The notes under the pieces are model-generated. The model did no database searches. It was not told the origin of the DNA and worked only from the letters and a program-made list of their open reading frames with translations. Of a stretch of DNA of 64,000 nucleotides, positions 1 through 64,000 are shown one piece after another. The DNA is taken from positions 8,893 through 72,892 of the forward strand of contig CAYPUE010000001.1 in the NCBI GenBank assembly GCA_964414015.1. The letters run 5' to 3'. The DNA comes from an uncultured Gammaproteobacteria bacterium (GTDB lineage Bacteria > Patescibacteriota > Microgenomatia > Levybacterales > UBA12049). The position numbers were made by a program, and so were the translations under genes. Each line of letters begins with the position of its first letter. Position 1 is the first letter of the stretch.

Positions 1-1
1 T

Positions 2-1258
2 ATGAATTTAAAATACAGGTCAATGCTTAAGAAGAACAAAAAATGTATTGTTTGTAGTAATCCACGTCTTGTTAAATACTTGGATCTTGGTAAAATCGCG
101 CTTGCCAATTCTTGTCTAAATAAGGCTGATCTAAAACGGCCGGAGCTTAAATTCCCGCTACGGGTTTATTATTGCCCAAAGTGTCATCTGGCGCAACTTA
201 AAGATTGGGTCGATAGGAAATTGCTGTTTGAAGATTATGCCTATTTTACCGGAGCGTCACAACCGCTACATAAACATTTCAGAAAGTACGCTGAAGATGT
301 TTACAGAAGATTTCCTACCCAAACAAAACAGTTTATTCTGGATATTGGCAGCAATGACGGCATACTTCTTAAGCATTTTCAAAAATTAGGTGCAACGGTA
401 TTAGGCGTTGATCCGGCAAAAAATGTTGCTCGAATAGCCGAAAGAAATGGTATTGAAACCAAAGCCTTGTTTTTTAATCTAAACGTTGCCAAAAATATTT
501 TGAAAAAATACGGTCATGCCAGTATAATCACCGCCAATAATATTTTGGCCCATACAAATAACTTGCATGGAATAATTGCAGGCGTGAAAAAATTGCTTAG
601 CGAAAGAGGCATTTTTATATTCGAGGTGCAATATTTAGGTGATTTAATTAAAAAAAATGAATTCGACAACACTTACCATGAACATATCTGTTATTTTTCA
701 CTTTTCCCTTTGGTAAAGCTTTTGGATATCTGGGGATTACAAATATTTGATGTTGAACGTGTTGACACTCAAGGCGGATCTATACGCGTATTCGCCGGAC
801 ATAAACCCTTATTATTCCCTGTTAATAAAAGAGTCCGAAAAATGCAAAACTTCGAAGAAGAAAACGGCATCCATAATGTTAAGACATACAGGAAATTCGG
901 TACTGTTCCGCAAGAAATCAAGAAAAAACTATTGAAGCTGTTAATCGGTCTAAAAAAACAAAATAAAAAAATAGTAGGTTATGGCGCAGCTGCCAAGGGC
1001 AATACTTTACTTCAATATTGCGGGATTGGAACAGAAATAATTGATTATATTGCAGACACGACCGCATTTAAACAGGGAAAATTTACTCCAGGCACACACA
1101 TTCCTATATTACCGCCTGAACACATCAAAAAAAATCTTCCCGATTATGTTTTAATTTTGGCATGGAATTACGCCTCTTCAATTATGAAAAATGAGTCGTG
1201 GTTAAAAAACAAAAGCGTTAAATTTATAGTGCCGATTCCGAAGATAACAATTATATAG
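2..1258 (+). CDS. SAM-dependent sugar C-methyltransferase-like protein (NDP-hexose C-methyltransferase architecture)
   Basis: 418 aa ORF. N-terminal Cys4 zinc-ribbon (CIVC...CPKC). Central SAM-binding motif LDIGSNDGILL. C-terminal C-methyltransferase-like domain. This three-part layout is typical of TylCIII-type sugar C-methyltransferases. May be 5'-truncated at the window edge. Confidence 0.55.
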   Translation: MNLKYRSMLKKNKKCIVCSNPRLVKYLDLGKIALANSCLNKADLKRPELKFPLRVYYCPKCHLAQLKDWVDRKLLFEDYAYFTGASQPLHKHFRKYAEDVYRRFPTQTKQFILDIGSNDGILLKHFQKLGATVLGVDPAKNVARIAERNGIETKALFFNLNVAKNILKKYGHASIITANNILAHTNNLHGIIAGVKKLLSERGIFIFEVQYLGDLIKKNEFDNTYHEHICYFSLFPLVKLLDIWGLQIFDVERVDTQGGSIRVFAGHKPLLFPVNKRVRKMQNFEEENGIHNVKTYRKFGTVPQEIKKKLLKLLIGLKKQNKKIVGYGAAAKGNTLLQYCGIGTEIIDYIADTTAFKQGKFTPGTHIPILPPEHIKKNLPDYVLILAWNYASSIMKNESWLKNKSVKFIVPIPKITII

Positions 1259-2009
1259 AGTGTTTGTGGCGTTTAAAAAGCTTAGTCTCGAATCCCAAAC
1301 GAGTCCAAAGATATTGCGTTAAAACTCCAAAGGTCTGAAAGGTATATTTAACAGACTCCTTAATGCTAATCGAACTATGTTCGTGGGCATAATCACCCCT
1401 CACAGGAATCTCCCCTACTCTCAAATTATGGTATGCGGCAAGAGCGATTATCTGAAAACTAAATAAGTGATCATTGGACGTATGTTTTAAGTCAGCTTTA
1501 GTCAAAAGCCGCCGGCTATAAATGCGAAAGCCTGTGTGAAATTCGGAAAACGGCAACCGCAGGATTAGACGATCCAAAAAACTCAAGCCGATATTCGCCA
1601 GATACTTAAGAAGCGGCATTTTATCTTTTAAGGGAAGCTTTAAATCTGTAAATCTGGAACCTAAGATAAAATCATAACCTTTTTTAATTTTTTGAATTCC
1701 CGGGATGATACCCAAAGTGCCATACTGTCCGTCTCCGTGAATTTCCACCATGTATTCCCCACCCATTTCAAGAGCTTTTTGCAAGCCGTATTTTATATTA
1801 CCACCATATCCGAGACGCGGATGGGAAAAACATGGAATACCAAGCCTCTTAGCAATAACGCCAACGCTATCTCCACTTTCGTCATTGGAAATAATGATGC
1901 TATCAAAAACCCTTTCCGGCAAACTGCGATAGACGCTCTCCAAAAAAGATGCATGTTTGTACGTCAGGATAATCCCGATTACTTTTGGACTTTTAATGGT
2001 AGTCTTCAT
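1251..2009 (-). CDS. GT2-like glycosyltransferase (soluble, DPM1-like DxD: HGDGQY ... GSRF)
   Basis: 252 aa. N-terminal Rossmann-like beta strand IGIILTYK. Acidic D-x-D-like motif IHGDGQY followed by GSRF. Same pattern as ORF 4747..5529. Confidence 0.45.
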   Translation of the reverse strand: MKTTIKSPKVIGIILTYKHASFLESVYRSLPERVFDSIIISNDESGDSVGVIAKRLGIPCFSHPRLGYGGNIKYGLQKALEMGGEYMVEIHGDGQYGTLGIIPGIQKIKKGYDFILGSRFTDLKLPLKDKMPLLKYLANIGLSFLDRLILRLPFSEFHTGFRIYSRRLLTKADLKHTSNDHLFSFQIIALAAYHNLRVGEIPVRGDYAHEHSSISIKESVKYTFQTFGVLTQYLWTRLGFETKLFKRHKHSI

Positions 2010-2145
2010 TGCTTTAATTATACAACATTGTCCTTAGCAAGGTATCAAAGATTTTTGTTTCCCATTATTTGGAAGAAGCGGTTTTACTGCCCACTACATC
2101 TAATTAGACATAATATAACCACATATTATATAATTACTAAAGTAA

Positions 2146-3141
2146 ATGAAAAAACAACGTAGGGAATTAATGCTGCAAGATGCAATAGTTTCCGTAATTG
2201 TCGTCACTCAAAACGATGAGGATATTGCGGTAAACAGACTGAAAGAGATAAATAAAGAGCTTGTAAAGCTTAATGTAGATTACGAAATTTTGGTCGTTGA
2301 CAATAATTCTTCGGATAACACGATACAAGAAATAAGAAAAATAGGGAAAACTATTCCCTACATTAGAACATTAAGATTGTCTAAACAATACGATAAAGAA
2401 ATTGCGCTAACAGCCGGGCTTGATAACTGTATAGGAGATTATGCTATCTTATTTGATATATATTTGGATCCGCCGGAAATGCTTCAAGCCTTGGTAAATA
2501 AACTCTTAGAAAATTACGACGTTGTAATTGGAAAGCCGTCAAGAGATATAGTAAGGTATGGATTTCTAAGTAAAATTTTCTTATCGATCGTAAAAAAAAT
2601 CTCTTCCCACGAATTTTATTACAGTCCAAATTATTTAATTGCGTTAAATAGGAAAGCAATCAACTCAATCACCCGTACACGCAGAAAAAGCAGAAATTTC
2701 AGCTATATAAATTATTTAATAGGATTTAAAAAGTGCGCAGTTGAGTATAAACCTTTGAAAACTTTCCGTTACAAATTAAAGAAAGAAAGCTTTCCGGAGC
2801 TTCTTTTAAACGTAATTGACATAATCATTTCAAATTCATTTAGGCCAATTAGGGTGTTTAGTTTTCTAGGAATGTTCTTTAGCTTCCTTTTCATAATCTA
2901 TATCTTTATTATAGTTTTGCTTGAGGTAGTTTTCGGAAAGCATATTGCCCCACAGGGATGGATTAGTGTCGCTACGGTTCTAGGCACAATGTTTTTTCTA
3001 TTATTTTCTTTGTTAACTTTAATTTCTGAATACATTATAAGGATAATGAATGAATCCCGAAACGAACCGCTTTATTTTATAGCTGACGAGATAGACAAAT
3101 CAGTAATTCTTAGAAAAAAACGGAGCGTAAATGTGGTTTAG
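2146..3141 (+). CDS. GT2 glycosyltransferase with C-terminal transmembrane helices (GtrB/ArnC/DPM1-like polyprenyl-phosphate sugar synthase candidate)
   Basis: 331 aa. VSVIVVTQNDE ... YEILVVDNNSSDNT ... then two hydrophobic helices at the C-terminus (FSFLGMFFSFLFIIYIFIIVLL, ISVATVLGTMFFLLFSLLTLI). The true start may be the internal ATG near 2170 (MLQDAIVSVIVV). Confidence 0.6.
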   Translation: MKKQRRELMLQDAIVSVIVVTQNDEDIAVNRLKEINKELVKLNVDYEILVVDNNSSDNTIQEIRKIGKTIPYIRTLRLSKQYDKEIALTAGLDNCIGDYAILFDIYLDPPEMLQALVNKLLENYDVVIGKPSRDIVRYGFLSKIFLSIVKKISSHEFYYSPNYLIALNRKAINSITRTRRKSRNFSYINYLIGFKKCAVEYKPLKTFRYKLKKESFPELLLNVIDIIISNSFRPIRVFSFLGMFFSFLFIIYIFIIVLLEVVFGKHIAPQGWISVATVLGTMFFLLFSLLTLISEYIIRIMNESRNEPLYFIADEIDKSVILRKKRSVNVV

Positions 3142-3144
3142 TTT

Positions 3145-3912
3145 ATGTTATCTGCTCTAATAGGTTACACCGGTTTTATTGGCGGCAATCTCCTTAAGCA
3201 AACAAGATTTGACGATTTGTATAATTCCAAAAACATAAATAATATCAAAGGTAAAAAATACGATTTGATTGTCAGCGCGGGAACGACTAGCCTTCGCTGG
3301 AAAGCTGACCTTGAACCAAACGTTGACTGGCAAAATATACAAAAACTTATAAATTGTCTTAAGCAGGTGGAAGTCAAGCATTTTATTCTCATCTCAACGG
3401 TAGATGTTTATCCAAAACCTTTCGCCGTTGATGAAGATACCACAATCACTGAAGAGAGACAAAAGGGATATGGATTAAACCGTTACAAGCTTGAAATGTT
3501 CATTCGAAAAAACTTTAAAAGTTTCACCTGCGTACGTTTGCCGCAAACTTTTGGATATGGACTGAAAAAGAATTTTATTTTTGACTTAATTTACAATAAC
3601 GCTTTAGGCTTTACGCATAAGGACAGCTTATTTCAATGGTATAATTTAGAAAATCTTTGGAAGGATATCTCCATAGCACGCGAATACAACATTCCTATTA
3701 TTAATTTTACAGTTGAGCCGCTAAGCGCCAAAGAAGTAGCAGAATATACACTAAACATTTCTTTTAAAACCATAACCGACAAGCCTCCACTTCATTACGA
3801 TATGCGGACTAAATATAGTTCTTTGTATAATTCGCATGATCATTATATTTACCATCGTTCGGAAACACTCGAGACGCTAAAAACATTTATAGAGGAGGGG
3901 AATAAAATTTGA
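3145..3912 (+). CDS. NAD(P)-binding Rossmann-fold sugar epimerase/reductase-like protein (RmlD-like)
   Basis: 255 aa. N-terminal GYTGFIGGNL glycine-rich dinucleotide-binding motif. Size and context fit an NDP-sugar reductase/epimerase. No clear YxxxK. Confidence 0.4.
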   Translation: MLSALIGYTGFIGGNLLKQTRFDDLYNSKNINNIKGKKYDLIVSAGTTSLRWKADLEPNVDWQNIQKLINCLKQVEVKHFILISTVDVYPKPFAVDEDTTITEERQKGYGLNRYKLEMFIRKNFKSFTCVRLPQTFGYGLKKNFIFDLIYNNALGFTHKDSLFQWYNLENLWKDISIAREYNIPIINFTVEPLSAKEVAEYTLNISFKTITDKPPLHYDMRTKYSSLYNSHDHYIYHRSETLETLKTFIEEGNKI

Positions 3913-4727
3913 ATATAGCGATATCAAACATTGCCTGGAACAAAAAAGAAGATGGGGAAATTGCAAAAATATTGCAAAAGTATGACATTTCCGGAATAGA
4001 AATTGCGCCAACAAAAATCTGGGAAAATCCTCTTGAGGCAAAAGGGAAAGAAATAAGAGAATATAAAAAGTATTGGCTAAATAATGGCATCAATATTGTC
4101 GCTATGCAATCTCTTTTATACGGGCATCCGGAATTAACCATATTTGATTCCAAAGAAATAAGAGAAAAAACTAGAAGTTATATTTCCCGTATTATCGATT
4201 TATCCTTTTTATTGGGTTCTAAAATAATGGTGTTCGGATCGCCTAGAAATAGACTTATAAATGGATTGAATTATAATAAAGCTTTGGAAATCGCCTGCGA
4301 GTTTTTTTACAAAATTGCCGAAATTTGCAAACAATATGAGATATTTTTCTGCATTGAACCAAATCCTCCACAATACGGTGCAGATTTTATTCTCAATACC
4401 AATGACGCGATAAAATTAGTAAAAGCAGTTAATCATCCGCATTTTAGACTTCATCTTGATACAAGCACTATGGCGATAAATAAAGAATCCTACGACGATT
4501 CTATAAAAAATGGCTTAAGCCTCCTTAAGCATTTCCATATTAGCGAACCCTATCTTGAACCCGTAAGAAAAGAAGGAAAAGTGGATCATCAAACAATAGC
4601 TGGTATTTTAAAAAAACTTCATTATAATAATAAATGGGTTTCTATAGAAATGCGATCGCTTGATAATGTCTCCAATAAGGAACGCGTTAATAAAGCACTT
4701 GAATTAGTAACTAAAATTTACAGATAA
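3909..4727 (+). CDS. Sugar phosphate isomerase/epimerase (xylose isomerase-like TIM barrel)
   Basis: 272 aa. Starts with the TTG codon read as Met by the ORF track. IAISNIAWNKKEDGEI...GIEIAPTKIW and HLDT/HISE motifs are typical of AP-endonuclease-2/xylose-isomerase-like TIM-barrel enzymes. Confidence 0.5.
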   Translation: MNIAISNIAWNKKEDGEIAKILQKYDISGIEIAPTKIWENPLEAKGKEIREYKKYWLNNGINIVAMQSLLYGHPELTIFDSKEIREKTRSYISRIIDLSFLLGSKIMVFGSPRNRLINGLNYNKALEIACEFFYKIAEICKQYEIFFCIEPNPPQYGADFILNTNDAIKLVKAVNHPHFRLHLDTSTMAINKESYDDSIKNGLSLLKHFHISEPYLEPVRKEGKVDHQTIAGILKKLHYNNKWVSIEMRSLDNVSNKERVNKALELVTKIYR

Positions 4728-4746
4728 TACAGTTAAGTACAATAAT

Positions 4747-5529
4747 ATGTTAAGGCAAACTAATTGGGAAATACCGTCATATAGTTTATCTGAATTTAAA
4801 CCCAAAGAAACAAAATACTGCATCTGTATTCCTGTTATAAATGAAGGAGAAAAATTCAAACAGCAATTAATAGCAATGGAAAAATATGCTTCCCTTGCTG
4901 ATATCATCATCCTTGACAAAGGCAGTACCGATGGGTCAACAGACCCCAATTTTTTAAAAAAAAATAAAGTCAGAAGCCTATTGGTGCTAAAAGAAAAAGG
5001 AAGACAAGGCGCACAGCTTAGAATGGGATTTGCATACGCTTTAGAACAAGGATACGAAGGCGTGATTACCATAGATGGTAATGGTAAAGACGGTATAGAT
5101 GCCATACCAGATTTTGTTCGTGCTCTAGATGAAGGTTTTGACTACGTTCAAGGGTCCCGCTTTATTAAAGGCGGCGTATGGATAAACACCCCTCTTCTTC
5201 GAGCTGTTGGAATACGATTTCTCCATGCGCCCATCTTAAGCCTTGCAGCAGGCTATTGGTATACCGATACTACTAATGGCTTCAGAGCCTACAGTAAAAA
5301 ATATTTACTTCATCCGAAAGTTAAACCATTTAGAAACATTTTCGATAGATACGAATTAATATTTTATCTTACAGCCAGAGCCAACCAGCTTGGACTTAAA
5401 ACTAAAGAGATTCCTGTCAGCAGGATTTATCCGAAAGGAGAAATTCCTACAAAAATTACAGGATTAAAAGGAAATGCAGATTTGTTATTTACTGTCTTAA
5501 AAATTCTTGTCAATGTCTATAATCCCTAG
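4747..5529 (+). CDS. GT2-like glycosyltransferase (soluble; IDGNGKD ... GSRF)
   Basis: 260 aa. CICIPVINEGEKF, IIILDKGSTDGS, ITIDGNGKDGIDAIPDF, QGSRF. Paralogous in pattern to 1251..2009. Confidence 0.5.
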   Translation: MLRQTNWEIPSYSLSEFKPKETKYCICIPVINEGEKFKQQLIAMEKYASLADIIILDKGSTDGSTDPNFLKKNKVRSLLVLKEKGRQGAQLRMGFAYALEQGYEGVITIDGNGKDGIDAIPDFVRALDEGFDYVQGSRFIKGGVWINTPLLRAVGIRFLHAPILSLAAGYWYTDTTNGFRAYSKKYLLHPKVKPFRNIFDRYELIFYLTARANQLGLKTKEIPVSRIYPKGEIPTKITGLKGNADLLFTVLKILVNVYNP

Positions 5530-6653
5530 CTAAAATCTGGATTTTGTCTTTTAATCTCATCTATAGCATCGTAGATGTTGTCTATTTTCCCACCCATGAC
5601 GATATGAAAATTCTTTATTCCGTAATCCTTTCTGTATAAAATCGGCCTCCTGTCATTTGCCTCATTCTCAATCAGAAGAGTTTTTGTTTCCCAAATCGAG
5701 CCTAAACTCTTAAGGCCTTTCAGGGATGGTATATATCTTTGAGCATCTTTTATCATGAATGGAAAATGCGAATCTTTTTTAAAACTTGATAGCTCAATTC
5801 TTTTTTTATCTCTAGCTTGTTTACTTAAGTCTAACCACGCAAAACGAGGAGTATACCGAACATGATGCAGGGTGTGCAATTTTTTATCAGGAAAGGGCAT
5901 TAGAGAAAAAAATGGTCCATCCATTATCGTTACCCCAAAATTCTTTAATTCTTCTGGCATCTTAATTAAAGGCATCTCTGTAAATTCATGTTTAAAAGGA
6001 AGAAACGGTAAATCAGAATGGCCAAGAACCGTATTTATTTGCGAGTAAGTGCAATTAAAAACGTGCTCTCCTGTTATGCCATTGTCGCCTTTTGTGCTAA
6101 TGCTTATACTTCCGTCTTTTTGTTTATTTATCTTCGCGACTTCAGTATTGTATAGAATTTTTACGCCCGCCTTTTGCAGCTTATTTTTCAACAGCTTTCT
6201 TAATATTCCTGCATTATATACTGCTTCTTCAACAACAAAAACATCTTCTATCAATCTTCGATTAAATAATCTTCTTATTCTTTCGGGAGCCGGCTTAATG
6301 GGGGAACCTACTTGGTTGCAAAATTTTCGAAATTGAGCGCTTGTTACTTTTGAATTATTGGAAGCTATAGCATAAACCATGGTAAAATTATCTTTAATTG
6401 CTTCTTTAAAATCTTTAATAAATTGAGAGAAATTTACGTGAGATCTTAAAGCGGTTATAAAACTTCGGGGATAATGGTAACCATTATGGACACGGGCTTG
6501 ATTGCTGTAGGAAGCTTTTGTTAACAAATCCTTCTCTTTTTCAAGAATTAGGATTTTGTCAAACTTTTTCCGCAAATATAAAGCCAGCATGCAGCCATAA
6601 AATCCCCCTCCGATCACCACTACATCGAAATTTTTCTTTTTAAGAATGTTCAT
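5526..6653 (-). CDS. FAD/NAD(P)-binding oxidoreductase
   Basis: 375 aa. N-terminal dinucleotide-binding GxGxxG motif (DVVVIGGGFYGCMLALYL) followed by an acidic residue about 20 aa later (ILILEKE). The product could be an NDP-sugar oxidoreductase or mutase, but is not resolvable from sequence alone. Confidence 0.5.
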   Translation of the reverse strand: MNILKKKNFDVVVIGGGFYGCMLALYLRKKFDKILILEKEKDLLTKASYSNQARVHNGYHYPRSFITALRSHVNFSQFIKDFKEAIKDNFTMVYAIASNNSKVTSAQFRKFCNQVGSPIKPAPERIRRLFNRRLIEDVFVVEEAVYNAGILRKLLKNKLQKAGVKILYNTEVAKINKQKDGSISISTKGDNGITGEHVFNCTYSQINTVLGHSDLPFLPFKHEFTEMPLIKMPEELKNFGVTIMDGPFFSLMPFPDKKLHTLHHVRYTPRFAWLDLSKQARDKKRIELSSFKKDSHFPFMIKDAQRYIPSLKGLKSLGSIWETKTLLIENEANDRRPILYRKDYGIKNFHIVMGGKIDNIYDAIDEIKRQNPDFS

Positions 6654-6734
6654 TCAAAAATTAAGTAAAATTATAACATATTTTGTTGCTTATCATTTTA
6701 GAAATTATCTACATTTTCTGTTAAGATAAAGTGT

Positions 6735-8942
6735 GTGAATAAACTTATGGCATTTTTTATCTCAAACAAACTTCTCTCGATCATTCTTTTTATCGCCTTG
6801 TTTGTTCGGATACTTGGTCTTTACCCCAATTTTATAAATCATCCTGATGAAGGGTGGGTACAAACATATTCAGGAAAATTATTCTACAACATTATTACGA
6901 AAGGCGATTTTAATCCTTATACATATAAGTATGGATCATTTATTTTTTATCTTGCAGCTATTCCGTACTTCCCAATTACGTCTGTCTCGTATCTAGCGGA
7001 AAGAGTGCAAGACGCAATTTTACCTTTCTCCACATCTTATTCGATGCCTTCATTTATCGAATACCTTACGAGAGTTGGATACAGTCAGCATCAAACGCTG
7101 ATATTTTGGTCTCAAAGAGCATTGGTTGCTCTTTTGGGAGCAGCCAGTGTGATCATACTTTATTTAATAGCCAAAAAGCTTTTTAACAAACCCATTGCGC
7201 TTTTAGCTGCTTTTTCATTTGCTGTTTTTCCGTTTCACGTTCGCGATTCTCATTATGTCGCAACAGATGTACCCGCAACATTTTTTATTTTATTAGCTGT
7301 TCTTTTTATGGTCAATCTTTCCAAAACAAGCAAATTAAAATGGTATTTTCTTTCCGGTTTCATGATCGGACTCTCAACTGCTGTTAGATATTTTCCTGTT
7401 GCGTTATTTGTTTATCCCATTGCAATTCTTCTTGATAAACAAAAAAATAAAATGTGGCTGCTGAAAATTATCCTTGGTTTTATCGCAATGCCTATTGGAA
7501 TCTTCGTAGGCTTACCTTACCTTTTCCTGAACCCCCAAAGCCACATTATCTTTCAGCAGGATATGGAAAAATGGGTTCTACCATGGTATAGCACGACAAT
7601 ATCAACGTATGTCTCATCTCTTGTGTCTTTTGTTCTGTCAAACGGACAAGGGATATTGCCAAACATTACAACTCTTATACCAAATACGTTCTCCCCCTAT
7701 TATGCGCGTTTTATTTTCTTTAGTGGTCTAGGACAAATATCGACAATTGCTTCCTTGATCGGCTTAGCAATAATTCTACTGAAGTTCCCAAAACAATTTA
7801 TATTTTTATCAATAATCCCATTTATTACTTTTATCTACATTAGCTTCTATATGCACGCGCAATACGAAAGGCTGGCGATACCCATTACGCCATTTTTATC
7901 CCTATATATTGGCGTTTTCATCTATACTTTTTGGAGTTGGATAAAACAGTTAAATGCGGTTAAAGCAAAAGTCATTTTCGGAATAGTTTGTTTTTCTGTT
8001 TTTTATTATCCCTTTACTCAATCTTTCAGTTCCAGTTGGGCTTGCGGACAAAAAACCGTATATCAGCAAAGTCAGGAATGGATTGCAGATAATATGCCTG
8101 ATAATCCAAAGGTTGCATATAAAACATATATTTCTTTTCCTTCGAAACCTTTTGATAAGCTGACAGAGATTAAGCCTACTGAAAATTTTTCTCTTGAAGA
8201 AGTACGCAATACGGACTCTGACTACGCATTTATAAATACCAGTAACGCATTGGGATATTACGCTTATAGATTTGACACTGATTTTTTTATTCCCCCAAAT
8301 GATATCTATCAAAACAATTTTGTTCTCTTGTCTCTATATGAATATAAAACAAGGGGAACACTACTAAAAAAACTGTCAAAACCAGATATGTGCGCTCAAG
8401 ATAATCTTTTATTTTATAAACTTCCCTCTCTGTTGCCCGAATCTAAAAACTTAATTAAAAATTTTTCATTTGAGACTACAAACGACATGAAGTTTTGGAG
8501 TCTTCAAAATTACTCATTGAGATCTAAAAAAGCAGAGATGCTTTATTCTGAAAAAGAAGGCATTGAAAAAGGATCATTAGGGTATAAATGGGAGAATATT
8601 TCTTTTACGCCGCCAAGAATAATTTCTCAAAAAATTAAAGTCACGGGTGGAAAAATATATACATTTTCGGGTTGGATAAAATCCAGCCAAATTCTTAAAT
8701 CAAATGAAAGAGATGGATTTTTAAGAATAGACTTTTATAAAGACCCAAAAAACAAAATTATTTTACCAGGCGACGCAGTTGCTCTTTCCCCAAGAGTTTA
8801 TGGTGACCCGGAATGGAAAAAAGTATCAATTTCCGCAATCGCTCCAAATGGCTCAAGCTTCGCTATTATCTCCCTAAACGTTACTGCGACAAAATCATCA
8901 GGGTCATTTTATTTTGATAATCTTCAATTCCTTGAACCTTGA
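6735..8942 (+). CDS. Large polytopic membrane protein, GT-C-like glycosyltransferase with C-terminal CBM-like beta-sandwich domain
   Basis: 735 aa. About 12 predicted TM helices in the N-terminal 430 aa, with an acidic first-loop motif NHPDEGW. The soluble C-terminal about 300 aa ends GSFYFDNLQFLEP, resembling CBM4/9-type carbohydrate-binding modules. The ORF begins at GTG, and an ATG at 6747 is an alternative start. Confidence 0.5.
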   Translation: MNKLMAFFISNKLLSIILFIALFVRILGLYPNFINHPDEGWVQTYSGKLFYNIITKGDFNPYTYKYGSFIFYLAAIPYFPITSVSYLAERVQDAILPFSTSYSMPSFIEYLTRVGYSQHQTLIFWSQRALVALLGAASVIILYLIAKKLFNKPIALLAAFSFAVFPFHVRDSHYVATDVPATFFILLAVLFMVNLSKTSKLKWYFLSGFMIGLSTAVRYFPVALFVYPIAILLDKQKNKMWLLKIILGFIAMPIGIFVGLPYLFLNPQSHIIFQQDMEKWVLPWYSTTISTYVSSLVSFVLSNGQGILPNITTLIPNTFSPYYARFIFFSGLGQISTIASLIGLAIILLKFPKQFIFLSIIPFITFIYISFYMHAQYERLAIPITPFLSLYIGVFIYTFWSWIKQLNAVKAKVIFGIVCFSVFYYPFTQSFSSSWACGQKTVYQQSQEWIADNMPDNPKVAYKTYISFPSKPFDKLTEIKPTENFSLEEVRNTDSDYAFINTSNALGYYAYRFDTDFFIPPNDIYQNNFVLLSLYEYKTRGTLLKKLSKPDMCAQDNLLFYKLPSLLPESKNLIKNFSFETTNDMKFWSLQNYSLRSKKAEMLYSEKEGIEKGSLGYKWENISFTPPRIISQKIKVTGGKIYTFSGWIKSSQILKSNERDGFLRIDFYKDPKNKIILPGDAVALSPRVYGDPEWKKVSISAIAPNGSSFAIISLNVTATKSSGSFYFDNLQFLEP

Positions 8943-8989
8943 CAATAATATTGCTTAAACTTATAATAAACAATATTAATATTACTCGA

Positions 8990-9526
8990 ATGAAGAAAAG
9001 TACATTATATATATCTATAATATTATTGTCGTTGTTTATTTTCCCTCCTGTTCAGGCTTCATTCGCAGAAGAATCAACCCAATCTGCTATAATTAAATAT
9101 GACCTTGCTTATCCGGGTATTCTTCCAGATAATCCTTTATACAAATTGAAAGTTGTTAGAGATAGAATAGTTGCATCCCTCATATCTGATCCCTATAAGA
9201 AAATCGAATTTTATCTACTCCAAACAGATAAAGGAATTTTAGCGACAGCAATGCTTATTGACAATAATAAGGTTGACCTTGCCCTACAAACAGCTTTAAA
9301 AGCAGAAAATAACTACACTTTGTTAACTCAACAATTATATAAGTTTCGCCAAAAACCAAATGCTAATTTTTTTAAAAAATTGAAAACAGCTTCGTTAAAA
9401 CACCAGGAAGTGCTCGCATCGTTAATTAAAAGAGTTCCTGAAAAAAATAAACAAGCCTTTGCGAACATTATTTATTTCTCACAAAGAAATCTTGAAACAA
9501 TAGAGGAATACAGGATAAAACGATAG
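8990..9526 (+). CDS. Secreted hypothetical protein (signal peptide), paralog of 26927..27460
   Basis: The ORF track gives 8939..9526. The likely start is the internal ATG at 8990 (MKKSTLYISIILLSLFIFPPVQASFA, a classic signal peptide). Shares motifs with the other paralog: YPG/LP...LYKLK near the N-terminus and LKHxEVLxxLxxxVPEK near the C-terminus. Confidence 0.5.
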   Translation: MKKSTLYISIILLSLFIFPPVQASFAEESTQSAIIKYDLAYPGILPDNPLYKLKVVRDRIVASLISDPYKKIEFYLLQTDKGILATAMLIDNNKVDLALQTALKAENNYTLLTQQLYKFRQKPNANFFKKLKTASLKHQEVLASLIKRVPEKNKQAFANIIYFSQRNLETIEEYRIKR

Positions 9527-9544
9527 AATCTTCCGTAAGCTTGA

Positions 9545-10597
9545 TCAAGCCTTATTTTCAAACTTTGATCCTTTTCTAAATTTAATCACTAATTTAGAAA
9601 CACACTCTATATCTTTTTTAGACAAAAGGGGATGAAGAGGAAGAGTTACGACTCGATCTCCGATGTACTCTGTGTTAGGCAAATTTGCTTTATAGTTTTT
9701 GTAGGCTGTCATTGTATGAACCGGAATGAAATGCACGGAACATTGAACTTTATGTTCTGCCATGTATTCAATGAATCTATCTCTATTTTCAACCAAAATT
9801 GGATAAAGGTGATTCCCCATATTGTTCAATCCCAAAATCTTGTTATAGTAATGAACCAAATCTGTTCTTTCTTTCTGCAGAACTGGAAGTCTTTTAAGCT
9901 GTACTCTCCCAAGGGAAGAATTTAAATCCGTGGTGTTAAACTTATAACCAGGAAATTCTATATCGTATCTCCACTTGCTTTGGTTATCGTATCTTTTCCA
10001 TGCATCTTTCGACATACCGTGAAGTCTGGCTTTCCTAAGCCAAATAGCCAACTTCTCATCGTCTGTTGTTATCATGCCACCCTCTCCCGTTGTCATATTC
10101 TTTGTCGCATAAAATGAGTAAGCCGTTAGATTTTTTGAAGCCCCGCTTTTTGGAATAAGATGGGCACTGTCTTCAACTACGGGTAATTCGTAATTTACAA
10201 AAGCTTTCCTTCCGGCATAATGAACAGGCATAATTGCTTTAGTTTTTTTTGTGATTTTTTTTTCAACGCTTTTTGGATCTAGCGTAAAATCATTTTTATT
10301 AATATCAGCAAAGACAGGAGTTGCTCCTGTATGTACGACTACATTAGCTGTAGCTGCAAATGTAAAAGAAGGCACAATTACTTCATCTCCTATCCCAATG
10401 CCTAAAGCTTTGAGGCTTAAAAAAAGTCCCGCTGTGCAACTATTCAAAGCGACAGCAAATCTAGCTCCAACATAATCTGCAAATTCTTCTTCAAAAGCTA
10501 AGGTTTCTTCTCCCATAGTCAACCATCCGCTTTTAAGAACTTTTATAACGCTTTCTATGTCTTCTTTCCCGATTACGGTTTTTGAAAACGAAATCAT
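9545..10597 (-). CDS. DegT/DnrJ/EryC1/StrS-family PLP-dependent NDP-sugar aminotransferase
   Basis: 350 aa. GWLTMGEETLAFEEEFADYVGARFAVALNSCTAGL, VIVPSFTFAATAN, and the PLP-lysine region SFYATKNMTTGEGG are hallmark DegT motifs. Confidence 0.8.
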   Translation of the reverse strand: MISFSKTVIGKEDIESVIKVLKSGWLTMGEETLAFEEEFADYVGARFAVALNSCTAGLFLSLKALGIGIGDEVIVPSFTFAATANVVVHTGATPVFADINKNDFTLDPKSVEKKITKKTKAIMPVHYAGRKAFVNYELPVVEDSAHLIPKSGASKNLTAYSFYATKNMTTGEGGMITTDDEKLAIWLRKARLHGMSKDAWKRYDNQSKWRYDIEFPGYKFNTTDLNSSLGRVQLKRLPVLQKERTDLVHYYNKILGLNNMGNHLYPILVENRDRFIEYMAEHKVQCSVHFIPVHTMTAYKNYKANLPNTEYIGDRVVTLPLHPLLSKKDIECVSKLVIKFRKGSKFENKA

Positions 10598-10600
10598 AAT

Positions 10601-12007
10601 TTAGTTTCTAAAGGATGTAAAAATTTTCGACAACTCTTTTCTTACCATTTCGTCACGAAAATGATCTGCATGCTGCACAAGCGTTTTGATTATTTTTTCA
10701 GAATCTTTCAATTCTAAATTCGAATTTTCTGCAATAAAAATCTTTTTATTTAAAGTTTTTGTCAGATTTTCTTTTTTTGTAAAAAGTTCCTCGCTAAGCT
10801 TTTCTCCGGGTCGCAATCCAGTATAAACTATTTTAATATCTTCTTGAGGAATAAGACCTGAAAGTTTTATTAAAAGTTTCGCTAGATCTACTATTCTTAT
10901 CGACTCCCCCATATCGAGTATGAAAATTTCTCCGCCTTTTCCAAATACGGTTGCCTGAAAAATAAGCTGTACAGCCTCAGGTATAGACATAAAGAATCTT
11001 TTCATGTCTTTATGGGTAATAGTTACGGGACCACCTTCGCTTATTTGTTTTTTAAACAAAGGCAAAACGCTGCCAAAACTATCTAGAACATTACCAAAAC
11101 GAACAGATATGAATTTCGTAAAAGATTTTTTTGAAAATTCAGATACGATGCTTTCCGCAATTCGTTTCGTAGCGCCCATGACACTTTTGGGATAAACTGC
11201 TTTATCTGTAGATATCAAGACAAAATGCGATGATCTATATTTTTTGGCAATTTTTGCTAGAACTATCGTTCCAAATACGTTATTTTTAACCGCCTCGCTT
11301 GGATTATCTTCCATTAATGGCACATGTTTATACGCAGCAGCATGAAAAACTATATCGGGTTTTTCTTCTTTAAAAACCCTATCCACTTTAGCTTCATTCT
11401 TTATGTCTCCTATTATGCTTTTTGTGCTTATATTCGTAAATTTTGATTTAAATTCTAAATCCAGATCGAACATTCCATTTTCCCACCAATCATAAAAAAT
11501 AAGTTTTTTTGGAGAAAAAAGCGCTAATTGCCTACAGATTTCGTGACCAATTGATCCGCATGCTCCTGTAATAAGAATCTTTTTCCCCTTAAAAAAATTT
11601 ATTAAGGTATTTTGCTCCATTTGAACTATTTCTCTGCCTATCAAATCAGAAACATCTACGTCTCTAATCTGATTTATCGCCACTTTTCCTTGTATGATAT
11701 CTAGAGTTCTTGGTATAACCTTAAAAGCTATATTTAGGTTTTTGCATCTTTCTATAATTTTTCTGATTATTCCTCCTCTCGCAGAAGGAATGGCGATAAA
11801 TATCTCACTAATCTTATATTTTTTTATCAGCATATGAAGATCATTTATTTGCCCCAAAACTTGCAAGCCTAAAACTCTTTTACCAATCTTTTCCAAATCA
11901 TCATCTACGAATCCAATAATCTCAATCTTAATGCTTTTATGCTTTCTAAACTCTTTTAGAAGCTCTTTTCCTGCCACTCCAGCTCCAATTATTAATGCTT
12001 TAATCAT
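10601..12007 (-). CDS. NDP-sugar 4,6-dehydratase / polysaccharide biosynthesis protein CapD (PglF/WbpM-like, soluble form)
   Basis: 468 aa. N-terminal Rossmann IIGAGVAGKELLKEF and a second KILITGACGSIGHEICRQL (extended SDR). Sits adjacent to the DegT aminotransferase, as in 4-amino-4,6-dideoxyhexose pathways. Confidence 0.75.
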   Translation of the reverse strand: MIKALIIGAGVAGKELLKEFRKHKSIKIEIIGFVDDDLEKIGKRVLGLQVLGQINDLHMLIKKYKISEIFIAIPSARGGIIRKIIERCKNLNIAFKVIPRTLDIIQGKVAINQIRDVDVSDLIGREIVQMEQNTLINFFKGKKILITGACGSIGHEICRQLALFSPKKLIFYDWWENGMFDLDLEFKSKFTNISTKSIIGDIKNEAKVDRVFKEEKPDIVFHAAAYKHVPLMEDNPSEAVKNNVFGTIVLAKIAKKYRSSHFVLISTDKAVYPKSVMGATKRIAESIVSEFSKKSFTKFISVRFGNVLDSFGSVLPLFKKQISEGGPVTITHKDMKRFFMSIPEAVQLIFQATVFGKGGEIFILDMGESIRIVDLAKLLIKLSGLIPQEDIKIVYTGLRPGEKLSEELFTKKENLTKTLNKKIFIAENSNLELKDSEKIIKTLVQHADHFRDEMVRKELSKIFTSFRN

Positions 12008-12008
12008 G

Positions 12009-13166
12009 TCAATTTTTAAATAATTCTATTTTTTTTATTAAATTTGCCGCTATTTGCGATACGTTAAAGTCCTTTGCGAAAACTTTTAGATTATTTTTGA
12101 AACTTTTTCTTTTATCTTTTCCGTTCTTAACGAATGTTTCCAACATCGCTGATAGCTTTTTAATATCTCCTGATGGGAATGTATATCCTATTTTGTATTT
12201 TTTTACTAATTTAGGCATATCTCCAGCATCCGAAACAATAACGGGAATTCCTGCCTTCGCGCCCTCTGTCAAAGTCAAAGGGATACTATCGCTTCTCGAT
12301 GGGATAACTAATAAATCTGATTTTGCAAGATATGAAAATATAATATTTTTATCATCTACATTTCCCAAAAATGAAACTTTTCCCCTTAGACCATATTCTA
12401 CACTTTTTTGGATTAGTTTCTCAAGCAACACTCCTCCACCCAAAAAATAAGCATGATAATTCATTTGCTTTGGTAACGCCGAAAGCGAAGACAAAAGTAT
12501 ATCAGGACCTTTCACCTTCTCAAGACGTCCCAAAAAAATAAAATTTACTAATCTTTCATCTATAGCTACTTTTATTCTTTTTATATTCCTAAATGCTGTT
12601 GCTGAAGGGAGAAATGTGCAAATCTTGTTGCTAAACTTAGTAATTTTATTGGCTAAATCAATACCGTCTGCAAGAAGAAAATTTGAATTATCAACAGATT
12701 TTTTAATCCAATATCCTACAATGGGCAACTTTTGATAAATATATATGTCTGAACCAAGAGCCCATATGCCATATGGAACTTTCAAGGCTCTATTGATCTG
12801 GTATGCCAATATACCAGCCGGAATTGCCCAAAACGCCAAACATAAATCAACCGGGTCTTTCTTAATGATTGCTTCTATATCATTTTTTGACTGAATAAAT
12901 AATATACAAAGTTTGATCAGATCGAATATATTGTAGAATTTAACTTCGCCGAGACTTTTCCCAAGACTTCCTTTGCTCAAAAAGTAAATCTTAAGTCTGC
13001 CATCTAAACAAACTGTTGTTTTTGCAACTGATGCGTTGACAACGAAAATCTGAATACTGTGACCTCTTTCTGCGAGTTCTTGCGCCATATCTGAAACGAA
13101 AATTCCGGCATTGCCTCTCTCTTTTGAAGACAAAGGATAGTTGTGAGTTATAAATGCTATTTTCAT
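12009..13166 (-). CDS. GT4 family glycosyltransferase
   Basis: 385 aa. N-terminal MKIAFITHNYPLSS...GNAGIFVSD. C-terminal GT-B half with a GT4-like E-x7-E region (LTEGAKAGIPVIVSDAGDMPKLV). Confidence 0.7.
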   Translation of the reverse strand: MKIAFITHNYPLSSKERGNAGIFVSDMAQELAERGHSIQIFVVNASVAKTTVCLDGRLKIYFLSKGSLGKSLGEVKFYNIFDLIKLCILFIQSKNDIEAIIKKDPVDLCLAFWAIPAGILAYQINRALKVPYGIWALGSDIYIYQKLPIVGYWIKKSVDNSNFLLADGIDLANKITKFSNKICTFLPSATAFRNIKRIKVAIDERLVNFIFLGRLEKVKGPDILLSSLSALPKQMNYHAYFLGGGVLLEKLIQKSVEYGLRGKVSFLGNVDDKNIIFSYLAKSDLLVIPSRSDSIPLTLTEGAKAGIPVIVSDAGDMPKLVKKYKIGYTFPSGDIKKLSAMLETFVKNGKDKRKSFKNNLKVFAKDFNVSQIAANLIKKIELFKN

Positions 13167-15304
13167 GGCGTAATATCTGATAATTTAGAGATGATAATTC
13201 TTTCTACATTAAATATACAGGAGTTATTAGAATCCGGATAAATTATAATAGACTTTGCGGGCTTTGCTGCAAAGAAATAGACCAAACGTCTATCTTTTGG
13301 TTCTATATCTGTAGTAACCTGCAAAATGGGAACATTATCCGCTTGCCTCTGCCAAACTTCCCCATCCTTAGAAATATGAACCGTTCCTTCCTTTAGCGGA
13401 TCACAATTTGAATTATCATAATAGAGGTCAAGTTTAGTTAGAAAAATGTTCTTATTGAAAACAATTCTAAGTCCACTGTCTTCATCTTTCTCTGCTGATA
13501 CGATATCCACATTATTGTCTTCGTTTAAAAAATCTTTCTTCGTATGTTCTATGTCGTTTTTCCATATTTTTAAAATTGTTACTCCATCTATTTTTTTATC
13601 ATAAACCGGATTAAGGTAGGTTTCCAAATATTCATACTGATATCCTTGCAAAGGGAAACCTTGGGCGATCATGTCCATTAGGTATTCACCCTTCCGTTCA
13701 GTACCGCTCCAATAGTTGTTCCACAAAGCAATATCTGTCCTTAGCCGGGGTCGTGGTATATTTCCAAGCGTTGCAGAAACAAGAGCTAATTGTGCACTTC
13801 CAGGTGCATTTTTATTCATCCACTCGACCCCCTGAAGATATACATTACCATAACTATTACCCCAACCCGAAATATTTTTCTCTTTTGCTCCTTTCAATCC
13901 GCCAATAAAACTATTAAAATAAACATTTTCATTTGGATGAAGGCGTATTATATTTATTGCTGCCGGAATAAACATTATTATAATTAAACTCATTACAAAA
14001 AGATTAACCATGTAAAGTTTGTTTTTAGCAAATATCTTATTTTGAATAAGAAAATTTGAAATGGATTTTCTTATCATTAATGCCCCTAATCCAGCTAAAA
14101 GAGCCATCGCCGGAATAAATTCCATTATTTGCCTATCTCCGCCATAAATAGATGCACCAGGAACGCTTACTCTCAATATTGGGATAACAAACCACAAGAG
14201 AAATAAAAACGATGTCTTTTTATTTTCTTTTTTAAATAAAGACATGGAGCTCAATATGCCTAATCCTGATAAGAAAATTATTATTGGCGGAGTTGTATAG
14301 AAAATCCATTGTATTGCATACGTATTCCATCCGAATAATAAATACCCTGACTGGTAAATTGCGCCGGTACCAATACCTTTGTAATAAAGCACTACAGACA
14401 ATAAATTACGATAGGGATCTTGCCATAAGTAAGGCCATGTACCAAAGAATATGGCAAATACTATAAATGGATAAAATATTAAATAGAATAAGAGTGTTCT
14501 ATTTTTTTTAGTAAACGCTATTAACTTAGGCCATTTAAACTTACCCCAAATGTAAGCAATAAACCACGGAAGAATTATAAAAGGCAAAAATACAATATTA
14601 AATTTTGTACCCAACGCAAATCCACAAGAAATACTTGAAGCTAAAATCCATCTCCAACTTTTTCTTGTTATCCCTTCAAAAAAAGCAAAAATTGTAAAGG
14701 TAAAAAATGCAGCTTCAGGAGGATCTTTTATGTTGAAATGCACTTCGCCAAAAAATAAAGGGTAAAGAAAGAGAGAAAGAGAGGAAATAATTCCTGCAAA
14801 AATTCCGTAATACCTGGCAGAAAAAATATAAACCACAAAAAGCATTAATCCTCCAGTTAAAATTTCAAATAGATGGTATGAATTTAAGTCATCCATTACG
14901 CCTAGCTTTCTATAAAAAATGTAATTTGTGGTAGCTGCTAGAATATCGCTAAGAGGAGGATGTCCGCTATCATTCTTAAGGAAATATTCTGGAGTCCACC
15001 CTTCATATTGATATCCGCTTGCTCTTAAGTCTGACGTTAATTTTCTTTGTTTTTCCTTATATTCCTGCAAAGCTTTTTTTATATCGGGATATCCTGGGTT
15101 TCCCGCATGGGGTTTATCTTGAGATAAACCGGAAAAATCTTTTTTGCCAGTAAGAAAATAGTGAAGGTATGCAAAACCTCTTGAAAAATGCAGAGGCTCG
15201 TCCCAATTGATCCCATAATCTGACATTGTCAAAAAAAGAGCAGAAAAATAGAAAGATACCAACATTAATCCTACAATAATGTATTTTTTCTTGAATAAAT
15301 TCAT
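13163..15304 (-). CDS. Large polytopic membrane protein, GT-C-like glycosyltransferase with C-terminal soluble domain
   Basis: 713 aa. First periplasmic loop with GINWDEPLHFSRGFAY. More than 10 TM helices. Soluble about 250 aa C-terminal domain. Confidence 0.45.
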   Translation of the reverse strand: MNLFKKKYIIVGLMLVSFYFSALFLTMSDYGINWDEPLHFSRGFAYLHYFLTGKKDFSGLSQDKPHAGNPGYPDIKKALQEYKEKQRKLTSDLRASGYQYEGWTPEYFLKNDSGHPPLSDILAATTNYIFYRKLGVMDDLNSYHLFEILTGGLMLFVVYIFSARYYGIFAGIISSLSLFLYPLFFGEVHFNIKDPPEAAFFTFTIFAFFEGITRKSWRWILASSISCGFALGTKFNIVFLPFIILPWFIAYIWGKFKWPKLIAFTKKNRTLLFYLIFYPFIVFAIFFGTWPYLWQDPYRNLLSVVLYYKGIGTGAIYQSGYLLFGWNTYAIQWIFYTTPPIIIFLSGLGILSSMSLFKKENKKTSFLFLLWFVIPILRVSVPGASIYGGDRQIMEFIPAMALLAGLGALMIRKSISNFLIQNKIFAKNKLYMVNLFVMSLIIIMFIPAAINIIRLHPNENVYFNSFIGGLKGAKEKNISGWGNSYGNVYLQGVEWMNKNAPGSAQLALVSATLGNIPRPRLRTDIALWNNYWSGTERKGEYLMDMIAQGFPLQGYQYEYLETYLNPVYDKKIDGVTILKIWKNDIEHTKKDFLNEDNNVDIVSAEKDEDSGLRIVFNKNIFLTKLDLYYDNSNCDPLKEGTVHISKDGEVWQRQADNVPILQVTTDIEPKDRRLVYFFAAKPAKSIIIYPDSNNSCIFNVERIIISKLSDITP

Positions 15305-16419
15305 AAATCCTTAATTATTTTCATAAAATAATTTGCAGTTTTTTGCCAATCATATTGCTTGCTTTGCTTAATTGCTCCATCTCTTAAAATCTTATATAGA
15401 TTTTTATTTTCAAAAAGCTTAACCAGATTTCTAAATAATTCTTCCGTGGTATTTTTATTACAAACTAACCCAGTTTTGTAGTTTATGGCTACTTCCGAAA
15501 GCCCAGGAGAATTATAAACAACAGCCGGAGTCCCTACCATTCCTGCCTCCGGAATAGTTAAGCCGAATCCTTCCTTAAATGATGGGGAAACCAATATGTG
15601 CGCTTTTGACATTAGCTCAAATTTCTTGTTCTCATCCACGAAGCCGAAAAAAGTAACTGCATCTTCAAGACTAAGTTTTCTGATCATGTCTCGTAAATGT
15701 TGTTCGTATTCGTTATTTCCTCTGCCAATGATCCATAACTTAACATCATTATTCCACCTTTTTAATTTAGATAGAGTAAGCAAAGCGTCTTCCGCCCCTT
15801 TAGTTTTGGCCAAACGTCCTACGAAAATTATGGTGGGATCGCTTGCTTTTTTCAAAACTTTGATATTTTTTGGCTTGCTTATCCCCATTGGCAAAACTTT
15901 TATATTTTTATGATCCACTCCGTTCTTAACCAAATCAATTTTTGTAGAATTGGAGATTGTGACAAAATTGATTTTTTTATAAACGAGCCTAAGATAAAAA
16001 ATCTCAGCAATTCTTCCGATATAACCGAAAAATCCTCCGAACATTTTTATCCAAATATCACCTGCAACTTCACAAACCAAAACGATCTTTTTCTCTTTTA
16101 CGTAAAAAGGCGTAAAGAAAGGAAGACCATGCACCTCGTCGATAACAATATCTATTCTTCCTATAAGCTTAGTTAAGTAGTAATAAAATGCTAGGAAATG
16201 AACTGACCTAAATAGATACCTTGCATCAGGATGACCCATTCTGATTACTCGAACGCCGTCTATAACTTCTTTGTTTTTACAACCAGGAAACGAGGACGAG
16301 AATAGAATTACCTTATTCCCTTTCTTAACCCATCTTTTAGCAATTTCGTGAGTTAATATTTCTGCCCCGCCCGAAGAAGGATTCTTAATATCACGCCAAT
16401 TAAATATTAATATTCTCAT
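15301..16419 (-). CDS. GT4 family glycosyltransferase
   Basis: 372 aa. MRILIFNWRDIKNPSSGGAEILTHE at the N-terminus. C-terminal EGFGLTIPEAGMVGTPAVVYNSPG (GT4 E-x7-E motif). Confidence 0.7.
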   Translation of the reverse strand: MRILIFNWRDIKNPSSGGAEILTHEIAKRWVKKGNKVILFSSSFPGCKNKEVIDGVRVIRMGHPDARYLFRSVHFLAFYYYLTKLIGRIDIVIDEVHGLPFFTPFYVKEKKIVLVCEVAGDIWIKMFGGFFGYIGRIAEIFYLRLVYKKINFVTISNSTKIDLVKNGVDHKNIKVLPMGISKPKNIKVLKKASDPTIIFVGRLAKTKGAEDALLTLSKLKRWNNDVKLWIIGRGNNEYEQHLRDMIRKLSLEDAVTFFGFVDENKKFELMSKAHILVSPSFKEGFGLTIPEAGMVGTPAVVYNSPGLSEVAINYKTGLVCNKNTTEELFRNLVKLFENKNLYKILRDGAIKQSKQYDWQKTANYFMKIIKDL

Positions 16420-17225
16420 CCTATATTAACTCTAAAATTTAATTCCGGATCGTATCTCCATTTTCTTTTATTGTTGTTATCATAATATTTTAAGATTTTC
16501 AGCCTGTAAAAAATAGCAAGCGAATCCCAAAAGGTCTTAAATAATGCCGACATTAAGCTTTGAGAAACCAAACTTTTTTTAAAATTATATTTTATTTCAA
16601 CGGGAGCCTCGAATATTTTTTTATAACCCAGATGGTAAGCTACTGCCAAAATTTCTATATCGAAAGCAAATTCCTTAACTAATAGTCTAGGGAAAACATC
16701 TTCTATAACTTTCCTTTTGAAAAATTTCATCCCAACTTGTGTATCTCGCACATTAAGACCAAAAAGTACTCTTATGAAAATTTGAGACAGAAGACTTATT
16801 ATTTTTCTACTTAAGGGATATTTAACCTTAGATGATGGATGACGCTTGCTCCCAATCATTACGTCTGCATCATGCCACTCGAACTGCTCAATCAAGATCG
16901 ATAATCCATTTGGATTAAGGTCCATTCCCGAGTCAATAAAACCAACTATATCCCCTTTCGATCTAACCATGCCATACCTAACAGCATAACCTTTCCCATG
17001 ATTATGCTCATAACCCACAACTATGACTTTATTAGAACTTGCTTTTTTTGCATTCTTAAATGTCTCATCAGCTTGACCATCTACCACAACGATAATTTCA
17101 TAATCATACCGTAATTCTTCCATGACATTTTTGATGCGCAATATATCTTCACGAATCGTTTTTTCTTGCTTGAACGCGGGAATAATAACGGATACCAAAT
17201 GTTGTCTTTTATTTTGTTTCGCCAT
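16416..17225 (-). CDS. GT2 family glycosyltransferase
   Basis: 269 aa. VSVIIPAFKQEKTI ... YEIIVVVDGQADET ... FIDSGMD (DxD-type). Confidence 0.7.
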   Translation of the reverse strand: MAKQNKRQHLVSVIIPAFKQEKTIREDILRIKNVMEELRYDYEIIVVVDGQADETFKNAKKASSNKVIVVGYEHNHGKGYAVRYGMVRSKGDIVGFIDSGMDLNPNGLSILIEQFEWHDADVMIGSKRHPSSKVKYPLSRKIISLLSQIFIRVLFGLNVRDTQVGMKFFKRKVIEDVFPRLLVKEFAFDIEILAVAYHLGYKKIFEAPVEIKYNFKKSLVSQSLMSALFKTFWDSLAIFYRLKILKYYDNNNKRKWRYDPELNFRVNIG

Positions 17226-18471
17226 AAAGCTTTAGGTAATATAGCAAAAGCAAAATCAGAAGTAAACCTGTAATGCCAAACGAAATAGCGATTATGTGAA
17301 AAAAAGTTTCGTGGAAAAACCATATTAATATTCCCTGGAGAATAGCACCAAAAAGTACAGGGATGAACACTTTTGTTTTTTTAATAGATAGGTAAAAATT
17401 AGTACATATAAAAAGCATTGAATATATAGTTATGTACATTCCAAAAAAACCAACAAGCGGAGCAGCAAAAACTGCTTCTTCTTTTTTGCTAAAAACATTT
17501 AACATGAACTCCGGAAATAAAAAATAGAAAATTGTTAAAGCTGCCGAAGCAGCAAAAACCAACAGTAAAGACAAGATAAATATTGAATGGTAACTTTCTT
17601 TTTTTGTATGTTTCTGCACAATAAGAGGAAACATAACCGTTCCAATAGGAGCCGAGAAAAAGAAAATAACTCTTCCAATTAGAGAGAGTGTCGCATACAC
17701 TCCTGCTTGCGTCGGATCAAAAAAGTGCTTTACTAATATAATGTCTGTTGAGATAAATGAAGTAAGCCCTAAAAGCGCCAATGTTGCAGGACCCGCATAT
17801 TTGAACATCGTTGCGAAATTAATAATAGTTTTTTTTTCGCTTCGATGAAGCAAAAAGGGCAAGCGCAGAAATGTTAAACCATAAGGAATCAGACCTGCGA
17901 CAAAAAATGCCAACATTGCGCCACCCACTGCAAATCCAGTAAAAACAAGCGAAACCCCAACAACAAACTTTAAAAAAGCTCCTATAAAAATTACTATTGA
18001 AAGAAAAATAAAATCCAGCTTTGCCTGAAGCAATGCTTGATTTATGACAAAAATAAAACCCGCGAAAACATTCAGCCCCACAAGAATAATTAAAAACTCA
18101 TCACTAATCCTAAAAAACTCTCCTATATTATGACTATATAAGACAAAAATGGCGAAAATTATTGCTCCAACCAGAAAAAGTATTTTGTTCATTCTTAAGA
18201 ACAATCCCCTTACTAAGGCTACATCTCCTTTAGCGAAATACGATCCTGCAAACCGAACAATTGTTGGAACAATTCCTGCCGCCGAAAAACCAAAAAGCGT
18301 AATAATCGATATAAGACTGGCCAATGCTCCATAATCGGAAAACGTAAGATTCCTGCTCATGAAAATGTTAAAAAGAAAATTAAATATATTTGCTGATAAT
18401 GAACCAAGAAAAACTATTATGCTTCCTGAAATAAGGGGGTGTTCTATAACCTGACGGATTTTTTTTCTCAT
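17209..18471 (-). CDS. Wzx/MOP-superfamily polysaccharide (oligosaccharide-lipid) flippase
   Basis: 420 aa. About 12 TM helices. N-terminal pattern LISGSIIVFLGSLSANIFNFLFNIFMSRNLTFSDYG is typical of PST/Wzx family transporters. Confidence 0.6.
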   Translation of the reverse strand: MRKKIRQVIEHPLISGSIIVFLGSLSANIFNFLFNIFMSRNLTFSDYGALASLISIITLFGFSAAGIVPTIVRFAGSYFAKGDVALVRGLFLRMNKILFLVGAIIFAIFVLYSHNIGEFFRISDEFLIILVGLNVFAGFIFVINQALLQAKLDFIFLSIVIFIGAFLKFVVGVSLVFTGFAVGGAMLAFFVAGLIPYGLTFLRLPFLLHRSEKKTIINFATMFKYAGPATLALLGLTSFISTDIILVKHFFDPTQAGVYATLSLIGRVIFFFSAPIGTVMFPLIVQKHTKKESYHSIFILSLLLVFAASAALTIFYFLFPEFMLNVFSKKEEAVFAAPLVGFFGMYITIYSMLFICTNFYLSIKKTKVFIPVLFGAILQGILIWFFHETFFHIIAISFGITGLLLILLLLYYLKLYGETK

Positions 18472-19025
18472 AGAGCTTTTCGCACGCTATCCCACGAGAA
18501 CAAGGATCCATCAGTAAGCTTTACTTGAGCTTCTTCGTAGGAAATTCTGCCTTCCTCTTTTGGGTTGTAAAGCGCAGTTGGAAAATTAAGAAGGATAGCT
18601 GGCTCTTTCGAGACCACCATAAAACCATGAAGGGTTTTTTTGGGAATCAATAGAACGTAGGGATTATCATCAGCTTTCATATTGAAAAGGTTTAGTAATC
18701 CAAAAGTTGGAGAATCTTCACGATTATCTGCTATGGCCACAACTATTGATCCCTGGATAACCAAAAATCTGTCTTCCTGCACTGTAGGATGATAATGCCA
18801 GACTTTTTCATCCCTTGCGATTCCGCTTGGAGTAATAGAGTAATACTGCATTGCAAACTCTTTACTCTTACCGTAAATATCAGGCCAGTCTGTCCTAAGG
18901 GTCTCAACCAATATTCCCGATTTATCCCTATTAATTTTTAAAGGATGCATAATAACATCCTTTACAAGCGTAAAATTGTTTTTATTTGAAATGTTAATAA
19001 ACTCCATTACAAGATATGATATCAA
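18468..19025 (-). CDS. Cupin-fold NDP-sugar epimerase/isomerase (RmlC/dTDP-4-dehydrorhamnose 3,5-epimerase-like)
   Basis: 185 aa. DEKVWHYHPTVQEDRFLVIQGSIVVAIADNREDSPTFG matches the RmlC-family core (R/HxH..Q..k.v.v..G.v.dV.vD.R..SpTfG). Confidence 0.5.
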   Translation of the reverse strand: MISYLVMEFINISNKNNFTLVKDVIMHPLKINRDKSGILVETLRTDWPDIYGKSKEFAMQYYSITPSGIARDEKVWHYHPTVQEDRFLVIQGSIVVAIADNREDSPTFGLLNLFNMKADDNPYVLLIPKKTLHGFMVVSKEPAILLNFPTALYNPKEEGRISYEEAQVKLTDGSLFSWDSVRKAL

Positions 19026-20092
19026 ATTGTCGTATCTATTGCTATCTTTTTATATACATTAAATGTTTCTTCTGCAGTTTTTTTCCAAGAGAATTTTTTT
19101 GCCTGAATTAAACCTTTTTTAGAATATTCTTCCCTAAGCTTTTTGTTTTCGTACATTGTCCTAATGCCTTCGCCAATACTGTCAGGATCGTAAGCATTAA
19201 CATAGAAAACCGTATTGCTTGCAATTTCCGGTATTGACCCCTCTTTCGTAGTAACTACCGGACAACCGCAACTCATTGCCTCAAGAATCGGAAGACCAAA
19301 TCCTTCGTATAGAGAGGGCATTACAAAAACTGTAGCTAAATTGTAAATCATAACCAAATCGCTAGTAGGTATAAATCCTAAACGTAGAATATTTTTATCT
19401 TTTTCTACCAACTTCTCTACTCTAGTGCGATCTTGATTCCATAAATTATCTTTGTCAAAATCAAAATTCGTAAGAGCTTTTCCAACCATAACAAGAGGCA
19501 CCTTAATCCTCTTAACCGCTTCTATTAACCTTGGTAAATTTTTATTCCAAGTTACATCTCCCACATAGAGCAAAAAATTCTCCGGAAGGGAATATTTTTT
19601 GCTAATTTTTAATTTTAAATTTTCAATTTTCAATCGCTTGAACGCCTCGCCCGCGGCTAAGTAGATAACGTGAATTTTGCGTTCCGGAATCCCAACGTAT
19701 TTAACAATGTCTTTTTTCGAAGAAAAAGAATCAGTTATTACTGCATCTGCGCTGCTCAAGGCGGCTTTTTGCAATTGCCATTTTAGCTCTCCTTTTATGC
19801 CTCTTGGAAAAAATTTCGGAAAAGCTAAAGGCGTTAAGTCATGAACTGTCACTATTGTTTTATATTTTTTGTAAATTGGCAGTGTTAGAAAAAACGGCTC
19901 AAAATAAGGATAATGGACTAAATCCGTATCTTTGGGTAAATTTTCACCTCGAGTAAAAAAAGTATACTGATTGTCCGGATAATATTGCAATAAGGATTTT
20001 TTAAGATTTTCTATATAAAATCCTGTACCCCGAACTCTATGTGCAAGATTACGAGCGTCAATCAGCGGGGATACATCAACAGCTATGTTCAT
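19022..20092 (-). CDS. GT4 family glycosyltransferase
   Basis: 356 aa. C-terminal half FVMPSLYEGFGLPILEAMSCGCPVVTT is the canonical GT4 motif. Confidence 0.75.
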   Translation of the reverse strand: MNIAVDVSPLIDARNLAHRVRGTGFYIENLKKSLLQYYPDNQYTFFTRGENLPKDTDLVHYPYFEPFFLTLPIYKKYKTIVTVHDLTPLAFPKFFPRGIKGELKWQLQKAALSSADAVITDSFSSKKDIVKYVGIPERKIHVIYLAAGEAFKRLKIENLKLKISKKYSLPENFLLYVGDVTWNKNLPRLIEAVKRIKVPLVMVGKALTNFDFDKDNLWNQDRTRVEKLVEKDKNILRLGFIPTSDLVMIYNLATVFVMPSLYEGFGLPILEAMSCGCPVVTTKEGSIPEIASNTVFYVNAYDPDSIGEGIRTMYENKKLREEYSKKGLIQAKKFSWKKTAEETFNVYKKIAIDTTI

Positions 20093-20119
20093 ATCTTTAT
20101 TCTAGCAAAGCAGGATTGC

Positions 20120-21025
20120 TTAAGCAAAATTGCTTTTTTGCGCAATAATTCCTATGTTGCCCCCGAATAGGGGAATAGCAAAATCAAAAAAGCTTAGCTT
20201 ACTAAAGCTATCGTGCAATATGTTTTTAATTCCCTTAGGTAAAGGGGCCATTTTTGCATAATAAGATAGGGGGTAAGTATTTTTCACATTAAATATCTCA
20301 ATATTTTTAAATTTATGTTTTGAGAACAATAAGCTTAGTGTATGTTTGTTAAAAAGATATATATGCTCTATATCGAATATTGGCCATTTTTCTCCAAAAA
20401 GTTTTACAAATATATTGTCCGTATTGTGTACGGCAAAAAGAATAAATCCTCCAGGTTTAAGAATCCCTCGCGCTAATTTGATAAATCTATTCGGATCTAC
20501 TACATGATCTAGTGTATGGAAACATAAAACAGCATCAAAATTATTATCCGGAAATTGTTTTTGCTTAAAAATATCTGTAGTAATCCTCTTTTTAAGATAC
20601 GGCGGTGCCTCGGAAACCATTTTCAAACTTGCTTCTACTCCAAACAAATCTTTTATCCCCTTTTTCTTTAATGCTTCAAGAAAAAATCCGTTTCCGCACC
20701 CGATCTCTAAAATTTTTGGATTTTGGGATAAAAAAGGTTCTATCCGCTGAAATTCTTTCATATACGCCTTAGTAAGATAAGGAACCTGCTTGTCGTAACT
20801 GCAAACGCTTTCTCTATAAAATTCTGTTATTTTTGAAGGCTCAAGGATAGGAGATGAGAAAATTAATCCGCACTTCTGGCATTTAAGTATTCTATAATGA
20901 ATTCTGTCTGGAGATCTGCGTGCCGAGTAGGTAATGCTCGTTATATTTCTTTTGTTGAACGTAGATTTGTATAAAACTTCTGTACGTTGATTTTTACCGC
21001 ACAATGCACATATAATATCAACCAT
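20120..21025 (-). CDS. Class I SAM-dependent methyltransferase with N-terminal zinc-ribbon
   Basis: 301 aa. CALCGKN...CQKCGLIF Cys4 ribbon. SAM motif I ILEIGCGNGFFLEAL. Acidic motif II AVLCFHTLDHV. Confidence 0.7.
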   Translation of the reverse strand: MVDIICALCGKNQRTEVLYKSTFNKRNITSITYSARRSPDRIHYRILKCQKCGLIFSSPILEPSKITEFYRESVCSYDKQVPYLTKAYMKEFQRIEPFLSQNPKILEIGCGNGFFLEALKKKGIKDLFGVEASLKMVSEAPPYLKKRITTDIFKQKQFPDNNFDAVLCFHTLDHVVDPNRFIKLARGILKPGGFILFAVHNTDNIFVKLFGEKWPIFDIEHIYLFNKHTLSLLFSKHKFKNIEIFNVKNTYPLSYYAKMAPLPKGIKNILHDSFSKLSFFDFAIPLFGGNIGIIAQKSNFA

Positions 21026-21971
21026 GAAAAGTATTATAACAAATAAAACGGTTCTTATTACGGGAGGAGCTGGTTTTATAGGATCAAACTTGACTAGGCG
21101 GCTTTTGAAAATGGGTTATAGTATTAATCTTATCGTAAAAAAAAATACAGATCTTTGGAGATTAAAAGACATAGTTTCTAAAATTAGAATACATAAAGTA
21201 GATCTTCTTGATAGCCTGAAACTTTCCCAAACAGTAAGCAAAATTAAACCGGAAATAATAATTCATCTGGCAACATATAGTAATTACAGAGATCAACGGG
21301 CAATAAAACAAATGATTGACCTTAACATCCAAGGAACTTTTAATCTTCTTCTGGCAAGTAAAGATATTAATTATGATATTTTTATAAATACAGGCTCCTC
21401 TTCTGAATACGGATTAAAAAGCAAACCGATGAAAGAAAATGATTTATTAGAACCTGTAAGCTTTTATGCTGCTACAAAGGCATCCGCTACGCTTTTGTGC
21501 CAGGTATTTGCAAAAGAATTTAAGAAGCCGATCGTAACTTTTAGACCGTTCTCTGTTTATGGACCTTATGAAGAAAAAAGTAGATTTATGCCAACCATCG
21601 TCAAAGCCCTCATCAAAGGCAAATCAATAAATCTTACCCCCGGAAAACAACGCAGGGATTTTATCTATATAGACGATGTCGTTGATATATACATAAAAGC
21701 TATGAGGACTAGAAAAAATCTTGCAGGACAAATCCTAAATATCGGAACAGGGAAGCAGTATTCCAATGATGAAACGGTAAAAATTCTTTTCAAAGCAGTT
21801 GGGCAAAAAGTTTCAGTCAAAAAAGGCGCTTTCCCTAAACGGTTATGGGACACGCCTTATTGGGTAGCTGACATCTCCAAGACAACTAAATTGCTTAAAT
21901 GGAAACCCCGATTTGGCTTAAAGGAAGGATTGAGAAAAACTTATTTTTGGGCTAAAAATGAAAAAATTTAA
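21024..21971 (+). CDS. NAD-dependent NDP-sugar epimerase/dehydratase (extended SDR)
   Basis: 315 aa. VLITGGAGFIGSNLTRRLLKMGY, catalytic YAATKAS (YxxxK), GSSSEYG. Confidence 0.75.
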   Translation: MKSIITNKTVLITGGAGFIGSNLTRRLLKMGYSINLIVKKNTDLWRLKDIVSKIRIHKVDLLDSLKLSQTVSKIKPEIIIHLATYSNYRDQRAIKQMIDLNIQGTFNLLLASKDINYDIFINTGSSSEYGLKSKPMKENDLLEPVSFYAATKASATLLCQVFAKEFKKPIVTFRPFSVYGPYEEKSRFMPTIVKALIKGKSINLTPGKQRRDFIYIDDVVDIYIKAMRTRKNLAGQILNIGTGKQYSNDETVKILFKAVGQKVSVKKGAFPKRLWDTPYWVADISKTTKLLKWKPRFGLKEGLRKTYFWAKNEKI

Positions 21972-22692
21972 TATAAAATTATTAGACTGGGATCAAAAAA
22001 ATACAAGACGCAGAATTATTGAGATAAGCTATGGCAAAGGCTTGTCTCATTTAGGATCTTGTCTGTCTGTTGTAGATATTATCGATATAATTTATAAAAT
22101 AAAACATAAGGATGATAAATTTGTCTTATCTAATGGCCATGCAGGAATTGCTTTGTATGCAATACTTGAAAAGAATAAACTTATTAAAAATCCTAAAACT
22201 TCGGAAAAACTACACATCCATCCCGACAGAAATCCGAAAATCGGGATAGATGTTTCCACAGGCAGCCTTGGACAAGGCCTGCCTATAGCCTTGGGATTAG
22301 CTTTTTCCAACCGGCAGAAGAATGTTTATTGCATAATTTCGGATGGGGAATGCACAGAAGGCAGTATATGGGAATCTTTAAGAATTGCAATTGATTATAG
22401 AATAGGGAATTTAAAAATCATTGTAAATGCAAATGGATGGGGAGCTTATGGATCAATTTCAACGAAAATCTTGCTTAAAAGGTTAAAAGCTTTTGGTTGC
22501 ATGGCAATAACCGTAGACGGACACAATAAAACTGATCTTCTTAAAACTTTAAAAAGGAAATCAATAAATAAACCGATTATAATATTTGCAAAAACCGAGG
22601 TTGAACAATTTGAATTCCTTAAAGGACAAGATGCTCATTATTACAAAATGAACAAAAACGACTATAATAATGCTCTTAAAGCATTGCAATGA
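21958..22692 (+). CDS. Transketolase, N-terminal (ThDP-binding PP) subunit
   Basis: 244 aa. GHAGIALYAILEKNKLI, GSLGQGLPIALGLAF, IISDGECTEGSIWES are characteristic of split transketolase subunit A. Confidence 0.7.
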   Translation: MKKFNIKLLDWDQKNTRRRIIEISYGKGLSHLGSCLSVVDIIDIIYKIKHKDDKFVLSNGHAGIALYAILEKNKLIKNPKTSEKLHIHPDRNPKIGIDVSTGSLGQGLPIALGLAFSNRQKNVYCIISDGECTEGSIWESLRIAIDYRIGNLKIIVNANGWGAYGSISTKILLKRLKAFGCMAITVDGHNKTDLLKTLKRKSINKPIIIFAKTEVEQFEFLKGQDAHYYKMNKNDYNNALKALQ

Positions 22693-23189
22693 AAAAACAA
22701 AATTCTCTAATGATGCGAGCTATTTTCGCGCAAGAAATACGCAAAAAAATGGCAAAAAACAAAAAGGTCTTCGTACTTGTAAATGACCTTGGATATAAAA
22801 TGTGGGATAAGATAAGAAAAGATTACCCTGAAAGATTTATCAATGCAGGAGCTGCGGAACAATCCCTAATAGGAATTGCCGTGGGACTTGCTATTTCTGG
22901 TAAAATACCCATTGTATATTCAATAACAACATTTCTTTTATATAGACCATTTGAAACAATAAGAAACTATATAAATCATGAAAAGATACCTGTTAAACTA
23001 ATAGGGAGCGGCAGAAATAAAGACTATATTAACGACGGGTTCTCTCACTGGGCAGAAGAAGACAAAAAAGTAATGAAAGTTTTTGGGAATATAATATCAA
23101 AATGGCCAAAAACTTTACAAGAAATTCCCAAGCTGGTTAGCCAAATGACAGAAAGTAAAGACCCGTGGTATATTAATTTAAGAAAATAA
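22689..23189 (+). CDS. Transketolase C-terminal-section subunit, truncated to the pyrimidine-binding domain
   Basis: 166 aa. MRAIFAQEIRKKM...VLVNDLGYKM...FINAGAAEQSLIGIAVGLAISGKIPIVYSITTFLLYRPFETIRN matches the transketolase Pyr domain. The usual C-terminal domain is absent. Confidence 0.6.
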   Translation: MKKQNSLMMRAIFAQEIRKKMAKNKKVFVLVNDLGYKMWDKIRKDYPERFINAGAAEQSLIGIAVGLAISGKIPIVYSITTFLLYRPFETIRNYINHEKIPVKLIGSGRNKDYINDGFSHWAEEDKKVMKVFGNIISKWPKTLQEIPKLVSQMTESKDPWYINLRK

Positions 23190-23192
23190 AAT

Positions 23193-23223
23193 TATGACCC
23201 TGAGTATTAATCGAAGGGTCATA
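23193..23223 (+). terminator. Hairpin (9-bp stem tatgaccct/agggtcata, 13-nt loop) in the 51-bp spacer between the transketolase subunit and the GT2 gene
   Basis: Perfect inverted repeat read directly from the sequence. Followed by the T-containing tract ctgagtttatcg. May be a weak intrinsic terminator/attenuator or a protein-binding site. Confidence 0.3.
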
Positions 23224-23240
23224 CTGAGTTTATCGAATGT

Positions 23241-24182
23241 ATGAAAAAGAAAATATCTGCAATTATCGCCTGCTATAAAGATGAACAGGCAATTCCTATT
23301 ATGCATAAAAGGCTATCTTTTGTATTCACAAAAATAGGAGTGGATTACGAAATAATTTTCGTAAATGATGGTAGTCCGGATAATACAGAAAAAGCGCTAA
23401 GTCTACTGGTAAAAAAAGATAAACACGTAATTGGGGTAAATCACTCAAGAAATTTCAGCTCTCAAATGGCATTTACAAGCGGTATGGAGATTGCAACCGG
23501 GGATGCGGTTGTCCTTCTTGACGGAGATTTACAAGATCCTCCCGAAATTATAGAAAAATTTTATAAAAAATGGCAGGAAGGATATGACGTTGTGTATGGC
23601 GTAAGAACGAAAAGAGACGCGCCTCTTTATATGGCAATTTTATATAAGTTGTTCTACAGGATATTTCATATGATGTCTTACATTCGTATTCCTCTTGACG
23701 CCGGAGATTTCTCCCTGATCGATAAAAAAGTGGTAAAGATAATTAAAACGTTTCCTGAAAGAGACAGATTTCTAAGAGGGATACGCGCATGGGTGGGATT
23801 TAAACAGATAGGCGTTCCTTATGTGCGTCCCGAAAGAATGTTTGGAAAAACTACCAATAACCTATTTAAAAATCTTAATTGGGCATCAAAAGGAATTTTT
23901 TCTTTTTCCTATGTACCTCTACAAATTATAACTCTTGTCTCGTTCGTTGTTTTTATTATCGCTCTTGTCGCAATGATGGTACAAATAATTTTAAGATTTT
24001 TACTGCCAAATACGCCTCAAGGAGCAACTACTATTCTCGTTATCTTCTTATTCATCGGCGCAATTCAACTTCTGGGAATTAGTGTTCTTGGGCAATATAT
24101 AGGTAAGATATTTGAAGAAGTAAAACAAAGACCAAAATATATTATAAAAAGTATTGTTAAGTATAATTCGAAACAGATCTGA
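23241..24182 (+). CDS. GtrB/DPM1/ArnC-like polyprenyl-phosphate hexose synthase (GT2 with C-terminal 2-TM anchor)
   Basis: 313 aa. ISAIIACYKDEQAIP, YEIIFVNDGSPDNT, DGDLQDPPE (DxD). C-terminal hydrophobic helices (LQIITLVSFVVFIIALVAMMV, TTILVIFLFIGAIQLLGISVLG) and QYIGKIFEE, as in GtrB/DPM1. Confidence 0.75.
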   Translation: MKKKISAIIACYKDEQAIPIMHKRLSFVFTKIGVDYEIIFVNDGSPDNTEKALSLLVKKDKHVIGVNHSRNFSSQMAFTSGMEIATGDAVVLLDGDLQDPPEIIEKFYKKWQEGYDVVYGVRTKRDAPLYMAILYKLFYRIFHMMSYIRIPLDAGDFSLIDKKVVKIIKTFPERDRFLRGIRAWVGFKQIGVPYVRPERMFGKTTNNLFKNLNWASKGIFSFSYVPLQIITLVSFVVFIIALVAMMVQIILRFLLPNTPQGATTILVIFLFIGAIQLLGISVLGQYIGKIFEEVKQRPKYIIKSIVKYNSKQI

Positions 24183-24183
24183 T

Positions 24184-25818
24184 TTATTGGTTTTTAACCA
24201 AAAGACTTTTGATTAATAAAAACAAACTTAATAATATAAAAATAAAGGATGAAATTGTACCAATCGTCCTTGGGCTCGTAGCTCCTAACTCTATTTTTAT
24301 ATCATGATTTCCTGCATTAAGATGGAAAGAAAAAAGCCCATTAGGAGTTACATTTATCTTAACTTTTTTGCCATCTACAAATACTGACCATCCTGGAAAA
24401 TATGCTGTATTTACTCCAATTTCCGAATCATCCTTAGCTTCGATCTTAAAATCATAAAAACTGCTAATAATTCTTTTGGGTGTTATAACGCCATCTCCTT
24501 TTAGAAAAAATGCTTTATCTTTTTGTTTCTTTAAATCTCCATTAAAAAATATTGTATTGAATGCATTTCCCGGGCTATTGGTTCCATCTATAAAATTCGA
24601 TCGCGTTATGTAGTAAGAATCTTCTCTATAAAGGTAGTAAGCTGGTTTTGAATATTCAATCCCCAAAAGAAAAGTAAAAGTAATCATAATGATTGCCAAA
24701 ACCCATGACTTCCAATAAAAAATAATACTCCCTGCCAGAAATGAAGTGATTAATATAACAAGACTTAAGAGTCTCCATGGAAACTGAAAATAATTTACAA
24801 GCGGAATATTAACCCAAATCGGATAGGAAATTTTTTGCATTAAAAATAAAAGAATTAGAAGGGATATTATAAAAAAGAAAATTATCCTGCATTCTGTTTT
24901 TTTCTTTATAAAAAATATACAACCTACACAAAAACTTATAAATGTTGCGAAAATATTAGCTATCCCTATTTGGACAGACATCTCCGTAGCTATATTGGTT
25001 CCAAAAAATCCGGATCCCCATGAAGGAATAATTAATTGATATAAATCCGGAAAATTAACATTCAAACTGAAAACTTCCAATCCAACGACATATTGCCTCT
25101 CAAATAGAGCAGGTATCCAAAAAATTGAAGATAATCCAAGACTAATTAGTATTACGTAGAAAGTATTAAGTATTAAGTATCTGCGATTATTGCTTATGCA
25201 TATTAGAAAAATAATGTAAGAAATAGAAAAAGCAAAAAACATTAAAGCTAAGATATTATGAGAAAATATAATTAACGCCAAAAATATACTTGAAATTGCA
25301 ATATATTTACTTTGTCTTTCTTTAAAGAATTTCGTAATCGACCAGAGAAAAGCCGGAAAAAAAGCAAGAGCCCACACCTCTCCCACAGAACCCCTAATGT
25401 ATGCATCCACGAAATGGTAAGGCGAAAATGAATAAAATACTGAAGATACTATGCCTCCTAATGTACCCCAAAATTCTTTGCTCCAAAGATAAAAAAATAC
25501 TCCGCCGATTATGAAGGCTAAGAACATCTCAAGCTTAAAAGAGTCTATGAAGCTTATACCAAAAATGTGAAAAAAGGAAGCGATGTAGTTTGGTAAGGGA
25601 TAAACGTAGTTAAAAAGCGGCACCCCATATCCATTATTTAAGTCCGGAGCCCAACGGGGATACCAATTGCCATCTCTTAGAACCTTATCGAATTCATAAA
25701 ATCTTACAATATGGTATTCTCCATCATGCGTAGGAGATAATCCCTTATGGATAAGTGAAAAACCAGCAATAATGGAAAATATAATAACTAAAAGTATTGG
25801 AAGAAATTTTTTCGCCAT
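24184..25818 (-). CDS. Polytopic membrane protein of the HDG-PRW-GYGYP family (YfhO-related GT-C-like) with C-terminal YFPGW beta-domain plus TM anchor
   Basis: 544 aa. N-terminal loop SPTHDGEYHIVRF...NWYPRWAPDLNNGYGVPLFNYVYPLPNY. More than 10 TM. C-terminus NTAYFPGWSVFVDGKKV...AGNHDIKIE then a terminal TM helix. Paralogs at 29242, 55651, 57144, 62826. Confidence 0.55.
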   Translation of the reverse strand: MAKKFLPILLVIIFSIIAGFSLIHKGLSPTHDGEYHIVRFYEFDKVLRDGNWYPRWAPDLNNGYGVPLFNYVYPLPNYIASFFHIFGISFIDSFKLEMFLAFIIGGVFFYLWSKEFWGTLGGIVSSVFYSFSPYHFVDAYIRGSVGEVWALAFFPAFLWSITKFFKERQSKYIAISSIFLALIIFSHNILALMFFAFSISYIIFLICISNNRRYLILNTFYVILISLGLSSIFWIPALFERQYVVGLEVFSLNVNFPDLYQLIIPSWGSGFFGTNIATEMSVQIGIANIFATFISFCVGCIFFIKKKTECRIIFFFIISLLILLFLMQKISYPIWVNIPLVNYFQFPWRLLSLVILITSFLAGSIIFYWKSWVLAIIMITFTFLLGIEYSKPAYYLYREDSYYITRSNFIDGTNSPGNAFNTIFFNGDLKKQKDKAFFLKGDGVITPKRIISSFYDFKIEAKDDSEIGVNTAYFPGWSVFVDGKKVKINVTPNGLFSFHLNAGNHDIKIELGATSPRTIGTISSFIFILLSLFLLIKSLLVKNQ

Positions 25819-26930
25819 AATTTTTCTTTTATGGATAAGTACAAAAGAGCCGCAATGGATGGAATAAAGGTTACCAAAGCTTTAATCAAAGGCGTAGGTC
25901 CGAAATAAGTACCAAGAAGCATGAATGGAATATAACGTAATAATAAACCAAAAGAGCAGGAGATGGAAAGATATAATAAAATTTTATTTTTTGGAACAAG
26001 AAATGAAAATGGAAGAAACCATATGGCATACCATGGGTAAATTTCTTCCCTAATTGGCGACAGTAAAAACGCCATTATCATTAATATTGCCGAATAAGAA
26101 AATACATTGTCCCAATTAATCTCCATTTTCCTTACTCTCCTTATGACAACATATATAAAAATAGGAAGTAAAAATAAAGTTGCATATTTTATAAGCATAG
26201 ATAATATTATAAAAATAATTGCCCAAAATATTCTCTTTTTCATTAATAAATAAAAAGCCAAGAGCGCAAAAAACATCATAACTATATCATTATGTCCGCT
26301 AATTAAAGTTTCTATAATTACTAAAGGATTTAGAACGAATAGCAGAAGAGTAGCAAAATTTTTTGATATTTTCCAAATGATAGATATTGTACCTAGATAA
26401 AAAAGGAGTATAAAAAGTTTAAAATTTAAAAGCGTTAGCAGAAAATTCCCAAAACCCAATACATAAGGTATTCCTGTTAATAATATCCAAACCGGACCGT
26501 ATAAAGCGGTTTTATTAGCAGCGTGCATAAAGAAAAGTAATGGATCTTTTGTAAACTCAATAGGCATAATTATATAAGGGTTTTCGTGGTAAAAAAATAA
26601 AACCTTTGAAGTTGCAACATAGTTAAAAATATCATAGGAAAGCATTGCTGGATAAGACAGAAGTAATAATGCAATTGTAAGAATTAAGTATAATTTAAGA
26701 TCTTTAAAACCAAATAATCCCATTTTGCTTAATCTAACTATCAAAAAATAAAATATAAAAAATATTAAAATGAGCAATATATATAAAACGGTTGTTAATT
26801 GGCGGTTACTAAAAGCAAAACCAGAATAAAGCCTATGAAGATATAAAAAATTTGGGTCTATAAATAAATATGAGAAAATTAAAAAACAAAATAAAAAAAA
26901 CGCATAAAGAAAGATAAAAACGGATTTCAT
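25788..26930 (-). CDS. Integral membrane protein (about 11 TM), putative GT-C-like glycosyltransferase
   Basis: 380 aa, highly hydrophobic throughout. Sits in a glycosylation context. No specific family assigned. Confidence 0.35.
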   Translation of the reverse strand: MKSVFIFLYAFFLFCFLIFSYLFIDPNFLYLHRLYSGFAFSNRQLTTVLYILLILIFFIFYFLIVRLSKMGLFGFKDLKLYLILTIALLLLSYPAMLSYDIFNYVATSKVLFFYHENPYIIMPIEFTKDPLLFFMHAANKTALYGPVWILLTGIPYVLGFGNFLLTLLNFKLFILLFYLGTISIIWKISKNFATLLLFVLNPLVIIETLISGHNDIVMMFFALLAFYLLMKKRIFWAIIFIILSMLIKYATLFLLPIFIYVVIRRVRKMEINWDNVFSYSAILMIMAFLLSPIREEIYPWYAIWFLPFSFLVPKNKILLYLSISCSFGLLLRYIPFMLLGTYFGPTPLIKALVTFIPSIAALLYLSIKEKLWRKNFFQYF

Positions 26931-27460
26931 AAATTGTTTTTCCTAATCTCAATCGATTTTAAAATTGCTTCTTTTAAATTTAATATTGTCGGAGGAGATT
27001 TTTCAGGCTTCCATTCAAACTTTTCCGGAACTTCACTTTTTAAAAGTTCGAGAACTTCTATGTGTTTTAATGCTGCATTTTGAAGAATATTCTTTTTATT
27101 CGCAATATTTTTATCTTCTCTCTCTGCTAACTTCAGATATAAAGGGGCTTGTGAAAAGTAGCTATCTGATTTAATTAATGCCTTATAACCCAACAAAAAC
27201 TGCTTGTATTCAAAGAGGGTTTTTGCTTCTACCAGATATTTATTTGATTGTTTTAGGTTATATTCAAACTGTCCGAAACTACCAAAGTGCCAATATCTCA
27301 TCATTTTCTCCCATACAAGGTGAAGTTTATACGAAGCACTTCCGGGCATTGAGGATGGATAAGGCAAAACGTAATTAGACTGCGCAAAAATAGCTGGAGG
27401 AAAAACTACGATCAACAAATAAATAATTATTGCGAATGCAAAAAGCTTTCCATTCGTCAT
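26927..27460 (-). CDS. Secreted hypothetical protein (signal peptide), paralog of 8990..9526
   Basis: The ORF track extends to 27502. The likely start is the ATG at 27460 (MTNGKLFAFAIIIYLLIVVFPPAIFA signal peptide), which overlaps the galE TGA stop as ATGA. Shared motifs LPYP...YKLHLV and LKHIEVLELLKSEVPEK. Confidence 0.5.
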   Translation of the reverse strand: MTNGKLFAFAIIIYLLIVVFPPAIFAQSNYVLPYPSSMPGSASYKLHLVWEKMMRYWHFGSFGQFEYNLKQSNKYLVEAKTLFEYKQFLLGYKALIKSDSYFSQAPLYLKLAEREDKNIANKKNILQNAALKHIEVLELLKSEVPEKFEWKPEKSPPTILNLKEAILKSIEIRKNNL

Positions 27461-28455
27461 TTTGAGTTTTGAGTTTTGAGATTTGAGATTTGTTTGTGCC
27501 ATTTAAAGGCTGTCTTAACAATTGTTTCAATATCTGAATATTGAGGCTTAAATCCTAATTCCGTATTAATTGCCGTAGGGTCAGCTACTAATCTTTCTGC
27601 ATCTCCGGGTCTTCTTGGTGCAATTTTCATTTTAAAATCAATGCCGCTTACTTTTTTTACCATATCTATAACCTCTTTATTAGAATATCCTTTTCCCGTA
27701 CCTGCATTATAGAAAAATCCTCCTTTATTTTTTTGTAATTTCTCAAGAGCCAACACGTGTGCTTCTGCTAAATCCAACACGTGAATATAATCCCTAATGC
27801 AGGTACCATCCTTAGTTTTGTAATCATCCCCATATAATATAAATTCTGATTTATCTATTGCAGATATTATTGCATTTGGAATTATATGAGTCTCGGGATT
27901 ATGATTTTCCCCCATTTTACCGTCCAAAGAGGCACCTGCGGCATTAAAATAGCGAAGACTGACAAAGCTTAATCCATAAATTTCTCTATACCAAGAAAGG
28001 GTTTTTTCAACCATTAGCTTACTTTCTCCGTATGGATTTGTAGGATTTTTTGGATGAATTTCCGGAATTGGAACCTGTATTGGGTTTCCGTATACTCCGG
28101 CTGTTGATGAAAAAATGATTGGAATGGGATTCTTGCTTTTTGACGCCTCATCTATCATGTTTAATGCTGCTAATAAATTATTCTGAAAGTAAATGTAAGG
28201 ATTTTCCATGGACTCTGCCATTGAGATATAACCTGCAAAATGAATAATTCCCTCAAATTCATTTTTCAAAAATAGGCTGGAAACAAAATCTCTTTTATTC
28301 AAATCGCCAATAATAAATTCTGCTCTGCTATCAACTGAATCTTTGCGGCCCCTGGAAAGATTATCAACGACCACGACTTGATAGCCTTTTTCCAAAAGTA
28401 GAGTCGTCATGAAACTGCCAATATAGCCTGCCCCTCCCGTTACTAAAATCTTCAT
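27457..28455 (-). CDS. galE: UDP-glucose 4-epimerase
   Basis: 332 aa. MKILVTGGAGYIGSFMTTLLLEKGYQVVVVDNLSRG. YGESKLMVE (YxxxK). Full-length GalE-like extended SDR. Confidence 0.7.
   Translation of the reverse strand: MKILVTGGAGYIGSFMTTLLLEKGYQVVVVDNLSRGRKDSVDSRAEFIIGDLNKRDFVSSLFLKNEFEGIIHFAGYISMAESMENPYIYFQNNLLAALNMIDEASKSKNPIPIIFSSTAGVYGNPIQVPIPEIHPKNPTNPYGESKLMVEKTLSWYREIYGLSFVSLRYFNAAGASLDGKMGENHNPETHIIPNAIISAIDKSEFILYGDDYKTKDGTCIRDYIHVLDLAEAHVLALEKLQKNKGGFFYNAGTGKGYSNKEVIDMVKKVSGIDFKMKIAPRRPGDAERLVADPTAINTELGFKPQYSDIETIVKTAFKWHKQISNLKTQNSK
27460..27494 (-). repeat. Heptanucleotide tandem repeat (ttttgag x4 plus one degenerate copy) at the galE 3' end and the downstream gene start
   Basis: Direct reading: ttttgag ttttgag ttttgag atttgag atttgtt. 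It encodes the galE C-terminal tail QISNLKTQNSK and precedes the ATGA start/stop overlap. Confidence 0.7.
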
Positions 28456-28464
28456 AGGCTAATT

Positions 28465-29229
28465 TTATTCTTTGATGTATTTTAGATATGAAACCGGAAA
28501 TCTTAAAGCCGAGAAAAAAGCAAATACGAATCCTTGCCAACTGTCCATAAACCCCTTATGCCGTATATATGATGTAAAAAACCACCATGCTGGAAGTATC
28601 AAGATATATTTTAGCATAGTTAAGGAGTCTTTCCCTAGTTTTTTGTCTTCATATTGTTTAGAGATGAAATCCGTATATCTTTTGAATCGCGTTAAATAAC
28701 GAGAGAAAGTTGGGTCAGCCACATGAATAAGCGGATTAGCTAGATACCCTATCTTTCCTTCGACAACCGCTTGTTCATGAACGTCTTTTTGGGGAAGTTT
28801 TCCTTTCCCTCTCTTATATAGCCTTAAAGTGTAATCGGGATACGCCCCTCCTTTCATTAAAAATCTTCCTAAAAACCAATTTTTTCTAGGAATCCAATAG
28901 CCATTCACATCGTCATTTTTGCTATTTGAGATTTGATTTTTGATTTCACTGCGAAGCGATGGCGTAACTCGTTCATCCGCATCAAGCTGCAAAACCCAAT
29001 CTTTAGATGCCATATCTATTGCTTTCTGTTTATTAATATGAAAATTAGGCTTATTAGTAGTTATTTTTACTTTAGCGCCAAATTTTCTGGCAATTTCCAC
29101 AGTTTTATCAGCAGAAGTTCCATCAACTACGATAATTTCATCCGCTATATCTTTTACGCTTTCTAAAGCAGCTCCAAGGTTTTCCTCCTCGTTAAAAGTA
29201 GCCAGAACAACAGAAAGAGTTTTACTCAT
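28465..29229 (-). CDS. GT2 family glycosyltransferase with conserved C-terminal GYWIPRKN domain
   Basis: 254 aa. LSVVLATFNEEENL, IIVVDGTSADKT, QLDADE. Low-complexity linker, then NGYWIPRKNWFLGRF...YPDYTLRLYKRGKG...VHEQ. Paralogs at 50886 and 52576. Confidence 0.7.
   Translation of the reverse strand: MSKTLSVVLATFNEEENLGAALESVKDIADEIIVVDGTSADKTVEIARKFGAKVKITTNKPNFHINKQKAIDMASKDWVLQLDADERVTPSLRSEIKNQISNSKNDDVNGYWIPRKNWFLGRFLMKGGAYPDYTLRLYKRGKGKLPQKDVHEQAVVEGKIGYLANPLIHVADPTFSRYLTRFKRYTDFISKQYEDKKLGKDSLTMLKYILILPAWWFFTSYIRHKGFMDSWQGFVFAFFSALRFPVSYLKYIKE
28917..28944 (-). repeat. Heptanucleotide tandem repeat (ttttgct atttgag atttgat ttttgat) inside the GT2 linker
   Basis: Read directly from the sequence. 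Encodes SEIKNQISNSKNDD on the minus strand. Same 7-mer family as 27460..27494 and 51356..51383. Confidence 0.6.
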
Positions 29230-29241
29230 AAGATGATAATA

Positions 29242-30894
29242 CTAGGAAAGCTTTGGTTTTACAAACTTAAAAACCAAAAGAGAAACGGTAACAAAAAGCG
29301 CAGCGAAAGAAATAATGTCTGATATCAATCTTAGCTTAGTTTCTTTATATTCTGCTTCAACCAGATAATTTCCTTTAGTTAAGTTAAAAGTCATAATCCC
29401 TCTATACTGCATATTCTGAAATTCTAGATAAAGAGGCTTTCCATTTGCTTTTATTTCCCAGCCTGGAAAATACAGGGTATTTTCTCCAAACAGAGCATTC
29501 TTATTAACTTGTACTTGATATTTATGATAAGTTGATTTCCTATCAAGTTCTTTTATTTTTGCGTCTCCGTCAATTACTTCAAGGTATGCTTTTGGCCTTT
29601 TTTCCATAAATCTTACAGACCATATGGGAGCGCTCTCCCCTGTATCCGTAGTGCTATCGTAGATGCCGCTATAAAAACTCTCTTCTTTTTGCAAAAATCC
29701 ATTTGCATGCCAATAATCTTTATTTACAAATAATAGAACTGCAACAAATATTAATAACGCTGCCTTTTTATATTTACTTGAAACTACGGATAATAAAATT
29801 CCTCCCATCAATGCGCTTAAAAAGACTGTAACGGAAAGAAACCTCCAGGGAAACTGAAACTTTTGAAGAGTTGTAATTGTCTGCCAAATTGGATTGGAAG
29901 AAGAGGTCATTAGGAATAGTGTTGCCCAAAAAATAATAAAGCTTCCCAAACATATAATCCATAGCTTATTTCTTTTTTTATATAAATAATACGCTGCAAT
30001 AATACTACCAACTACACCTATCCAGTGAATAATTCCTATTTGCTTGCTAAGAGCTATTGTCCCTCCATAACTCCATGGTGAAAGGAAAAAATCCTTCCAC
30101 GCTACAAAACTCCTTGTGTATTCCCCTCCTCCCGTAACAATGTCCCTAAGGGTATACTTTCCTTCTATCAATGCTGGTATCCAGAAGAAAGCGGATAACC
30201 CAAACCCAAGAAGTATTAAGTAAAAAGAGTTAAGTATAAAGTATTTTTTATTGGAGTACTGAAAAATTAGATAAAAAATGTATATCAGTATCAAGGGCAG
30301 AAACATAAGTGTTATTGCATTATGAGACAGGATAAGACCGGCCAATGAAAGCGATCCTCCCAATATCTGCCAATAGGAAAAATTTTTCGCAAGTTTAGTC
30401 AGGAAATAAAAGATAAGGGGCGGGAAAATAAATGCAACATGCTCACCAATAGCCCCACGGACATATAAATCAACAAATCTATAGGGAGCAATTATATAAA
30501 GCGCGCTTGCAAAAAATGCTGCTTTATCATCATTTAGTAATTCTTTAATAAAAAGGTACATTACTAGACCGCTTAGAACAAATGATGTACCAAAAACCAA
30601 CTTTACACTATCAACTAATGTAAATCCAAAAAAATGAAATAATGAAGCTAAATATGAGGGTAAAGGATAAAGAAATTCCAATATGGGGTGCCCGTATCCC
30701 CAGTTAAGATTACCCGCCCACCTTGGAATAATATTTCCTTCTTTTAGATTTTGATAAAAATTGGCAATTCTTGCAACATGATCTTGTCCATCATGAGTAA
30801 TCGGCAATCCCGAATAGAAAAAATCCAAAAGAGGAATAACTGATAATATGGTGAGTAAAAATAAAATTACTAATTTAGATTTAAAAATTTTCAC
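29242..30894 (-). CDS. HDG-PRW-GYGYP family polytopic membrane protein (YfhO-related GT-C-like) with C-terminal YFPGW domain
   Basis: 550 aa. PITHDGQDHVARI...NIIPRWAGNLNWGYGHPILEFLYPLPSY. C-terminus NTLYFPGWEIKANGKPL...KGNYLVEAEY plus a terminal TM. Confidence 0.55.
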   Translation of the reverse strand: MKIFKSKLVILFLLTILSVIPLLDFFYSGLPITHDGQDHVARIANFYQNLKEGNIIPRWAGNLNWGYGHPILEFLYPLPSYLASLFHFFGFTLVDSVKLVFGTSFVLSGLVMYLFIKELLNDDKAAFFASALYIIAPYRFVDLYVRGAIGEHVAFIFPPLIFYFLTKLAKNFSYWQILGGSLSLAGLILSHNAITLMFLPLILIYIFYLIFQYSNKKYFILNSFYLILLGFGLSAFFWIPALIEGKYTLRDIVTGGGEYTRSFVAWKDFFLSPWSYGGTIALSKQIGIIHWIGVVGSIIAAYYLYKKRNKLWIICLGSFIIFWATLFLMTSSSNPIWQTITTLQKFQFPWRFLSVTVFLSALMGGILLSVVSSKYKKAALLIFVAVLLFVNKDYWHANGFLQKEESFYSGIYDSTTDTGESAPIWSVRFMEKRPKAYLEVIDGDAKIKELDRKSTYHKYQVQVNKNALFGENTLYFPGWEIKANGKPLYLEFQNMQYRGIMTFNLTKGNYLVEAEYKETKLRLISDIISFAALFVTVSLLVFKFVKPKLS

Positions 30895-30902
30895 ATTTTA
30901 TA

Positions 30903-32567
30903 TTATAGTCCATTAACAACTCTTATTCCTGTTTCATTATTTAAATATCTGCCGATAAAAAGAGTTTTTATATTCCGTGGAAAATCATCGGGATTACCAA
31001 CATAAAGCGTTGTTTTGTTCTTCTGTTCTTTGCTCCAATTTATCGGCCTAAACTCAAATTTGGAAAATGCGTGCTCTTCTGCAAATCCTCCTGATTTTGT
31101 CCCGCCCTGCATCTGATAAACAGACGAGTCATACTTAGAATAGAAAAGGAAAAACATATACGACTGGTATAAATTATCTTTGTTGGAAAAAATAATTTTA
31201 TCGTAGGCATTTTGATTCTTTACGACGAAAGGGATAGTTTTGGATAAAGCATATTGAAAAGACTGCGATTGATTTTTGGAAAAAACAAAAAAATATTGCT
31301 GATAAAAATATCGTAATGATAAAATACCAACAATAAACAGTAAAAGGTAAAAAATAGATAAAATGTAAGCTTTAAATCTCACCTTTGCGATAAATTGGAC
31401 AGTAGCAAAAATTCCTAAAGAGGAAAGTATCTGCGGAACAGGCAATGTGTTGTATGCACGCATAGCATGTGGGGCCCCTGTAGTTAAAGAAGGAGCAACG
31501 AAAGAAGCAGTAAGCCATAGTATAATAATAGTCTTAATCTTTTTATCAAACTTCCCCAAAAGCAAAAAAATTACTCCTAAGAGCATAAAAGGGAACTCCC
31601 ACCAGTATAAAAGTCCTATTCCCGGAGCCTTAAAGCTTTCATTGCCGCTATTGCCAAAAATAAACTGTGGGTTTAGATGAGAGAAATAATTCCCAAGAAA
31701 TATTCTAATTGGAACTAAACGTCTGTTGTAAAAAATCTCTCCAACGATATTGCCTTCTTTTTTATATTGCAATACTTTATCAGCACTAATCCCATATGCC
31801 TTACTATTGTTAAATGCTGATGTGCCCTTAAAACGTAAAAGCCCTTGAGGAGTTAAAGTAACTAAAAATATTGGCAAAATAAATAAAATCCCTAAAATTA
31901 ATGATGTAAATACTTTTTGTTTCATTTTTAAAAAATGTTTTCTGAAGATATATAAAAAAACAAGTAAAATTAACGGGGCAAATATTTTTTCACTTTGATA
32001 AGTATAAAAAGATAATCCGAAAAATAAAGTTGAGATTAATAAGAAAAATTTATTTGGGGGATTATTGATTGCTTTGAGCAGGAATAAAACGGCAAGGACA
32101 ACAGAGGTCAAACCTGCATTTACCTCATGTCCAAGCCGTGAAATATAAATGTGCCACGGGGAAATTGCCAGAAGAAACGAAGAAAGCATAGCGATTGTTT
32201 CATTGCTAAATTGTTTAATTGTTGAATTCTTGAATAGCTCTTTTACCAAAAAATATGTAGATACAACTGTTAAAACTGACAGTATAACCGAAGGCAAACG
32301 AACTGCCAGCACATTAAGGCCAAATAGCTTTATAAATGGAATTACCAAATACACATATAAAGCAGGTCGCCAATCATCGTATGCACGAAGAAGTATTGGA
32401 AATTTCGTCCCATATTCATCAGCGCCCGTCTTTAAAATAGAATAAGCATTATAGCCAATCGATGCTTCATCAAGTGAAGCGGTGGGCGGAACATTGGTTA
32501 ATTGATAAAACCGTAAAAAAATCGCTAATAAAATAATTCCTAAAAAAATAATTTTCTTGCTATTCAT
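30903..32567 (-). CDS. PMT_2/ArnT-like GT-C glycosyltransferase (paralog 1 of 5)
   Basis: 554 aa. First loop LDEASIGYNAYSILKTGADEYG (GT-C DE motif). SPWHIYISR motif. More than 11 TM. About 55% identical N-terminal region to 32568..34196. Confidence 0.65.
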   Translation of the reverse strand: MNSKKIIFLGIILLAIFLRFYQLTNVPPTASLDEASIGYNAYSILKTGADEYGTKFPILLRAYDDWRPALYVYLVIPFIKLFGLNVLAVRLPSVILSVLTVVSTYFLVKELFKNSTIKQFSNETIAMLSSFLLAISPWHIYISRLGHEVNAGLTSVVLAVLFLLKAINNPPNKFFLLISTLFFGLSFYTYQSEKIFAPLILLVFLYIFRKHFLKMKQKVFTSLILGILFILPIFLVTLTPQGLLRFKGTSAFNNSKAYGISADKVLQYKKEGNIVGEIFYNRRLVPIRIFLGNYFSHLNPQFIFGNSGNESFKAPGIGLLYWWEFPFMLLGVIFLLLGKFDKKIKTIIILWLTASFVAPSLTTGAPHAMRAYNTLPVPQILSSLGIFATVQFIAKVRFKAYILSIFYLLLFIVGILSLRYFYQQYFFVFSKNQSQSFQYALSKTIPFVVKNQNAYDKIIFSNKDNLYQSYMFFLFYSKYDSSVYQMQGGTKSGGFAEEHAFSKFEFRPINWSKEQKNKTTLYVGNPDDFPRNIKTLFIGRYLNNETGIRVVNGL

Positions 32568-34196
32568 CTACTTGACTAATTCTATTGCCGTATTCCCGTC
32601 TGGATAATTTACCCTAGATAAAACATTAGCTGAAACTGGAAAATCGCTTGGCCTACCTATATACAGGGTATCTCCATTTTTATTTTCTTTATTCCAATCA
32701 ATAGGACGAAATTCAAATTTTCCAAATGTATGGTTTTCCCTAAAACCCCCGGATGCATATTGCGCTTCTTTCTGGTATAAGGCAGGAGGATATTGAAGAT
32801 AAAAAAGAAAAAATATATAAGATTGGTCCATTGGGGGCTGATTAGAAACAACTATTTTTTTATAATTACTTTCAATTTTTTTTACCGTCGTAATTGATTT
32901 TTCATAACCATATTGCCATTCTTTTGCATTAAAATAATTCTGTTGCGTAAAATACTGATTAAGATAATATGCAAAGTTAAAAATTAAAGATAAGAAGAGG
33001 ATAATGTATATGGAATATTTAATTCTTGAATTTGAAATTTTTTGTGCAGCGAAAAGCACTCCGATTGCAGTAAATATTTGAAATATCGGTAAGAAATTTA
33101 AAGTCCGTACCGCATGAGGAACTCCGCTTGTTATGGAAGCAGGTATTGGCGCCGCCAGAAACCAAAAGAACAACAGAAGCTTTACCTTTTTATCTAATTT
33201 ACCAAACAATAAAACAAATATACCCACAAAAAGAAAAGGTAAATCCCACAAATATAAAAGGCCCATATTCGGGGCATGATGACGGGCCAAATCACCTGTT
33301 ATAAAAAGCCAATTCAAATCAAAATGTGAGATATAGCCCGATACAACAGCTTTGGCAAAAACTATTCTTCTGTTATCCAAAACAAGGCCTATTAAATCAT
33401 TGTTTTTTTTATCTTCAAGCATCTTTTGCGCATTCTCTTTAAGAAGAGGGGTTGAATCCGCGAACACGCTTACGCCTTTTGCTCTTGCCAATGCCTCTTT
33501 ATTGTCAAAAGTAAAATTAATCATCGGCAAGGAAATTATTGCACCAATAATCAATGCTGCCGCTAAATATTTTTTAGAGATGGAGAAAAGTTGTTGTCTG
33601 AAAACAACAATAAGAATTACAGCTAAAATAGGAGTAAAGACCTTTTCGCTCTGATAAATATAAAAGTTTAAACCCATTAAGGCAGAAGACAATAAAAGAT
33701 AAAACGGCTTTTTAAGACCTTTAAGGAAAAAAAACACAGAAAATATATTAAATGCCATACCAACGCCTGATTCAAAGGCAATTCTTGAAAACTGCAAATG
33801 CCATGGGGAAATTGCCATCAGAAATGATGCAAGAAGAGCTGTTTTTGCGTTGGCGAATAGTTCTTTCACCAAGAAAAAAGTGGCCAAAACAGCCAGGATG
33901 CCAAAAATTACAGCCGGTAAGCGCACTGCATAAATATCAAGTCCTACTAATTTTATAAACGGGATTACGAAATAGGCATATAAAGCCGGCTTGTAATCAT
34001 CAAACGATCTTAAAACTACAGGTGAAAATTTGCCGTATTCGTCCTTACCCGTTTGCATTATCGAATAAGCATTATAACCTAAAGATACTTCGTCCCAATC
34101 GGGAGATAAAGGTACTTTACCTAATTGCCACAATCTTAATGTTGAAGCCAAAACTACAACACCTATAAGCAATATTAATGTAAAATTTTTACTCAT
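32568..34196 (-). CDS. PMT_2/ArnT-like GT-C glycosyltransferase (paralog 2 of 5)
   Basis: 542 aa. WDEVSLGYNAYSIMQTGKDEYG. SPWHLQFSR. Confidence 0.65.
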   Translation of the reverse strand: MSKNFTLILLIGVVVLASTLRLWQLGKVPLSPDWDEVSLGYNAYSIMQTGKDEYGKFSPVVLRSFDDYKPALYAYFVIPFIKLVGLDIYAVRLPAVIFGILAVLATFFLVKELFANAKTALLASFLMAISPWHLQFSRIAFESGVGMAFNIFSVFFFLKGLKKPFYLLLSSALMGLNFYIYQSEKVFTPILAVILIVVFRQQLFSISKKYLAAALIIGAIISLPMINFTFDNKEALARAKGVSVFADSTPLLKENAQKMLEDKKNNDLIGLVLDNRRIVFAKAVVSGYISHFDLNWLFITGDLARHHAPNMGLLYLWDLPFLFVGIFVLLFGKLDKKVKLLLFFWFLAAPIPASITSGVPHAVRTLNFLPIFQIFTAIGVLFAAQKISNSRIKYSIYIILFLSLIFNFAYYLNQYFTQQNYFNAKEWQYGYEKSITTVKKIESNYKKIVVSNQPPMDQSYIFFLFYLQYPPALYQKEAQYASGGFRENHTFGKFEFRPIDWNKENKNGDTLYIGRPSDFPVSANVLSRVNYPDGNTAIELVK

Positions 34197-35833
34197 AACG
34201 TATATGCTACGAGAGCCTTATCTCCATTTAGCAAATAAAAGGTTTTAAGCACATTTGCTTTGTTAGAAACTCCATTCGGGATATCGATGTAAAGAACTTT
34301 CTTGTTTTTGTTGTTGATATCGGACAGGTTCTTTGCAAATCTGTATTTATCAAAACCATTGATGTTAACAAATCCAAAAACTTCTCTCTGTATACTAGCC
34401 TCTTGCCTGTAATCTTTCGGATTCTTCTTTGTATAAAATACATAATAGATATAAGGCCTGCCTAACGCCATCGTAATGTTAATCTGATCAAAATTATCTT
34501 TTTGGTTTTCTGCATAACTTATGGAATCTTTATATCCGTACTGCCACTCACCGGAAAATTCCCTAGGATAATGAACCAGATAATCACGGTAGAAATACAT
34601 AAAATTTATAAATAAAACAACTGCTAGTATAGATATTGCAAATTTTTTGTATTTCTTAAGTAAATTTATGGCTGTTAAAAATCCTATTGCTATAAAAATT
34701 TGAAATGTAGGCAGTACCGTCTCTATCCTAAGGGCATGCGGAGTTTCCCGTGCCGTAGCAGCAGGCACTATTCCCAACATTAGCCATAATGGCACAATCC
34801 ACCAGTACCCTTCTCTCTTCTTAAGCAAAAATAAAATACCTATTATAAAAAAGGGCAGATCCCATAAGTACATCTCTCCAACTATTTGTGTCGAAAATTT
34901 AGGATTACCGTCTCCTTTAATAAACAAAAAGTTGGGATTTAGATTATCAAAATAATGCCGCAGATATTCAGCGCCGTAAGCCAAACGCCTATTGTGAATT
35001 ATTTTTGACCAAAGAGAATTATTGTCATTGGCTATTTGCTGATTTGCGGATACAACAACTCCAATTTCGGAAAAAATATTTACTTCTTTAAAGCGTAAGC
35101 TTGCTTGCGGAGACAGTAAAAATTTCAAAGTAGGAAGCAGCATCAACACTCCTATGATTATCGCCATTAAAACCTGCATCTTTTCCTTAAAGAGCGTTTT
35201 CCAAAATCCTATACCCAACATTAAAACAATAAGAGGAACAACAACTCTTGCCGTATTAAATGTATATATTGATAAGGCAAAAGATGTTGCAGAAAATAAT
35301 AGATACCATTTTTTTTCTTGGACTCCTCCTAAAAATAGCCATATTCCTGTAATTATAAAAAACGTAGCAATATTTGCTTCAAATGCAGCGCGTGAAAGCA
35401 TAATGTGCCATGGGGAAATTGCCAGGATAAATGAGGTTAAAATAGCGTAAATATTAGCATTGTTAGATTTATAAAATATTCTTTTAACCAAAAAGTAGGT
35501 TATAAAAACCGTTAAGACGCCAAAAAGCGCTGATGGGAATCTCGTAGCAAATTCCGTAAGTCCAAAAATTTTAACAGGGATTATATCTAGATATGCATAA
35601 ACTGGAGGCTTGAAGTCCCCAAAAGATTCCAGATAATCAAGAGGCAAAAATCTGCCAAATTCATCTTTGCCGTCAATCCCAAGCGAATAAGCATTATATC
35701 CCCACGCGGCTTCATCCCAAGTTAAAGACGGAGGATTACTTCCAAGCTGATAAAACCTTAAAAAGAAAGCAATAATTAATATGAAAAATAGATACGCTGT
35801 ATTTCTAAAGTTTAGCATTAATTCACCAACCAA
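34193..35833 (-). CDS. PMT_2/ArnT-like GT-C glycosyltransferase (paralog 3 of 5)
   Basis: 546 aa. WDEAAWGYNAYSLGIDGKDEFG. SPWHIMLSR. Confidence 0.65.
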   Translation of the reverse strand: MVGELMLNFRNTAYLFFILIIAFFLRFYQLGSNPPSLTWDEAAWGYNAYSLGIDGKDEFGRFLPLDYLESFGDFKPPVYAYLDIIPVKIFGLTEFATRFPSALFGVLTVFITYFLVKRIFYKSNNANIYAILTSFILAISPWHIMLSRAAFEANIATFFIITGIWLFLGGVQEKKWYLLFSATSFALSIYTFNTARVVVPLIVLMLGIGFWKTLFKEKMQVLMAIIIGVLMLLPTLKFLLSPQASLRFKEVNIFSEIGVVVSANQQIANDNNSLWSKIIHNRRLAYGAEYLRHYFDNLNPNFLFIKGDGNPKFSTQIVGEMYLWDLPFFIIGILFLLKKREGYWWIVPLWLMLGIVPAATARETPHALRIETVLPTFQIFIAIGFLTAINLLKKYKKFAISILAVVLFINFMYFYRDYLVHYPREFSGEWQYGYKDSISYAENQKDNFDQINITMALGRPYIYYVFYTKKNPKDYRQEASIQREVFGFVNINGFDKYRFAKNLSDINNKNKKVLYIDIPNGVSNKANVLKTFYLLNGDKALVAYTL

Positions 35834-35874
35834 TATTAATTATAACGCAAAATGTATATACTATACCAGTAAGT

Positions 35875-37419
35875 ATGGTTTTATCTAAAATCAAACCGTT
35901 CTATCTTTTTCTTTTGGTCGTTTTCTTGTCTTTAATTTTTCGAATAACTAATCTTGATCTTATAGAATTTAAGATTGACGAAGCGAGTAACTTACTTTTG
36001 GCAACCAGACTAATGTTTGGGCATCCTTTGCCGTATGGAGGAATTACCTCAAGCGTAGGCATTCTCAATCCTCCTTTATTCAACTACCTTTTAATCCCGC
36101 TTACTCTAATTTCCTTGGACCCTAAAGTAATCGTAGCCATTATCGCACTTATAAACTCTTTAACAATTGGATTATTATTCTTAATAATCAAAAGATACTA
36201 CACGACAGTTCTTGCTTTCATTACGAGCCTTATTTTGGCATTCTCACCGTGGTTAATTATTTTTTCAAGAAAAATCTGGCCTCCTGATTTAATCCTTCCT
36301 TTTTCCGTATTGCTTTTTCTAAGCATCCATAAAATAATTATTGAGAAAAAAACAGTTTTCTGGATTCCTTTTGTTTTGCTTTCTTTATTTTTTATACAGC
36401 TAGATTTATCATCTGTATTTTTTGTATTTTTAATATCTGTGTTGCTAGTTGCTCAAAAGCCTAAAATTAATTGGAAATATATATTCATTGGGTTCTTATT
36501 GGGAATACTTCCTGCAATTCCTTATTTTATCTATGAGATCAAAAATAATTGTCCGGATTGCATTCTTCTAGTAACTATTAATAAACAACTTGGATCAAGT
36601 AATTTCGAAGTTCTATTGAAACCTTTACAAATAATAAGCCAAGGAAATTTTAACTTTCTTTTAGGGAATGATATTATTACTTTCTCCAAACAGTTCCCTA
36701 TCGTATTTAAGCTAAAGGCATTATTCTATATAGAATATCTCTTTATACCAATAGGTGCATTTTTGTTTTGGAAAAAATATAAAACATTAAGTTTTTTAGC
36801 TTATGCCGCAGTCGGATTACCCTTATTGTATTTCATTTTTCGTCTCCGGCCATACATGCATTATTTTATAATTCTGGTTCCCTTTTTATCCATTTTTCTG
36901 TCAACCACACTTGATTATTTAATGCAATCTAAGAACCGTGCGTTACGTTACACAACAATAATTGTATTTATATCTTTAATTGCTTATTCTATAGTCTTTA
37001 ATCTATCTTTTTTTCAAATTATAAGAAAACAGAACGGACTTAGTGGAGATTATGGAGCATCATTCAATAAAACTTTACCTTACGTAGAACAGCAAATTAC
37101 AAAATATAAAAATCAAAAAGATTATCAGGAAATATTATTATCTTCCTACATTGATGTCTCTGCAATGCGCGGCGTATCTCCTTTTGCCGTAATGATTTAT
37201 CCGCCGAAGGAAACAGCAAGAAATTTAAAAGCTATAGAAGAAAAGCTAAAAAATGATTCCAATGATCCAAGAATATTCCAGGAGCTTATGGTGTATTACA
37301 CTTCGCAAAAAATAACCAGACCTTATGTTGATTATATTAAGAAGAAAATTACCATATCCCCTGTTTATGAAATAATCTACAACGAAGTAAACCATTTATA
37401 TAACGCTAGCCGGTACTAA
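35875..37419 (+). CDS. Polytopic membrane protein, GT-C-like glycosyltransferase
   Basis: 514 aa. First loop FKIDEASNLLLATRLMFGHPLPYGG (DE motif). About 11 TM. The only large + strand gene inside the minus-strand array. Confidence 0.45.
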   Translation: MVLSKIKPFYLFLLVVFLSLIFRITNLDLIEFKIDEASNLLLATRLMFGHPLPYGGITSSVGILNPPLFNYLLIPLTLISLDPKVIVAIIALINSLTIGLLFLIIKRYYTTVLAFITSLILAFSPWLIIFSRKIWPPDLILPFSVLLFLSIHKIIIEKKTVFWIPFVLLSLFFIQLDLSSVFFVFLISVLLVAQKPKINWKYIFIGFLLGILPAIPYFIYEIKNNCPDCILLVTINKQLGSSNFEVLLKPLQIISQGNFNFLLGNDIITFSKQFPIVFKLKALFYIEYLFIPIGAFLFWKKYKTLSFLAYAAVGLPLLYFIFRLRPYMHYFIILVPFLSIFLSTTLDYLMQSKNRALRYTTIIVFISLIAYSIVFNLSFFQIIRKQNGLSGDYGASFNKTLPYVEQQITKYKNQKDYQEILLSSYIDVSAMRGVSPFAVMIYPPKETARNLKAIEEKLKNDSNDPRIFQELMVYYTSQKITRPYVDYIKKKITISPVYEIIYNEVNHLYNASRY

Positions 37420-37440
37420 CTAAATAAAAAAAGGCAAACA

Positions 37441-39108
37441 CTACCTTGTATCTAGAATACGAAATACGATTGAGTTATCTTCTCTGCTTACAGCCCCTAA
37501 TTCTCTACCTTGAGGAATAGGTTTACACAAACCACTATTAATATAGAGAGTGTTTTTATTCCCAATAGGTAATCCATTCTTATCAACCTTCAGAGGACAC
37601 TCTTCTTGGGAAAATTCAAATTTACCAAAATTTATCCTATCGAAGTCTTGCATGGTTGTATTTTTGGTTTCTTCTTGAAAAATTTTAGGGCTATATTTGT
37701 TATAAAAAAGAAAAAATATTGTCGGAGCAGATTCTCTATTGGTTATGACCACCTTTTCGTAAGAGGATATAATCCTATTAACGTTTCTTGCCAGTTTTTC
37801 ATATCCGTCGTTTCTATACCATGGCCTATATTTATTAACGTGCACATAATACTGATGTAGGTATGATAAAAAGCTAAATATGCTAGTTATGCAAAGTAAA
37901 CCAACTGCAATTTTTCCAAAAAGTTTATTTTCATTAACCTTCGATAAAACATACAGCAATCCTAAAGCCGATATGATAGATAGTGCTGGAAAAACAATAA
38001 GTGTTCTTTGTAAATTTGGGACATCATCAAAAGTTAAGGAACTTCCTATGGGAGAAAGCAATATCCATCCAATCAAAAAAAATGAATTCTTCTTATCTAT
38101 ACCCAATAAATACCAGACTCCTAAAATAAGTAAGGGTAATTCAAATACATACAAAAGTCCAAAAAGAGGAACACGATAGCGGTCTGGCAATCCTTGGTCT
38201 GTAAAAAGAAAATTGTATGAGAAATGCTTAAAATAATTACTTAAAATTTCATTAGAATAACCTATTAATTTATTATGAAAAATTCTAGTAATCGTATTAT
38301 TTGTTTTTCCTACCCCATCTTCTCTTATTTGTTCGTCGAGCACCAGTTGGGTTTCTGAACCAGATAAAATACTTACCGTTCTTATCCTTAAAGACAAATT
38401 TTTAGATGAAAGTATTAAAAATAATGGCATTACTATTGTAAATAAAAACGTAACAATAATTAAGGCTATTCTTTTTTTTGTTATTCGTGGTACCAAAAAA
38501 CTAATAATTAAAAGAAGTATGAGAAAAGGAAGAAATGCTCTAGGAGCTTGATAGATAAAAAGTGTTAAGCCAAATAAAATAAATGACAGAAATAAAAGAT
38601 ATAGAGAGTTTTTGCGTATCCAGATTAAATAGAGCAGCGTAGCCAGTGATATGAAAAATACTACAATCGTATTCTCCGTTGCAGTACGCGATAAATTAAT
38701 ATGCCATGGGGAAACTGCAAGAAATAATGAACTTAGTAAAGAAAGCCATATTTTGTTTTTAAATTTACAAAAAAGCTCCATTGTCAGCCAAAACGTTGAA
38801 ATAATGGTTAAGCTGCCAAAAAATGCAGAAGCAAATCTAACAGAGAATTCATTCAGATCAAACAAAAATATAAATGGGATAGAAAAATAAGAATAACCTG
38901 CAGGACTGTATATGAATGATCCTAAATGTAAGGGAAAATATTTACCGCTCATGTCTTTTCCCGTTTCAAGAATTGAGTAGGCATTGTAGCCTAGAAATGC
39001 TTCGTCCCTATGAAGCGTTACGGGCACTTGTCCGAGATTATAAAATCTAAGAAAAAATCCAAGAAGTAATATAAATAAAATAATTAATAACGTTAATCGT
39101 TTGCTCAT
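37441..39108 (-). CDS. PMT_2/ArnT-like GT-C glycosyltransferase (paralog 4 of 5)
   Basis: 555 aa. HRDEAFLGYNAYSILETGKDMSG. SPWHINLSR. Confidence 0.65.
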   Translation of the reverse strand: MSKRLTLLIILFILLLGFFLRFYNLGQVPVTLHRDEAFLGYNAYSILETGKDMSGKYFPLHLGSFIYSPAGYSYFSIPFIFLFDLNEFSVRFASAFFGSLTIISTFWLTMELFCKFKNKIWLSLLSSLFLAVSPWHINLSRTATENTIVVFFISLATLLYLIWIRKNSLYLLFLSFILFGLTLFIYQAPRAFLPFLILLLIISFLVPRITKKRIALIIVTFLFTIVMPLFLILSSKNLSLRIRTVSILSGSETQLVLDEQIREDGVGKTNNTITRIFHNKLIGYSNEILSNYFKHFSYNFLFTDQGLPDRYRVPLFGLLYVFELPLLILGVWYLLGIDKKNSFFLIGWILLSPIGSSLTFDDVPNLQRTLIVFPALSIISALGLLYVLSKVNENKLFGKIAVGLLCITSIFSFLSYLHQYYVHVNKYRPWYRNDGYEKLARNVNRIISSYEKVVITNRESAPTIFFLFYNKYSPKIFQEETKNTTMQDFDRINFGKFEFSQEECPLKVDKNGLPIGNKNTLYINSGLCKPIPQGRELGAVSREDNSIVFRILDTR

Positions 39109-40334
39109 TAATTATTGTCTTTAGGCCAGAAATATGCAGCTATAAATACTAAAGACAAGTACCCTAAATGGCTATTGTTAAAATATCTGGATAAATACCA
39201 AAAAATAAACAGAAAAACTCCATAGGTTAATATTAATCTGCTTACGCTTGGAGATTTTTTAAGATAAAAAATAAGTCCTGCTGCTAAGGGAATTCCAACT
39301 ATCGCCTGCCATAATATGAATGGGTAGTATTGGTGTAAATCTTTAATAACGCCCATTTGATTTAGTAGCATCCCTAATCCATATCCGGAAATAGGATAAC
39401 TGCGAAACGTAGCACCCGATAGGTAAAGTACCGTACTATCCAGGAAAGCCTTTTGATTCCAAAGTAAGAAGGGGAAAATTATTGCAAGAAAAGTAATTAC
39501 AAAAGGAGCTAAATCTCGCAAAGTCTTTAATATATTTTTATTTTTAAAATATATGAAAGCGAAGTAAAAGGGTAAAATCGGCCACGCTGATTGTTTAACG
39601 GCAAATGCCAACCCCATAGGAATACCTGAAAAAAGATACTTTTTTCTGTGAAGAAAAAATAATCCTACAAATAAAAATGCAAACATAAAAATATCTGATC
39701 TTCCCTCAAGAGTATAGCCAAGAATTGACGGGTTGAACGTAAGCATTGTCAGAAAAAGTAATTTTTTGTCTTTGTCTTTAGTCAAAATATCGGCAAATAC
39801 CAACAACATAAAAAACAAGAATAGGAGGGGCATCCTTCCGTCAAAAAATCCCCATAAACTATTGCTTACCGCATAGAAAGGCAAAGCAAATAGAAGATAA
39901 AATGGCTGCATAACAAAATGGTACAAAGCAGGATTTTCTTCGGCTGCAGAATAATTCCATTGTTCAAGCGGCGTCCCAAAATACGTTACGGCATAAGGAT
40001 TTTTTCCGTCCAGAAAAAATCTAATCGCTGCTTCCTGCTGGAGAATAATGTCGTGAATCATATAAACGGGTGCTGTTTTATGCCGTACGACAATTGCGGA
40101 AAAGAATGCGCTCCCTATTACAATCACTATGATTAACCATAAAACAATATGTTTCAATCCAAAATATAAATTATCTTTTATCTTTATTGTGTCTAAAACG
40201 ATGTATAGAAAAAGCCCTAAAAAGATTATTCCAAAAAGCCAGAAAGGGGTATTTCCCGGACTTATTCTGTAAGCCATAATGAACGGTATTGCAAGGGCAA
40301 AAAGCAAAATAGAATCAAGTTTAATATTTTTCAT
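39108..40334 (-). CDS. Integral membrane protein (about 11 TM), putative GT-C-like/GT87-like glycosyltransferase
   Basis: 408 aa hydrophobic protein. Loop with FFLDGKNPYAVTYFGTPLEQW. No confident family assignment. Confidence 0.35.
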   Translation of the reverse strand: MKNIKLDSILLFALAIPFIMAYRISPGNTPFWLFGIIFLGLFLYIVLDTIKIKDNLYFGLKHIVLWLIIVIVIGSAFFSAIVVRHKTAPVYMIHDIILQQEAAIRFFLDGKNPYAVTYFGTPLEQWNYSAAEENPALYHFVMQPFYLLFALPFYAVSNSLWGFFDGRMPLLFLFFMLLVFADILTKDKDKKLLFLTMLTFNPSILGYTLEGRSDIFMFAFLFVGLFFLHRKKYLFSGIPMGLAFAVKQSAWPILPFYFAFIYFKNKNILKTLRDLAPFVITFLAIIFPFLLWNQKAFLDSTVLYLSGATFRSYPISGYGLGMLLNQMGVIKDLHQYYPFILWQAIVGIPLAAGLIFYLKKSPSVSRLILTYGVFLFIFWYLSRYFNNSHLGYLSLVFIAAYFWPKDNN

Positions 40335-40339
40335 ATCCT

Positions 40340-41830
40340 TTATTTTTTATACCACAGAACTGTCGATTTGTATATTTGGCTCGGATTAATGAATGCCCAT
40401 CCTTCTTTAGATAATTCAGCGCTATTTGAACTATTGAGATTAAAAATTTCATACCCGCCTCTATCTCCCCCAATTACGGAATGAAAAGCAGTCATTTTAC
40501 TCATTTTAGATGTCCTAACTACTAATCCTACCTTTATTCCTTTATCATCTATAAGACGGCTATTTTCTAAATATAAAACTAGCGGAAAACTTTTATTCCC
40601 TAATTTATAACCATAATCATACACTGCAAATTTACTATTAGGAAATTTTTGCATCAGCAATTTCTGCCAATCTGCCGCTTGAACCCTTGTAAAATTTCCG
40701 CTATTTTTAATTAGATCTAAGTCTTTTGCTATAGTAAAAGAAACAATTAAAAATATTAGGATGAAACCGATAACGCGATTTAATTTGAGCGCCTGTGACA
40801 GCATCCACCCTGTTAAAATAAGCACTAGGGGATGTAAAAAAACCAGATAGCTATCAAATCTTTCTCCTCTGTAATACCTAAGTATTAAGAATATAAAGAA
40901 GAAACTTAAAAATATCGCAACGATATTTTTTGTCAACTTTTTATTAATAAACGCATAAATCGCGAATGCAATTAATAAAACTATAATGCCATATCCAACA
41001 TACGACTCACCTCCTATAATTCTTGACCACGCACCAGGCCAATATGTTCCCGCATAAGTCAGCCAACGGTTTGGAATAAATATCTGATATTGGCCGTAAG
41101 TCAAATACTCAATCCAATTTCTGCTTTCGAAGAATTTATTTGTTATATCAAAAAAAATAAGCGGAATAAAAGGGATAAATATACCAAGCGATAAATAAAT
41201 AAATTTTCTGAAACTTCTAGCATTATCTAGAATGAAAGCTATGGGAATGAGTAAGAAGAGCCCCATTGCCTGAAAATGAATATTAAAAGATGTAGCGACC
41301 ATGAAAGACATCCAGAAGGCGCTAGCTATCGACCCCGCTTTAATATATTTCACAAAGAAATATAGAGAAATAACTGCAACAATTCCAACCATAGAGGGAG
41401 ACGTAAGGTTGGTGGACTGACCAAGCTGCGCAGTAGATATTGCTGTAAGAATCCCAATAATAAGCCCTAATCGTTTATCTTCTATCTCTCTGCCAATAAG
41501 CACCATAAGCCAAACTATACCAACATATAGAATTGTTTGAATAATCCATGGAGTCATAACTGCATACGGATATACACCCGCCATGTACATTAATATCCAG
41601 AACCATTGCGGGCCGTAAACAAATTGCCCTGCAGAAGCAAATGGGCCAATTAAAGGCAAAGAAAATGTTTTTAGAGCTTCTCTTGCGACTAAGACGTCTC
41701 TAGCCTGATCATAAGCTAATCCCCACCTTTCTTCGTAATTACTAAAACGAAGAACAGCTGCAACAAGAAGTATGATAGCCACAGAAATACCGAACCAGTG
41801 ATGGTATATAAATTTTTTGTACTTATCCAT
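40340..41830 (-). CDS. Polytopic membrane protein, GT-C-like glycosyltransferase
   Basis: 496 aa. N-terminal TM then FSNYEERWGLAYDQARDVLVAREAL, an ArnT-like acidic first loop. About 12 TM. C-terminal about 100 aa soluble. Confidence 0.4.
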   Translation of the reverse strand: MDKYKKFIYHHWFGISVAIILLVAAVLRFSNYEERWGLAYDQARDVLVAREALKTFSLPLIGPFASAGQFVYGPQWFWILMYMAGVYPYAVMTPWIIQTILYVGIVWLMVLIGREIEDKRLGLIIGILTAISTAQLGQSTNLTSPSMVGIVAVISLYFFVKYIKAGSIASAFWMSFMVATSFNIHFQAMGLFLLIPIAFILDNARSFRKFIYLSLGIFIPFIPLIFFDITNKFFESRNWIEYLTYGQYQIFIPNRWLTYAGTYWPGAWSRIIGGESYVGYGIIVLLIAFAIYAFINKKLTKNIVAIFLSFFFIFLILRYYRGERFDSYLVFLHPLVLILTGWMLSQALKLNRVIGFILIFLIVSFTIAKDLDLIKNSGNFTRVQAADWQKLLMQKFPNSKFAVYDYGYKLGNKSFPLVLYLENSRLIDDKGIKVGLVVRTSKMSKMTAFHSVIGGDRGGYEIFNLNSSNSAELSKEGWAFINPSQIYKSTVLWYKK

Positions 41831-41831
41831 T

Positions 41832-42548
41832 TTAATCGCGAAATCTATATTTTAAGAGTGTATATAACGCAATTGTACCATCCCTAATCGTATTCAGCTT
41901 TTTTCCCTCGTTGTACCCCCGAGGATTAGTTGTAATCGGTACCTCAATTATATGAATTCCTTTCTTTAAAATTTTTGCCGTTATTTCCGGTTCAAGATCG
42001 AATCCTTTAGAATTAAGTTTTATATCCTTAGCTACACTCCTAGGAAAAAGTTTATATCCTGTTTCCATATCCGTAATCCACTGTCCATATAGTATGCTAG
42101 TTAGAAAACTTAAAAACTTATTGCCCAGATAGTGCAGCAGAAAACCCAAAGTCCTTTCATCTCTATTAAAATTAGGTAAACGTTTAAGTCTTGTGCCGTA
42201 AACAACCACTAAATTATTATTTTTAGCTAATCCTACCAGTTGCTTTATGTCATTTGGATTATATTCTAAGTCTGCGTCCTGAATAACAATATATTTACCT
42301 GTAGCATTGATAATTCCTGTTCTCACAGCCGCACCTTTTCCCTGATTTTCCCGATGTCGTATCGTCTTTAAATTTAGCCCCGCTTTGCAGGATAAAATTG
42401 CAGATGGAGTGTTGTCAGTAGAACCATCGTCAACAACGATAATTTCTTTTTCAACACCGGGAATATTAACATTATTAACTTTGTTTAATACTTTACTAAT
42501 TGTCTTATCTTCGTTAAAGACAGGGATAATAATTGATAATTTCATCAT
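41832..42548 (-). CDS. GT2 glycosyltransferase, dolichyl/polyprenyl-phosphate sugar synthase-like (no TM)
   Basis: 238 aa. LSIIIPVFNEDKTI, EIIVVDDGSTDNT, VIQDADLEYNP (DxD). DPM1-like. Confidence 0.65.
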   Translation of the reverse strand: MMKLSIIIPVFNEDKTISKVLNKVNNVNIPGVEKEIIVVDDGSTDNTPSAILSCKAGLNLKTIRHRENQGKGAAVRTGIINATGKYIVIQDADLEYNPNDIKQLVGLAKNNNLVVVYGTRLKRLPNFNRDERTLGFLLHYLGNKFLSFLTSILYGQWITDMETGYKLFPRSVAKDIKLNSKGFDLEPEITAKILKKGIHIIEVPITTNPRGYNEGKKLNTIRDGTIALYTLLKYRFRD

Positions 42549-43966
42549 GTTATTTTTCTGTGAAAGATAAACTGCTCTTTGGTTTGATATATTAACTCAT
42601 ACCTCGAGTCTTTTCGCAATAATTCCATAATTGCTGAAATATCTTTTGTTCCAAAAAAATCATTCGGGTTTTGTCCTTTTCTTAAATCTAAGATGATATA
42701 TTCCGGCTTATAATTACCATAATCCCTTCTTAAGATAAACACTTTTTGATGGGTGAACCGTGATGCTAAATTATTTTGCGTCATAACTGAAACATTATTG
42801 GGAATTCTTTTTACAAGATCGTTTAGAAATATAAAATCTTTGGTATGTGCATAAAATGCTGCGTTATATGCTAAAGCAAAAGGGCCACGAAGTATAAATC
42901 GATAAAGAAACAATGAATTTATTACAATAAGTATTATTAGTAAAGATAAAAATTTAGCAATAAATCTTACGTGCTGTAAGCGTCTTAAAGTAAAAATGCT
43001 TGAAATGCTTAAAAGAACAGCGCTTTGCGCATTATAATGCAAACCTAAATCCCATCGGGTACAGCAAGAATTACCGATAAACCTTGTCCCATAATCTTGC
43101 AAAAATAAAAACCAAAATTCTGGACTTAAAAGCGGAAGAAAACCAAAGCTGAAAAAACTATAGAATAAAGTTCTTTGCTTAAGGGGATGGCTAAAAAAAG
43201 AGAAGATGTTGTCAGAAATATTTGAACTGAATATGGGAAAATATGCATAAGAGCCATTGGAAAATGACGGTATAATTACTTTTATACTGATATATCCCCA
43301 TATAAGCGATAGTGCTATTGTAATTAACCCAATTTTAAACCATTCTCTCCGTAGGAAAAAAATTGATATTCCTATACCTATTCCCAAAAGAAAGTTCGAT
43401 TCTTTAAATCCTAACGTAATAAATAAAAATAGAAAATACAGCCATTTTTTTTTATAGACAATCGCCCAAAATGTAAGCATAAGGGGTAACGTCATAACGG
43501 TAAGTTCATGAAAATCAGTAATAACTGCATTCTGTAAGCCGACGAAAAACAAATAACAAATCGAGACACCCAAAGCTAGGAAATTATTCTTTAAGATATA
43601 CTTACCTATGTTGTAGAGAACTAGCCCGCTTAACCCAACAATAATTGCCTGCACAACAAGAAGCATTTCGCTTTTTGTAGTCAACCAATAAAAAGGTGAC
43701 AGCAAAAAGATGCTAGGGCTAAAATGATCTGCGAATATCCACTTTCCGCCAACAATAAAATGTTCAATTATGGGAGGTTTAAAACGAGATACATTCCAAA
43801 TCGCCTGATCAAAAATTCCAAAATCATAATAAAATACTTCATATTGCCAAAACCTATGTAGGGATACCAAAATTCCCGCAATCGTAAACAAGACACATAA
43901 TATATAAAAAATTACATCTATATATCTATCTTTTGCTTCTGTTAAACTCCAAACGATTCTCATCAA
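42545..43966 (-). CDS. Integral membrane protein (about 12 TM), hypothetical (possible GT-C-like)
   Basis: 473 aa. FYYDFGIFDQAIWNVSRFKPP motif loop after TM1. Strongly hydrophobic. Confidence 0.35.
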   Translation of the reverse strand: MMRIVWSLTEAKDRYIDVIFYILCVLFTIAGILVSLHRFWQYEVFYYDFGIFDQAIWNVSRFKPPIIEHFIVGGKWIFADHFSPSIFLLSPFYWLTTKSEMLLVVQAIIVGLSGLVLYNIGKYILKNNFLALGVSICYLFFVGLQNAVITDFHELTVMTLPLMLTFWAIVYKKKWLYFLFLFITLGFKESNFLLGIGIGISIFFLRREWFKIGLITIALSLIWGYISIKVIIPSFSNGSYAYFPIFSSNISDNIFSFFSHPLKQRTLFYSFFSFGFLPLLSPEFWFLFLQDYGTRFIGNSCCTRWDLGLHYNAQSAVLLSISSIFTLRRLQHVRFIAKFLSLLIILIVINSLFLYRFILRGPFALAYNAAFYAHTKDFIFLNDLVKRIPNNVSVMTQNNLASRFTHQKVFILRRDYGNYKPEYIILDLRKGQNPNDFFGTKDISAIMELLRKDSRYELIYQTKEQFIFHRKIT

Positions 43967-44910
43967 AATTCTTTCATTATCTCTCTATCTTTTTTTATAA
44001 ATAATTTCTGGTTTTTAAAACCGGAGATTATAATTTTTGGCAATAACATCAAAGCCTTAGAGAACCCAACAAAAAAAGCCAAATCCACATTGATTAACGA
44101 TTTTAAAAAATGGTATGGAAGCCATACGATATGCGAAATCTTCAAATCAAGATCGGTTATATTTTTCCAGACGAAAATAAATTGATTTCTATACGCAATA
44201 GTCTTTATATAAAAACTGGAATAACGCATTTTTATTGCACCTTTTTCATGCTCATGGATAACAATGCTTTTTGGTTCGAATATCAGCTTGTATCCAGATT
44301 TTAACGCGTTATAAGACAAATCAATATCTTCCCAGTAAAAAGGACTATATAGTTCATTAAATCCTCCGAGTTTCTCCCAAACACTTTTTCTAAATGCGCC
44401 GCTTCCTCCGTTAACCCAAAGAGTGTTTTCCTTATCAACCTCTCCTCGGGCATGAGCAAGAAAACCTCTTTTCCAAGAGCCTATTCCTCTCCCCCGCAAA
44501 ATCGTTTTCCCCTCTTCTTTGCTTTCATCCATACATCCTACTGCGAAAATATTTGGATCCGAAAAACGCCTCAACAGGGGACCCAAGAAATCTTTCTGGG
44601 GAATAACATCCGAATTTAATAAAATTACAATATCTCCTTTTGCGTTTTTCACTCCTCTATCGATACTTGAAGAGAAACCAAGATTTTTGTCGTTTTCAAT
44701 AATTTTAAATATTATATCCGGATACGCTGATTCCATTTTGGGCTTAAGCTCTTGAAGAACATTGATGGAATTATCAAGAGAACAATCATCCGTAACAATA
44801 ATTTCTTTTTCGCCATTCGCATAAACATTTATCGCTTCAAAAACCTTTGGTAGATTTTTTTTAAGAAGTTCTTCTCCGTTGTAATTTGGGATAATTACAC
44901 TTATGGTCAT
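43963..44910 (-). CDS. GT2 family glycosyltransferase
   Basis: 315 aa. ISVIIPNYNGEELLKKNL, EIIVTDDCSLDNS, LLNSDV. Confidence 0.7.
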   Translation of the reverse strand: MTISVIIPNYNGEELLKKNLPKVFEAINVYANGEKEIIVTDDCSLDNSINVLQELKPKMESAYPDIIFKIIENDKNLGFSSSIDRGVKNAKGDIVILLNSDVIPQKDFLGPLLRRFSDPNIFAVGCMDESKEEGKTILRGRGIGSWKRGFLAHARGEVDKENTLWVNGGSGAFRKSVWEKLGGFNELYSPFYWEDIDLSYNALKSGYKLIFEPKSIVIHEHEKGAIKMRYSSFYIKTIAYRNQFIFVWKNITDLDLKISHIVWLPYHFLKSLINVDLAFFVGFSKALMLLPKIIISGFKNQKLFIKKDREIMKEF

Positions 44911-47186
44911 AATAATGTATCGTAAAACAAAATTGTATGTTTGCCTTTTGGCACAATTACACCACGTAGGGTAAAATTCGTTAAGTAAATTTTTTGTTCA
45001 GTATTTATTGCGTTTCCATTAACGCCAATCTTTACGTGCCATGTTGGGTAAAAATTATCAGCCAGAACCAGAAATCCTTCCTTTTGATTATCTGTATCTA
45101 TGATAATTTTGTTTGGAGAATAATAAGTAATTTCTGCCTTGCCAATTCCCCAATCGCTCCTCCCTTTTGCATACGGAAAGCTTGAGTCTTCAACTATCGC
45201 CATATTTATCGGATCAAAATTATCGTCAAACATAAATTTTATTGTTGTACTTTTGCTTGCAGAAAATATAGTTTTCCCTACAAAAAATACTCTTGGTAGA
45301 ACATCTTTATTTTCATACACCCTTGTTTCTCCTTCTTGGAATACTTTCTTAAGCTTTGGAGAATCCAGATCTAAAAGGCTTAAAATATACTTAACGCCCA
45401 ATAAATCTATTATTTTTGAGTCATAGTTATGAGGAGTAATAATCCTATTGAATCCAAACGGAGGATTGATATCTGCTTTTTTTCTTTCGGATGCCGCAAT
45501 TAGCTCGCCATACCTTAAAAGATATAAAGGATCATAGCCGTCTACGCTTTGGAGTCTATAAATAGCAGAAAAATTAGGAGGAAGAATGCGCGAGTCAGTT
45601 GTCATTATTCTAAATTCCCCTTTTTGTTTTTTAAGAAAATTTATAGATGATGTATCCGGAAACAGATAAGACTTTTGAGTGAATGGATTAAATTTCCAGG
45701 AAAATCTAAATAAATCAAAAACCACTAATGCCACTATAATAATACGTATTATTATAGTACTTCTAGATTTAGTCGATAATTTTATTAAAATAAAAATTAA
45801 AGCAGCTGAAGCAATAAAAAGCAATGTAGGCAAATAAAGATTTTGTTTCGCAACTAAAAGATTTGCTAAATCTATATCTTTAAACGTTTTGTTACTAATA
45901 AAAATAAATAGCCATATTAGAATAATTGCTCCTCCGACAAAAATTATCGAAGAGAATATTTTTTTATTTCTATTTCTGGATAGATAATCAAAACCTAATG
46001 CTGATAAAATGGCTAAAGAAAAATCTGTTATGAATAAAAGCCGAGTCGGTTGAGAAGTGCTAATGAGAGGTATATTCAGCATAAAAGGAATTTTAGCGAA
46101 TATCGTTGGTAAGGCAAAAATCAGCGAAAGAAAAAACATTGTTCCGAAGAAAAGCGTTTTTTTATCATGACGAAAAAATATAGCGTATATCGCCATTATT
46201 AACGGCAATATTCCCGCATAGGCAACAAATTCTCCATAATTCCATATACCCCAATAGTTAAGCGTAGATGGGTTACCGAAAAAATCAGGCGCTATAAATT
46301 GTATAAGGTTTTGCCAAGGAACAAACCACCCGGGATCGTTAAAACTAACTTGGTCAATATTTCTGGCAGATAAAAGAATAAATTGAATTGTTGGAAACCA
46401 CTGGATAGCAGTAAGAATCATGGATAATGAATTAAGAAGAATGAATAATAAAAAGGTATTTTTCTTCCTTCCAAACTGGAACCAACGGGCAAAAAAATAT
46501 ATTACCGAAACTATAAAAACATAGAAAAAGACCTGTAAATGTCCTGCAAAAAAAGATGAAGCTAAGGAGAAAATAAATAGTGCGTTCCAAATTAAAAATT
46601 TCTTTCCTTTAGAAAGAACTATTTTATCTATAGATAATAGTATTAAAGGTAACCATAGTCCTACATGTATTACCGTTCCCCATTCAAACCAAGATGTAAA
46701 AAATCCTGAAAATGCAAAGACTATTGAGCCAATGACGCTGGCCCACATGTCAATTTTCAAGTTTCTAAGATACATGTAGAGAAATATACCTGCCAATAAG
46801 GGCTGGAAAAAAATTAAGAGACTCCAAGCTATACTAAAAGGTAAAATAAGAAATAGAATATTCAATGGATAAAATGCAGCAGATTGCATATTCGCCAAAA
46901 GAGGTGTTCCGGAAAAGCTGTATGGATTCCAAAGGGGAAGTTCTATTTTCTTCTCGGACCAAATTGTCAATTCTCTCCATGGATATTGCTGCCGAACAGG
47001 ATCTGTAATTAAAAAGTTTTTAAATGGAATGCCATTCGAATAATCCTTCGCATATAAGTCTCGAAAGGGATGGTAAAGACCAATTATCGTATCCGAAGGA
47101 ATAGGAAGAAAACCTTTTAAAAAAAACTGCCAAAAAAATATAATAACTATTATTAGAATAAAGCCAATAGGCATCAACTTTCTCAT
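44907..47186 (-). CDS. YfhO-family membrane protein (GT-C-like glycosyltransferase), paralog 1 of 3
   Basis: 759 aa. N-terminal conserved block DPVRQQYPWRELTIWSEKKIELPLWNPYSFSGTPLLANMQSAAFYPLNILF matches the YfhO signature (PLWNPY...G.P.LAN.QS). C-terminus FYPTW...PKGKHTILFY. Confidence 0.65.
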   Translation of the reverse strand: MRKLMPIGFILIIVIIFFWQFFLKGFLPIPSDTIIGLYHPFRDLYAKDYSNGIPFKNFLITDPVRQQYPWRELTIWSEKKIELPLWNPYSFSGTPLLANMQSAAFYPLNILFLILPFSIAWSLLIFFQPLLAGIFLYMYLRNLKIDMWASVIGSIVFAFSGFFTSWFEWGTVIHVGLWLPLILLSIDKIVLSKGKKFLIWNALFIFSLASSFFAGHLQVFFYVFIVSVIYFFARWFQFGRKKNTFLLFILLNSLSMILTAIQWFPTIQFILLSARNIDQVSFNDPGWFVPWQNLIQFIAPDFFGNPSTLNYWGIWNYGEFVAYAGILPLIMAIYAIFFRHDKKTLFFGTMFFLSLIFALPTIFAKIPFMLNIPLISTSQPTRLLFITDFSLAILSALGFDYLSRNRNKKIFSSIIFVGGAIILIWLFIFISNKTFKDIDLANLLVAKQNLYLPTLLFIASAALIFILIKLSTKSRSTIIIRIIIVALVVFDLFRFSWKFNPFTQKSYLFPDTSSINFLKKQKGEFRIMTTDSRILPPNFSAIYRLQSVDGYDPLYLLRYGELIAASERKKADINPPFGFNRIITPHNYDSKIIDLLGVKYILSLLDLDSPKLKKVFQEGETRVYENKDVLPRVFFVGKTIFSASKSTTIKFMFDDNFDPINMAIVEDSSFPYAKGRSDWGIGKAEITYYSPNKIIIDTDNQKEGFLVLADNFYPTWHVKIGVNGNAINTEQKIYLTNFTLRGVIVPKGKHTILFYDTLL

Positions 47187-48256
47187 CTTTTTATAATCAT
47201 TTCTAATTCCTCCTTAAATCTATTTCCGCTAAATTTACCAGCTCTTTTAACTGATTCTCTCGACATTGCTTCCCACAATTTTGAGTCTTTGGATAAAAGT
47301 TCTGTTTTCGTAAGCAATTCATCGCTTGTCTCCCACAAAAAACCATTTTTCCCGTTCTCAACTATTTCCGTTTGTCCTCCGGCATTTACTACAACCGGCA
47401 CTGCTCCTGCACCCATGGCTTCAACCGTTGATATGCCAAAATGCTCTGCTTGTTCAGGGTGCTTCTCTAAATCTTCTCCAAAACCCGTAGCATGCCAATA
47501 TATCTTAGCTTTTGCATAATTTTCCCACAAAATCGAATTTGGAGGATTATCTATAATAGAAATGGGATAGCTTTTGATCTCTTCTTTTAAAAGACTTAAT
47601 CTTCCTGCATCATTTTTACTTACTCCAATTATTAATCTAAATTCCCATCCTTTTAAACCCCGGTTAATTAATTTTTTAAACATTTCTATCATAAAATCCT
47701 GCTTCTTGAAGTTAGATCCTTCCTTATCTACGCCAAATCTCCCAACATGCAAAATGATATTTTCCTTAACAGCCTTTTTATCTTTAATAAAAATTGGCGG
47801 ATACAATACGTTACTTTTAACATTAAACTTTTTATCGATATATTTTTTTGTGAAAAAAGAGTTGCAGATAATTTTGTTAACCCTTAAAAGTTTTATTTTC
47901 GTCAATAAAGAATTTCCGTTAACCCATTCCACGGGAAATTGGAAATGAAGATATAATTTAGACAGCACAAAGGGGATGCCGCCGTCGCTTAAATATATTA
48001 TAAGGTCGTATTCCCTTGAAGAATTCAATCTCTCCAAAAAAGTAACATCTTTTGAGAATATATTTTTGGAAAAAAATACCGAAGAAAGGTTTATATCTAA
48101 CTTTTCCAAAGATTTCTTTCTTATTTCTTTTTCTTCAGAAAGATTCCAAAAAACAAAAACCTCATGACGAGAAGACAACTCTTTGGCTATCGTCAATATG
48201 TATTTCTCGCCTCCGCTTAACGAATCCAGGTACGGATCGAAAATCCCAATCTTCAT
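47183..48256 (-). CDS. GT4 family glycosyltransferase
   Basis: 357 aa. EHFGISTVEAMGAGAVPVVVNAGGQTEIV is the canonical GT4 E-x7-E motif. Confidence 0.75.
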   Translation of the reverse strand: MKIGIFDPYLDSLSGGEKYILTIAKELSSRHEVFVFWNLSEEKEIRKKSLEKLDINLSSVFFSKNIFSKDVTFLERLNSSREYDLIIYLSDGGIPFVLSKLYLHFQFPVEWVNGNSLLTKIKLLRVNKIICNSFFTKKYIDKKFNVKSNVLYPPIFIKDKKAVKENIILHVGRFGVDKEGSNFKKQDFMIEMFKKLINRGLKGWEFRLIIGVSKNDAGRLSLLKEEIKSYPISIIDNPPNSILWENYAKAKIYWHATGFGEDLEKHPEQAEHFGISTVEAMGAGAVPVVVNAGGQTEIVENGKNGFLWETSDELLTKTELLSKDSKLWEAMSRESVKRAGKFSGNRFKEELEMIIKR

Positions 48257-48298
48257 GTATCCATTCTATCAATTTCCATCCCCCTTGCAAATGCCATA

Positions 48299-48559
48299 TT
48301 GCTATGTTATTATCATTTTATGGATTATTTAACAAATTTTCCGGCCGTTCCTCCCATAGCATCTTTTATCCTCGTTTTATGGGGTATCGCATGGAAAGGA
48401 CTAGCCTTGTGGAAAGCAGCAAAACAAGATCAAAGAAATTGGTTTATAGCGATTCTTGTTCTTAATACTCTTGGGATTTTGGAAATTGTATACCTATTCA
48501 AATTCGCAAAAAAGAAAATGGAGCTTCAAGAGCTTAAATTTTGGCAACCAAAATCTTAA
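48299..48559 (+). CDS. Small two-TM membrane protein (hypothetical)
   Basis: 86 aa ORF. The probable start is the internal ATG at 48320 (MDYLTNF...). Two hydrophobic helices flank WKGLALWKAAKQDQRNWF. It is the only + strand ORF in this block and fills a 300-bp gap between minus-strand genes. Codon-like composition, Trp-rich. Confidence 0.4.
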   Translation: MLCYYHFMDYLTNFPAVPPIASFILVLWGIAWKGLALWKAAKQDQRNWFIAILVLNTLGILEIVYLFKFAKKKMELQELKFWQPKS

Positions 48560-50883
48560 TTTTTCTTCTTCGTTAATATTGCCTGCAGTACGATAATAGT
48601 TAAAAGCCCAATTACTGCTCCGTAAATTCCCAGCCTAAAACTTAACGGATCATATATGAATTCTACATTGTGTTTTCCTTTTGGCAGAATTATGGCTTTA
48701 AAAGCGTAATTGGCTCTGTAAATCGGAGTATTGACTCCATCAACTAAAGCCTTCCATCCCGGATAAAAAGGATCCGAAAGAAATAATATAGAAGTAGACT
48801 TTGATAAAGTCGAGATACTTACTGTATTAAATTTATAGTTCAAAATTTTAGCCTCTGATAAATTGTCAAAATTATTAAAAGATAAAGGAGCATTGGGGTT
48901 GCTCTCTAAAACTACTTCTTGTTCCGAATTAAATTTATCATCGTAAATGGTATCAATAATCTCTTGGGGGTCTTTAACTACTTTGTATTTACCGACCAAG
49001 AAGGCACGAGGCAAAACCTTTGTGTTTTCGTAAAATTCGTATTTATCATCACTATAAATTAATTTAAATTGTCCGGTTGGATAAGTCCAAAATGGAAATG
49101 TCCAACCCATGTTATCATCTGCTCGTTTGTGAACAATGTACTTAACGTTTAAAATATTTATCGTCTTCGATGTATAAGTTCCGCTTTTTGCAAATACCAC
49201 AACCGATCTGCCAAGATCCCTAATCCTACTATCCTGCACCGAACTTATGAATTCCCCGTATCTTTTTACATACAAAGCATCGTAACCCTCCAAGGAAGGC
49301 AGATGATAATAAACAGCATCTTCTGCGCCAAAATTACCTATAACCCTTTCGTATCCGGCTATTTTGGAAAATGCAATATTGGTTGGGGTATTAAAAAAAA
49401 CCAGATTTTTGGGATCAAACGGCTGCCACTTCTTTGCAAACCGCAACATATCAAAAGACACAATAAGTATCAGCAATAAAGCAGCCACATTCACTAATTT
49501 TTTCTTTGCAAAAGATAAGACAAAAACTAGCGTAGTCCCTATGAAAATTAAAGAAGGCAGGATGAGATTGCTTCTTGCTATAAAAATTTTGTCTTGCGGA
49601 ATAAATTGTTTAGAAATAATAATTATCCATAACGCAACAAATATGCCGGCAAAACTTGCAATCCAAATCAATATTTTTCTGTATTTTTTATCTGCAATAT
49701 CAAAGAATAATTGGTCGAAACCGAACGCCGCAAGTAATGCAAATATAAAAGCGTAAAGCGATACAATTCTACTCGCAGAGCTTGTAGCAAGTACTGGAAT
49801 ACGAAGACCAATTAAAAGATCTAAAAGAGGACTATTTAAAGCCAATAGAAAAGCTAATACTCCAGATATGAACAAAAAAACTGCTTGAGTCTTTTTCTTA
49901 CTTGAAATACTATATAAAGCGAGAAATAACGGTAAAATACCTATGTATGCATTCCATTCCGCGTAATGCCCATACCAATCGTTTCGAGTAACCGGATTTC
50001 CGAAAAAGTCAGGCGCTAGCAACGTTGGAATATAAGCCCAAGGTATCGCTTCTCCTTTTTGAAAAACAGCGCTTCTAAAAGACTGTGAATGAAATTCTAT
50101 TGATGGTAATAATTGGGGTAAAGACAAAAGTATTCCGCACAACGTAAAAATGCCTAAATATAATAGGCCTCCTACATTTCTTGTTGATATAAATTTATAG
50201 ATAATATATGCGAAAACAAAGAGAAAAAAGTATAGGCTTATCTGAAAATGCCCGCTAAAAAAAGACAAAGGTATGGTTAACGAAAATAATAAGAGAAATC
50301 CAGGCCTGTTTGTTTGATAATATTTTTCTATGCCAAATATGGCAAGAGGTAAGAATAATATTGCGTATCCTAATGTCGCATAACCCATCCACGTGGTCAA
50401 AAATCCGCAAAACATAAAAGAAATTGCAGAAATAATGCTGGCGAATTTACTCCTATATAATGTTCTGGCTAAAAGATACATAAATATTCCAGCCATTAGA
50501 GGCTGCAACAGTACGAAAATACTCCATGCGTCAACAAAGGGAAGAATAAAAAATAGCAGATTAAAAGGTGAAAATACGCCAGATTGGTAATTTGCCAAAA
50601 GGGGCGTTCCGGAAAAACTATATGGATTCCAAAGAGGAATTTGCTTACTTTTCCAAGCTTCTATAGTTAAATGTTTCCACGGATATATTTGAGTGATAAC
50701 ATCCGGCATTGCTCCATTTTTAACCGGCCCCCAAAATTTTTCGTATGCATCCCATGGGGCAAAATTATTCATTTGATAGGTAGATGCATAAGGAGCTTTA
50801 CTATTTAGGAAATAAGGCGATGCAAAAATAAACCATACTCCAAAAATAAATAATATTGGCCAAAATCTACTTAGTATCTTCAT
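48556..50883 (-). CDS. YfhO-family membrane protein (GT-C-like glycosyltransferase), paralog 2 of 3
   Basis: 775 aa. ITQIYPWKHLTIEAWKSKQIPLWNPYSFSGTPLLANYQSGVFSPFNLLF. C-terminus FYPGWKALVDGVNTPIYRANYAFKAIILPKGKHNVEFIY plus a terminal TM. Confidence 0.65.
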   Translation of the reverse strand: MKILSRFWPILFIFGVWFIFASPYFLNSKAPYASTYQMNNFAPWDAYEKFWGPVKNGAMPDVITQIYPWKHLTIEAWKSKQIPLWNPYSFSGTPLLANYQSGVFSPFNLLFFILPFVDAWSIFVLLQPLMAGIFMYLLARTLYRSKFASIISAISFMFCGFLTTWMGYATLGYAILFLPLAIFGIEKYYQTNRPGFLLLFSLTIPLSFFSGHFQISLYFFLFVFAYIIYKFISTRNVGGLLYLGIFTLCGILLSLPQLLPSIEFHSQSFRSAVFQKGEAIPWAYIPTLLAPDFFGNPVTRNDWYGHYAEWNAYIGILPLFLALYSISSKKKTQAVFLFISGVLAFLLALNSPLLDLLIGLRIPVLATSSASRIVSLYAFIFALLAAFGFDQLFFDIADKKYRKILIWIASFAGIFVALWIIIISKQFIPQDKIFIARSNLILPSLIFIGTTLVFVLSFAKKKLVNVAALLLILIVSFDMLRFAKKWQPFDPKNLVFFNTPTNIAFSKIAGYERVIGNFGAEDAVYYHLPSLEGYDALYVKRYGEFISSVQDSRIRDLGRSVVVFAKSGTYTSKTINILNVKYIVHKRADDNMGWTFPFWTYPTGQFKLIYSDDKYEFYENTKVLPRAFLVGKYKVVKDPQEIIDTIYDDKFNSEQEVVLESNPNAPLSFNNFDNLSEAKILNYKFNTVSISTLSKSTSILFLSDPFYPGWKALVDGVNTPIYRANYAFKAIILPKGKHNVEFIYDPLSFRLGIYGAVIGLLTIIVLQAILTKKKN

Positions 50884-50885
50884 TT

Positions 50886-51659
50886 TTATTTCCTATCTCT
50901 TATTTCTTTCTGTTGTAGTTCCCACAATCTCGCATAGGTAATAAAGATGCTGAAAGATTGATATATACTCTCTATAATCCCCACAGTTCCTGCCTTCCAT
51001 CCTCCTTGCTTAACATAGGAATCAAAAAATGCAGTTGACATCACGCGCGGAAACCTCCACCATGAGATCTTGGGATGGTTAGCGGCTAATCGAAGCTTCG
51101 CTTCAACTTCTGACCACTCAATGGTTTTATTAAGCATCGCCGTAAGATCTCTATGTGAGTAATGCAACAGGGATCCATCCAATATTCCAACTTTGCCCTC
51201 AAAAATTGGGCTTTCATGAAGTTTGCCTTTCCAGCCTTTCAATTTATCTTTTCTAAAAAGCCTTTCTATTTTTTCTATAAAAGGCCACTCATTCTTTCTT
51301 GAAGAACCCAAATAAAAATTTTTCCTTTTAATTTTAAACGCAACTGCATCGTCATATTTGATATTTGATATTTTATATTTGATATTGCGAACAAGCTCGC
51401 TTGTGACGCGTTCATCTACATCTACATACAACACCCATTCGCTAGTTGATTTTTCTAAACCAAAATTTCTAAGAGCAGAAAAATTATCGGATTCCAATAT
51501 GTAAACTTTTGCACCCATATTTTTTGCTATATCCAAAGTTTTGTCCTTAGAACCTGCGTCAATCACGATAATTTCATCACAGAACGCAATCGAATTTAAG
51601 CAATCTTTAATTAAATTTTCTCCGTCTTTAACTATTACAATCGCAGAAATTTTACTCAT
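50886..51659 (-). CDS. GT2 family glycosyltransferase with conserved C-terminal domain (paralog of 28465 and 52576)
   Basis: 257 aa. ISAIVIVKDGENL, IIVIDAGSKDKT, VDVDE. Linker RNIKYKISNIKYDD encoded by heptanucleotide repeats. Confidence 0.7.
   Translation of the reverse strand: MSKISAIVIVKDGENLIKDCLNSIAFCDEIIVIDAGSKDKTLDIAKNMGAKVYILESDNFSALRNFGLEKSTSEWVLYVDVDERVTSELVRNIKYKISNIKYDDAVAFKIKRKNFYLGSSRKNEWPFIEKIERLFRKDKLKGWKGKLHESPIFEGKVGILDGSLLHYSHRDLTAMLNKTIEWSEVEAKLRLAANHPKISWWRFPRVMSTAFFDSYVKQGGWKAGTVGIIESIYQSFSIFITYARLWELQQKEIRDRK
51356..51383 (-). repeat. Heptanucleotide tandem repeat (atttgat atttgat attttat atttgat) inside the GT2 linker
   Basis: Read directly. Four copies with one mismatch. 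Encodes KYKISNIKY on the minus strand. Homologous position to 28917..28944. Confidence 0.7.
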
Positions 51660-52573
51660 ACCCTAAAACTTCCTTTCCCGAACTTACCCGTATAAAAGTC
51701 CCAAATTCCTCTTTTCTGCCAATATCTTCCTTTTAAAAACAATGATAATGATTCCTTGATAAGAGCTAGTTTTGATTTAAATGGAGCGTATTTTATTCCA
51801 AAGAGCATTCTATTGCGGGTTATATAATAATCCTGCAAATTTGACCCAGAGCCACCAGCTGACGCTGCATTTTTATGCCAAATTATTGCTTTTGGTGAAT
51901 AAATAATTTTGTAGCCTGCTTTCTTGGCTTTTTGACTAAAATCATTGTCTTCGTAATATAAAAAATATTTTTCATTAAACAGACCTATCTTTTTAAATAC
52001 TTCGCTTTTAACTAACATGCAGCAACCGGTAGCAAATTCCGTTTCTTCTTCTTTGTCGTATTGTCCTTTATCAACCTCATCAACACCTTTATGACGACCG
52101 ATTATATTTGCCCAATCCATTGTTCCGCCGGCATACCAAAAAACTTTTCCTTGATCTTCTTTTTTATACCTGTTTTTATGGAATTCATATCCCTTCGCGA
52201 AATAAATCTTTGGAACTACAATGCCGATATTTTCGTCTTTTTCCGCTGATTTTAAAAATTCTGCGATTAAATTCTTATCAACAATCGTATCGTTATTCAT
52301 AATAACAATAAAGCCTGCTCCATTTTCCAACGCATATTTTATCCCCATATTATTACCCTTAGAATAACCCAGATTTTCTTTATTGGCTATGATGGCAGCA
52401 TTTGGAAATTGTTTTTTAACAGCTGCTAATGAGCCATCTGTTGAGGCATTATCCACTACTATAATCTCAATCCTTGTATCTTTAGGAAGTAAGATATTTC
52501 CTATCGATTCTAGACACTCTAACGTATCTTCTTTGCCGTTATAGTTTAATATAACAAATGAAACTTTTTGCAT
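51656..52573 (-). CDS. GT2 family glycosyltransferase (rhamnosyl/hexosyltransferase-like)
   Basis: 305 aa. VSFVILNYNGKEDTLECL, IEIIVVDNASTDGS, IMNNDTIVD. Confidence 0.7.
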   Translation of the reverse strand: MQKVSFVILNYNGKEDTLECLESIGNILLPKDTRIEIIVVDNASTDGSLAAVKKQFPNAAIIANKENLGYSKGNNMGIKYALENGAGFIVIMNNDTIVDKNLIAEFLKSAEKDENIGIVVPKIYFAKGYEFHKNRYKKEDQGKVFWYAGGTMDWANIIGRHKGVDEVDKGQYDKEEETEFATGCCMLVKSEVFKKIGLFNEKYFLYYEDNDFSQKAKKAGYKIIYSPKAIIWHKNAASAGGSGSNLQDYYITRNRMLFGIKYAPFKSKLALIKESLSLFLKGRYWQKRGIWDFYTGKFGKGSFRV

Positions 52574-52575
52574 CT

Positions 52576-53514
52576 TTACCAGCCAAACCTATCAATGAGG
52601 ATAACTAATATTTTCTTAAACGGATTCTTAACTTGTTTTATGCGCTCTTTTGATGACCAAAATTGTATTTGTTGATGTGATTTGTCAAGTTCACTTCTTA
52701 CCTCATCCAAAAGCTTATCACTTGTAGGATCGCTGAATTTCTGCATCTCCCATATATTTGCAAAAACGATAAAATGATAAAAAGCCATTAGGATTGAAAG
52801 CATTAAACCATGAAAACCATCCTTATAGCCTTCTCTTGCGAAAAACCTGCTTAAAAATTCTCCAAGAGGAAACCTTATGGCATCACGCCAGTTAAAAACG
52901 TATCCGTTAGCAATCCTTTGTTCTGCTTCATTTGGCGCGTAAATATTTGCCATTTTAGATAAAAATTGCCTAATTGAATCATAGTTATAATGAACGATAT
53001 TATTATTTAAATAAGCTGTTTCCCCTTCTACTTTTATCATCTCGTGAACATGTTTTTCTTCAAATCTGCCTTTACTGTTTTTGAACAATCTAAGCTGATG
53101 GTCCGGATACCAACCCGTATGCTGCATCCATTTGCCGAAAATTATATTTTTTCTAGGAATCCAGTAGCCATTGATTGGTCTTTGGCCGTTGGTCTTTGGC
53201 CGTTGGTCTAGAATACTGACGATTTCTTTTTGTAGCTCGGGGGTCGCTCTTTCATCCGAATCCAAGTTTAAAATCCAATCATTCTTGGTTTTTGAAAAAC
53301 CAAAATTTTTGTTTATATTGAGCATTCTGTTATTTGGCCTAACAAAAACTTTCGATGTATATTTCTTTGCGATGTCTAAAGTTCTATCTGTTGATGAGTT
53401 ATCAACGAAAATAATCTCCTGTGCCCATTTAACAGATTCTAAGCAGTCCTTTATTTTATCTTCGCTATTGAAGGCTGATATAACAACCGAAAGTTTAACC
53501 ATATTATTTCGCAA
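52576..53514 (-). CDS. GT2 family glycosyltransferase with conserved C-terminal GYWIPRKN domain
   Basis: 312 aa. LSVVISAFNSEDKI, IIFVDNSSTDRT, NLDSDE. Linker DQRPKTNGQRPING then GYWIPRKNIIFGKWMQHTGWYPDHQLRLFKNSKGRFEEKHVHE. Confidence 0.7.
   Translation of the reverse strand: MRNNMVKLSVVISAFNSEDKIKDCLESVKWAQEIIFVDNSSTDRTLDIAKKYTSKVFVRPNNRMLNINKNFGFSKTKNDWILNLDSDERATPELQKEIVSILDQRPKTNGQRPINGYWIPRKNIIFGKWMQHTGWYPDHQLRLFKNSKGRFEEKHVHEMIKVEGETAYLNNNIVHYNYDSIRQFLSKMANIYAPNEAEQRIANGYVFNWRDAIRFPLGEFLSRFFAREGYKDGFHGLMLSILMAFYHFIVFANIWEMQKFSDPTSDKLLDEVRSELDKSHQQIQFWSSKERIKQVKNPFKKILVILIDRFGW
53177..53209 (-). repeat. 14-nt tandem repeat (ggtctttggccgtt x2.4) in the GT2 linker
   Basis: Read directly: ggtctttggccgtt ggtctttggccgtt ggtcta. 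It encodes QRPKTNGQRPIN, with the unit read in two different frames. The unit length is not a multiple of 3. Confidence 0.7.
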
Positions 53515-54958
53515 TATTCTTTTTAATAAGAGCTATATCTGAAAGAATTTGGCGCTTTCCTATTAAAAAAGCTATACCAAAATATAGTATAGCACCAAAA
53601 ATAATTATGGCTATGAGCGAAGAAATATTCAGCATAATGTTTTTGCTTAAAAAATAAATGATTAATCCCATAATTGAAGAAGCAACAACAGGCTGCTGTA
53701 TTGAGGCAAGCACATTGAAATCTACATCTCTTTTTACTATATAGACAACTAAGATTACCGAAAAAGCTATTAATGCCGAAGCTACGGAAACACCGTTAAA
53801 GCCTAAGAAAAATATCAGAACAGGAGTCAGCATCCATGTAGCCACTGTCCAAAATATCATTAAATAAAGGGTGATTTTTATTTTACCTATCGCATTTAAG
53901 GCATTCGTAAGAGGAGTCGAGATAGACGAAAACAAAGCATTCAAGGCGAAAAAAGAAATAGAAAAAATAGCCGGTTCCCATTTCACATATTTTGGTATGA
54001 TGTGGATAAAATAAGGAGCTAGAATTACCAAACCAACGAGAGAAGGAAAAATAAAAAACGATGCCGCGAAGATTGATTTCTCAATCGCTTTCTTCAAAAT
54101 CTCTTTTTCCGTCTGCAGTCTGGAAAAAGAAGGAAAAGTAACCCTGATAATATTGTCCATTACCAATCGGAGCGGCATAAATGCCCATTTCTGCGCAAAC
54201 CCTATGTATCCGACTTGAGCAAGAGGCAAAACTTTACCAAGATAAGCTATCAGCAAATCGTCTTTTATTAACGCCAAAAAACTGTTGGTTTGGAAAGGCA
54301 CACCAAAAGATAAAAGTTTCTTTGCTATCTGTCTGGAAAATCCAAGTTCTATTTTCCAAGGTCTAATAATATAAATGGCGATAAGACCCGATATTCCCCT
54401 TGCCAAAACTGCTATTGTAAAAGTTGTAATCCCAAATCCTTTAATTGCCAGCACAACTGCCGTCAGACTAAAAAACAAGGTTTCGACGATTTGCGGTATG
54501 ACTAATTTTTCAAAACGCAGTTCTCTTTCCAGTAAAATCGAGGGTATGGTTTTAAGGGACGATAGGAAAAAAGCTATTATTAAAGCTTGAAACAATAACG
54601 TTCCTTCTCTATTTAAATTGTAAAAAGAAGAAAGACTGCTCGTTAAAAGCAACGCAATCACGGAAATTATTATGACTAATGCCTGCTGAATGGTAAATGT
54701 TGTACGCAGATCGTCTTGGGTAATAGGCTCTTTTTTCTGAATAAGCGCTGCTGCTAAACCGATGTCGGAAAAGTAGGCAAGAAACGCGATGGCTGCGGAA
54801 ACTACGAAAAACACCCCAAAGACTGAAGGTGATAAATAAATTGTCAATAGCAAATTAGACGAAAAATTTATTAGCTGTATGACAAAAGATCTGGAAGACA
54901 AAGCCAAAATCCCCTTAATTGATCTTTTTGTAACTGACGCTATGTCAATTTCTTCCAT
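53504..54958 (-). CDS. Wzx/MOP-superfamily polysaccharide flippase
   Basis: 484 aa. About 12-14 TM. N-terminus RSIKGILALSSRSFVIQLINFSSNLLLTIYLSPSVFGVFFVV..AAALIQKKE is typical of the PST/Wzx family. Confidence 0.65.
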   Translation of the reverse strand: MEEIDIASVTKRSIKGILALSSRSFVIQLINFSSNLLLTIYLSPSVFGVFFVVSAAIAFLAYFSDIGLAAALIQKKEPITQDDLRTTFTIQQALVIIISVIALLLTSSLSSFYNLNREGTLLFQALIIAFFLSSLKTIPSILLERELRFEKLVIPQIVETLFFSLTAVVLAIKGFGITTFTIAVLARGISGLIAIYIIRPWKIELGFSRQIAKKLLSFGVPFQTNSFLALIKDDLLIAYLGKVLPLAQVGYIGFAQKWAFMPLRLVMDNIIRVTFPSFSRLQTEKEILKKAIEKSIFAASFFIFPSLVGLVILAPYFIHIIPKYVKWEPAIFSISFFALNALFSSISTPLTNALNAIGKIKITLYLMIFWTVATWMLTPVLIFFLGFNGVSVASALIAFSVILVVYIVKRDVDFNVLASIQQPVVASSIMGLIIYFLSKNIMLNISSLIAIIIFGAILYFGIAFLIGKRQILSDIALIKKNIAK

Positions 54959-55679
54959 AATTTATATCTCTCCATAAGGCAAAACTTTCCCGTATTGCTC
55001 TAATTATAACTCTTAAATTCCCCCCGCTTTGATTACCATATTGACGCTTGTAATGATTAACCTCAACTTGTGTAATTTTCAAATTTTTCTTCTTAGCTTT
55101 GGCAAAAATCTCCGTGGTTATCATCGCCCCTTCTGATTTAAAAGGCATAATCTTACGAAGAGCGCTTTTCTTGAACATTTTAAACCCACAATCAATATCC
55201 CTGTAATAAAAACCGAAAAAGATGAAATCCCAAATTTTCAAAAGATTCATTAACAGATGTCTAAAAGGATGATCTAGACGTTTTTTCCTGTATCCAACCA
55301 CCATATCTGAATTGCTGATTTTATCTATAAATTTTGACACTTCTCTAAAATCAAATTGGCCGTCTCCATCATTAAAAACAACCAAACTGTATCTTGCGTT
55401 GTTAAATCCTTCTTTTAATGCCGCTCCATATCCTCTATTTGGCTTGTGGGACACGACTCTAAGCCTTGGGTCTTCTTTTGTGAGTCTTTTTGCGATTGCC
55501 AAAGTGCTATCCGATGAACCGTCATCCACCATGATTATCTCCCATTTATCAGCTACTTTTTGAGCCACAGGAATTACATTCTTTACAACCTTTTCTATAT
55601 TCTTTTCTTCATTCCAAAAAGGAAAAAAAATTGACAGCGCGGGAACTTTTTTACTCATATCGTAATTTTCTATTCGCAA
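54945..55679 (-). CDS. GT2 glycosyltransferase, DPM1/GtrB-like (no TM)
   Basis: 244 aa. LSIFFPFWNEEKNI, WEIIMVDDGSSDST, VVFNDGDGQFD (DxD). The start may be the internal ATG (MSKKVPALSIFF). Confidence 0.65.
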   Translation of the reverse strand: MRIENYDMSKKVPALSIFFPFWNEEKNIEKVVKNVIPVAQKVADKWEIIMVDDGSSDSTLAIAKRLTKEDPRLRVVSHKPNRGYGAALKEGFNNARYSLVVFNDGDGQFDFREVSKFIDKISNSDMVVGYRKKRLDHPFRHLLMNLLKIWDFIFFGFYYRDIDCGFKMFKKSALRKIMPFKSEGAMITTEIFAKAKKKNLKITQVEVNHYKRQYGNQSGGNLRVIIRAIRESFALWRDINYGRN

Positions 55680-57147
55680 AAGAGATTATACCAATAATCA
55701 AAGCTAAAATGCCAATAAAAGAAGCTATATTTGAAGTCTTTTCCAGCGTAGTTTCTTTAAACGGAATAGGGTCTTTCGAGACTTCTTTTTCCGATTTGGG
55801 TTTTGTAAAATTAGAAGGTAAATATTCGTCCGAAATTTTGGACGCTGTCCATTTAAGAGCTTTCTCATTTGTAAAATCGCTTGCAGTTGACGGAAAAATT
55901 GTTTGAGGAACGAAAAACTTGAGATTAAAAAATAAAAGAAAAAATACCAGCAGAAATGCTACGAGATAAGGTTTTATTTTGAATTCAGATGAAAGAGGAA
56001 TAATTGCTCCGGAAAGTATCGAAGAAAAAAATGAAGCCATGATTAAAAATCTCCACGGATATTGAAAAAAAGACATAACTGAAATTGTTTCCCATAAAAA
56101 TTTCGAGATGTTAAGCATTAGAAAAACAGCAATAATAAAACCCGCAAGGCTGAAAATAGTTAAATAATATATACCCGCCTTGCGGCGAGGCAGGTTATTG
56201 AAGTATTTGCGTTTGGCTCTTAGATAAATCAAAATGGGAATTATGGATAATACAGAAAGAATGTGCAACTTGCCTATCATAAAAGACATTCCGTCAATAC
56301 AGTTTTTTGCGGAACCGCCAAATCCCCAAGGACTTGTCCAGAGTTGCTCAAAACAAACAAAATGATCTCGGAAATCCGCTCCTCCGCCGATTTGCGATAA
56401 AACATTAGTATATTTCATTTCCGAAAGCGCCGGCAGCCAATAGAAAGCGGAAAGAACTAAACCCAAGATGACAGTAAGTAGCAAGTAGCATGTAGTACGT
56501 AGACGAGTTTCTTTTCTTGATAAAATAATAAACAACAAGCAGACAATAAGCAAAAACGGCGTTACCATCAGAGCAGTTAAATTGTGAGAAAGAATAACTC
56601 CGGCAAATCCCAAAGCGCCAACAGCTACATATTTCCATTTGGGATTTTTATAAACTTTGATTAATCCGTAAAAAGACAGAGGAATAAAAGCATAAGCCCA
56701 AAATTCTGCCACATCTCCACGTACATAGATATCAACAGCATGGTATGGAGCATAAGCGTAAAATAAACCTGAAACTATCCCGCCCAATTCTCCGAAAAAA
56801 TTCCTGGCTAAAAGATACATAAAAACCCCACTCAAAATAACTCCCAATGCCATCATTATTTTTGTAGCTAAAAGTGCATCAAATCCCAATAATGTAAATA
56901 TTCCGCCAGCGTAATAAGCTAAAGGAGCGTAAAAATTAAAAATCGGATATCCATATCCATAACCTAAGTCCGGAACCCACCTAACGGGAAACATTCCGCT
57001 TTGGAGCATTTTTCCCATCTCAAAAACTCTGGCAACTTGAGTATTGTCATGCATTGGGAAAAACCCGGAAACAAATAAAGGCTTTATCGCCCAGAAAGAT
57101 AAAACCAAAACTAAAATCAATCTATAATGTTTTTTAAGAAAATTCAT
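55651..57147 (-). CDS. HDG-PRW-GYGYP family polytopic membrane protein (YfhO-related GT-C-like), C-terminal YFPGW domain absent
   Basis: 498 aa. FFPMHDNTQVARVFE...GMFPVRWVPDLGYGYGYPIFNFYAPLAYY. Ends with a TM anchor but lacks the YFPGW block. Confidence 0.5.
   Translation of the reverse strand: MNFLKKHYRLILVLVLSFWAIKPLFVSGFFPMHDNTQVARVFEMGKMLQSGMFPVRWVPDLGYGYGYPIFNFYAPLAYYAGGIFTLLGFDALLATKIMMALGVILSGVFMYLLARNFFGELGGIVSGLFYAYAPYHAVDIYVRGDVAEFWAYAFIPLSFYGLIKVYKNPKWKYVAVGALGFAGVILSHNLTALMVTPFLLIVCLLFIILSRKETRLRTTCYLLLTVILGLVLSAFYWLPALSEMKYTNVLSQIGGGADFRDHFVCFEQLWTSPWGFGGSAKNCIDGMSFMIGKLHILSVLSIIPILIYLRAKRKYFNNLPRRKAGIYYLTIFSLAGFIIAVFLMLNISKFLWETISVMSFFQYPWRFLIMASFFSSILSGAIIPLSSEFKIKPYLVAFLLVFFLLFFNLKFFVPQTIFPSTASDFTNEKALKWTASKISDEYLPSNFTKPKSEKEVSKDPIPFKETTLEKTSNIASFIGILALIIGIISFANRKLRYE
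56474..56501 (-). repeat. Degenerate heptanucleotide-period repeat (gtaagta gcaagta gcatgta gtacgta) inside the membrane-protein CDS
   Basis: Read directly. 7-nt period, g.a.gta consensus. Encodes LRTTCYLLL. Homologous position to 58038..58069 in the adjacent paralog. Confidence 0.4.
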
Positions 57148-58664
57148 ATCTTTTTTTTAATTACCGCAAACAAAAGCGCGCCAAAACTTATTATTGAAAT
57201 TAAATCCGCTGCCAATCTGATCGGTGTTTCCTCAAATGCAACCTTAACGTTATTCTGTCCCTTATCAAGATTTAATCTTATTAATCCCTGCTGATTATTA
57301 TAATCTATATTTGCTCTTTTCCTGTTGACAACCGCCATCCATCCCGGAAAATAAACCGTATTCACCTGAATTGTTCTTGGCGTTGGTAAATAAACATCAA
57401 ATGAGATTTGTTTCGGACTAATAATAGTTGTGTTAATTTTTTCCTGACCGTTTAAATTTTCAACTTTGGCGTTTGGTCTTGCAGATGGAAGAGCTTTAAC
57501 CCATTTTGGCATATATTCATTTTTTATTGTTGTTGTTGCCTCATTGGTTGCGTAAAATGTATCTCTTTTATCGAAAAACAAAGAAGGGCTGATAAATTGT
57601 CTGGCAGAAAAACCCAACAGCAATAATAGAATTACTGCCATAATAATTTTTAAATTTTTTGCCAATAATGAAAGCGACACTGCTGCCAAAAATGCCCCAC
57701 ATGAAATTGTCAAAGATAAAAAACGGAAAGGAAATTGAATAAAAGAAACCGGCAGAAAATTCCATAAAGGTTTACTTAATTCTACGGAAAAAAATAAAGA
57801 CAAAATACCGATAATAAAAAATAGAACTGTTAATCTGTGTTTGGCAAGCGCAATTTTATTAGTAAGAAAAAGAATTATTGTTAAAAAGAAAACAAAAATG
57901 ATCGGTATGCCAATTAAACTGCTATTTACGAAGTAATTGCTCCATTCTGAAACAGCAGTTTGGGAAAAAACCGTATATTGCAAATCCGCTATGGCCGGAA
58001 GCCAGAAAAAGGAGGAAACGCCTAAACCCAAAGTCACAGTAAATAGTAAATAGTAGATAGTAGATAGTTTTCTGAAAATAAAGTAAACAATAATAACAGG
58101 CAAAAACAAAACTGCCAGAGTATTGTGGGAAAGAATTAAAAGAGCAATGCCTATACTTGTCCAAAAAAGACTTTTACGCTCAATTTGCCAAAAGATAAAT
58201 GGGACGATTGCCAAAGCCAAGACTTCCCCGACAGATCCTCGTTTGTAAATATCATATAAGTGATATGGGACATAAAGATAAAAAAGTGCGCCGACAAATG
58301 ATTCAAGTTTTCCGAAAAACTTTCTTAGCCAAAGATATGCGAAAACCAAAGAGCCGGCCATGGACAAACCGAAAATTATTTTGATTGAATTGACAAAACC
58401 GAAACCCAAAAGTTTCGGTACCTCTGCCAAATACATGAAACCGGGATATAAAAAATTTGCCACCGGATAACCGTACTCGTAATTAAGTCTGGATAAAAAG
58501 CGCACTGGAAATTCTCCGGCTCTTAAAGCCTGATGAAAAGCAGAAAATCTGATAATCATCCATTCTCCGTCATCGCTTTGAAAAAATCCAGGATGAAAAA
58601 GAGAAGCAATAGATGGAATTGCAAAAATAATTAAGATAAAAATTAAAAATAAATTCTTCTTCAT
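57144..58664 (-). CDS. HDG-PRW-GYGYP family polytopic membrane protein (YfhO-related GT-C-like) with C-terminal YFPGW domain
   Basis: 506 aa. GFFQSDDGEWMIIRF...GEFPVRFLSRLNYEYGYPVANFLYPGFMY. C-terminus NTVYFPGWMAVVNRKRA...KGQNNVKVAF plus a TM. Confidence 0.55.
   Translation of the reverse strand: MKKNLFLIFILIIFAIPSIASLFHPGFFQSDDGEWMIIRFSAFHQALRAGEFPVRFLSRLNYEYGYPVANFLYPGFMYLAEVPKLLGFGFVNSIKIIFGLSMAGSLVFAYLWLRKFFGKLESFVGALFYLYVPYHLYDIYKRGSVGEVLALAIVPFIFWQIERKSLFWTSIGIALLILSHNTLAVLFLPVIIVYFIFRKLSTIYYLLFTVTLGLGVSSFFWLPAIADLQYTVFSQTAVSEWSNYFVNSSLIGIPIIFVFFLTIILFLTNKIALAKHRLTVLFFIIGILSLFFSVELSKPLWNFLPVSFIQFPFRFLSLTISCGAFLAAVSLSLLAKNLKIIMAVILLLLLGFSARQFISPSLFFDKRDTFYATNEATTTIKNEYMPKWVKALPSARPNAKVENLNGQEKINTTIISPKQISFDVYLPTPRTIQVNTVYFPGWMAVVNRKRANIDYNNQQGLIRLNLDKGQNNVKVAFEETPIRLAADLISIISFGALLFAVIKKKI
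58038..58069 (-). repeat. Heptanucleotide tandem repeat (agtaaat agtaaat agtagat agtagat) inside the membrane-protein CDS
   Basis: Read directly. Two perfect copies of each of two units. Encodes STIYYLLFT, which is TM-helix residues. Confidence 0.7.
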
Positions 58665-58671
58665 TTAAATT

Positions 58672-60309
58672 TTATTTGGTCTCTAAAATCGTAAACATGA
58701 ACTGATTGTTTGGCAAAATTACATCGTATCTTGGGTTATAATTCGACCGCAAAGACATCGGGACATCTGAAGACCAATCGATAAGCAATGTATTTTTTAA
58801 ATTTATATCTTTCTTCCAGTCAATCGGCCTAAATTCATATCTGCCAAAACTTTTGACATACACGAATTCATCTTCTGTCGGCGCATATCTGACAGCTTGT
58901 TTTTGATATAGAAAAGGATCGTATTTGCTGTAAAAAAGAAGATAAATATAAGGCTCGTATTGCGGTCTTGCCATAATTATTTTTTGGGAAGAAAACTGGG
59001 GTTCTGCCAGCAACAAATTTAATTCTTTATAACCCAAACCCCAATTTTGCGCCTCATTTCTTGGGAAATGTACATAATATCTATCCAGATATAAAGAAAA
59101 ATTTATAATAAACAAAAACGCAATTATAGAAACTGCAAATATTCTCCATTTTTTATTGATCAGGCCCGTGAACGACCACAAACCAAAAGCTGTAACCAAA
59201 GGCAGAATTGGAAAAATCGCAAACATTCTGTTGGCATGCGGCGCATCTTTGGTAATACTGGCTGCAATTGGAGAAATAAAAAACCACCACAAAACCAAAT
59301 ACTTTTCTTTGCCCTTTTTAAAAACGACTAAATAAACCAATCCTAAGAAAAGAAACGGCGCTTCAACTAAATACATATTGCCGAAATCAGCAATGTTGTG
59401 CGCTTTATTAGTTCCTCCGCTGACGAATAGAAACTGGCCGGAAAAAGCATTGATGTAATTTTGTCCGAATCTTTCCAAGCCAAAAACAACACGGTTATGC
59501 GTTAATCTAGTGAAAAAAGAATTAAGATTGCCATGTTCCAATCTTGGCAATTCGATTTGCGCGTGTACAACCGACGGATCGCCGAAAATACCAATTCCTG
59601 AAATCTTTGTTTTATCTGCGCCAAAAAGTGTTTGGGAAAAAATAAAACCGGACATTGCTAAAAAAATAACTATCGCAATTATGGTTGTTTTTGTTATTTT
59701 TATCTCTAAGCGATAAATAAGCAATAAACCCAAGACGATAAGGCTAGTAAAAACATGGTTTCCTGCGTAAGTAAAATAAGTCAAAGCGAAGAAAAAAGCT
59801 GCAGGAATTATCAGCCAATGTTTTTTCTTCAGACTGTTGAGAAAACAAATCATCCCCAAGACAACAAAGAGAACTGCGGTATTGGATTCTGACTCAACTC
59901 TGGATAAGTGCAGATGCCACGGTGAAATTCCAATTAAAAACATTGCTAAAAAAGCTAATAAATTATTTTTGAAAAGCAACTTTATCAAGAAAAATGCCAG
60001 ACCAACCGAAGCAATACCAACCAAAGCCGAAGGCAGCCGGACAGCCAATTCCGAAAGCCCCAGAACGCTAACAAACGGCACAACGCTATAAATATAGACC
60101 GGCAGTTTCCAATCGCCAAAAGACTGAAACGATAAAGGCATAAATCGGCCGTACTCATCACGCCCGGTATGTAGAATTGAATAAGCAGTATAGCCGATGG
60201 ATGCCTCGTCTTGATTTACTCCGGGAGGAACAGAGTCTAAATGATAAAGCCTTAGGAGGGCGGCGAGAAAAAGAATGATAAAAAAAACGAGCAGCAATTT
60301 CTTACTCAT
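58672..60309 (-). CDS. PMT_2/ArnT-like GT-C glycosyltransferase (paralog 5 of 5)
   Basis: 545 aa. VNQDEASIGYTAYSILHTGRDEYG. SPWHLHLSR. Confidence 0.65.
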   Translation of the reverse strand: MSKKLLLVFFIILFLAALLRLYHLDSVPPGVNQDEASIGYTAYSILHTGRDEYGRFMPLSFQSFGDWKLPVYIYSVVPFVSVLGLSELAVRLPSALVGIASVGLAFFLIKLLFKNNLLAFLAMFLIGISPWHLHLSRVESESNTAVLFVVLGMICFLNSLKKKHWLIIPAAFFFALTYFTYAGNHVFTSLIVLGLLLIYRLEIKITKTTIIAIVIFLAMSGFIFSQTLFGADKTKISGIGIFGDPSVVHAQIELPRLEHGNLNSFFTRLTHNRVVFGLERFGQNYINAFSGQFLFVSGGTNKAHNIADFGNMYLVEAPFLFLGLVYLVVFKKGKEKYLVLWWFFISPIAASITKDAPHANRMFAIFPILPLVTAFGLWSFTGLINKKWRIFAVSIIAFLFIINFSLYLDRYYVHFPRNEAQNWGLGYKELNLLLAEPQFSSQKIIMARPQYEPYIYLLFYSKYDPFLYQKQAVRYAPTEDEFVYVKSFGRYEFRPIDWKKDINLKNTLLIDWSSDVPMSLRSNYNPRYDVILPNNQFMFTILETK

Positions 60310-60450
60310 TACGTAGCTTTATTATAGTCAATATGAGTATAAAGCGCAAAATTACCTTGAAGCCAAATAAGAAAAGTTACCTTTCGTTATAGGAGATACA
60401 AGTTTAGCGTCACGCAATGTGCGTTGCGGGGAATGGGTATAGTGGGGTTG
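60310..60450 (-). promoter_or_regulatory. 141-bp intergenic region, the largest non-coding gap in the array, with candidate sigma70-like promoter for 58672..60309 and a G-tract island
   Basis: On the minus strand, ttgcgc -17 nt- tataat lies about 11 nt upstream of the ATG at 60309. The + strand carries GGGG/GGG/GGGG/GGGGG tracts and a small acgca-atg-tgcgt hairpin. GC content is clearly above the local background. Confidence 0.3.
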
Positions 60451-62829
60451 TTAGCTTGTTCGTTTGGGGGTGAAAAGAAAAATGACTAGAAGTAAAACGC
60501 TGACAATAGAAGTCCAGAGGCCGAGTTGAAAGGAGAAAGGATTGTAGATAAAATCTATTTTGTGCTCCCCTGCCGGAACGAAAACACTTCGGAAAGCATA
60601 ATCTGCTCTATATATAGTACTCTGCCTCCCATCAATGTAAGCTTTCCAGCCAGGATAATAAGTATCGGAGAGAAAAAGCAAATTGTTGTTAGTTGCATTT
60701 ACCTTAACTACGATTTTATTTGGTTTATATTGCAAGATGCTTACCGATTCGGGATTATTGTTAAATTGTCCGATTGCTAAATTGTTAGGACTTAAACCTT
60801 TAGGATTTTTTTCTAATAAAATTGTTTTGCCCGGATCAAAATCCTTGGCGAAAAATAATTTTTCAAACTCTTCTTTATTATTGAAAGTCTTATAATCCGA
60901 TACTAAAAATGCGCGGGGCAGGACCTTGGTATTCTCAAATATTTTCCAGCCGTTTTGTTCATAAATTAAATTAAATCTATCCGCAGGAAAATCATTTTGC
61001 GTACTGGCATTTTCCGCTCTGTCCAAAACATATTTAACTCCGAGCAAATCCAATATTTTCAACCGGTAAGGATTAGTACTAAGATTGCCTGTTTGATCTA
61101 TATTCGCATCCGACCGGGTTTGGCCGGTAAAATTAGTTTCAATCCTGCCGTTGGCTGCTGCCTGAATAAATTCTCCGTATCTTTTCGGGTACAAAGGATC
61201 ATAACCCTGGGGGGAAAAAAGCTGATATTCTGTGGCAAAATTAGCTTCAATATTACCGGCTTGATATCCCCAAAACCTGTTAATCCCTGCTTTTCCTTGC
61301 AGGAAATTTAAAACTTGGGCATTGGGAAAAACCAATTCTTTGGGAGAAAATGGATTAAATTTTTCAAATGAACGCCACAAGTCAAAAACATTAATCAGCA
61401 ATAAAATCATTAAAATGAAATATCTTAATTTTTTATTCCAAACCGCTATTAACAGTAAAACAGCAGAAATAAGAATAAGAGCCATGGAGTAAGAGAGATT
61501 GCGCAAAGAAATCTGCAGCTGGATGTTTAAACCGTAAGCATTAGTCTTTTGTAAAAATAAGGTAACAGCGTATAACAGTAAAAAGAATAAGATAACCGGC
61601 AGGACCAAGTAAAAATATTTTTTAAGTCTGATATTTTCTTTCTCCAAAAAGTCAATTCCCAGTCCTGCTAAGATACTGGCTGCAAAACAGAATAAAAATA
61701 CTGCGAGTGTAGGCGCGCTTCCTGAAATAAGCGGCAAATTTATTCTATAAAGAAGGGCTGTCAGCGGATTGTTGGTAACCAAAATTAAAACTATTACAGC
61801 TGTCCAAAGAAAAAACTTCTTGAAGGGATTTTTTTGGGAAAAAATGCCGAATAAAATAAAAATAACAGCTGTAATGCCAATGGAAGTAACTTTTCCGACA
61901 TAAGTATCGAAAAGCCAGTAATTTCTGGTTGCGGGATTACCAAAAAAATCAGGAACCAAAAACATTATCAGCTGATAAGGCTGGATCAAAATTTTATTGA
62001 TTAAAAAATCATACTGGTGAGGACTTCTGGCTGCTTCTCTAATTAATTCTATTCCCGGAATAAGCTGAACTGCTCCTAAACCTAAAGACAAAATGCTTAA
62101 AAGACCAAACCACACCGCCGATTTCCTGTTTCGAAAAATAAAATAGATGATTGAAAAACCGAAAAGATAAACAAAAATCTGAATATGTCCTGCCAAAAGC
62201 GAGGACACAAGTGAGAAAACAAAAATTAATATCCATTTCTTTTCTCTTTTTTCCAAAAGCTTTTCAATTGCCAAAAGAAGCAGAGGCAGCCACAGAATCA
62301 CTTGATCAATCGTGTTGTATTCAAACCAGACAGTCATAAATAAGGAAAAAGCAAAGGCACTCGCGGCAAAAATTGCTCCTAATTTTCCTAGGTTTATTTT
62401 TCTGGCATACAGATAGGTAAAAAGCCCTGCCAAAAGCGGCTGAAGCATAACCAGCATAATCCAAGCGCTAAGCTTTGCTGTTAATAAATAGGCAATATTT
62501 AAAGGATAAAAAACAGCCGACTGAAAATTGGCCAGAAGCGGTGCACCGGAAAAATTATAAGGATTCCACAAAGGCAATTGTAAATTTGTAAGCGCATCAA
62601 TCACAAGAGTTTTCCAGGGATATAGCTGGCGAAGAACATCAAAATATTGGGCTTTATTGGGAAATGATCCTGGAACATAACCCAAGTAAGAATAGGTTTT
62701 CCAGGGATTGTACTCTGCGACCAATAAATCTCCGGGAAAAGGAACAAGTCCGAAAAGAACAGTTTTATAAAAAAAGAAAGTCCCAAGCAATAATAACAAC
62801 AGAATAATTAAAAACCATTCTTTTTTCAT
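60451..62829 (-). CDS. YfhO-family membrane protein (GT-C-like glycosyltransferase), paralog 3 of 3
   Basis: 792 aa. LRQLYPWKTLVIDALTNLQLPLWNPYNFSGAPLLANFQSAVFYPLNIAY. C-terminus YYPGWKAYIDGRQSTIYRADYAFRSVFVPAGEHKIDFIY plus a TM. Confidence 0.65.
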   Translation of the reverse strand: MKKEWFLIILLLLLLGTFFFYKTVLFGLVPFPGDLLVAEYNPWKTYSYLGYVPGSFPNKAQYFDVLRQLYPWKTLVIDALTNLQLPLWNPYNFSGAPLLANFQSAVFYPLNIAYLLTAKLSAWIMLVMLQPLLAGLFTYLYARKINLGKLGAIFAASAFAFSLFMTVWFEYNTIDQVILWLPLLLLAIEKLLEKREKKWILIFVFSLVSSLLAGHIQIFVYLFGFSIIYFIFRNRKSAVWFGLLSILSLGLGAVQLIPGIELIREAARSPHQYDFLINKILIQPYQLIMFLVPDFFGNPATRNYWLFDTYVGKVTSIGITAVIFILFGIFSQKNPFKKFFLWTAVIVLILVTNNPLTALLYRINLPLISGSAPTLAVFLFCFAASILAGLGIDFLEKENIRLKKYFYLVLPVILFFLLLYAVTLFLQKTNAYGLNIQLQISLRNLSYSMALILISAVLLLIAVWNKKLRYFILMILLLINVFDLWRSFEKFNPFSPKELVFPNAQVLNFLQGKAGINRFWGYQAGNIEANFATEYQLFSPQGYDPLYPKRYGEFIQAAANGRIETNFTGQTRSDANIDQTGNLSTNPYRLKILDLLGVKYVLDRAENASTQNDFPADRFNLIYEQNGWKIFENTKVLPRAFLVSDYKTFNNKEEFEKLFFAKDFDPGKTILLEKNPKGLSPNNLAIGQFNNNPESVSILQYKPNKIVVKVNATNNNLLFLSDTYYPGWKAYIDGRQSTIYRADYAFRSVFVPAGEHKIDFIYNPFSFQLGLWTSIVSVLLLVIFLFTPKRTS

Positions 62830-64000
62830 AGCAATTTTCGTACAGGCTTAAAAATTCCAAAGACGAGTAAAACCGTAATTGCCAAAACCGTTAATAAATC
62901 CGCTGTCAATCTTAATTTATTTTCGCCGAAAGCAACTGTTATCTGGTGTTCTCCTTGCGGTACGTAAAAAGTAATCTGTCCCCGCCAATTTTGGTCCTGG
63001 AATTGGATAGGAACCGAAACGCCCTCCACAAGCACCCGCCAGCCGGGATAATACTGGGTATGGTTAACCAGCTGAATTTTGGTCTTGGCATTAACAGTAA
63101 AGGTCTGAAGATTTGATTTTTTCTTAAAGTTGGAAATTTCTCCTTGTCCGCCGATTAATTCTATTCTTTGCTTGGGATAACTTACTGCCGGGCCCTTAGA
63201 CCAAATCAGATCGGTTTCTCCGTAATAAGTGGTATTCAGAGGAAAATTCCAATAATAATCTTCATTGATTTTATCAAGGCCAAGCTGGGGCTTCCAATAA
63301 TACACGGTTGAAAAAATAACTAAAAAAAGTAACACAACATAAACTATTTTTTGGGAGAAAAATTTATAGCGGAAGACGAAAACCGATAAAAGCGATAACG
63401 CAAGCCCGCTGACTGATAGGAATCTCCAGGGAAATTGAAACTGCCTAAGCAAAGCTATGTTTGCCCAAATTGGTTTAGATACAGGCTGCATCATCAATAA
63501 TGAAATTGCGAAAATTAAAAGTGCGAAAATAAGTAACTTCTTTAATTTTGATTCCAGTTTTTTAAAATTAAATAGTGCAAAAATAGAAACTAGCAAAACT
63601 ATTGTGTGGAAAGTCCCCAATTGTACAGCTACTCCTCCTGTCTGAAACCCAACAGTATTAAAAAAATTAGGAATAAAGAAATTTTGAATTGGCGGAAAAT
63701 GGGAAAGATAAACATTCTTCATAAATAAATCTCCGTAGGTGTATTTATGTTCCAAAATTGCCGGCAGCCAATAAAAAGCCGAAAGCATTAGTCCTAAAAA
63801 AAGAGACATTAAACCCCAAAAATAATGCTTGCTATTTTTTCCAAAAACAAACACAAAAGCGAAAATCACGCCAAAGAAAACCAGACTAATTGCATTGTGG
63901 GAAAGCACAAGCAAACCTGTTGCCATAGATGTTAAAACCAAGTATTTGTAATTTAATTTGCTAAACAAAAGAGTAAGTCCCCACAAAACCAGAGGTAGAA
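62826..64000 (-). CDS. HDG-family polytopic membrane protein (YfhO-related), 5'-partial; N-terminus lies beyond the window end
   Basis: The ORF is open to the window edge. The visible part aligns with residues after about 170 of paralogs (LSHNAISLVFF...). C-terminus HTQYYPGWRVLVEGVSVPIQF...QGEHQITVAF plus a TM. Confidence 0.5.
   Translation of the reverse strand, partial: LPLVLWGLTLLFSKLNYKYLVLTSMATGLLVLSHNAISLVFFGVIFAFVFVFGKNSKHYFWGLMSLFLGLMLSAFYWLPAILEHKYTYGDLFMKNVYLSHFPPIQNFFIPNFFNTVGFQTGGVAVQLGTFHTIVLLVSIFALFNFKKLESKLKKLLIFALLIFAISLLMMQPVSKPIWANIALLRQFQFPWRFLSVSGLALSLLSVFVFRYKFFSQKIVYVVLLFLVIFSTVYYWKPQLGLDKINEDYYWNFPLNTTYYGETDLIWSKGPAVSYPKQRIELIGGQGEISNFKKKSNLQTFTVNAKTKIQLVNHTQYYPGWRVLVEGVSVPIQFQDQNWRGQITFYVPQGEHQITVAFGENKLRLTADLLTVLAITVLLVFGIFKPVRKLL

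Follow-up and report, generated by a model that had tools for sequence, protein, structure and literature searches.

In-frame heptanucleotide arrays in Levybacteria genes: a short repeat in a family-2 glycosyltransferase and its lineage-wide context

The heptanucleotide repeat in a family-2 glycosyltransferase gene of a Candidatus Levybacteria (CPR) genome is genuine, as TRF, shuffled sequences and translation confirmed, and it shares this lineage with many other heptamer arrays about 31–34 nt long; its site is not special. We consider it probable that the repeat is a slippage-type simple sequence repeat (SSR) within a GT2 open reading frame, kept homogeneous as DNA and accommodated by the end of a helix and the adjoining loop. 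The window, by which we mean the whole 64-kb stretch of DNA that was analysed, is a glycosylation island. The gene, here called GT2a, and its repeat are located as follows.

50886..51659, minus strand: GT2a, family-2 glycosyltransferase of 257 aa (Pfam PF00535, E=8e-15; GT-A fold; DVDE, the DxD motif, at residues 80-83)
51354..51386, minus strand: heptanucleotide array, coding strand AATATCA AATATAA AATATCA AATATCA AATAT; 4.7 units, 33 nt; encodes N92-Y102
51374..51374, minus strand: interruption of the array, coding A for the C of perfect orthologous arrays; CAA>AAA, Q96K

The original prediction of four atttgat copies with one mismatch at 51356-51383 can be read directly from the plus strand, which runs atttgat atttgat attttat atttgat and then a partial att. 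TRF gave the tract at 51354-51386 a period of 7, 4.7 copies, 92% matches and a score of 59, the highest among the period-7 rows of the window. A 28-mer of the tract, with up to 3 mismatches allowed, had a single occurrence in the window, and none of 100 dinucleotide-preserving shuffles contained it. The tract qualifies as an SSR, with at least three tandem copies of a 7-nt unit and more than chance would give. The encoded peptide proposed earlier, KYKISNIKY, lies within NIKYKISNIKY, residues 92-102, as read from AATATCA x4.7 with one interruption. This interruption is a T on the plus strand at 51374, and the same base is present in the strain variants L201 and L202; the orthologue consensus, NIKYQISNIKY, has Q at residue 96. 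The window's copy, interrupted and of the same length as in relatives, looks like an array that is either stabilised or decaying. Chance or codon bias as the source of the repeat was excluded by the shuffles together with a synonymous-codon test. An assembly artefact was also rejected: contig names such as k141_ point to large k-mers, and the arrays are far below that size; MAGs of many independent studies, with differing styles of contig naming, contain them; and the reading frame is preserved.

GT2a belongs to family 2, with a score of 55.6 bits against PF00535 (gathering cut-off 23.3), and a database protein, P0001, is 100% identical to it. D80 and D82 are invariant among 121 sequences, and I93 is nearly invariant. 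The AlphaFold model has a mean pLDDT of 93.8 and places a helix at residues 87-98, a loop at 99-104 and a strand at 105-115; the repeat corresponds to the helix end and the loop, with pLDDT values of 86-90. In the modelled structure, the tract accounts for the final turns of the post-DxD helix and for the loop that connects it to the next strand. A Foldseek search with the model returned GT2 structures of SunS/ThuS, TarS and SpsA with E values down to 1e-14, the nearest solved folds being the SunS/ThuS GT2 enzymes.

The wider context of the repeat emerged from a census of tandem periods, a window-fraction scan with thresholds such as at least 4.5 copies and at least 85% match. Across the thresholds, period-7 arrays numbered 4–7 in the window and 29–51 in 428 kb of related loci, whereas periods 6 and 8-15 yielded 0–1. 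The strict scan (at least 4.5 copies, at least 85% match) found 4 period-7 arrays in the window as against 0.0 in shuffles, and in the 428 kb of Levybacteria loci it found 29 arrays of period 7 and none of periods 5, 6 or 8-15. The control, a glycan region of E. coli, had no period-7 array. Most arrays (21 of 33) are 4.4–4.9 units long, with a length peak at 31–34 nt. We describe the sharp preference for about 33 nt and the exclusivity of period 7 here purely as observations. The arrays do not form a class of intergenic repeats with one favoured unit per genome: 25 of 33 lie inside long ORFs, all 25 of these in frame, and the units are highly diverse between sites of the lineage. Some arrays are found at junctions between genes, and their units there include ATG and TGA. 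The host genes include housekeeping-type ones, whose products resemble MiaA, TsaD, AroA, PurH and IscS.

Arrays of this kind also appear in metagenomes, where at least 120 stretches with the AATATCA unit were found, some on GC-rich contigs. The contigs bearing them hold 86 further period-7 arrays built from different units, and adjacent arrays pass gradually into each other. The idea of a mobile cassette carrying (AATATCA)n into many genes was set aside in view of these other arrays. The ORF is invariably on the AATATCA strand of the metagenome matches, a bias that we regard as trivial, since the reverse complement, TGATATT, contains the stop codon TGA.

Comparison of orthologues indicates that the repeat is maintained as DNA. 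The GT2a proteins of the genomes L015, L017 and L018 are only 61–65% identical to that of the window, yet their genes carry perfect (AATATCA)n arrays of 33–37 nt. All codons are identical among these three arrays in 11 of 11 columns (33/33 pairwise comparisons, or 60/60 when the window is included), whereas pairwise codon identity at degenerate sites with identical amino acids outside the array is 0.47–0.48, and the codons flanking the array differ. These alignments show that in some lineages the array is conserved at every synonymous site; the codon comparison across lineages speaks for maintenance of the DNA itself, not of the encoded peptide alone.

The units themselves change. GT2a orthologues carry AATATCA, AGTATCA/AGTATGA or AGTATTA without any shift in register or length. 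Within the encoded peptide, residue 1 covaries with residue 8 (N/N versus S/S; Fisher p=3e-6, uncorrected for phylogeny) and with residue 6 (I versus V; p=2e-6, likewise uncorrected). At the corresponding site of the paralogue GT2c, the unit is (AGACCAA)x4.7 in L001, alternating AGACCAA/CGGCCAA in the window, (ATCAGCC)x4 in L015, TCAACTC/TCAATTA in L004 and of the AATATCA type in L002. Linker extraction missed 2 of 81 GT2a linkers and about half of the GT2c linkers, so that counts for GT2c are minimum numbers. The alignments show close orthologues with different units at one and the same site. Among the 120 best orthologous proteins, the GT2a linker is 15 aa long with or without an array. Because array-bearing linkers are no longer than array-less ones, simple expansion fails to explain the origin of the repeat here. 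The view of arrays as insertions of 7 aa (3 units) holds at one other site, in L004 (46 versus 39 aa, that is, +7 aa or +3 units), and was rejected for the GT2a linker.

The repeat is not confined to GT2a within the glycosylation island, and the window contains two paralogues with arrays in the same linker:

28465..29229, minus strand: GT2b, paralogue of 254 aa, 29% identical to GT2a
28915..28946, minus strand: degenerate heptanucleotide array of GT2b, coding ...ATCAAAA ATCAAAT CTCAAAT AGCAAAA...; encodes EIKNQISNSKN; TRF period 7, 4.6 copies, 76% matches
52576..53514, minus strand: GT2c, paralogue of 312 aa, 30% identical to GT2a and 33% to GT2b
53175..53209, minus strand: linker array of GT2c, coding AGACCAA CGGCCAA AGACCAA CGGCCAA AGACCAA, a perfect 14-nt period x2.5; encodes QRPKTNGQRP; TRF score 70, 100% matches

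In the three-paralogue alignment, the GT2a and GT2b repeats occupy identical columns, immediately behind D.DER(V/A)T..L...I and ahead of the conserved strand (I/P)RKN, which bears out the earlier claim that the two lie at the same position. The claim of a common atttgat unit likewise holds: positions 28924-28944 of GT2b read ATTTGAG ATTTGAT TTTTGAT, and matches to the 14-mer ATTTGATATTTGAT (at most 1 mismatch) are confined to the GT2a and GT2b loci (5 versus 0.24 expected). Each of the window's three GT2 paralogues has a heptanucleotide array at the homologous site, as do orthologues in other Levybacteria; a GT2b orthologue in L106, for example, has a perfect 35-nt (ATATCAA)x5 array there. The original prediction had left a choice between an inherited repeat-prone linker and a recurrent slippage hotspot. 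The spread of arrays over three paralogues and other Levybacteria is in keeping with this choice. The picture is altered by the lack of anything special about the site, by gene conversion, a route that had gone unconsidered and was seen in L002, and by the failure to find the expected differences in copy number between genomes.

The GT2c gene of L002 is 0.80–0.93 identical to its own orthologues, a value that drops to 0.42–0.52 over about 25 linker codons; over these same codons, its identity to GT2b of the window climbs to 0.85–0.92. A tract of about 75 nt, most readily read as gene conversion from a paralogue, is directly visible in these profiles, which show paralogues apparently swapping the repeat segment by short-tract conversion. 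Conversion alone might then be held responsible for the unit common to GT2a and GT2b, with no need for an ancestral repeat or independent slippage. The L002 tract coincides with exactly this segment, and between GT2a and GT2b of the window the repeat is the most similar stretch of 13 codons, with a nucleotide identity of 0.82 versus 0.49 overall, above that of any catalytic motif. In addition, GT2a orthologues fall into two helix haplotypes, SELAR and (T/P)SLRD, the second of which matches GT2b. We nevertheless regard conversion as the sole source of the common unit as rather unlikely. In the window, the similarity ends with the array and GAC GAT, while the upstream helix codons differ; the conserved I-K codons (ATC AAA) could independently seed the same unit; and conversion would leave both the existence of arrays and their period of 7 unexplained.

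A heptanucleotide repeat in the ORF of a surface-related gene brings to mind a putative contingency locus, in which 7-nt slipped-strand mispairing would flip a surface-glycan enzyme OFF and ON, and repeated OFF/ON cycles would have left their mark in an in-frame length that stays constant while the units change. The precedent is pglE of Neisseria meningitidis, a glycosyltransferase gene that is phase-variable via a coding heptanucleotide repeat, with ON and OFF alleles among isolates (PMC7157529). As in pglE, the unit of the GT2a array is not divisible by 3 and lies in a glycan-synthesis ORF, here in a glycosylation island of 64 kb; a change of one unit shifts the frame and by computation leaves a truncated product of 104 or 125 aa, which makes rare switching possible in principle. 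The homogenisation of units with no net change in length and the presence of arrays at this site in 3 of 3 paralogues would also fit. Unlike pglE, however, the short, interrupted tract of GT2a yielded no length variant or OFF allele. None of the orthologous loci in 80 genomes was frameshifted, these being MAG consensus sequences, which hide minority length variants; no unit-number variant of the IKYQISNIKY array occurred among the 120 best orthologous proteins; and the two strain variants did not differ from the window through the repeat. A protein search for truncated N-terminal GT2a products returned only 4 short proteins, which were contig-end fragments and products of one error-ridden contig. 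One apparent linker frameshift, in P0128, was treated as a sequencing error because its contig has frame errors along the whole gene. Among 31 metagenome (AATATCA)n arrays with long ORFs on both sides, 30 were in frame and 1 appeared frameshifted. Differences in copy number among other genomes, which had been put forward as a check, were not found: AATATCA-unit arrays in orthologues all encode the same 11 residues, and neither a changed strain variant nor a frameshifted allele was detected in the genomes and proteins compared.

Other points weigh in the same direction. Similar arrays occur in housekeeping-type genes, where an OFF state would do harm. Haemophilus influenzae has heptanucleotide SSRs associated with surface-structure genes (TGAAAGA upstream of hmw1A/2A, AACAACC, and AATTTTG x14 inside hmw1A), of 1–38 units and strain-variable (PMC2651432). 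Some of these are likewise intra-ORF and frameshifting, but their lengths are 6–38 units where variation or frameshift was noted (PMC2651432), as against 4.7 interrupted units for GT2a, which were invariant in every comparison made. A role of the GT2a repeat as a phase-variation switch is unsupported, and we judge a contingency locus to be improbable.

The array could instead act as a functional nucleic-acid element, for example a putative 7-nt periodic platform in DNA or mRNA for cold-shock-domain proteins binding one heptamer each, or a signal for translational pausing or coupling, with selection on the nucleotides themselves. Synonymous sites are perfectly kept in the array while the flanks diverge, arrays prefer a length of about 33 nt and also occur at gene junctions with ATG and TGA in their units, and a link between CspB and heptamer repeats has been the subject of published speculation (PMC4679880). 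We think this quite improbable, since units vary so widely between sites and close orthologues that no sequence-specific reader is apparent, and decayed arrays are apparently tolerated in the window, L001 and L002. Direct selection on the nucleotide sequence could likewise account for the perfect codon conservation, a point against the explanation that we favour. The least probable reading, and by our estimate a very poor prospect, is that no DNA-level process is involved and that (N/S)IKYQ(I/V)S(N/S)IK is conserved structurally as an amphipathic helix end whose AT-rich codons mimic period 7: the peptide is indeed kept in many orthologues, including L006, L002 and L008 with weak periodicity and variable codons, and the nearly invariant I93 sits in a confidently modelled helix and loop, but repeat-forming codons fill 10–11 of 10–11 columns in L015, L017, L018 and the window (~1e-6 to 1e-7 given an all-identical codon background of 0.19–0.29 per column), nothing at the protein level ties codons across reading frames, other units at the GT2c site encode the unrelated peptides QRPKTKDQRP, SHQPSAIS and NSQLLIIN, and the enrichment is restricted to period 7.

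Heptanucleotide repeats have been described in other bacteria. As summarised in PMC4679880 and PMC4692102, Mrazek, Guo and Shah (2007) found heptanucleotides to be the most abundant class of long SSRs in many bacteria, with 7-nt units over-represented among repeats of 5-11 nt, and proposed a polymerase-footprint slippage hypothesis for them. The arrays described here are alike in that period 7 is the sole enriched period; as far as these summaries go, the published repeats are mostly intergenic, with intragenic ones favouring multiples of three (PMC4679880), whereas ours are in frame within ORFs of a CPR lineage and have a narrow mode at about 4.7 units. The GGGAATC arrays of Xanthomonas and the GGGGA(T/C)T arrays of Nostoc mostly have about four units, and their length and sequence vary per locus between related species (PMC4692102). 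They resemble the present arrays in being heptameric, in having about 4 units and in differing in unit between relatives at the same locus, but they are G-rich, quadruplex-capable and intergenic, whereas the Levybacteria arrays are A/T-rich, coding and built from many units. The tandem heptanucleotides of Calothrix PCC 7601 go by the name STRR. Three of them are reported, as cited in PMC4692102, and ORFs are limited in the orientation in which they can cross the TAACTGA direct repeats of Beggiatoaceae and cyanobacteria, whose unit contains stop codons (PMC4679880). Short sets of 2–6 tandem heptamers scattered over the genome are common to these systems and ours, and the same stop-codon logic makes the AATATCA strand the ORF strand here; their repeats have one favoured unit and lie mostly upstream of start codons, whereas ours have many units and are mostly intra-ORF.

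The explanation we favour, slippage-type origin with homogenisation at the DNA level, would work as follows. Replication misalignment in 7-nt steps, through slippage or through misaligned repair with no net change in length, may both generate the arrays and keep them uniform. Since successive copies of a heptamer fall into all three reading frames, a change spreading through the array would alter amino acids somewhere, which would couple nominally synonymous sites to protein-level selection and lock perfect arrays. Inside ORFs, only stop-free units and frame-preserving lengths would survive, and only where the protein tolerates them. Active slippage should leave length polymorphism, such as in-frame 3-unit changes, and none was seen at the GT2a site, which counts against this explanation.

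A broader proposal is possible, although we hold it only tentatively: Levybacteria, and apparently other metagenome lineages, may be subject to a specific mutational regime that writes stop-free heptamer arrays, about 33 nt long and in frame, into those regions of many proteins that tolerate them. The arrays would be kept homogeneous, with synonymous sites locked by three-frame reading, and would serve as identity patches promoting gene conversion among paralogues that have otherwise diverged; frameshift switching of glycan genes at low frequency would be possible.

Taken alone, the GT2a repeat is a minor and stable element of a single glycosyltransferase, and its context is of greater interest. 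In this lineage, only tandem repeats with 7-nt units accumulate, and although a change of one copy breaks the frame, the arrays stand in frame inside genes and combine a narrow preferred length, conserved synonymous sites and concerted change of units. They offer a concrete test system for the old hypothesis that polymerase geometry favours 7-nt slippage. Short DNA repeats are seen here to create and remodel protein linkers, and 33 nt of common repeat can apparently let paralogues of 30% identity exchange segments. Our literature search found no repeat-based switches described in CPR bacteria, and minority frameshift variants, if they exist, would be the first. If the broader proposal is true, the window's repeat would exemplify, in decaying form, a hitherto undescribed way in which CPR bacteria evolve protein linkers and acquire mosaic paralogues.

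The heptanucleotide repeat lies within the coding sequence of GT2a, a family-2 glycosyltransferase (PF00535, E=8e-15) whose closest relatives carry the annotation Candidatus Levybacteria or Patescibacteria. On the forward strand, positions 51356-51383 read atttgat atttgat attttat atttgat, followed by "att"; on the coding strand, the array is AATATCA AATATAA AATATCA AATATCA AATAT. The repeat is real: at up to 3 mismatches, its 28-mer had a single match in the window and 0 in 100 dinucleotide-preserving shuffles. The original prediction had described four copies with one mismatch, encoding KYKISNIKY, and Tandem Repeats Finder extended these to 4.7 copies, which encode residues N92-Y102 (NIKYKISNIKY). 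The sole mismatch, at 51374, places AAA where the orthologues have CAA, resulting in Q96K.

Linker arrays of GT2a and its paralogue GT2c
50886..51659, minus strand: GT2a ORF, 257 aa
51354-51386, coding strand minus: focal heptanucleotide array; Tandem Repeats Finder period 7, 4.7 copies, 92% matches, score 59
53175-53209, minus strand: GT2c array, AGACCAA CGGCCAA AGACCAA CGGCCAA AGACCAA; perfect 14-nt unit x2.5, or five heptamers

In the AlphaFold model of GT2a (121 input sequences; mean pLDDT 93.8), the DxD strand (83-85) is followed by a helix (87-98), a loop (99-104) and a strand (105-115). Given this layout, the repeat is predicted to encode the C-terminal half of the post-DxD helix and the next loop. 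The repeat-encoded blocks rank among the less confident parts of the model (pLDDT 86-90). Among solved structures, those of SunS and ThuS, both GT2 enzymes, are nearest.

GT2a is 29-33% identical to its paralogues GT2b (28465..29229) and GT2c (52576..53514). The paralogue alignment confirmed that the focal repeat occupies the same position as that of GT2b: it falls in the same columns as the degenerate repeat at 28915-28946 (EIKNQISNSKN), and both repeats lie between D.DER.T..L...I and the RKN strand. The unit that GT2a and GT2b had been said to share was also confirmed. No other 13-codon stretch of their whole alignment is as similar as the repeat, with a nucleotide identity of 0.82 versus 0.49 overall. 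The array of GT2c, at the same linker position, is cleaner than either. In another genome (locus L002), the nucleotide identity of GT2c to its orthologues is 0.80-0.93 along the gene, but only 0.42-0.52 over ~25 codons centred on the linker (L002:~910-990). Identity of these codons to GT2b of the window reaches 0.85-0.92, the level expected between orthologues. By these identities, the stretch, which spans the helix and the repeat, is a short gene-conversion tract between paralogues. Furthermore, the GT2a orthologues carry two helix haplotypes, SELAR and (T/P)SLRD, the latter being of the GT2b type. The tract and this haplotype therefore leave three possible sources for the unit shared by GT2a and GT2b, which are not mutually exclusive: common descent, conversion between paralogues, or the conserved I-K codons (ATC AAA) seeding the unit anew.

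To the window's GT2a we compared 80 orthologous loci from species-representative genomes, in some of which the array is conserved at the DNA level. Among the best 120 homologues, the linker typically has 15 residues (range 11-41), and the peptide (N/S)IKYQ(I/V)S(N/S)IK is common. The proteins of L015, L017 and L018 are 61-65% identical to the window's, yet these loci have a perfect (AATATCA)n of 33-37 nt at the site. At residues identical between these lineages, codon identity is 0.47-0.48 pairwise outside the array; inside it is 33/33, or 60/60 with the window added, and the codons immediately beside the array differ. With a background of 0.19-0.29 per column for all codons being identical, 10-11 consecutive columns give p ~1e-6 to 1e-7 by our own arithmetic. 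The orthologues with imperfect arrays (L002, L006, L008) encode the same peptide with varied synonymous codons. The difference between these varied codons and the identical ones of the perfect arrays shows that the peptide is under ordinary protein-level constraint, to which the perfect arrays add a lock on the DNA itself. Arrays are more degenerate in the relatives closest to the window (78-82% identity) than in the distant L015, L017 and L018, and perfection of the array thus does not follow relatedness. The copy in the window is interrupted.

The units also turn over in concert. In other GT2a orthologues the units are AGTATCA/AGTATGA (L031) or of the AGTATTA type, with register and length unchanged. 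Across 198 sequences, uncorrected for phylogeny, residue 1 of the array varies together with residue 8 (N/N 26, S/S 29, mixed 15; Fisher p=3e-6) and with residue 6, which is I or V (p=2e-6), the pattern that would be produced when a change at one unit position spreads to all copies. Different arrays occur among GT2c orthologues whose proteins share more than 80% identity. The GT2c site holds a perfect (AGACCAA)x4.7 in L001 and an AATATCA-type array in L002; in the window AGACCAA and CGGCCAA alternate, the same double substitution occurring twice at a 14-nt spacing. More distant GT2c orthologues carry (ATCAGCC)x4, TCAACTC/TCAATTA or xGAATCA units.

The window (G+C ~34%) is a large glycosylation island, with nearly all of 1-64000 co-oriented. 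Its paralogue families comprise five PMT_2-type, five PTPS_related and three YfhO membrane proteins; it further holds at least six GT2 genes, GT4 genes, a DUF2079 protein and a flippase, a density unusually high for a presumably small CPR genome. The period-7 bias is lineage-wide: in the window and 428 kb of related loci, 7 is the only enriched tandem-repeat period. A 50-kb E. coli O-antigen/colanic-acid region had no period-7 array at ≥4 copies and ≥80% lag match.

Tandem arrays by period
≥4.5 copies, ≥85% lag match: period 7, window 4, Markov shuffles 0.0, 428 kb of related loci 29; periods 5, 6 and 8-15, 0
≥4 copies, ≥80% lag match: period 7, window 7, Markov shuffles 0.2, 428 kb of related loci 51; periods 6 and 8-15, 0-1

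Further period-7 arrays in the window and in orthologous loci
19603-19634: ~4.4 copies encoding RLKIENLKLKIS, in the GT4 glycosyltransferase gene 19022..20092, minus strand
27460-27492: (TTTTGAG)x4.7, 96% matches, C-terminal tail (KQISNLKTQNSK and stop) of the NAD-dependent epimerase/dehydratase gene 27457..28455
25148-25180, 30211-30244, 56476-56495, 58038-58068: in four PTPS_related membrane-protein paralogues
L004:1720-1752: perfect (TCAAATC)x4.7; host gene orthologous to the middle GT2 (window 51656..52573)
L004:3253-3285, L005:3254-3283, L019:3246-3284, L022:2856-2881, L028:3245-3276, L049:3238-3269, L055:3232-3257, L061:3238-3262: junction of GT2a stop and downstream YfhO start

The 33 arrays of the window and the 80 loci have many different units, and their lengths cluster tightly (4.4-4.9 units in 21), many being exactly 33 nt and perfect. 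Twenty-five are in frame within long ORFs; the remaining eight all lie at the GT2a/YfhO junction, with units that contain ATG, TGA or TAA. Because several junction units carry ATG/TGA or TAA (e.g. AAAAATG), start and stop signals recur every 7 nt in all three frames. The GT4 array is at another linker position, since it is placed between the two Pfam matches (Glyco_transf_4, 55-144; Glycos_transf_1, 170-327), and the epimerase array overlaps the listed start of ORF 26927..27502. The four PTPS_related arrays look as if they share one transmembrane segment (Y.ILN.FY.IL / YYLLFTV), echoing the GT2 paralogues in having arrays at homologous sites. In L004, the segment after the DNAS motif has 46 residues versus 39 in array-less orthologues, and the additional seven equal exactly three units.

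A metagenome scan for (AATATCA)x3 returned at least 120 stretches. Among the matches listed, three are GT2 linkers, one of them (L106) orthologous to GT2b and carrying a perfect 35-nt array, and the others lie in many unrelated ORFs; by our own reading, some of the host ORFs resemble MiaA, TsaD, AroA, PurH, IscS, a UXS-type epimerase, GT2 and GT4. The extended lengths of the listed matches have a mode at 29-34 nt (68/123), where chance runs should decay monotonically, and their contigs hold 86 further period-7 arrays of other units versus 5-23 for any other period. In these matches the ORF is always on the AATATCA strand, a trivial bias because the reverse complement contains TGA. Arrays of ~31 nt are in frame in mostly housekeeping-type proteins (L083, L084, L093, L112, L131, L200 and others), one AroA-like gene has two arrays, and a few arrays sit in GC-rich contigs (L130, GC 0.65).

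Loss or gain of one unit in the focal array cuts the protein to 125 or 104 residues, and a frameshift switch of the glycosyltransferase is therefore possible in principle. Such control is described for pglE of Neisseria meningitidis (PMC7157529), which GT2a resembles as a glycosyltransferase in which a change in repeat units could shift the frame. However, the comparisons leave a switch unsupported. Each of the 80 genome orthologues matches intact and in a single frame. The original prediction had suggested comparing copy number across genomes of the lineage; no orthologue bearing the AATATCA unit had ±7 residues in the array among the best 120 homologues, nor did the two strain variants differ in unit number. 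These variants, from independent samples, are 99.7-99.9% identical to the window (1-2 differences/774 nt) and equal it through the array, interruption included. Thus, there were no length variants at this site among the sequences compared. When the N-terminal 102 residues served as query, four short relatives were retrieved: three end within a domain and resemble fragments, and the fourth belongs to a contig in which frame errors are numerous throughout the gene. In the listed metagenome matches with long ORFs on both sides, 30 arrays are in frame and one is frameshift-like, and such arrays also occur in housekeeping-type genes, where an OFF state would be harmful. Since consensus assemblies hide minority variants, low-frequency switching is possible, though likewise unsupported. 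A GT2a orthologue in a JGI contig (L204:1501-2267) is broken into three short ORFs; we did not attribute this split to the repeat, as the frameshifts run along the whole gene and most likely reflect sequencing or assembly error.

We conclude that the focal array belongs to the heptanucleotide simple-sequence repeats. This class is known to dominate the long repeats of many bacteria, and polymerase-footprint slippage has been proposed as its origin (Mrazek et al. 2007, as summarised in PMC4679880 and PMC4692102). The units would be homogenised by misalignment as DNA is replicated or repaired, possibly without net change in length. Since all three frames read every unit, a change spreading through the array would alter amino acids somewhere; this would account for "synonymous" sites being locked where the array is perfect and free where it is interrupted. 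Selection would let through only units without stop codons and lengths that keep the frame, at sites where the structure is tolerant. The step of 7 and the settling near 33 nt lie outside what this mechanism explains, and an origin by addition of three units fits one site, that of L004, and not the GT2a linker. In our literature search, no paper connected heptanucleotide repeats or SSR-based phase variation to Patescibacteria/CPR. The arrays of this lineage, which are coding, in frame, restricted in length and evolving in concert, may merit a study of their own.

Follow-up and report, generated by a model that had tools for sequence, protein, structure and literature searches.

The focus of this study is a GT2 glycosyltransferase gene (Table 1) within a 64-kb window, the whole stretch of DNA that was analysed (GC content about 34%). 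Around it lie a flippase gene of the Wzx type, another four GT2 genes, including two close paralogs of the gene, genes for GT4 enzymes and YfhO proteins, and many genes for PMT_2/PTPS_related membrane proteins; this neighbourhood makes up a very large envelope-glycan cluster. The named homologs belong to Candidatus Levybacteria and other Patescibacteria, and the gene comes from a Levybacteria-like CPR bacterium. The start of the GT2 gene is placed at an ATG at 53502, with the mechanical open reading frame reaching further, to a TTG at 53514. Only one base separates the ATG from the stop codon of the flippase-like gene upstream, the 308 residues counted from the ATG match the length of the closest orthologs, and five assemblies have a predicted product with exactly this 308-aa sequence.

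The product matches the Pfam profile PF00535 (GT2) with an E value of 4.6e-23 and 82.4 bits, compared with a cut-off of 23.3 bits, and has a DSD motif just upstream of the repeat tract described below, with DSDE kept as D.DE across homologs. Both the profile match above the curated cut-off and the DxD motif that define GT2/GT-A membership are therefore present. Among solved structures, the GT2 domain of GmaR (22ao; E 5e-14) is its nearest relative, and TarS (5tze) is also related by sequence. The protein resembles the GmaR N-terminal domain and TarS in its Pfam match, in its DxD-type motif and in a predicted Rossmann-like N-terminal half, but differs from GmaR in that the tract region forms an extra insertion in the pairwise alignment. 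An AlphaFold2 model built from 24 sequences, in 312-aa numbering, has a mean pLDDT of 83, falling to 67 in a block of residues 101–110. In this model the tract covers the C-terminal end of helix 92–104 and the loop 105–113, and extends up to the first residue of strand 114–125; the site is predicted to be a loop at the surface of the GT-A fold enzyme, and one that tolerates change.

Table 1. Genes and heptamer tracts of the window, and heptamer units of the orthologous tracts.
Feature	Coordinates	Strand	Evidence and remarks
GT2 (GT-A fold) glycosyltransferase gene, 308 aa	52576..53502	-	Pfam PF00535, ortholog length
Heptanucleotide coding microsatellite, five units	53175..53209	-	TRF, codon-level reading, four orthologs with the same 35-nt tract
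GT2 paralog	50886..51659		tblastn, 30% identity
Heptamer tract AATATCA, 4.7 copies, 92% matches	51354..51386	-	TRF period 7; homologous loop of GT2 50886..51659; encodes NIKYKISNIKY
GT2 paralog	28465..29229		tblastn, 33% identity
Decayed heptamer tract, AAATCAA-like, 4.6 copies, 76% matches	28915..28946	-	TRF period 7; homologous loop of GT2 28465..29229; encodes EIKNQISNSKN
Heptamer tract ATTGAAA, 4.6 copies	19603..19634	-	Lag-7 score 17; GT4 gene 19022..20092; interdomain linker (aa 153-164), Pfam domains at 55-144 and 170-327
Heptamer tract CAAATCT/CAAAACT, 4.7 copies	27460..27492	-	Lag-7 score 22; C-terminal tail of epimerase/dehydratase gene 27457..28455; overlaps start of 26927..27502
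Heptamer tract ACTATCT/ACTATTT, 4.4 copies	58038..58068	-	Lag-7 score 20, TRF; membrane protein 57144..58664
Weaker 7-nt tract	25148..25180		Membrane-protein paralog; same alignment columns as 58038..58068
Weaker 7-nt tract	30211..30244		Second membrane-protein paralog; same alignment columns as 58038..58068
L009 heptamers			AGACCAA CGACCAA AGACCAA CGACCAA AGACCAG
L011 heptamers			AGACCAA CGACCAA AGACCAA TGACCAA AGAACAG
L010 heptamers			AGGCCAA CGACCAA AGACTAA CGACCAA AGACTAA
L006 heptamers			AGACCAA AGACCAA AGACCAA AGACCAA AGACCGG

The tract (plus strand ttGGTCTTTGGCCGTTGGTCTTTGGCCGTTGGTCT) is a tandem repeat of a 14-nt unit, present in 2.5 copies with 0 mismatches. Tandem Repeats Finder (TRF) reports it with period 14, 2.5 copies, 100% matches and a score of 70, the highest in the 64-kb window, and also gives a weaker period-7 reading. 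It lies inside the open reading frame at codons 98–110 of the 308-aa protein; on the coding (minus) strand the region reads GAC CAA CGG CCA AAG ACC AAC GGC CAA AGA CCA ATC AAT (D Q R P K T N G Q R P I N), with the tract encoding (L)DQRPKTNGQRPI. Divided into heptamers, the 35 nt form the series AGACCAA CGGCCAA AGACCAA CGGCCAA AGACCAA; the basic unit is 7 nt, and the 14-mer consists of two alternating heptamer variants.

A lag scan that counts +1 for a match and -3 for a mismatch gives the tract a score of 21 at lag 14. Tandem repeats scoring at least 14 occur in the window at lags 7 and 14 only: 19603..19634, 27460..27492, 51354..51386 and 58038..58068 at lag 7, and 53175..53209, together with 51354..51386 a second time, at lag 14. 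Thirty first-order Markov shuffles of the window gave a mean of 0.0–0.03 segments scoring at least 14 for each of the lags 4 to 30. When a loss or gain of repeat sequence was simulated, stop codons arose at aa 112 (-14 nt), 125 (+14 nt), 118 (-7 nt) and 119 (+7 nt), and 21-nt changes kept the frame. A simple 21-nt in-frame duplication was considered and rejected, as identity at period 21 is only 10/14, compared with 21/21 at period 14, and the tract of one ortholog (L006) is a perfect heptamer array.

Both GT2 paralogs carry a 7-nt-period tract at the aligned position (TRF and alignment), and several features of the initial annotation stand. It had reported a 14-nt repeat present 2.4 times; the unit ggtctttggccgtt taken from 53177 gives 2.36 copies, and two more matching bases upstream bring this to 2.5. 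The codon-level reading of the coding strand bears out the peptide that it quoted, with one unit read in different frames. The 2x7-nt unit is not a multiple of three, and in the simulations the protein is cut short once a single unit of 7 or 14 nt is gained or lost, as had been proposed. The term 'linker' is a fair description of the site because of the low pLDDT of residues 101–110 in the model, where the tract lies at the helix end and in loop 105–113. Finally, non-triplet repeats do occur at the same spot in all three paralogs.

The tract is shared by the closest relatives of the gene. The four closest protein clusters are 83–87% identical to the window protein, 308 aa long, and have loops of equal length, with the loop peptides QRPKTNDQRPE, QRPKTKDQRPV, QRPKTNDQRLT and QRPKTNDQRTV. 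Four orthologs (L006, L009, L010 and L011) have the same 35-nt tract at the same codons, with five units each. Outside the tract the five genes (that of the window and the four orthologs) share 84–89% DNA identity, with 67–78% identity at third codon positions, and there is no indel among them in 927 nt. Because the 35-nt tract is common to these orthologs and no indel separates them, the tract predates these lineages and is not a recent duplication; the comparison places it before the split of at least five lineages, with its length and frame conserved throughout.

Closer inspection of the units reveals that lineage-specific substitutions are paired 14 nt apart in three lineages. In the window an A>G change is present in units 2 and 4, and is synonymous in one copy (CGA>CGG) but not in the other (GAC>GGC, D>G). 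In L010 a C>T change is present in units 3 and 5 (ACC>ACT, synonymous; CCA>CTA, P>L), and in L006 a C>A change is present in units 2 and 4 (CGA>AGA, synonymous; AAC>AAA, N>K). Pairs of this kind, one member synonymous and the other nonsynonymous, are predicted by copying between units and not by protein-level selection. They bear the signature of homogenisation at the DNA level, and the pattern indicates that the units change in concert; the 14-mer copies would be identical because they have been re-homogenised, and not because they are young. With a divergence of about 7–8% per site per lineage and a chance of about 0.025 of a matching base 14 nt away, three pairs in three lineages would be expected by chance with a probability of roughly 1e-4 or less, a rough estimate and not a formal test, and for the AGACCAA-type tract the argument draws on three events in the five lineages that carry it. 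The wider family contains further perfect tracts of four to five units that are one unit-level substitution apart between lineages, with the units AAATTGG (five loci), AAATTCG, AAATCCG, AAATCGC and AAAATCC, and also ACTATCA as against ACAATCA.

Across the GT2 family the loop is a heptamer hotspot. A tandem score of at least 10 is reached by 42 of 100 distinct loop DNAs, 39 of them at lag 7, 14 or 21, compared with 11 of 469 equal-length control windows of the same genes, one of them at lag 7. The units vary widely by locus (e.g. AGACCAA, ACTATCA, AAATTGG, AGCCATC, AATCAAC, AAAATCA and ATCCAAC), and loops can differ by whole units: EIEDKIGNSVNG (P0083 and P0088, with a 20-aa loop) and EIEDKIGNWKLEIGNSVNG (P0018, with a 27-aa loop) are three AAATTGG units apart. 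The tract lengths of relatives differ only by 21 nt (7 aa). Many loops lacking an obvious DNA repeat keep a seven-residue period (e.g. KSEIQQP KSEIN), which is consistent with decayed tracts. Loop lengths peak at 20, 23–24, 27–28, 30–31 and 34 aa. A derivation of these lengths entirely from 7-aa steps was considered and holds only partly, as the 30- and 34-aa forms result from GC-rich palindromic inserts and not from extra units.

The same unit length dominates the repeats of related sequences. In 617 kb of sequence from 164 related sources, lags 7, 14 and 21 have 50, 42 and 16 tracts that score at least 12, respectively, whereas the remaining lags between 2 and 30 together have 11, one of them at lag 28, itself a multiple of 7. 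Tract lengths peak at 30–34 nt and reach a maximum of 40 nt, with none longer than this in the 617 kb, and 21 of the 31 perfect tracts are 30–34 nt long, corresponding to four full units and a partial fifth. Long intact open reading frames contain 46 of the 50 tracts. The short tandem repeats of this CPR lineage are thus almost purely heptameric, have a maximum of about 35 nt, and lie within intact envelope-glycan genes.

We have looked for length variants and for alleles in which the frame is lost. The gene is identical to that of the window at 927/927 nt in five separate Logan assemblies, and three replicate assemblies of an ortholog (P0002) have identical protein and identical loop DNA, all of these being consensus sequences in which minority length variants are hidden. 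In species-representative genomes 80/80 loci are in one frame, as judged by tblastn frame continuity. Because this genome set was ranked on full-length similarity and could hide broken genes, metagenomes were searched with the N-terminal domain only, aligning the N-terminal 94 aa and so avoiding a bias toward intact genes. Of the 80 metagenome loci recovered, 73 run through to full length without a change of frame, 6 are interrupted where the contig stops, and the remaining one has a frameshift elsewhere; no frameshift at the loop is present among the 154 evaluable loci (80 genome and 74 metagenome). The lone frameshifted locus (L097) was considered as a candidate and set aside, its break being at a T7 homopolymer near aa 212–229, unrelated to the tract, and probably a sequencing error. 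None of eight predicted slipped products (-28, -21, -14, -7, +7, +14 and +21 nt) was found by exact look-up among about 15 billion proteins, in which the native sequence is present. P0122, a C-terminal fragment of 183 aa that falls in the same 90% cluster, was also examined as a possible frameshift allele and rejected, as the split is due not to slippage but to an in-frame TAA in a different, short loop. Of the close relatives, L175 in that cluster is the only one disrupted, and its loop, different and short, reads EIKEIIEN*KASGYW, with the TAA in frame.

The reading that we consider probable is that the tract is an old, frame-locked heptanucleotide microsatellite that evolves in concert, and not an on/off switch. 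Its repeat units would misalign during replication or repair, either by slippage followed by compensating slippage (a loss and then a gain), or by transient out-of-register templating with no net change in length. Such misalignment would copy a substitution into the unit 7 or 14 nt away, so that the 14-mers would stay identical in an old tract; purifying selection on the enzyme would remove frame-breaking lengths, and a net length change would almost never be fixed other than in 21-nt (7-aa) steps. We infer this homogenising mechanism from the pattern of substitutions and not from a slippage event directly seen, and homogenisation that proceeds without loss of frame would need double events or templated misalignment. 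The maximum of about 35 nt may reflect a frameshift load that rises with tract length.

The main alternative is that the tract is a contingency locus, in which a hypermutable repeat gains or loses one unit and so toggles the glycosyltransferase, varying a surface glycan in the population. SSRs switch glycosyltransferase genes in host-adapted pathogens, and the anatomy is right: the non-triplet repeat (7-nt units within a 14-nt super-unit) lies within an open reading frame, in simulation, adding or removing one unit leads to stops at aa 112–125 and to loss of the full-length product, and the gene sits in a very large envelope-glycan cluster in which several other genes have similar tracts. The growth of a perfect tract of 4–5 units from one of 1–2 units also seems to need out-of-frame intermediates, and heptanucleotide SSRs are proposed mediators of phase variation in Haemophilus influenzae (PMC2651432). 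However, contingency genes vary in repeat number, with ON and OFF alleles, and no such variation was found in the five lineages, the 154 loci or the assemblies; the 74 metagenome loci come from a set chosen without a bias toward intact genes, all five lineages keep five units at about 15% DNA divergence, the five assemblies from the same population are identical, none of the 8 slipped products is found in the protein collection, and the one disrupted relative has an in-frame stop codon and not a unit change. Nor is the tract long enough for high mutability, with five heptamers (or 2.5 14-mers), in contrast to the 13–38 units of the heptanucleotide SSRs at the H. influenzae hmw genes (PMC2651432). 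The tract therefore has the anatomy of a contingency locus but not the polymorphism that defines one, as no variation in copy number between ON and OFF alleles was found, and we regard a switch as unlikely. The instability that the initial annotation had implied is likewise not borne out by the identity of the five assemblies and of the P0002 replicates or by the missing slipped products, and variation at the tract, the absence of which had been set beforehand as counting against the claim, is not observed in the assemblies or in the protein collection.

The initial annotation had also treated the repeat as a discrete tandem duplication. A one-off recent duplication of 14 nt, which restored the frame after a nearby indel or was compensated by one, would account for the 100% identity of the 14-mers in the window and for a loop that is 4–5 aa longer than in the paralogs. 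It is nonetheless a most improbable origin: the same 35-nt periodic tract, already of five heptamers, is present in four orthologous lineages at 84–89% DNA identity in a gene without any indel, the units of L006 are perfect heptamers and not 14-mers, and the paired substitutions explain the identity of the copies better; with diverged copies such as that of L011, the tract is fixed and old, which had also been named beforehand as counting against the claim. Selection at the protein level is another explanation, in which the repeated peptide (QRP...QRP, with a seven-residue period) is functional and the DNA periodicity a by-product. A seven-residue period is indeed seen in many loops (e.g. QRPKTNG QRP, KSEIRNP KSE and STINHQL ST), but the peptide is wholly different between close relatives (QRPKT..., STINHQLST, KNQISNIKN) in which the rest of the protein is 81–87% identical, and a seven-residue repeat does not need a single heptamer read in all three frames. 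The mixture of synonymous and nonsynonymous changes within each substitution pair also argues against it, as does the low-confidence surface loop predicted by the model, and we consider it quite improbable. Chance low-complexity sequence or an assembly artefact has a negligible likelihood. An AT-rich genome (34% GC) does raise the background of repetitiveness, but the Markov shuffles yield close to 0 segments at the score of the tract, the tract is GC-richer than its surroundings, five independent assemblies agree on its sequence, and assemblies from other groups contain it as well.

Microsatellites with non-triplet units, when they lie within genes, are commonly interpreted as contingency switches or pseudogene scars, and a heptanucleotide repeat is found in the pilin-glycosylation glycosyltransferase gene pglE of Neisseria. 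The tract described here resembles the tetranucleotide and heptanucleotide SSR contingency loci of H. influenzae (PMC2651432) in being a non-triplet repeat within the open reading frame of a glycan-synthesis gene, in which a one-unit change truncates the product; it differs in that neither copy-number polymorphism nor an OFF allele was found, and in the conservation of its length over about 15% DNA divergence. Heptanucleotides are over-represented among prokaryotic long SSRs (Mrazek et al. 2007, as cited in PMC4679880 and PMC4692102), and the cause proposed in these accounts is slippage related to the polymerase footprint, with about 7 nt held by the polymerase. The 7-nt preference seen here echoes, by analogy, both the reported excess and the footprint suggestion. 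The likeness to this class, as it is summarised there, extends to a large excess of 7-nt units over other unit lengths of 4–30 nt and to a unit sequence that is not conserved between loci; related cases are the tandem heptanucleotides of cyanobacteria, GGGAATC of Xanthomonas and TAACTGA of Beggiatoaceae. The 2007 survey, as relayed by the same two sources, found that coding SSRs tend toward triplet-multiple units, and the cases described so far are mostly intergenic, some with a fixed unit, whereas the tracts here lie inside intact open reading frames (46/50) and are read in three frames. They also stop at about five units, occupy conserved positions in different species and paralogs, and evolve in concert unit by unit. 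The tract thus fits the heptanucleotide long-SSR class in its unit length and in the excess of 7-nt units above chance and over other lengths, and departs from it in being coding, frame-locked and positionally conserved. As in other tandem repeats that evolve in concert (by unequal exchange, slippage or conversion), units of one genome resemble each other more closely than they resemble those of other genomes, and a substitution in one unit comes to be shared by all copies; the difference is that the process acts here on a coding tract of 33–35 nt, the length of which is locked by the reading frame.

Taken together, a lineage-wide system of frame-locked heptamers, with the tract of the window as one member, is a more interesting result than the single tract. 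We speculate that Levybacteria have a replication or repair bias specific to 7-nt units, which builds heptamer tracts of four to five units within the coding sequence of many envelope-glycan genes, always at fixed loops that tolerate them, and keeps re-homogenising these tracts, with the possible states quantised by the reading frame; examples would be the three GT2 paralogs, the GT4 gene, three to four membrane glycosyltransferase-like paralogs, and the epimerase tail. The frame would permit about 1.x and about 4.x units, 7 aa apart, and each turnover would pass through short-lived out-of-frame alleles. This is a tentative proposal, which as a whole we consider possible but somewhat less likely than its negation. 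We found nothing specific in the literature on heptanucleotide repeats in CPR/Patescibacteria, and no description of a 7-nt bias of Levybacteria that generates coding heptamer tracts. If the proposal is true, this turnover would amount to phase variation that is slow and of low frequency, and would generate diversity in surface loops of organisms whose genomes are tiny.

As a natural case of a coding microsatellite locked in frame, the tract itself is a clean one: it was in frame at the loop in all the relatives that were checked, and heptamer tracts keep this codon position across species and in paralogs that are only 30% identical. A consequence for annotation is that sequence alone is no ground for labelling a perfect non-triplet repeat of these genomes as phase-variable. 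If the heptamer spectrum is confirmed genome-wide, it would offer a testable handle on the older suggestion that polymerase geometry favours slippage by 7 nt, and would represent a source of rapid variation in loop sequence and length, in 7-aa steps, in the envelope-glycan machinery of ultra-small, host-attached bacteria.

Tandem heptamer repeats are not confined to the loop of the GT2 glycosyltransferase gene at 52576..53502 (-), and five additional tracts of 4.4–4.9 units each are present in the window, all within unrelated genes. In a lag scan of the whole window (match +1, mismatch -3), no tandem repeat with a period of 4–30 nt scored 14 or more except at periods of 7 or 14. Loci of other species also contain perfect heptamer tracts approximately 1000–1200 nt beyond the focal gene's start. 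From their position these tracts are probably in the following GT2 gene (the ortholog of window 51656..52573), within its N-terminal part; the window copy of that gene lacks such a tract.

Heptamer tracts in the window and in related loci (L, DNA loci; P, proteins)
Feature	Location
Tract in GT4 linker	19603..19634
Tract in epimerase C-terminal tail, overlapping the start of the next gene	27460..27492
Tracts in three PTPS_related/YfhO-like membrane paralogs, same alignment columns	25148..25180; 30211..30244; 58038..58068
Relatives with a palindromic insert in the tract	L057:614-700; loops of L130, L166, L099; proteins P0011/21/29, P0049/53/82, P0098, P0075
Perfect tracts past the focal gene in other species (among others)	L078:2508-2541; L118:2577-2610; L110:2522-2554; L117:2571-2602; L019:2662-2694

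In several relatives the tract is interrupted by a GC-rich palindrome of ~21–42 nt, inserted in frame, for example CCCGCCCGACTTCGCCTGCGAGCGAACTCGCTGGCGGGCGGG, and the 80-nt stretch containing this insert has a folding energy of -29.9 kcal/mol. The inserts encode peptides rich in P, R, G and A within genes that are otherwise 34% GC, and are possibly miniature hairpin insertions, with the heptamer tract as their target. One focal-gene ortholog (GCA_030651475.1) has a 123-nt patch (L013:10223-10344), spanning the DxDE motif, helix, loop and strand, that is 88% identical to window 28880..29001 (-), part of the distant GT2 paralog 28465..29229. The two proteins share only ~33% identity overall. The patch looks like the product of gene conversion between paralogs, involving the loop cassette.

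A close relative in the same 90% protein cluster (L175:2647-3552; GCA_041643115.1) has an in-frame TAA within a short version of the loop, which reads EIKEIIEN*KASGYW, and the gene is consequently called as two pieces of 100 and 183 aa; this is a nonsense allele rather than one produced by slippage. The sole frameshifted homolog among 80 metagenome loci (L097:2100-2160) comes from an old JGI assembly and loses its frame at a T7 homopolymer; the break is probably a sequencing error. A Roizmanbacteria locus contains an N-terminal GT2 fragment (L087:1501-1788, residues 3–99) that stops just short of the loop, with a full-length GT2 copy directly downstream (L087:1810-2697).

The window also contains at least nine paralogous membrane proteins of the PMT_2/PTPS_related/YfhO type, each 500–555 aa long (24184..39108 and 55651..60309), an unusually dense run that is adjoined by several GT2 and GT4 genes. 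The run suggests that, for a CPR bacterium with a small genome, the region devoted to glycan assembly is very large.

Follow-up and report, generated by a model that had tools for sequence, protein, structure and literature searches.

A C-terminal beta-sandwich module common to YfhO-like and PTPS_related membrane proteins in a putative glycan-decoration locus of Candidatus Levybacteria

Enzymes of the YfhO type are GT-C proteins which act outside the membrane and use undecaprenyl-phosphate-sugar donors provided by a GT2 partner (PMC5836110, PMC11898649, PMC11092751). Of their TM helices, about 13 in number, the last two are separated by a large extracytoplasmic loop (PMC5836110). The family (PF09586) contains B. 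subtilis YfhO, S. mutans PgfM1 and PgfM2 and streptococcal PgtC2, and includes the three YfhO-like ORFs described below. In mycobacterial AftD (PDB 6W98/6WBX), a GT-C core is followed by periplasmic beta-sandwiches, after which the chain returns into the membrane as a single TM helix (bioRxiv 10.1101/2019.12.22.885152); with its ~1,400 aa, three CBMs and ACP-binding four-helix bundle, AftD is unlike the proteins studied here. The 'component 27' proteins are bacterial TM proteins to which InterPro gives the YfhO label. Their models fit true YfhO poorly on superposition, and they have been recognised as a family of their own in the STT3/PglB/YfhO superfamily (Durairaj et al. 2023, Nature; PMC10584680). 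Their annotation situation is of the same kind as that of the shorter proteins of this locus, with a median of 665 aa versus ~550 aa. The GT-C clan CL0111 counts PF10131 (PTPS_related) among its listed members, with the mention 'function unknown' (PMC7801869). Our literature search for a biochemical characterisation of any PF10131 protein, for specific data on YfhO or PTPS_related in Patescibacteria, for the Pfam clan in combination with YfhO and for a source placing YfhO itself in CL0111 was negative. We assume that YfhO also belongs to this clan.

The window, i.e. the whole stretch of 64,000 nucleotides that was analysed, is best explained as a glycan-decoration locus of Candidatus Levybacteria (Patescibacteria/CPR) packed with GT-C membrane glycosyltransferases. 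When it is compared with the three-component YfhO-type systems, many GT2 genes and an adjacent MOP-type membrane protein are found. The GT2 glycosyltransferase encoded at 54945..55679 ((-); PF00535, E 1.2e-26) adjoins paralogs of the 'HDG' group presented below and is a candidate polyprenyl-phosphate-sugar synthase; further GT2 genes are located at 41832-42548, 43963-44910, 50886-53514, 23241-24182 and 28465-29229. The polysaccharide-biosynthesis (MOP/Wzx-type) membrane protein encoded at 53504..54958 ((-); PF13440, E 4.8e-47) is a candidate flippase, and a scan of four small intergenic ORFs detected no GtrA/GtcA-type small flippase.

Carriers of the C-terminal block

A C-terminal block of ~85-90 aa with the pattern (F/Y)(F/Y)P(G/T)W ... 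G.(H/Y/N) is present in seven ORFs of the window, designated here by their first coordinate. A preliminary description of this DNA had proposed that such a block is common to YfhO-like proteins and to an 'HDG family', and reciprocal HMM searches bear this out with three YfhO-like and four HDG-type carriers; the module exceeds the motif described at that time, ~45 residues upstream of PGW being aligned as well. The interval to which the block had been assigned (57144-62829) holds only two of the seven carriers, together with an unrelated PMT-like gene (58672-60309) devoid of the module.

In the HDG-type paralog 24184 (24184..25818, (-), 544 aa), a TM core is followed by the beta-sandwich module (24274..24534, (-), aa 429-515) and by a terminal TM helix (24187-24273; hydropathy peak at residues 516-544). 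The paralog 29242 (29242..30894, (-), 550 aa; PF10131 E 3.4e-14) carries the module at 29335-29604 (module profile E 5e-21) and the terminal helix at 29254-29334 (residues 521-547). In 57144 (57144..58664, (-), 506 aa; PF10131 E 2e-8), where 'SDDG' replaces 'HDG', the corresponding positions are 57222-57485 (E 2e-25) and 57147-57224 (residues 481-506). The fourth HDG-type carrier, 62826 (62826..64000, (-)), has its N-terminus cut by the end of the window, the frame being open up to base 64000; its module lies at 62916-63185 (E 2e-25) and its terminal helix at 62829-62918. In Pfam, the 'HDG family' is PF10131: 24184, 29242, 57144 and the module-less 55651, which are the four complete proteins of this type, pass the gathering threshold with 55.2, 52.7, 33.6 and 33.9 bits, respectively (cutoff 26.4), over positions 1-~305 only of the 621 of the profile, and the fragment 62826, deprived of its N-terminus, gives no match for that reason. 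In these CPR proteins, it is the YfhO model and not the PF10131 model that matches the C-terminal third.

The three YfhO-like GT-C proteins reach the gathering score of PF09586 (69-102 bits versus 28.5), their core matching profile positions 67-598. In 48556 (48556..50883, (-), 775 aa; PF09586 E 4.7e-28), the module (48640-48900) and the terminal helix (48565-48648, residues 746-773) form a C-terminus which matches those of PgfM2 and PgfM1. In 60451 (60451..62829, (-), 792 aa; PF09586 E 4.8e-29), they are located at 60532-60792 and 60463-60540 (residues 764-789), and the best stretch (695-772) aligns with profile positions 755-833. The module of 44907 (44907..47186, (-), 759 aa; PF09586 E 2.9e-19) is divergent (FYPTW; 44910-45185, module profile E 6e-17). 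The final TM helix, formerly attributed to all carriers, was found after the module in six of the seven: 44907 ends with ...ILFYDTLL right after the last strand and shows no hydrophobic segment beyond residue 497. Among its complete relatives from GTDB genomes, 51 of 61 carry the module without the terminal anchor, and a truncation artefact was rejected on the basis of this conservation in 51 genomes.

The reverse situation is encountered in the HDG paralog 55651 (55651..57147, (-), 498 aa; PF10131 E 1.6e-8, PMT_2 E 2.3e-7). As previously noted, it lacks the block, neither the C-terminal HMMs of the two families nor the deeper module profile giving a match, and its terminal TM helix is retained (55663-55740, residues 470-495). 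The module is absent and the helix present in 95 of its 120 closest homologues; gene decay was rejected, the module-less form being kept at 57-82% identity in these 95 proteins. Module and anchor are thus separable, each being found alone in conserved lineages.

Relationship between the two families

Among the 207 six-frame ORFs of the window, the three YfhO C-termini, combined in an HMM, retrieve every one of the four HDG C-termini at the correct place, with E-values of 2.6e-9 (62826, the best cross-family match), 2.4e-5, 1.8e-3 and 1.9e-2, the next match being at E 0.5. The reverse HMM, built from the HDG C-termini, finds 60451 (E 5e-8) and 48556 (E 2e-7). With a deeper module profile, exactly the seven carriers are retrieved (E 7e-34 to 6e-17); no further ORF scores below E 0.4, which puts 16 orders of magnitude between the carriers and the next match. 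An aromatic-Pro-Gly-Trp motif followed by a hydrophobic tail could arise by chance or composition in AT-rich DNA rich in membrane proteins, and the genome has 31-37% GC and the window abounds in polytopic membrane proteins; this explanation is nevertheless hardly credible, since the profile matches are confined to 7 of 207 ORFs, the modules align by hhalign even when the TM helix is excluded (E 6.2e-25, probability 99.6%) and AF2 predicts the same sandwich fold, with confidence, when the input alignment mixes both families. It was rejected on the grounds of the reciprocal HMMs, the module-only alignment and the deeper profile.

The relation extends past the short motif. Full-length hhalign comparison of the HDG and YfhO-like families yields a collinear alignment of 510 columns (E 2.6e-42, probability 100%), and the TM cores alone are aligned with E 5.9e-25, the crossed controls remaining below 10% probability. 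Conserved in both cores are D32/D34, G65-P67/G95-P97, Y78/Y108, P155/P182, H187/H215, Y201/Y229, P236/P258 and G285/G318, to which PGW and G503/G754 are added outside the core. D32, the Asp of 'HDG', is kept in 81 of the 84 HDG-family sequences and replaced by Glu in the three others; it aligns with D34, Asp in 45 of 55 YfhO-like sequences (48556 has Thr at this position), and the AF2 model places it 8 residues past TM1, in the first extracytoplasmic loop. The TM core can be superposed on GT-C enzymes of solved structure and adopts the GT-C fold. These sequence comparisons support a common ancestry of the two families along their whole length, as the preliminary description had envisaged among its possibilities.

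By sequence-level search the picture is more partial. With hmmscan, PF09586 touches the full-length HDG proteins in the C-terminal module only, in 24184 alone and below threshold (27.7 bits, cutoff 28.5; positions 771-821), and the YfhO core becomes visible in them by profile-profile comparison only. This C-terminal restriction would be expected if a beta-sandwich-plus-anchor cassette had been recombined between two otherwise separate GT-C families, and so would the independent occurrence of module and anchor in natural variants. Such shuffling, also suggested earlier, is however very improbable: the cores are homologous as well and collinear, they conserve identical residues, and cross-family identity is as low for the module (16-25%) as for the core (17-22%). 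Module and core identities co-vary, both parts showing 26-44% among members of one family and 16-25% across the two, and this parallel divergence favours common descent over shuffling. The same parallelism led to the rejection of a recent module exchange among paralogs.

The two architectures differ in size. Between core and sandwich, the YfhO type possesses ~2-3 additional TM helices, as well as ~200-270 aa of periplasmic sequence, all of which is absent from the HDG type. In 48556 and 60451, ~260-275 aa separate a TM helix ending at ~484-488 from the last one, in agreement with the YfhO loop topology, whereas 44907, like its orthologues, is without the last helix. The HDG proteins, ~250 aa shorter than YfhO and deprived of most of the periplasmic loop, have merely ~125 aa between their last two TM helices. 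The data support the view that they are in effect a short form of the YfhO type, as had been supposed. A greater proximity to YfhO than to the remaining GT-C families is only weakly established, the PMT-like control profile being shallow (5 sequences).

Fold and possible role of the sandwich

Structure prediction gives a confident C-terminal sandwich, as it does from the mixed-family alignment cited above. In the AF2 model of 24184 (pLDDT 88, pTM 0.89), the strands span residues 436-511 and the helix residues 515-542; across the AF2 models, eight or nine strands (pLDDT 85-96) form a beta-sandwich of the type found in CBMs. Strand parity would place the PGW turn at the membrane-proximal tip. 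The sandwich has its counterpart in positions ~755-835 of the Pfam YfhO profile and, in the PgfM1/PgfM2 models, in the final ~80 residues. Its nearest folds are accessory sandwiches of carbohydrate-active enzymes (glycosidases) and a sandwich of AftD. The likeness to AftD is structural only, as no DUF3367 match was obtained at E <= 0.1 and the module profile finds no AftD chain in the PDB at E <= 10. Against PDB sequences, this profile gives only insignificant matches (E ~0.1) to a dynein light chain and an 89-aa Ser/Thr-kinase fragment (PEGA-like pattern), and the sequences of 60451 and 24184 retrieve no PDB chain at E <= 1. The module matches no Pfam CBM family; the YfhO C-terminus is its sole match, apart from weak TcaA_3rd_4th matches. 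The database search proposed in the preliminary description retrieves 34,374 cluster representatives at E <= 1e-3, and the streptococcal PgfM1 and PgfM2 C-termini are also matched. Among the 72 best full-length matches, 50 are PTPS_related and 33 are YfhO.

We consider it probable that, in this glycan-decoration locus, the PF10131 and YfhO-like proteins descend from a three-part ancestor whose sandwich is accessory. This ancestor would have begun with a catalytic TM core of ~380 aa, GT-C in fold and bearing the first-loop Asp. On the extracytoplasmic side, a beta-sandwich of eight strands (~85 aa) would have carried the (F/Y)(F/Y)PGW turn, and a last TM helix would have started three residues past the sandwich. 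By analogy with CsbB/GtcA/YfhO, PgfS/PgfM1 and GtrB/PgtC2, each paralog should transfer a sugar from a polyprenyl-phosphate-sugar, presumably the product of the neighbouring GT2 enzymes, to an extracytoplasmic acceptor. The sandwich would act as an accessory or structural cap anchored at the membrane surface above the core; it could aid acceptor handling, but since there are conserved lineages without it, the basic chemistry should not depend on it.

The earlier idea of a substrate-measuring or acceptor-binding domain, understood here as a carbohydrate-binding or acceptor-measuring module that would choose the polymer or protein glycosylated by each paralog, draws on the fold and its nearest relatives, on the glycan-binding CBMs among the periplasmic sandwiches of AftD, on the extracytoplasmic position beside the catalytic face in the AF2 model and on the divergence of the paralogs outside a few invariant positions. 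It is possible, but we regard it as rather unlikely. PGW and G are invariant in both families and across paralogs whose acceptors presumably differ, which fits a structural or interface role better; a large and widespread conserved lineage functions without the module; and one AftD sandwich, which may be the one matched, is described as purely structural. It seems improbable that sandwich and anchor represent an ancient domain marking a deep GT-C clade (YfhO, CPR-type PTPS_related and possibly the AftD structural sandwich with TM12), with the PGW turn as part of an acceptor or donor entry site. If true, the sandwich-plus-anchor would be a functional determinant common to tens of thousands of uncharacterised surface-glycosylating enzymes. 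The natural module-less and anchor-less variants could guide truncations in tractable YfhO enzymes.

Annotation of the PF10131 proteins

These results tidy annotation and reveal no new kind of system or new biology. The module already lies within Pfam's YfhO model and databases half-capture the relation; the YfhO model could perhaps be divided so as to separate the C-terminal sandwich domain from the core. An annotation oddity is accounted for, namely ~550-aa CPR proteins with both PF10131 and PF09586 matches, named 'PTPS-related', 'GT39', 'YfhO family' or 'hypothetical'. PF10131 gains the hypothesis of a YfhO-like, polyprenyl-phosphate-sugar-dependent surface glycosylation in which Asp32 would be catalytic. 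The earlier suggestion that the HDG proteins may be a previously unrecognised YfhO relative is not supported, given PF10131 and its place in the GT-C clan. The closest homologues are Levybacteria/Patescibacteria proteins named 'YfhO family protein' or '6-pyruvoyl-tetrahydropterin synthase-related protein', the latter being the NCBI name for the PF10131 family. Precomputed PF10131 and PF09586 matches are already present in public homologues, and one relative carries the NCBI name 'YfhO family protein'.

The C-terminal module and its genomic setting

The preliminary description had reported that the three YfhO-like proteins (Pfam PF09586) and four of the five HDG-family proteins end with a shared PGW-containing block. 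The HDG family corresponds to Pfam PF10131 (PTPS_related); its ORFs, all on the minus strand, are located at 24184-25818 (544 aa), 29242-30894 (550 aa), 55651-57147 (498 aa), 57144-58664 (506 aa) and from 62826 to beyond 64000, the N-terminus of the last one being missing because its frame is open up to the window end. The YfhO-like ORFs, on the same strand, are at 44907-47186 (759 aa), 48556-50883 (775 aa) and 60451-62829 (792 aa); proteins are designated hereafter by their ORF start. The C-termini of the three YfhO-like proteins were used to build an HMM; among the 207 six-frame ORFs of the window, it matched the four HDG C-termini in register (E 2.6e-9, 2.4e-5, 1.8e-3 and 1.9e-2), the next-best match having only an E of 0.5. 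The reverse HMM, built from the HDG C-termini, recovered 60451 (E 5e-8) and 48556 (2e-7). A deeper module profile matched exactly seven ORFs, with E from 7e-34 to 6e-17, and no further ORF of the window below E 0.4 despite the many other GT-C-like membrane proteins. The resemblance is far beyond chance, and the alignment and HMM searches confirm the block in the window ORFs as first described. The module is larger than the reported motif, since the alignment extends ~45 residues upstream of PGW to give ~85-90 aa. Inside the interval 57144-62829 assigned to the feature lie no more than two carriers, together with a PMT-like ORF (58672-60309) devoid of the module.

Beyond ~24 kb, nearly every gene of the window is on the minus strand and the products are glycan-related; the GC content of the window is 31-37%. 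GT2 genes are numerous, among them some that are GtrB/CsbB-like with C-terminal TM helices and others that are short and DPM1-like, and MOP-type membrane proteins adjoin the GT-C genes. The nearest database relatives of the studied proteins belong to Candidatus Levybacteria/Levyibacteriota and other Patescibacteria MAGs, with identities of up to 78-85% in the neighbour genome JAUSEW010000027.

The window as a whole is unusually rich in genes for glycosylation. GT-C-like membrane proteins number well above a dozen, and there are roughly twelve GT2/GT4 genes and two membrane proteins of MOP type. The GT-C-like proteins include a DUF2079 protein (42545-43966), an MptA_B-family protein (25788-26930) and unassigned ORFs (35875-37419, 39108-40334, 40340-41830, 6735-8942 and 13163-15304). 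Five PMT/PMT_2-like GT-C paralogs of ~545-555 aa are encoded on the minus strand (30903-35833, 37441-39108 and 58672-60309), three of them in tandem. These five paralogs have their own common C-terminal soluble block (...GKFEFRPIDW...) and no terminal TM helix. Two small DUF5667 proteins of ~190 aa (8939-9526, plus strand; 26927-27502, minus strand) are also encoded inside the glycan locus.

Relationship between the two families

One alignment was made for each family, with 84 sequences for the HDG type and 55 for the YfhO type, and the two were compared with hhalign. The full-length profiles aligned with a probability of 100% (E 2.6e-42) over 510 collinear columns (HDG 1-536 versus YfhO 1-786). 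The N-terminal TM core alone gave an E of 5.9e-25 (HDG 1-372 versus YfhO 1-398), so that the relation holds beyond the short motif, and the module without its TM helix gave 6.2e-25. In the crossed controls, core versus module and module versus core, the probability was below 1%, and it was 9% for the HDG core against the TM-containing middle region of YfhO. With a shallow control profile made from the five PMT-like paralogs of the window, the HDG core matched at E 2.3e-8 and no match was obtained for the YfhO core. YfhO-type proteins carry, between core and module, an extra stretch of ~2-3 TM helices (~residues 400-490) and ~200-270 periplasmic residues.

Positions occupied by the same residue in at least 80% of the sequences of each family are (HDG/YfhO) D32/D34, G65 and P67/G95 and P97, Y78/Y108, P155/P182, H187/H215, Y201/Y229, P236/P258, G285/G318, the PGW triplet and G503/G754. 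Because D32/D34 is conserved in both families, the D of 'HDG' is the conserved acidic residue of the first extracytoplasmic loop typical of GT-C enzymes. This Asp is present in 45/55 YfhO-like and 81/84 HDG relatives. In 48556, a Thr ('APYASTYQ') occupies the position aligned with D34 of 60451, which could reflect a change or loss of catalytic activity in this protein, or else a local shift in the alignment.

Common ancestry and domain shuffling had both been proposed to explain the shared block. Among the window paralogs, pairwise identities of the module are 26-44% within and 16-25% between families, and those of the core 31-40% and 17-22%, respectively: module and core diverged together. 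These parallel identities speak against shuffling and, with the collinear homology over the whole length, favour vertical descent from an ancestor which would already have possessed core, sandwich and terminal TM anchor.

Natural variants and predicted structure

Of 1.84 billion cluster representatives, the seven-sequence module profile retrieved 34,374 at E <= 1e-3 and, with the limit set to E <= 1e-10, 4,674. The top matches examined in full length were 72, of which 50 were PTPS_related and 33 matched YfhO. Two to four copies of the module were seen in very long predicted proteins, P0241 (3329 aa), P0243 (3051 aa), P0242 (1670 aa) and P0306 (1879 aa), which join YfhO, PTPS_related and PMT_2 regions, except P0242 (PTPS_related and DUF3105). 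These represent either genuine fusions of GT-C enzymes in tandem or gene predictions with read-through.

A final TM helix had been attributed to all three YfhO-like proteins. This does not hold for 44907, whose C-terminus (...ILFYDTLL) comes directly after the last strand and whose stop codon is overlapped by the following gene. Among its relatives in GTDB genomes (loci L001-L069), 51 of the 61 complete ones end 0-13 residues after the module without TM helix; they make up a conserved subfamily of Microgenomates, in which YPGW is usually replaced by YP(T/S/N)W. The reported absence of the block from 55651 was verified, and this protein nevertheless possesses a terminal TM helix. Its 120 closest homologues (P0391-P0510) comprise 95 module-less proteins (median 485 aa), all 95 with a TM helix within the last 45 residues, and 25 module-containing ones (median 565 aa), with a TM helix after the module in 24. 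Given these proportions (95/120 and 51/61), the module-less and anchor-less forms are conserved lineages rather than errors of the present assembly, and either the module or the anchor can be present without the other.

The AlphaFold2 model of 24184, computed from a 65-sequence alignment (mean pLDDT 88, pTM 0.89), consists of a helical core, eight strands within 436-511 and a helix at 515-542. Foldseek searches of the PDB with this model returned AftD, STT3, AglB, PglB, ArnT, DPY19 and Pmt4; no solved YfhO-type structure was among the matches of the sequence and Foldseek searches. One of the AftD sandwiches resembles the module; the likeness is purely structural, and no link to AftD was found at the sequence level. 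The turns between module strands are of 2-4 residues and three residues separate the last strand from the TM helix. As read from the secondary-structure string of the model and not from coordinates, strand parity, the short turns and the last strand running into the TM helix would put the (F/Y)PGW turn (strands 4/5) on the side next to the membrane, with the turns that hold DG and G.H on the distal side. In the PDB sequence search, the module profile (A4) gave a non-significant match (E ~0.1) with chain 9k1u_D, its second half aligning with an 89-aa Ser/Thr-kinase fragment of PEGA-like strand pattern ('PGEQVSLDGK...LAPGRYQLEI').

Possible function and annotation

YfhO-type enzymes carry out the extracytoplasmic step of three-component pathways. 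In these, undecaprenyl phosphate receives a sugar from a GT2, a flippase takes the loaded carrier to the other side of the membrane, and the GT-C then glycosylates lipoteichoic acid, wall teichoic acid or protein segments rich in Ser/Thr (PMC5836110, PMC11898649, PMC11092751). By analogy, each HDG or YfhO-like paralog would use the first-loop Asp to move sugar from its polyprenyl-phosphate donor onto an acceptor at the surface, and the sandwich would act as an accessory cap, anchored where the membrane ends. PGW and the G position do not vary among the paralogs or between the two families, the remainder of the module is variable and a module-less lineage exists. These features seem better explained by a shared structural or interface function, perhaps with some contact to the acceptor, than by a role as sole specificity determinant, this being the weakest part of the proposal.

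Both families, and the superfamily that includes them, were already known, and the proteins do not represent a new kind of system. PF10131 is listed in the Pfam GT-C clan CL0111 with unknown function (PMC7801869); the match of the four complete HDG-family ORFs covers only profile positions 1-~305 of 621, and the NCBI naming of close homologues agrees with it. With hmmscan, 24184 also hit positions 771-821 of the 835 of the YfhO model (E 1.2e-6, just under threshold), and precomputed matches to both PF10131 and PF09586 already exist on most of its 120 closest public homologues. For 40/40 module segments from both families, scanned alone, the sole match was to the C-terminal end of the YfhO model (best E 4.8e-15), and no stand-alone Pfam domain covering the module was found. 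The module is already embedded in the YfhO Pfam model; two NCBIfam models, those of streptococcal PgfM1 and PgfM2, match it as well with their final ~80 residues. A weak, non-significant match to Pfam TcaA_3rd_4th was seen for 9/40 modules.

'Component 27' groups proteins labelled YfhO which form a separate YfhO-like glycosyltransferase family (PMC10584680); the HDG proteins are in a related annotation situation, a likeness which does not imply membership. In the literature, we found no statement that CPR-type PTPS_related and YfhO proteins have in common a collinear core and a discrete module of beta-sandwich plus anchor, that conserved lineages can have the module or the anchor without the other, or that the sandwich resembles one of AftD's. 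The outcome usefully clarifies annotation and offers a modest starting point for work on PF10131. Source names for this one family vary between '6-pyruvoyl-tetrahydropterin synthase-related protein', 'glycosyltransferase family 39 protein', 'YfhO family protein' (P0467, 500 aa), 'LPXTG-motif cell wall-anchored protein' and 'hypothetical protein'. Many GTDB representatives with close relatives of the present Levybacteria genes (L003, L006, L007 and others, from binchicken/SRP co-assemblies) bear the title 'uncultured Gammaproteobacteria bacterium', which suggests that Patescibacteria MAGs were given the wrong taxonomy on submission.
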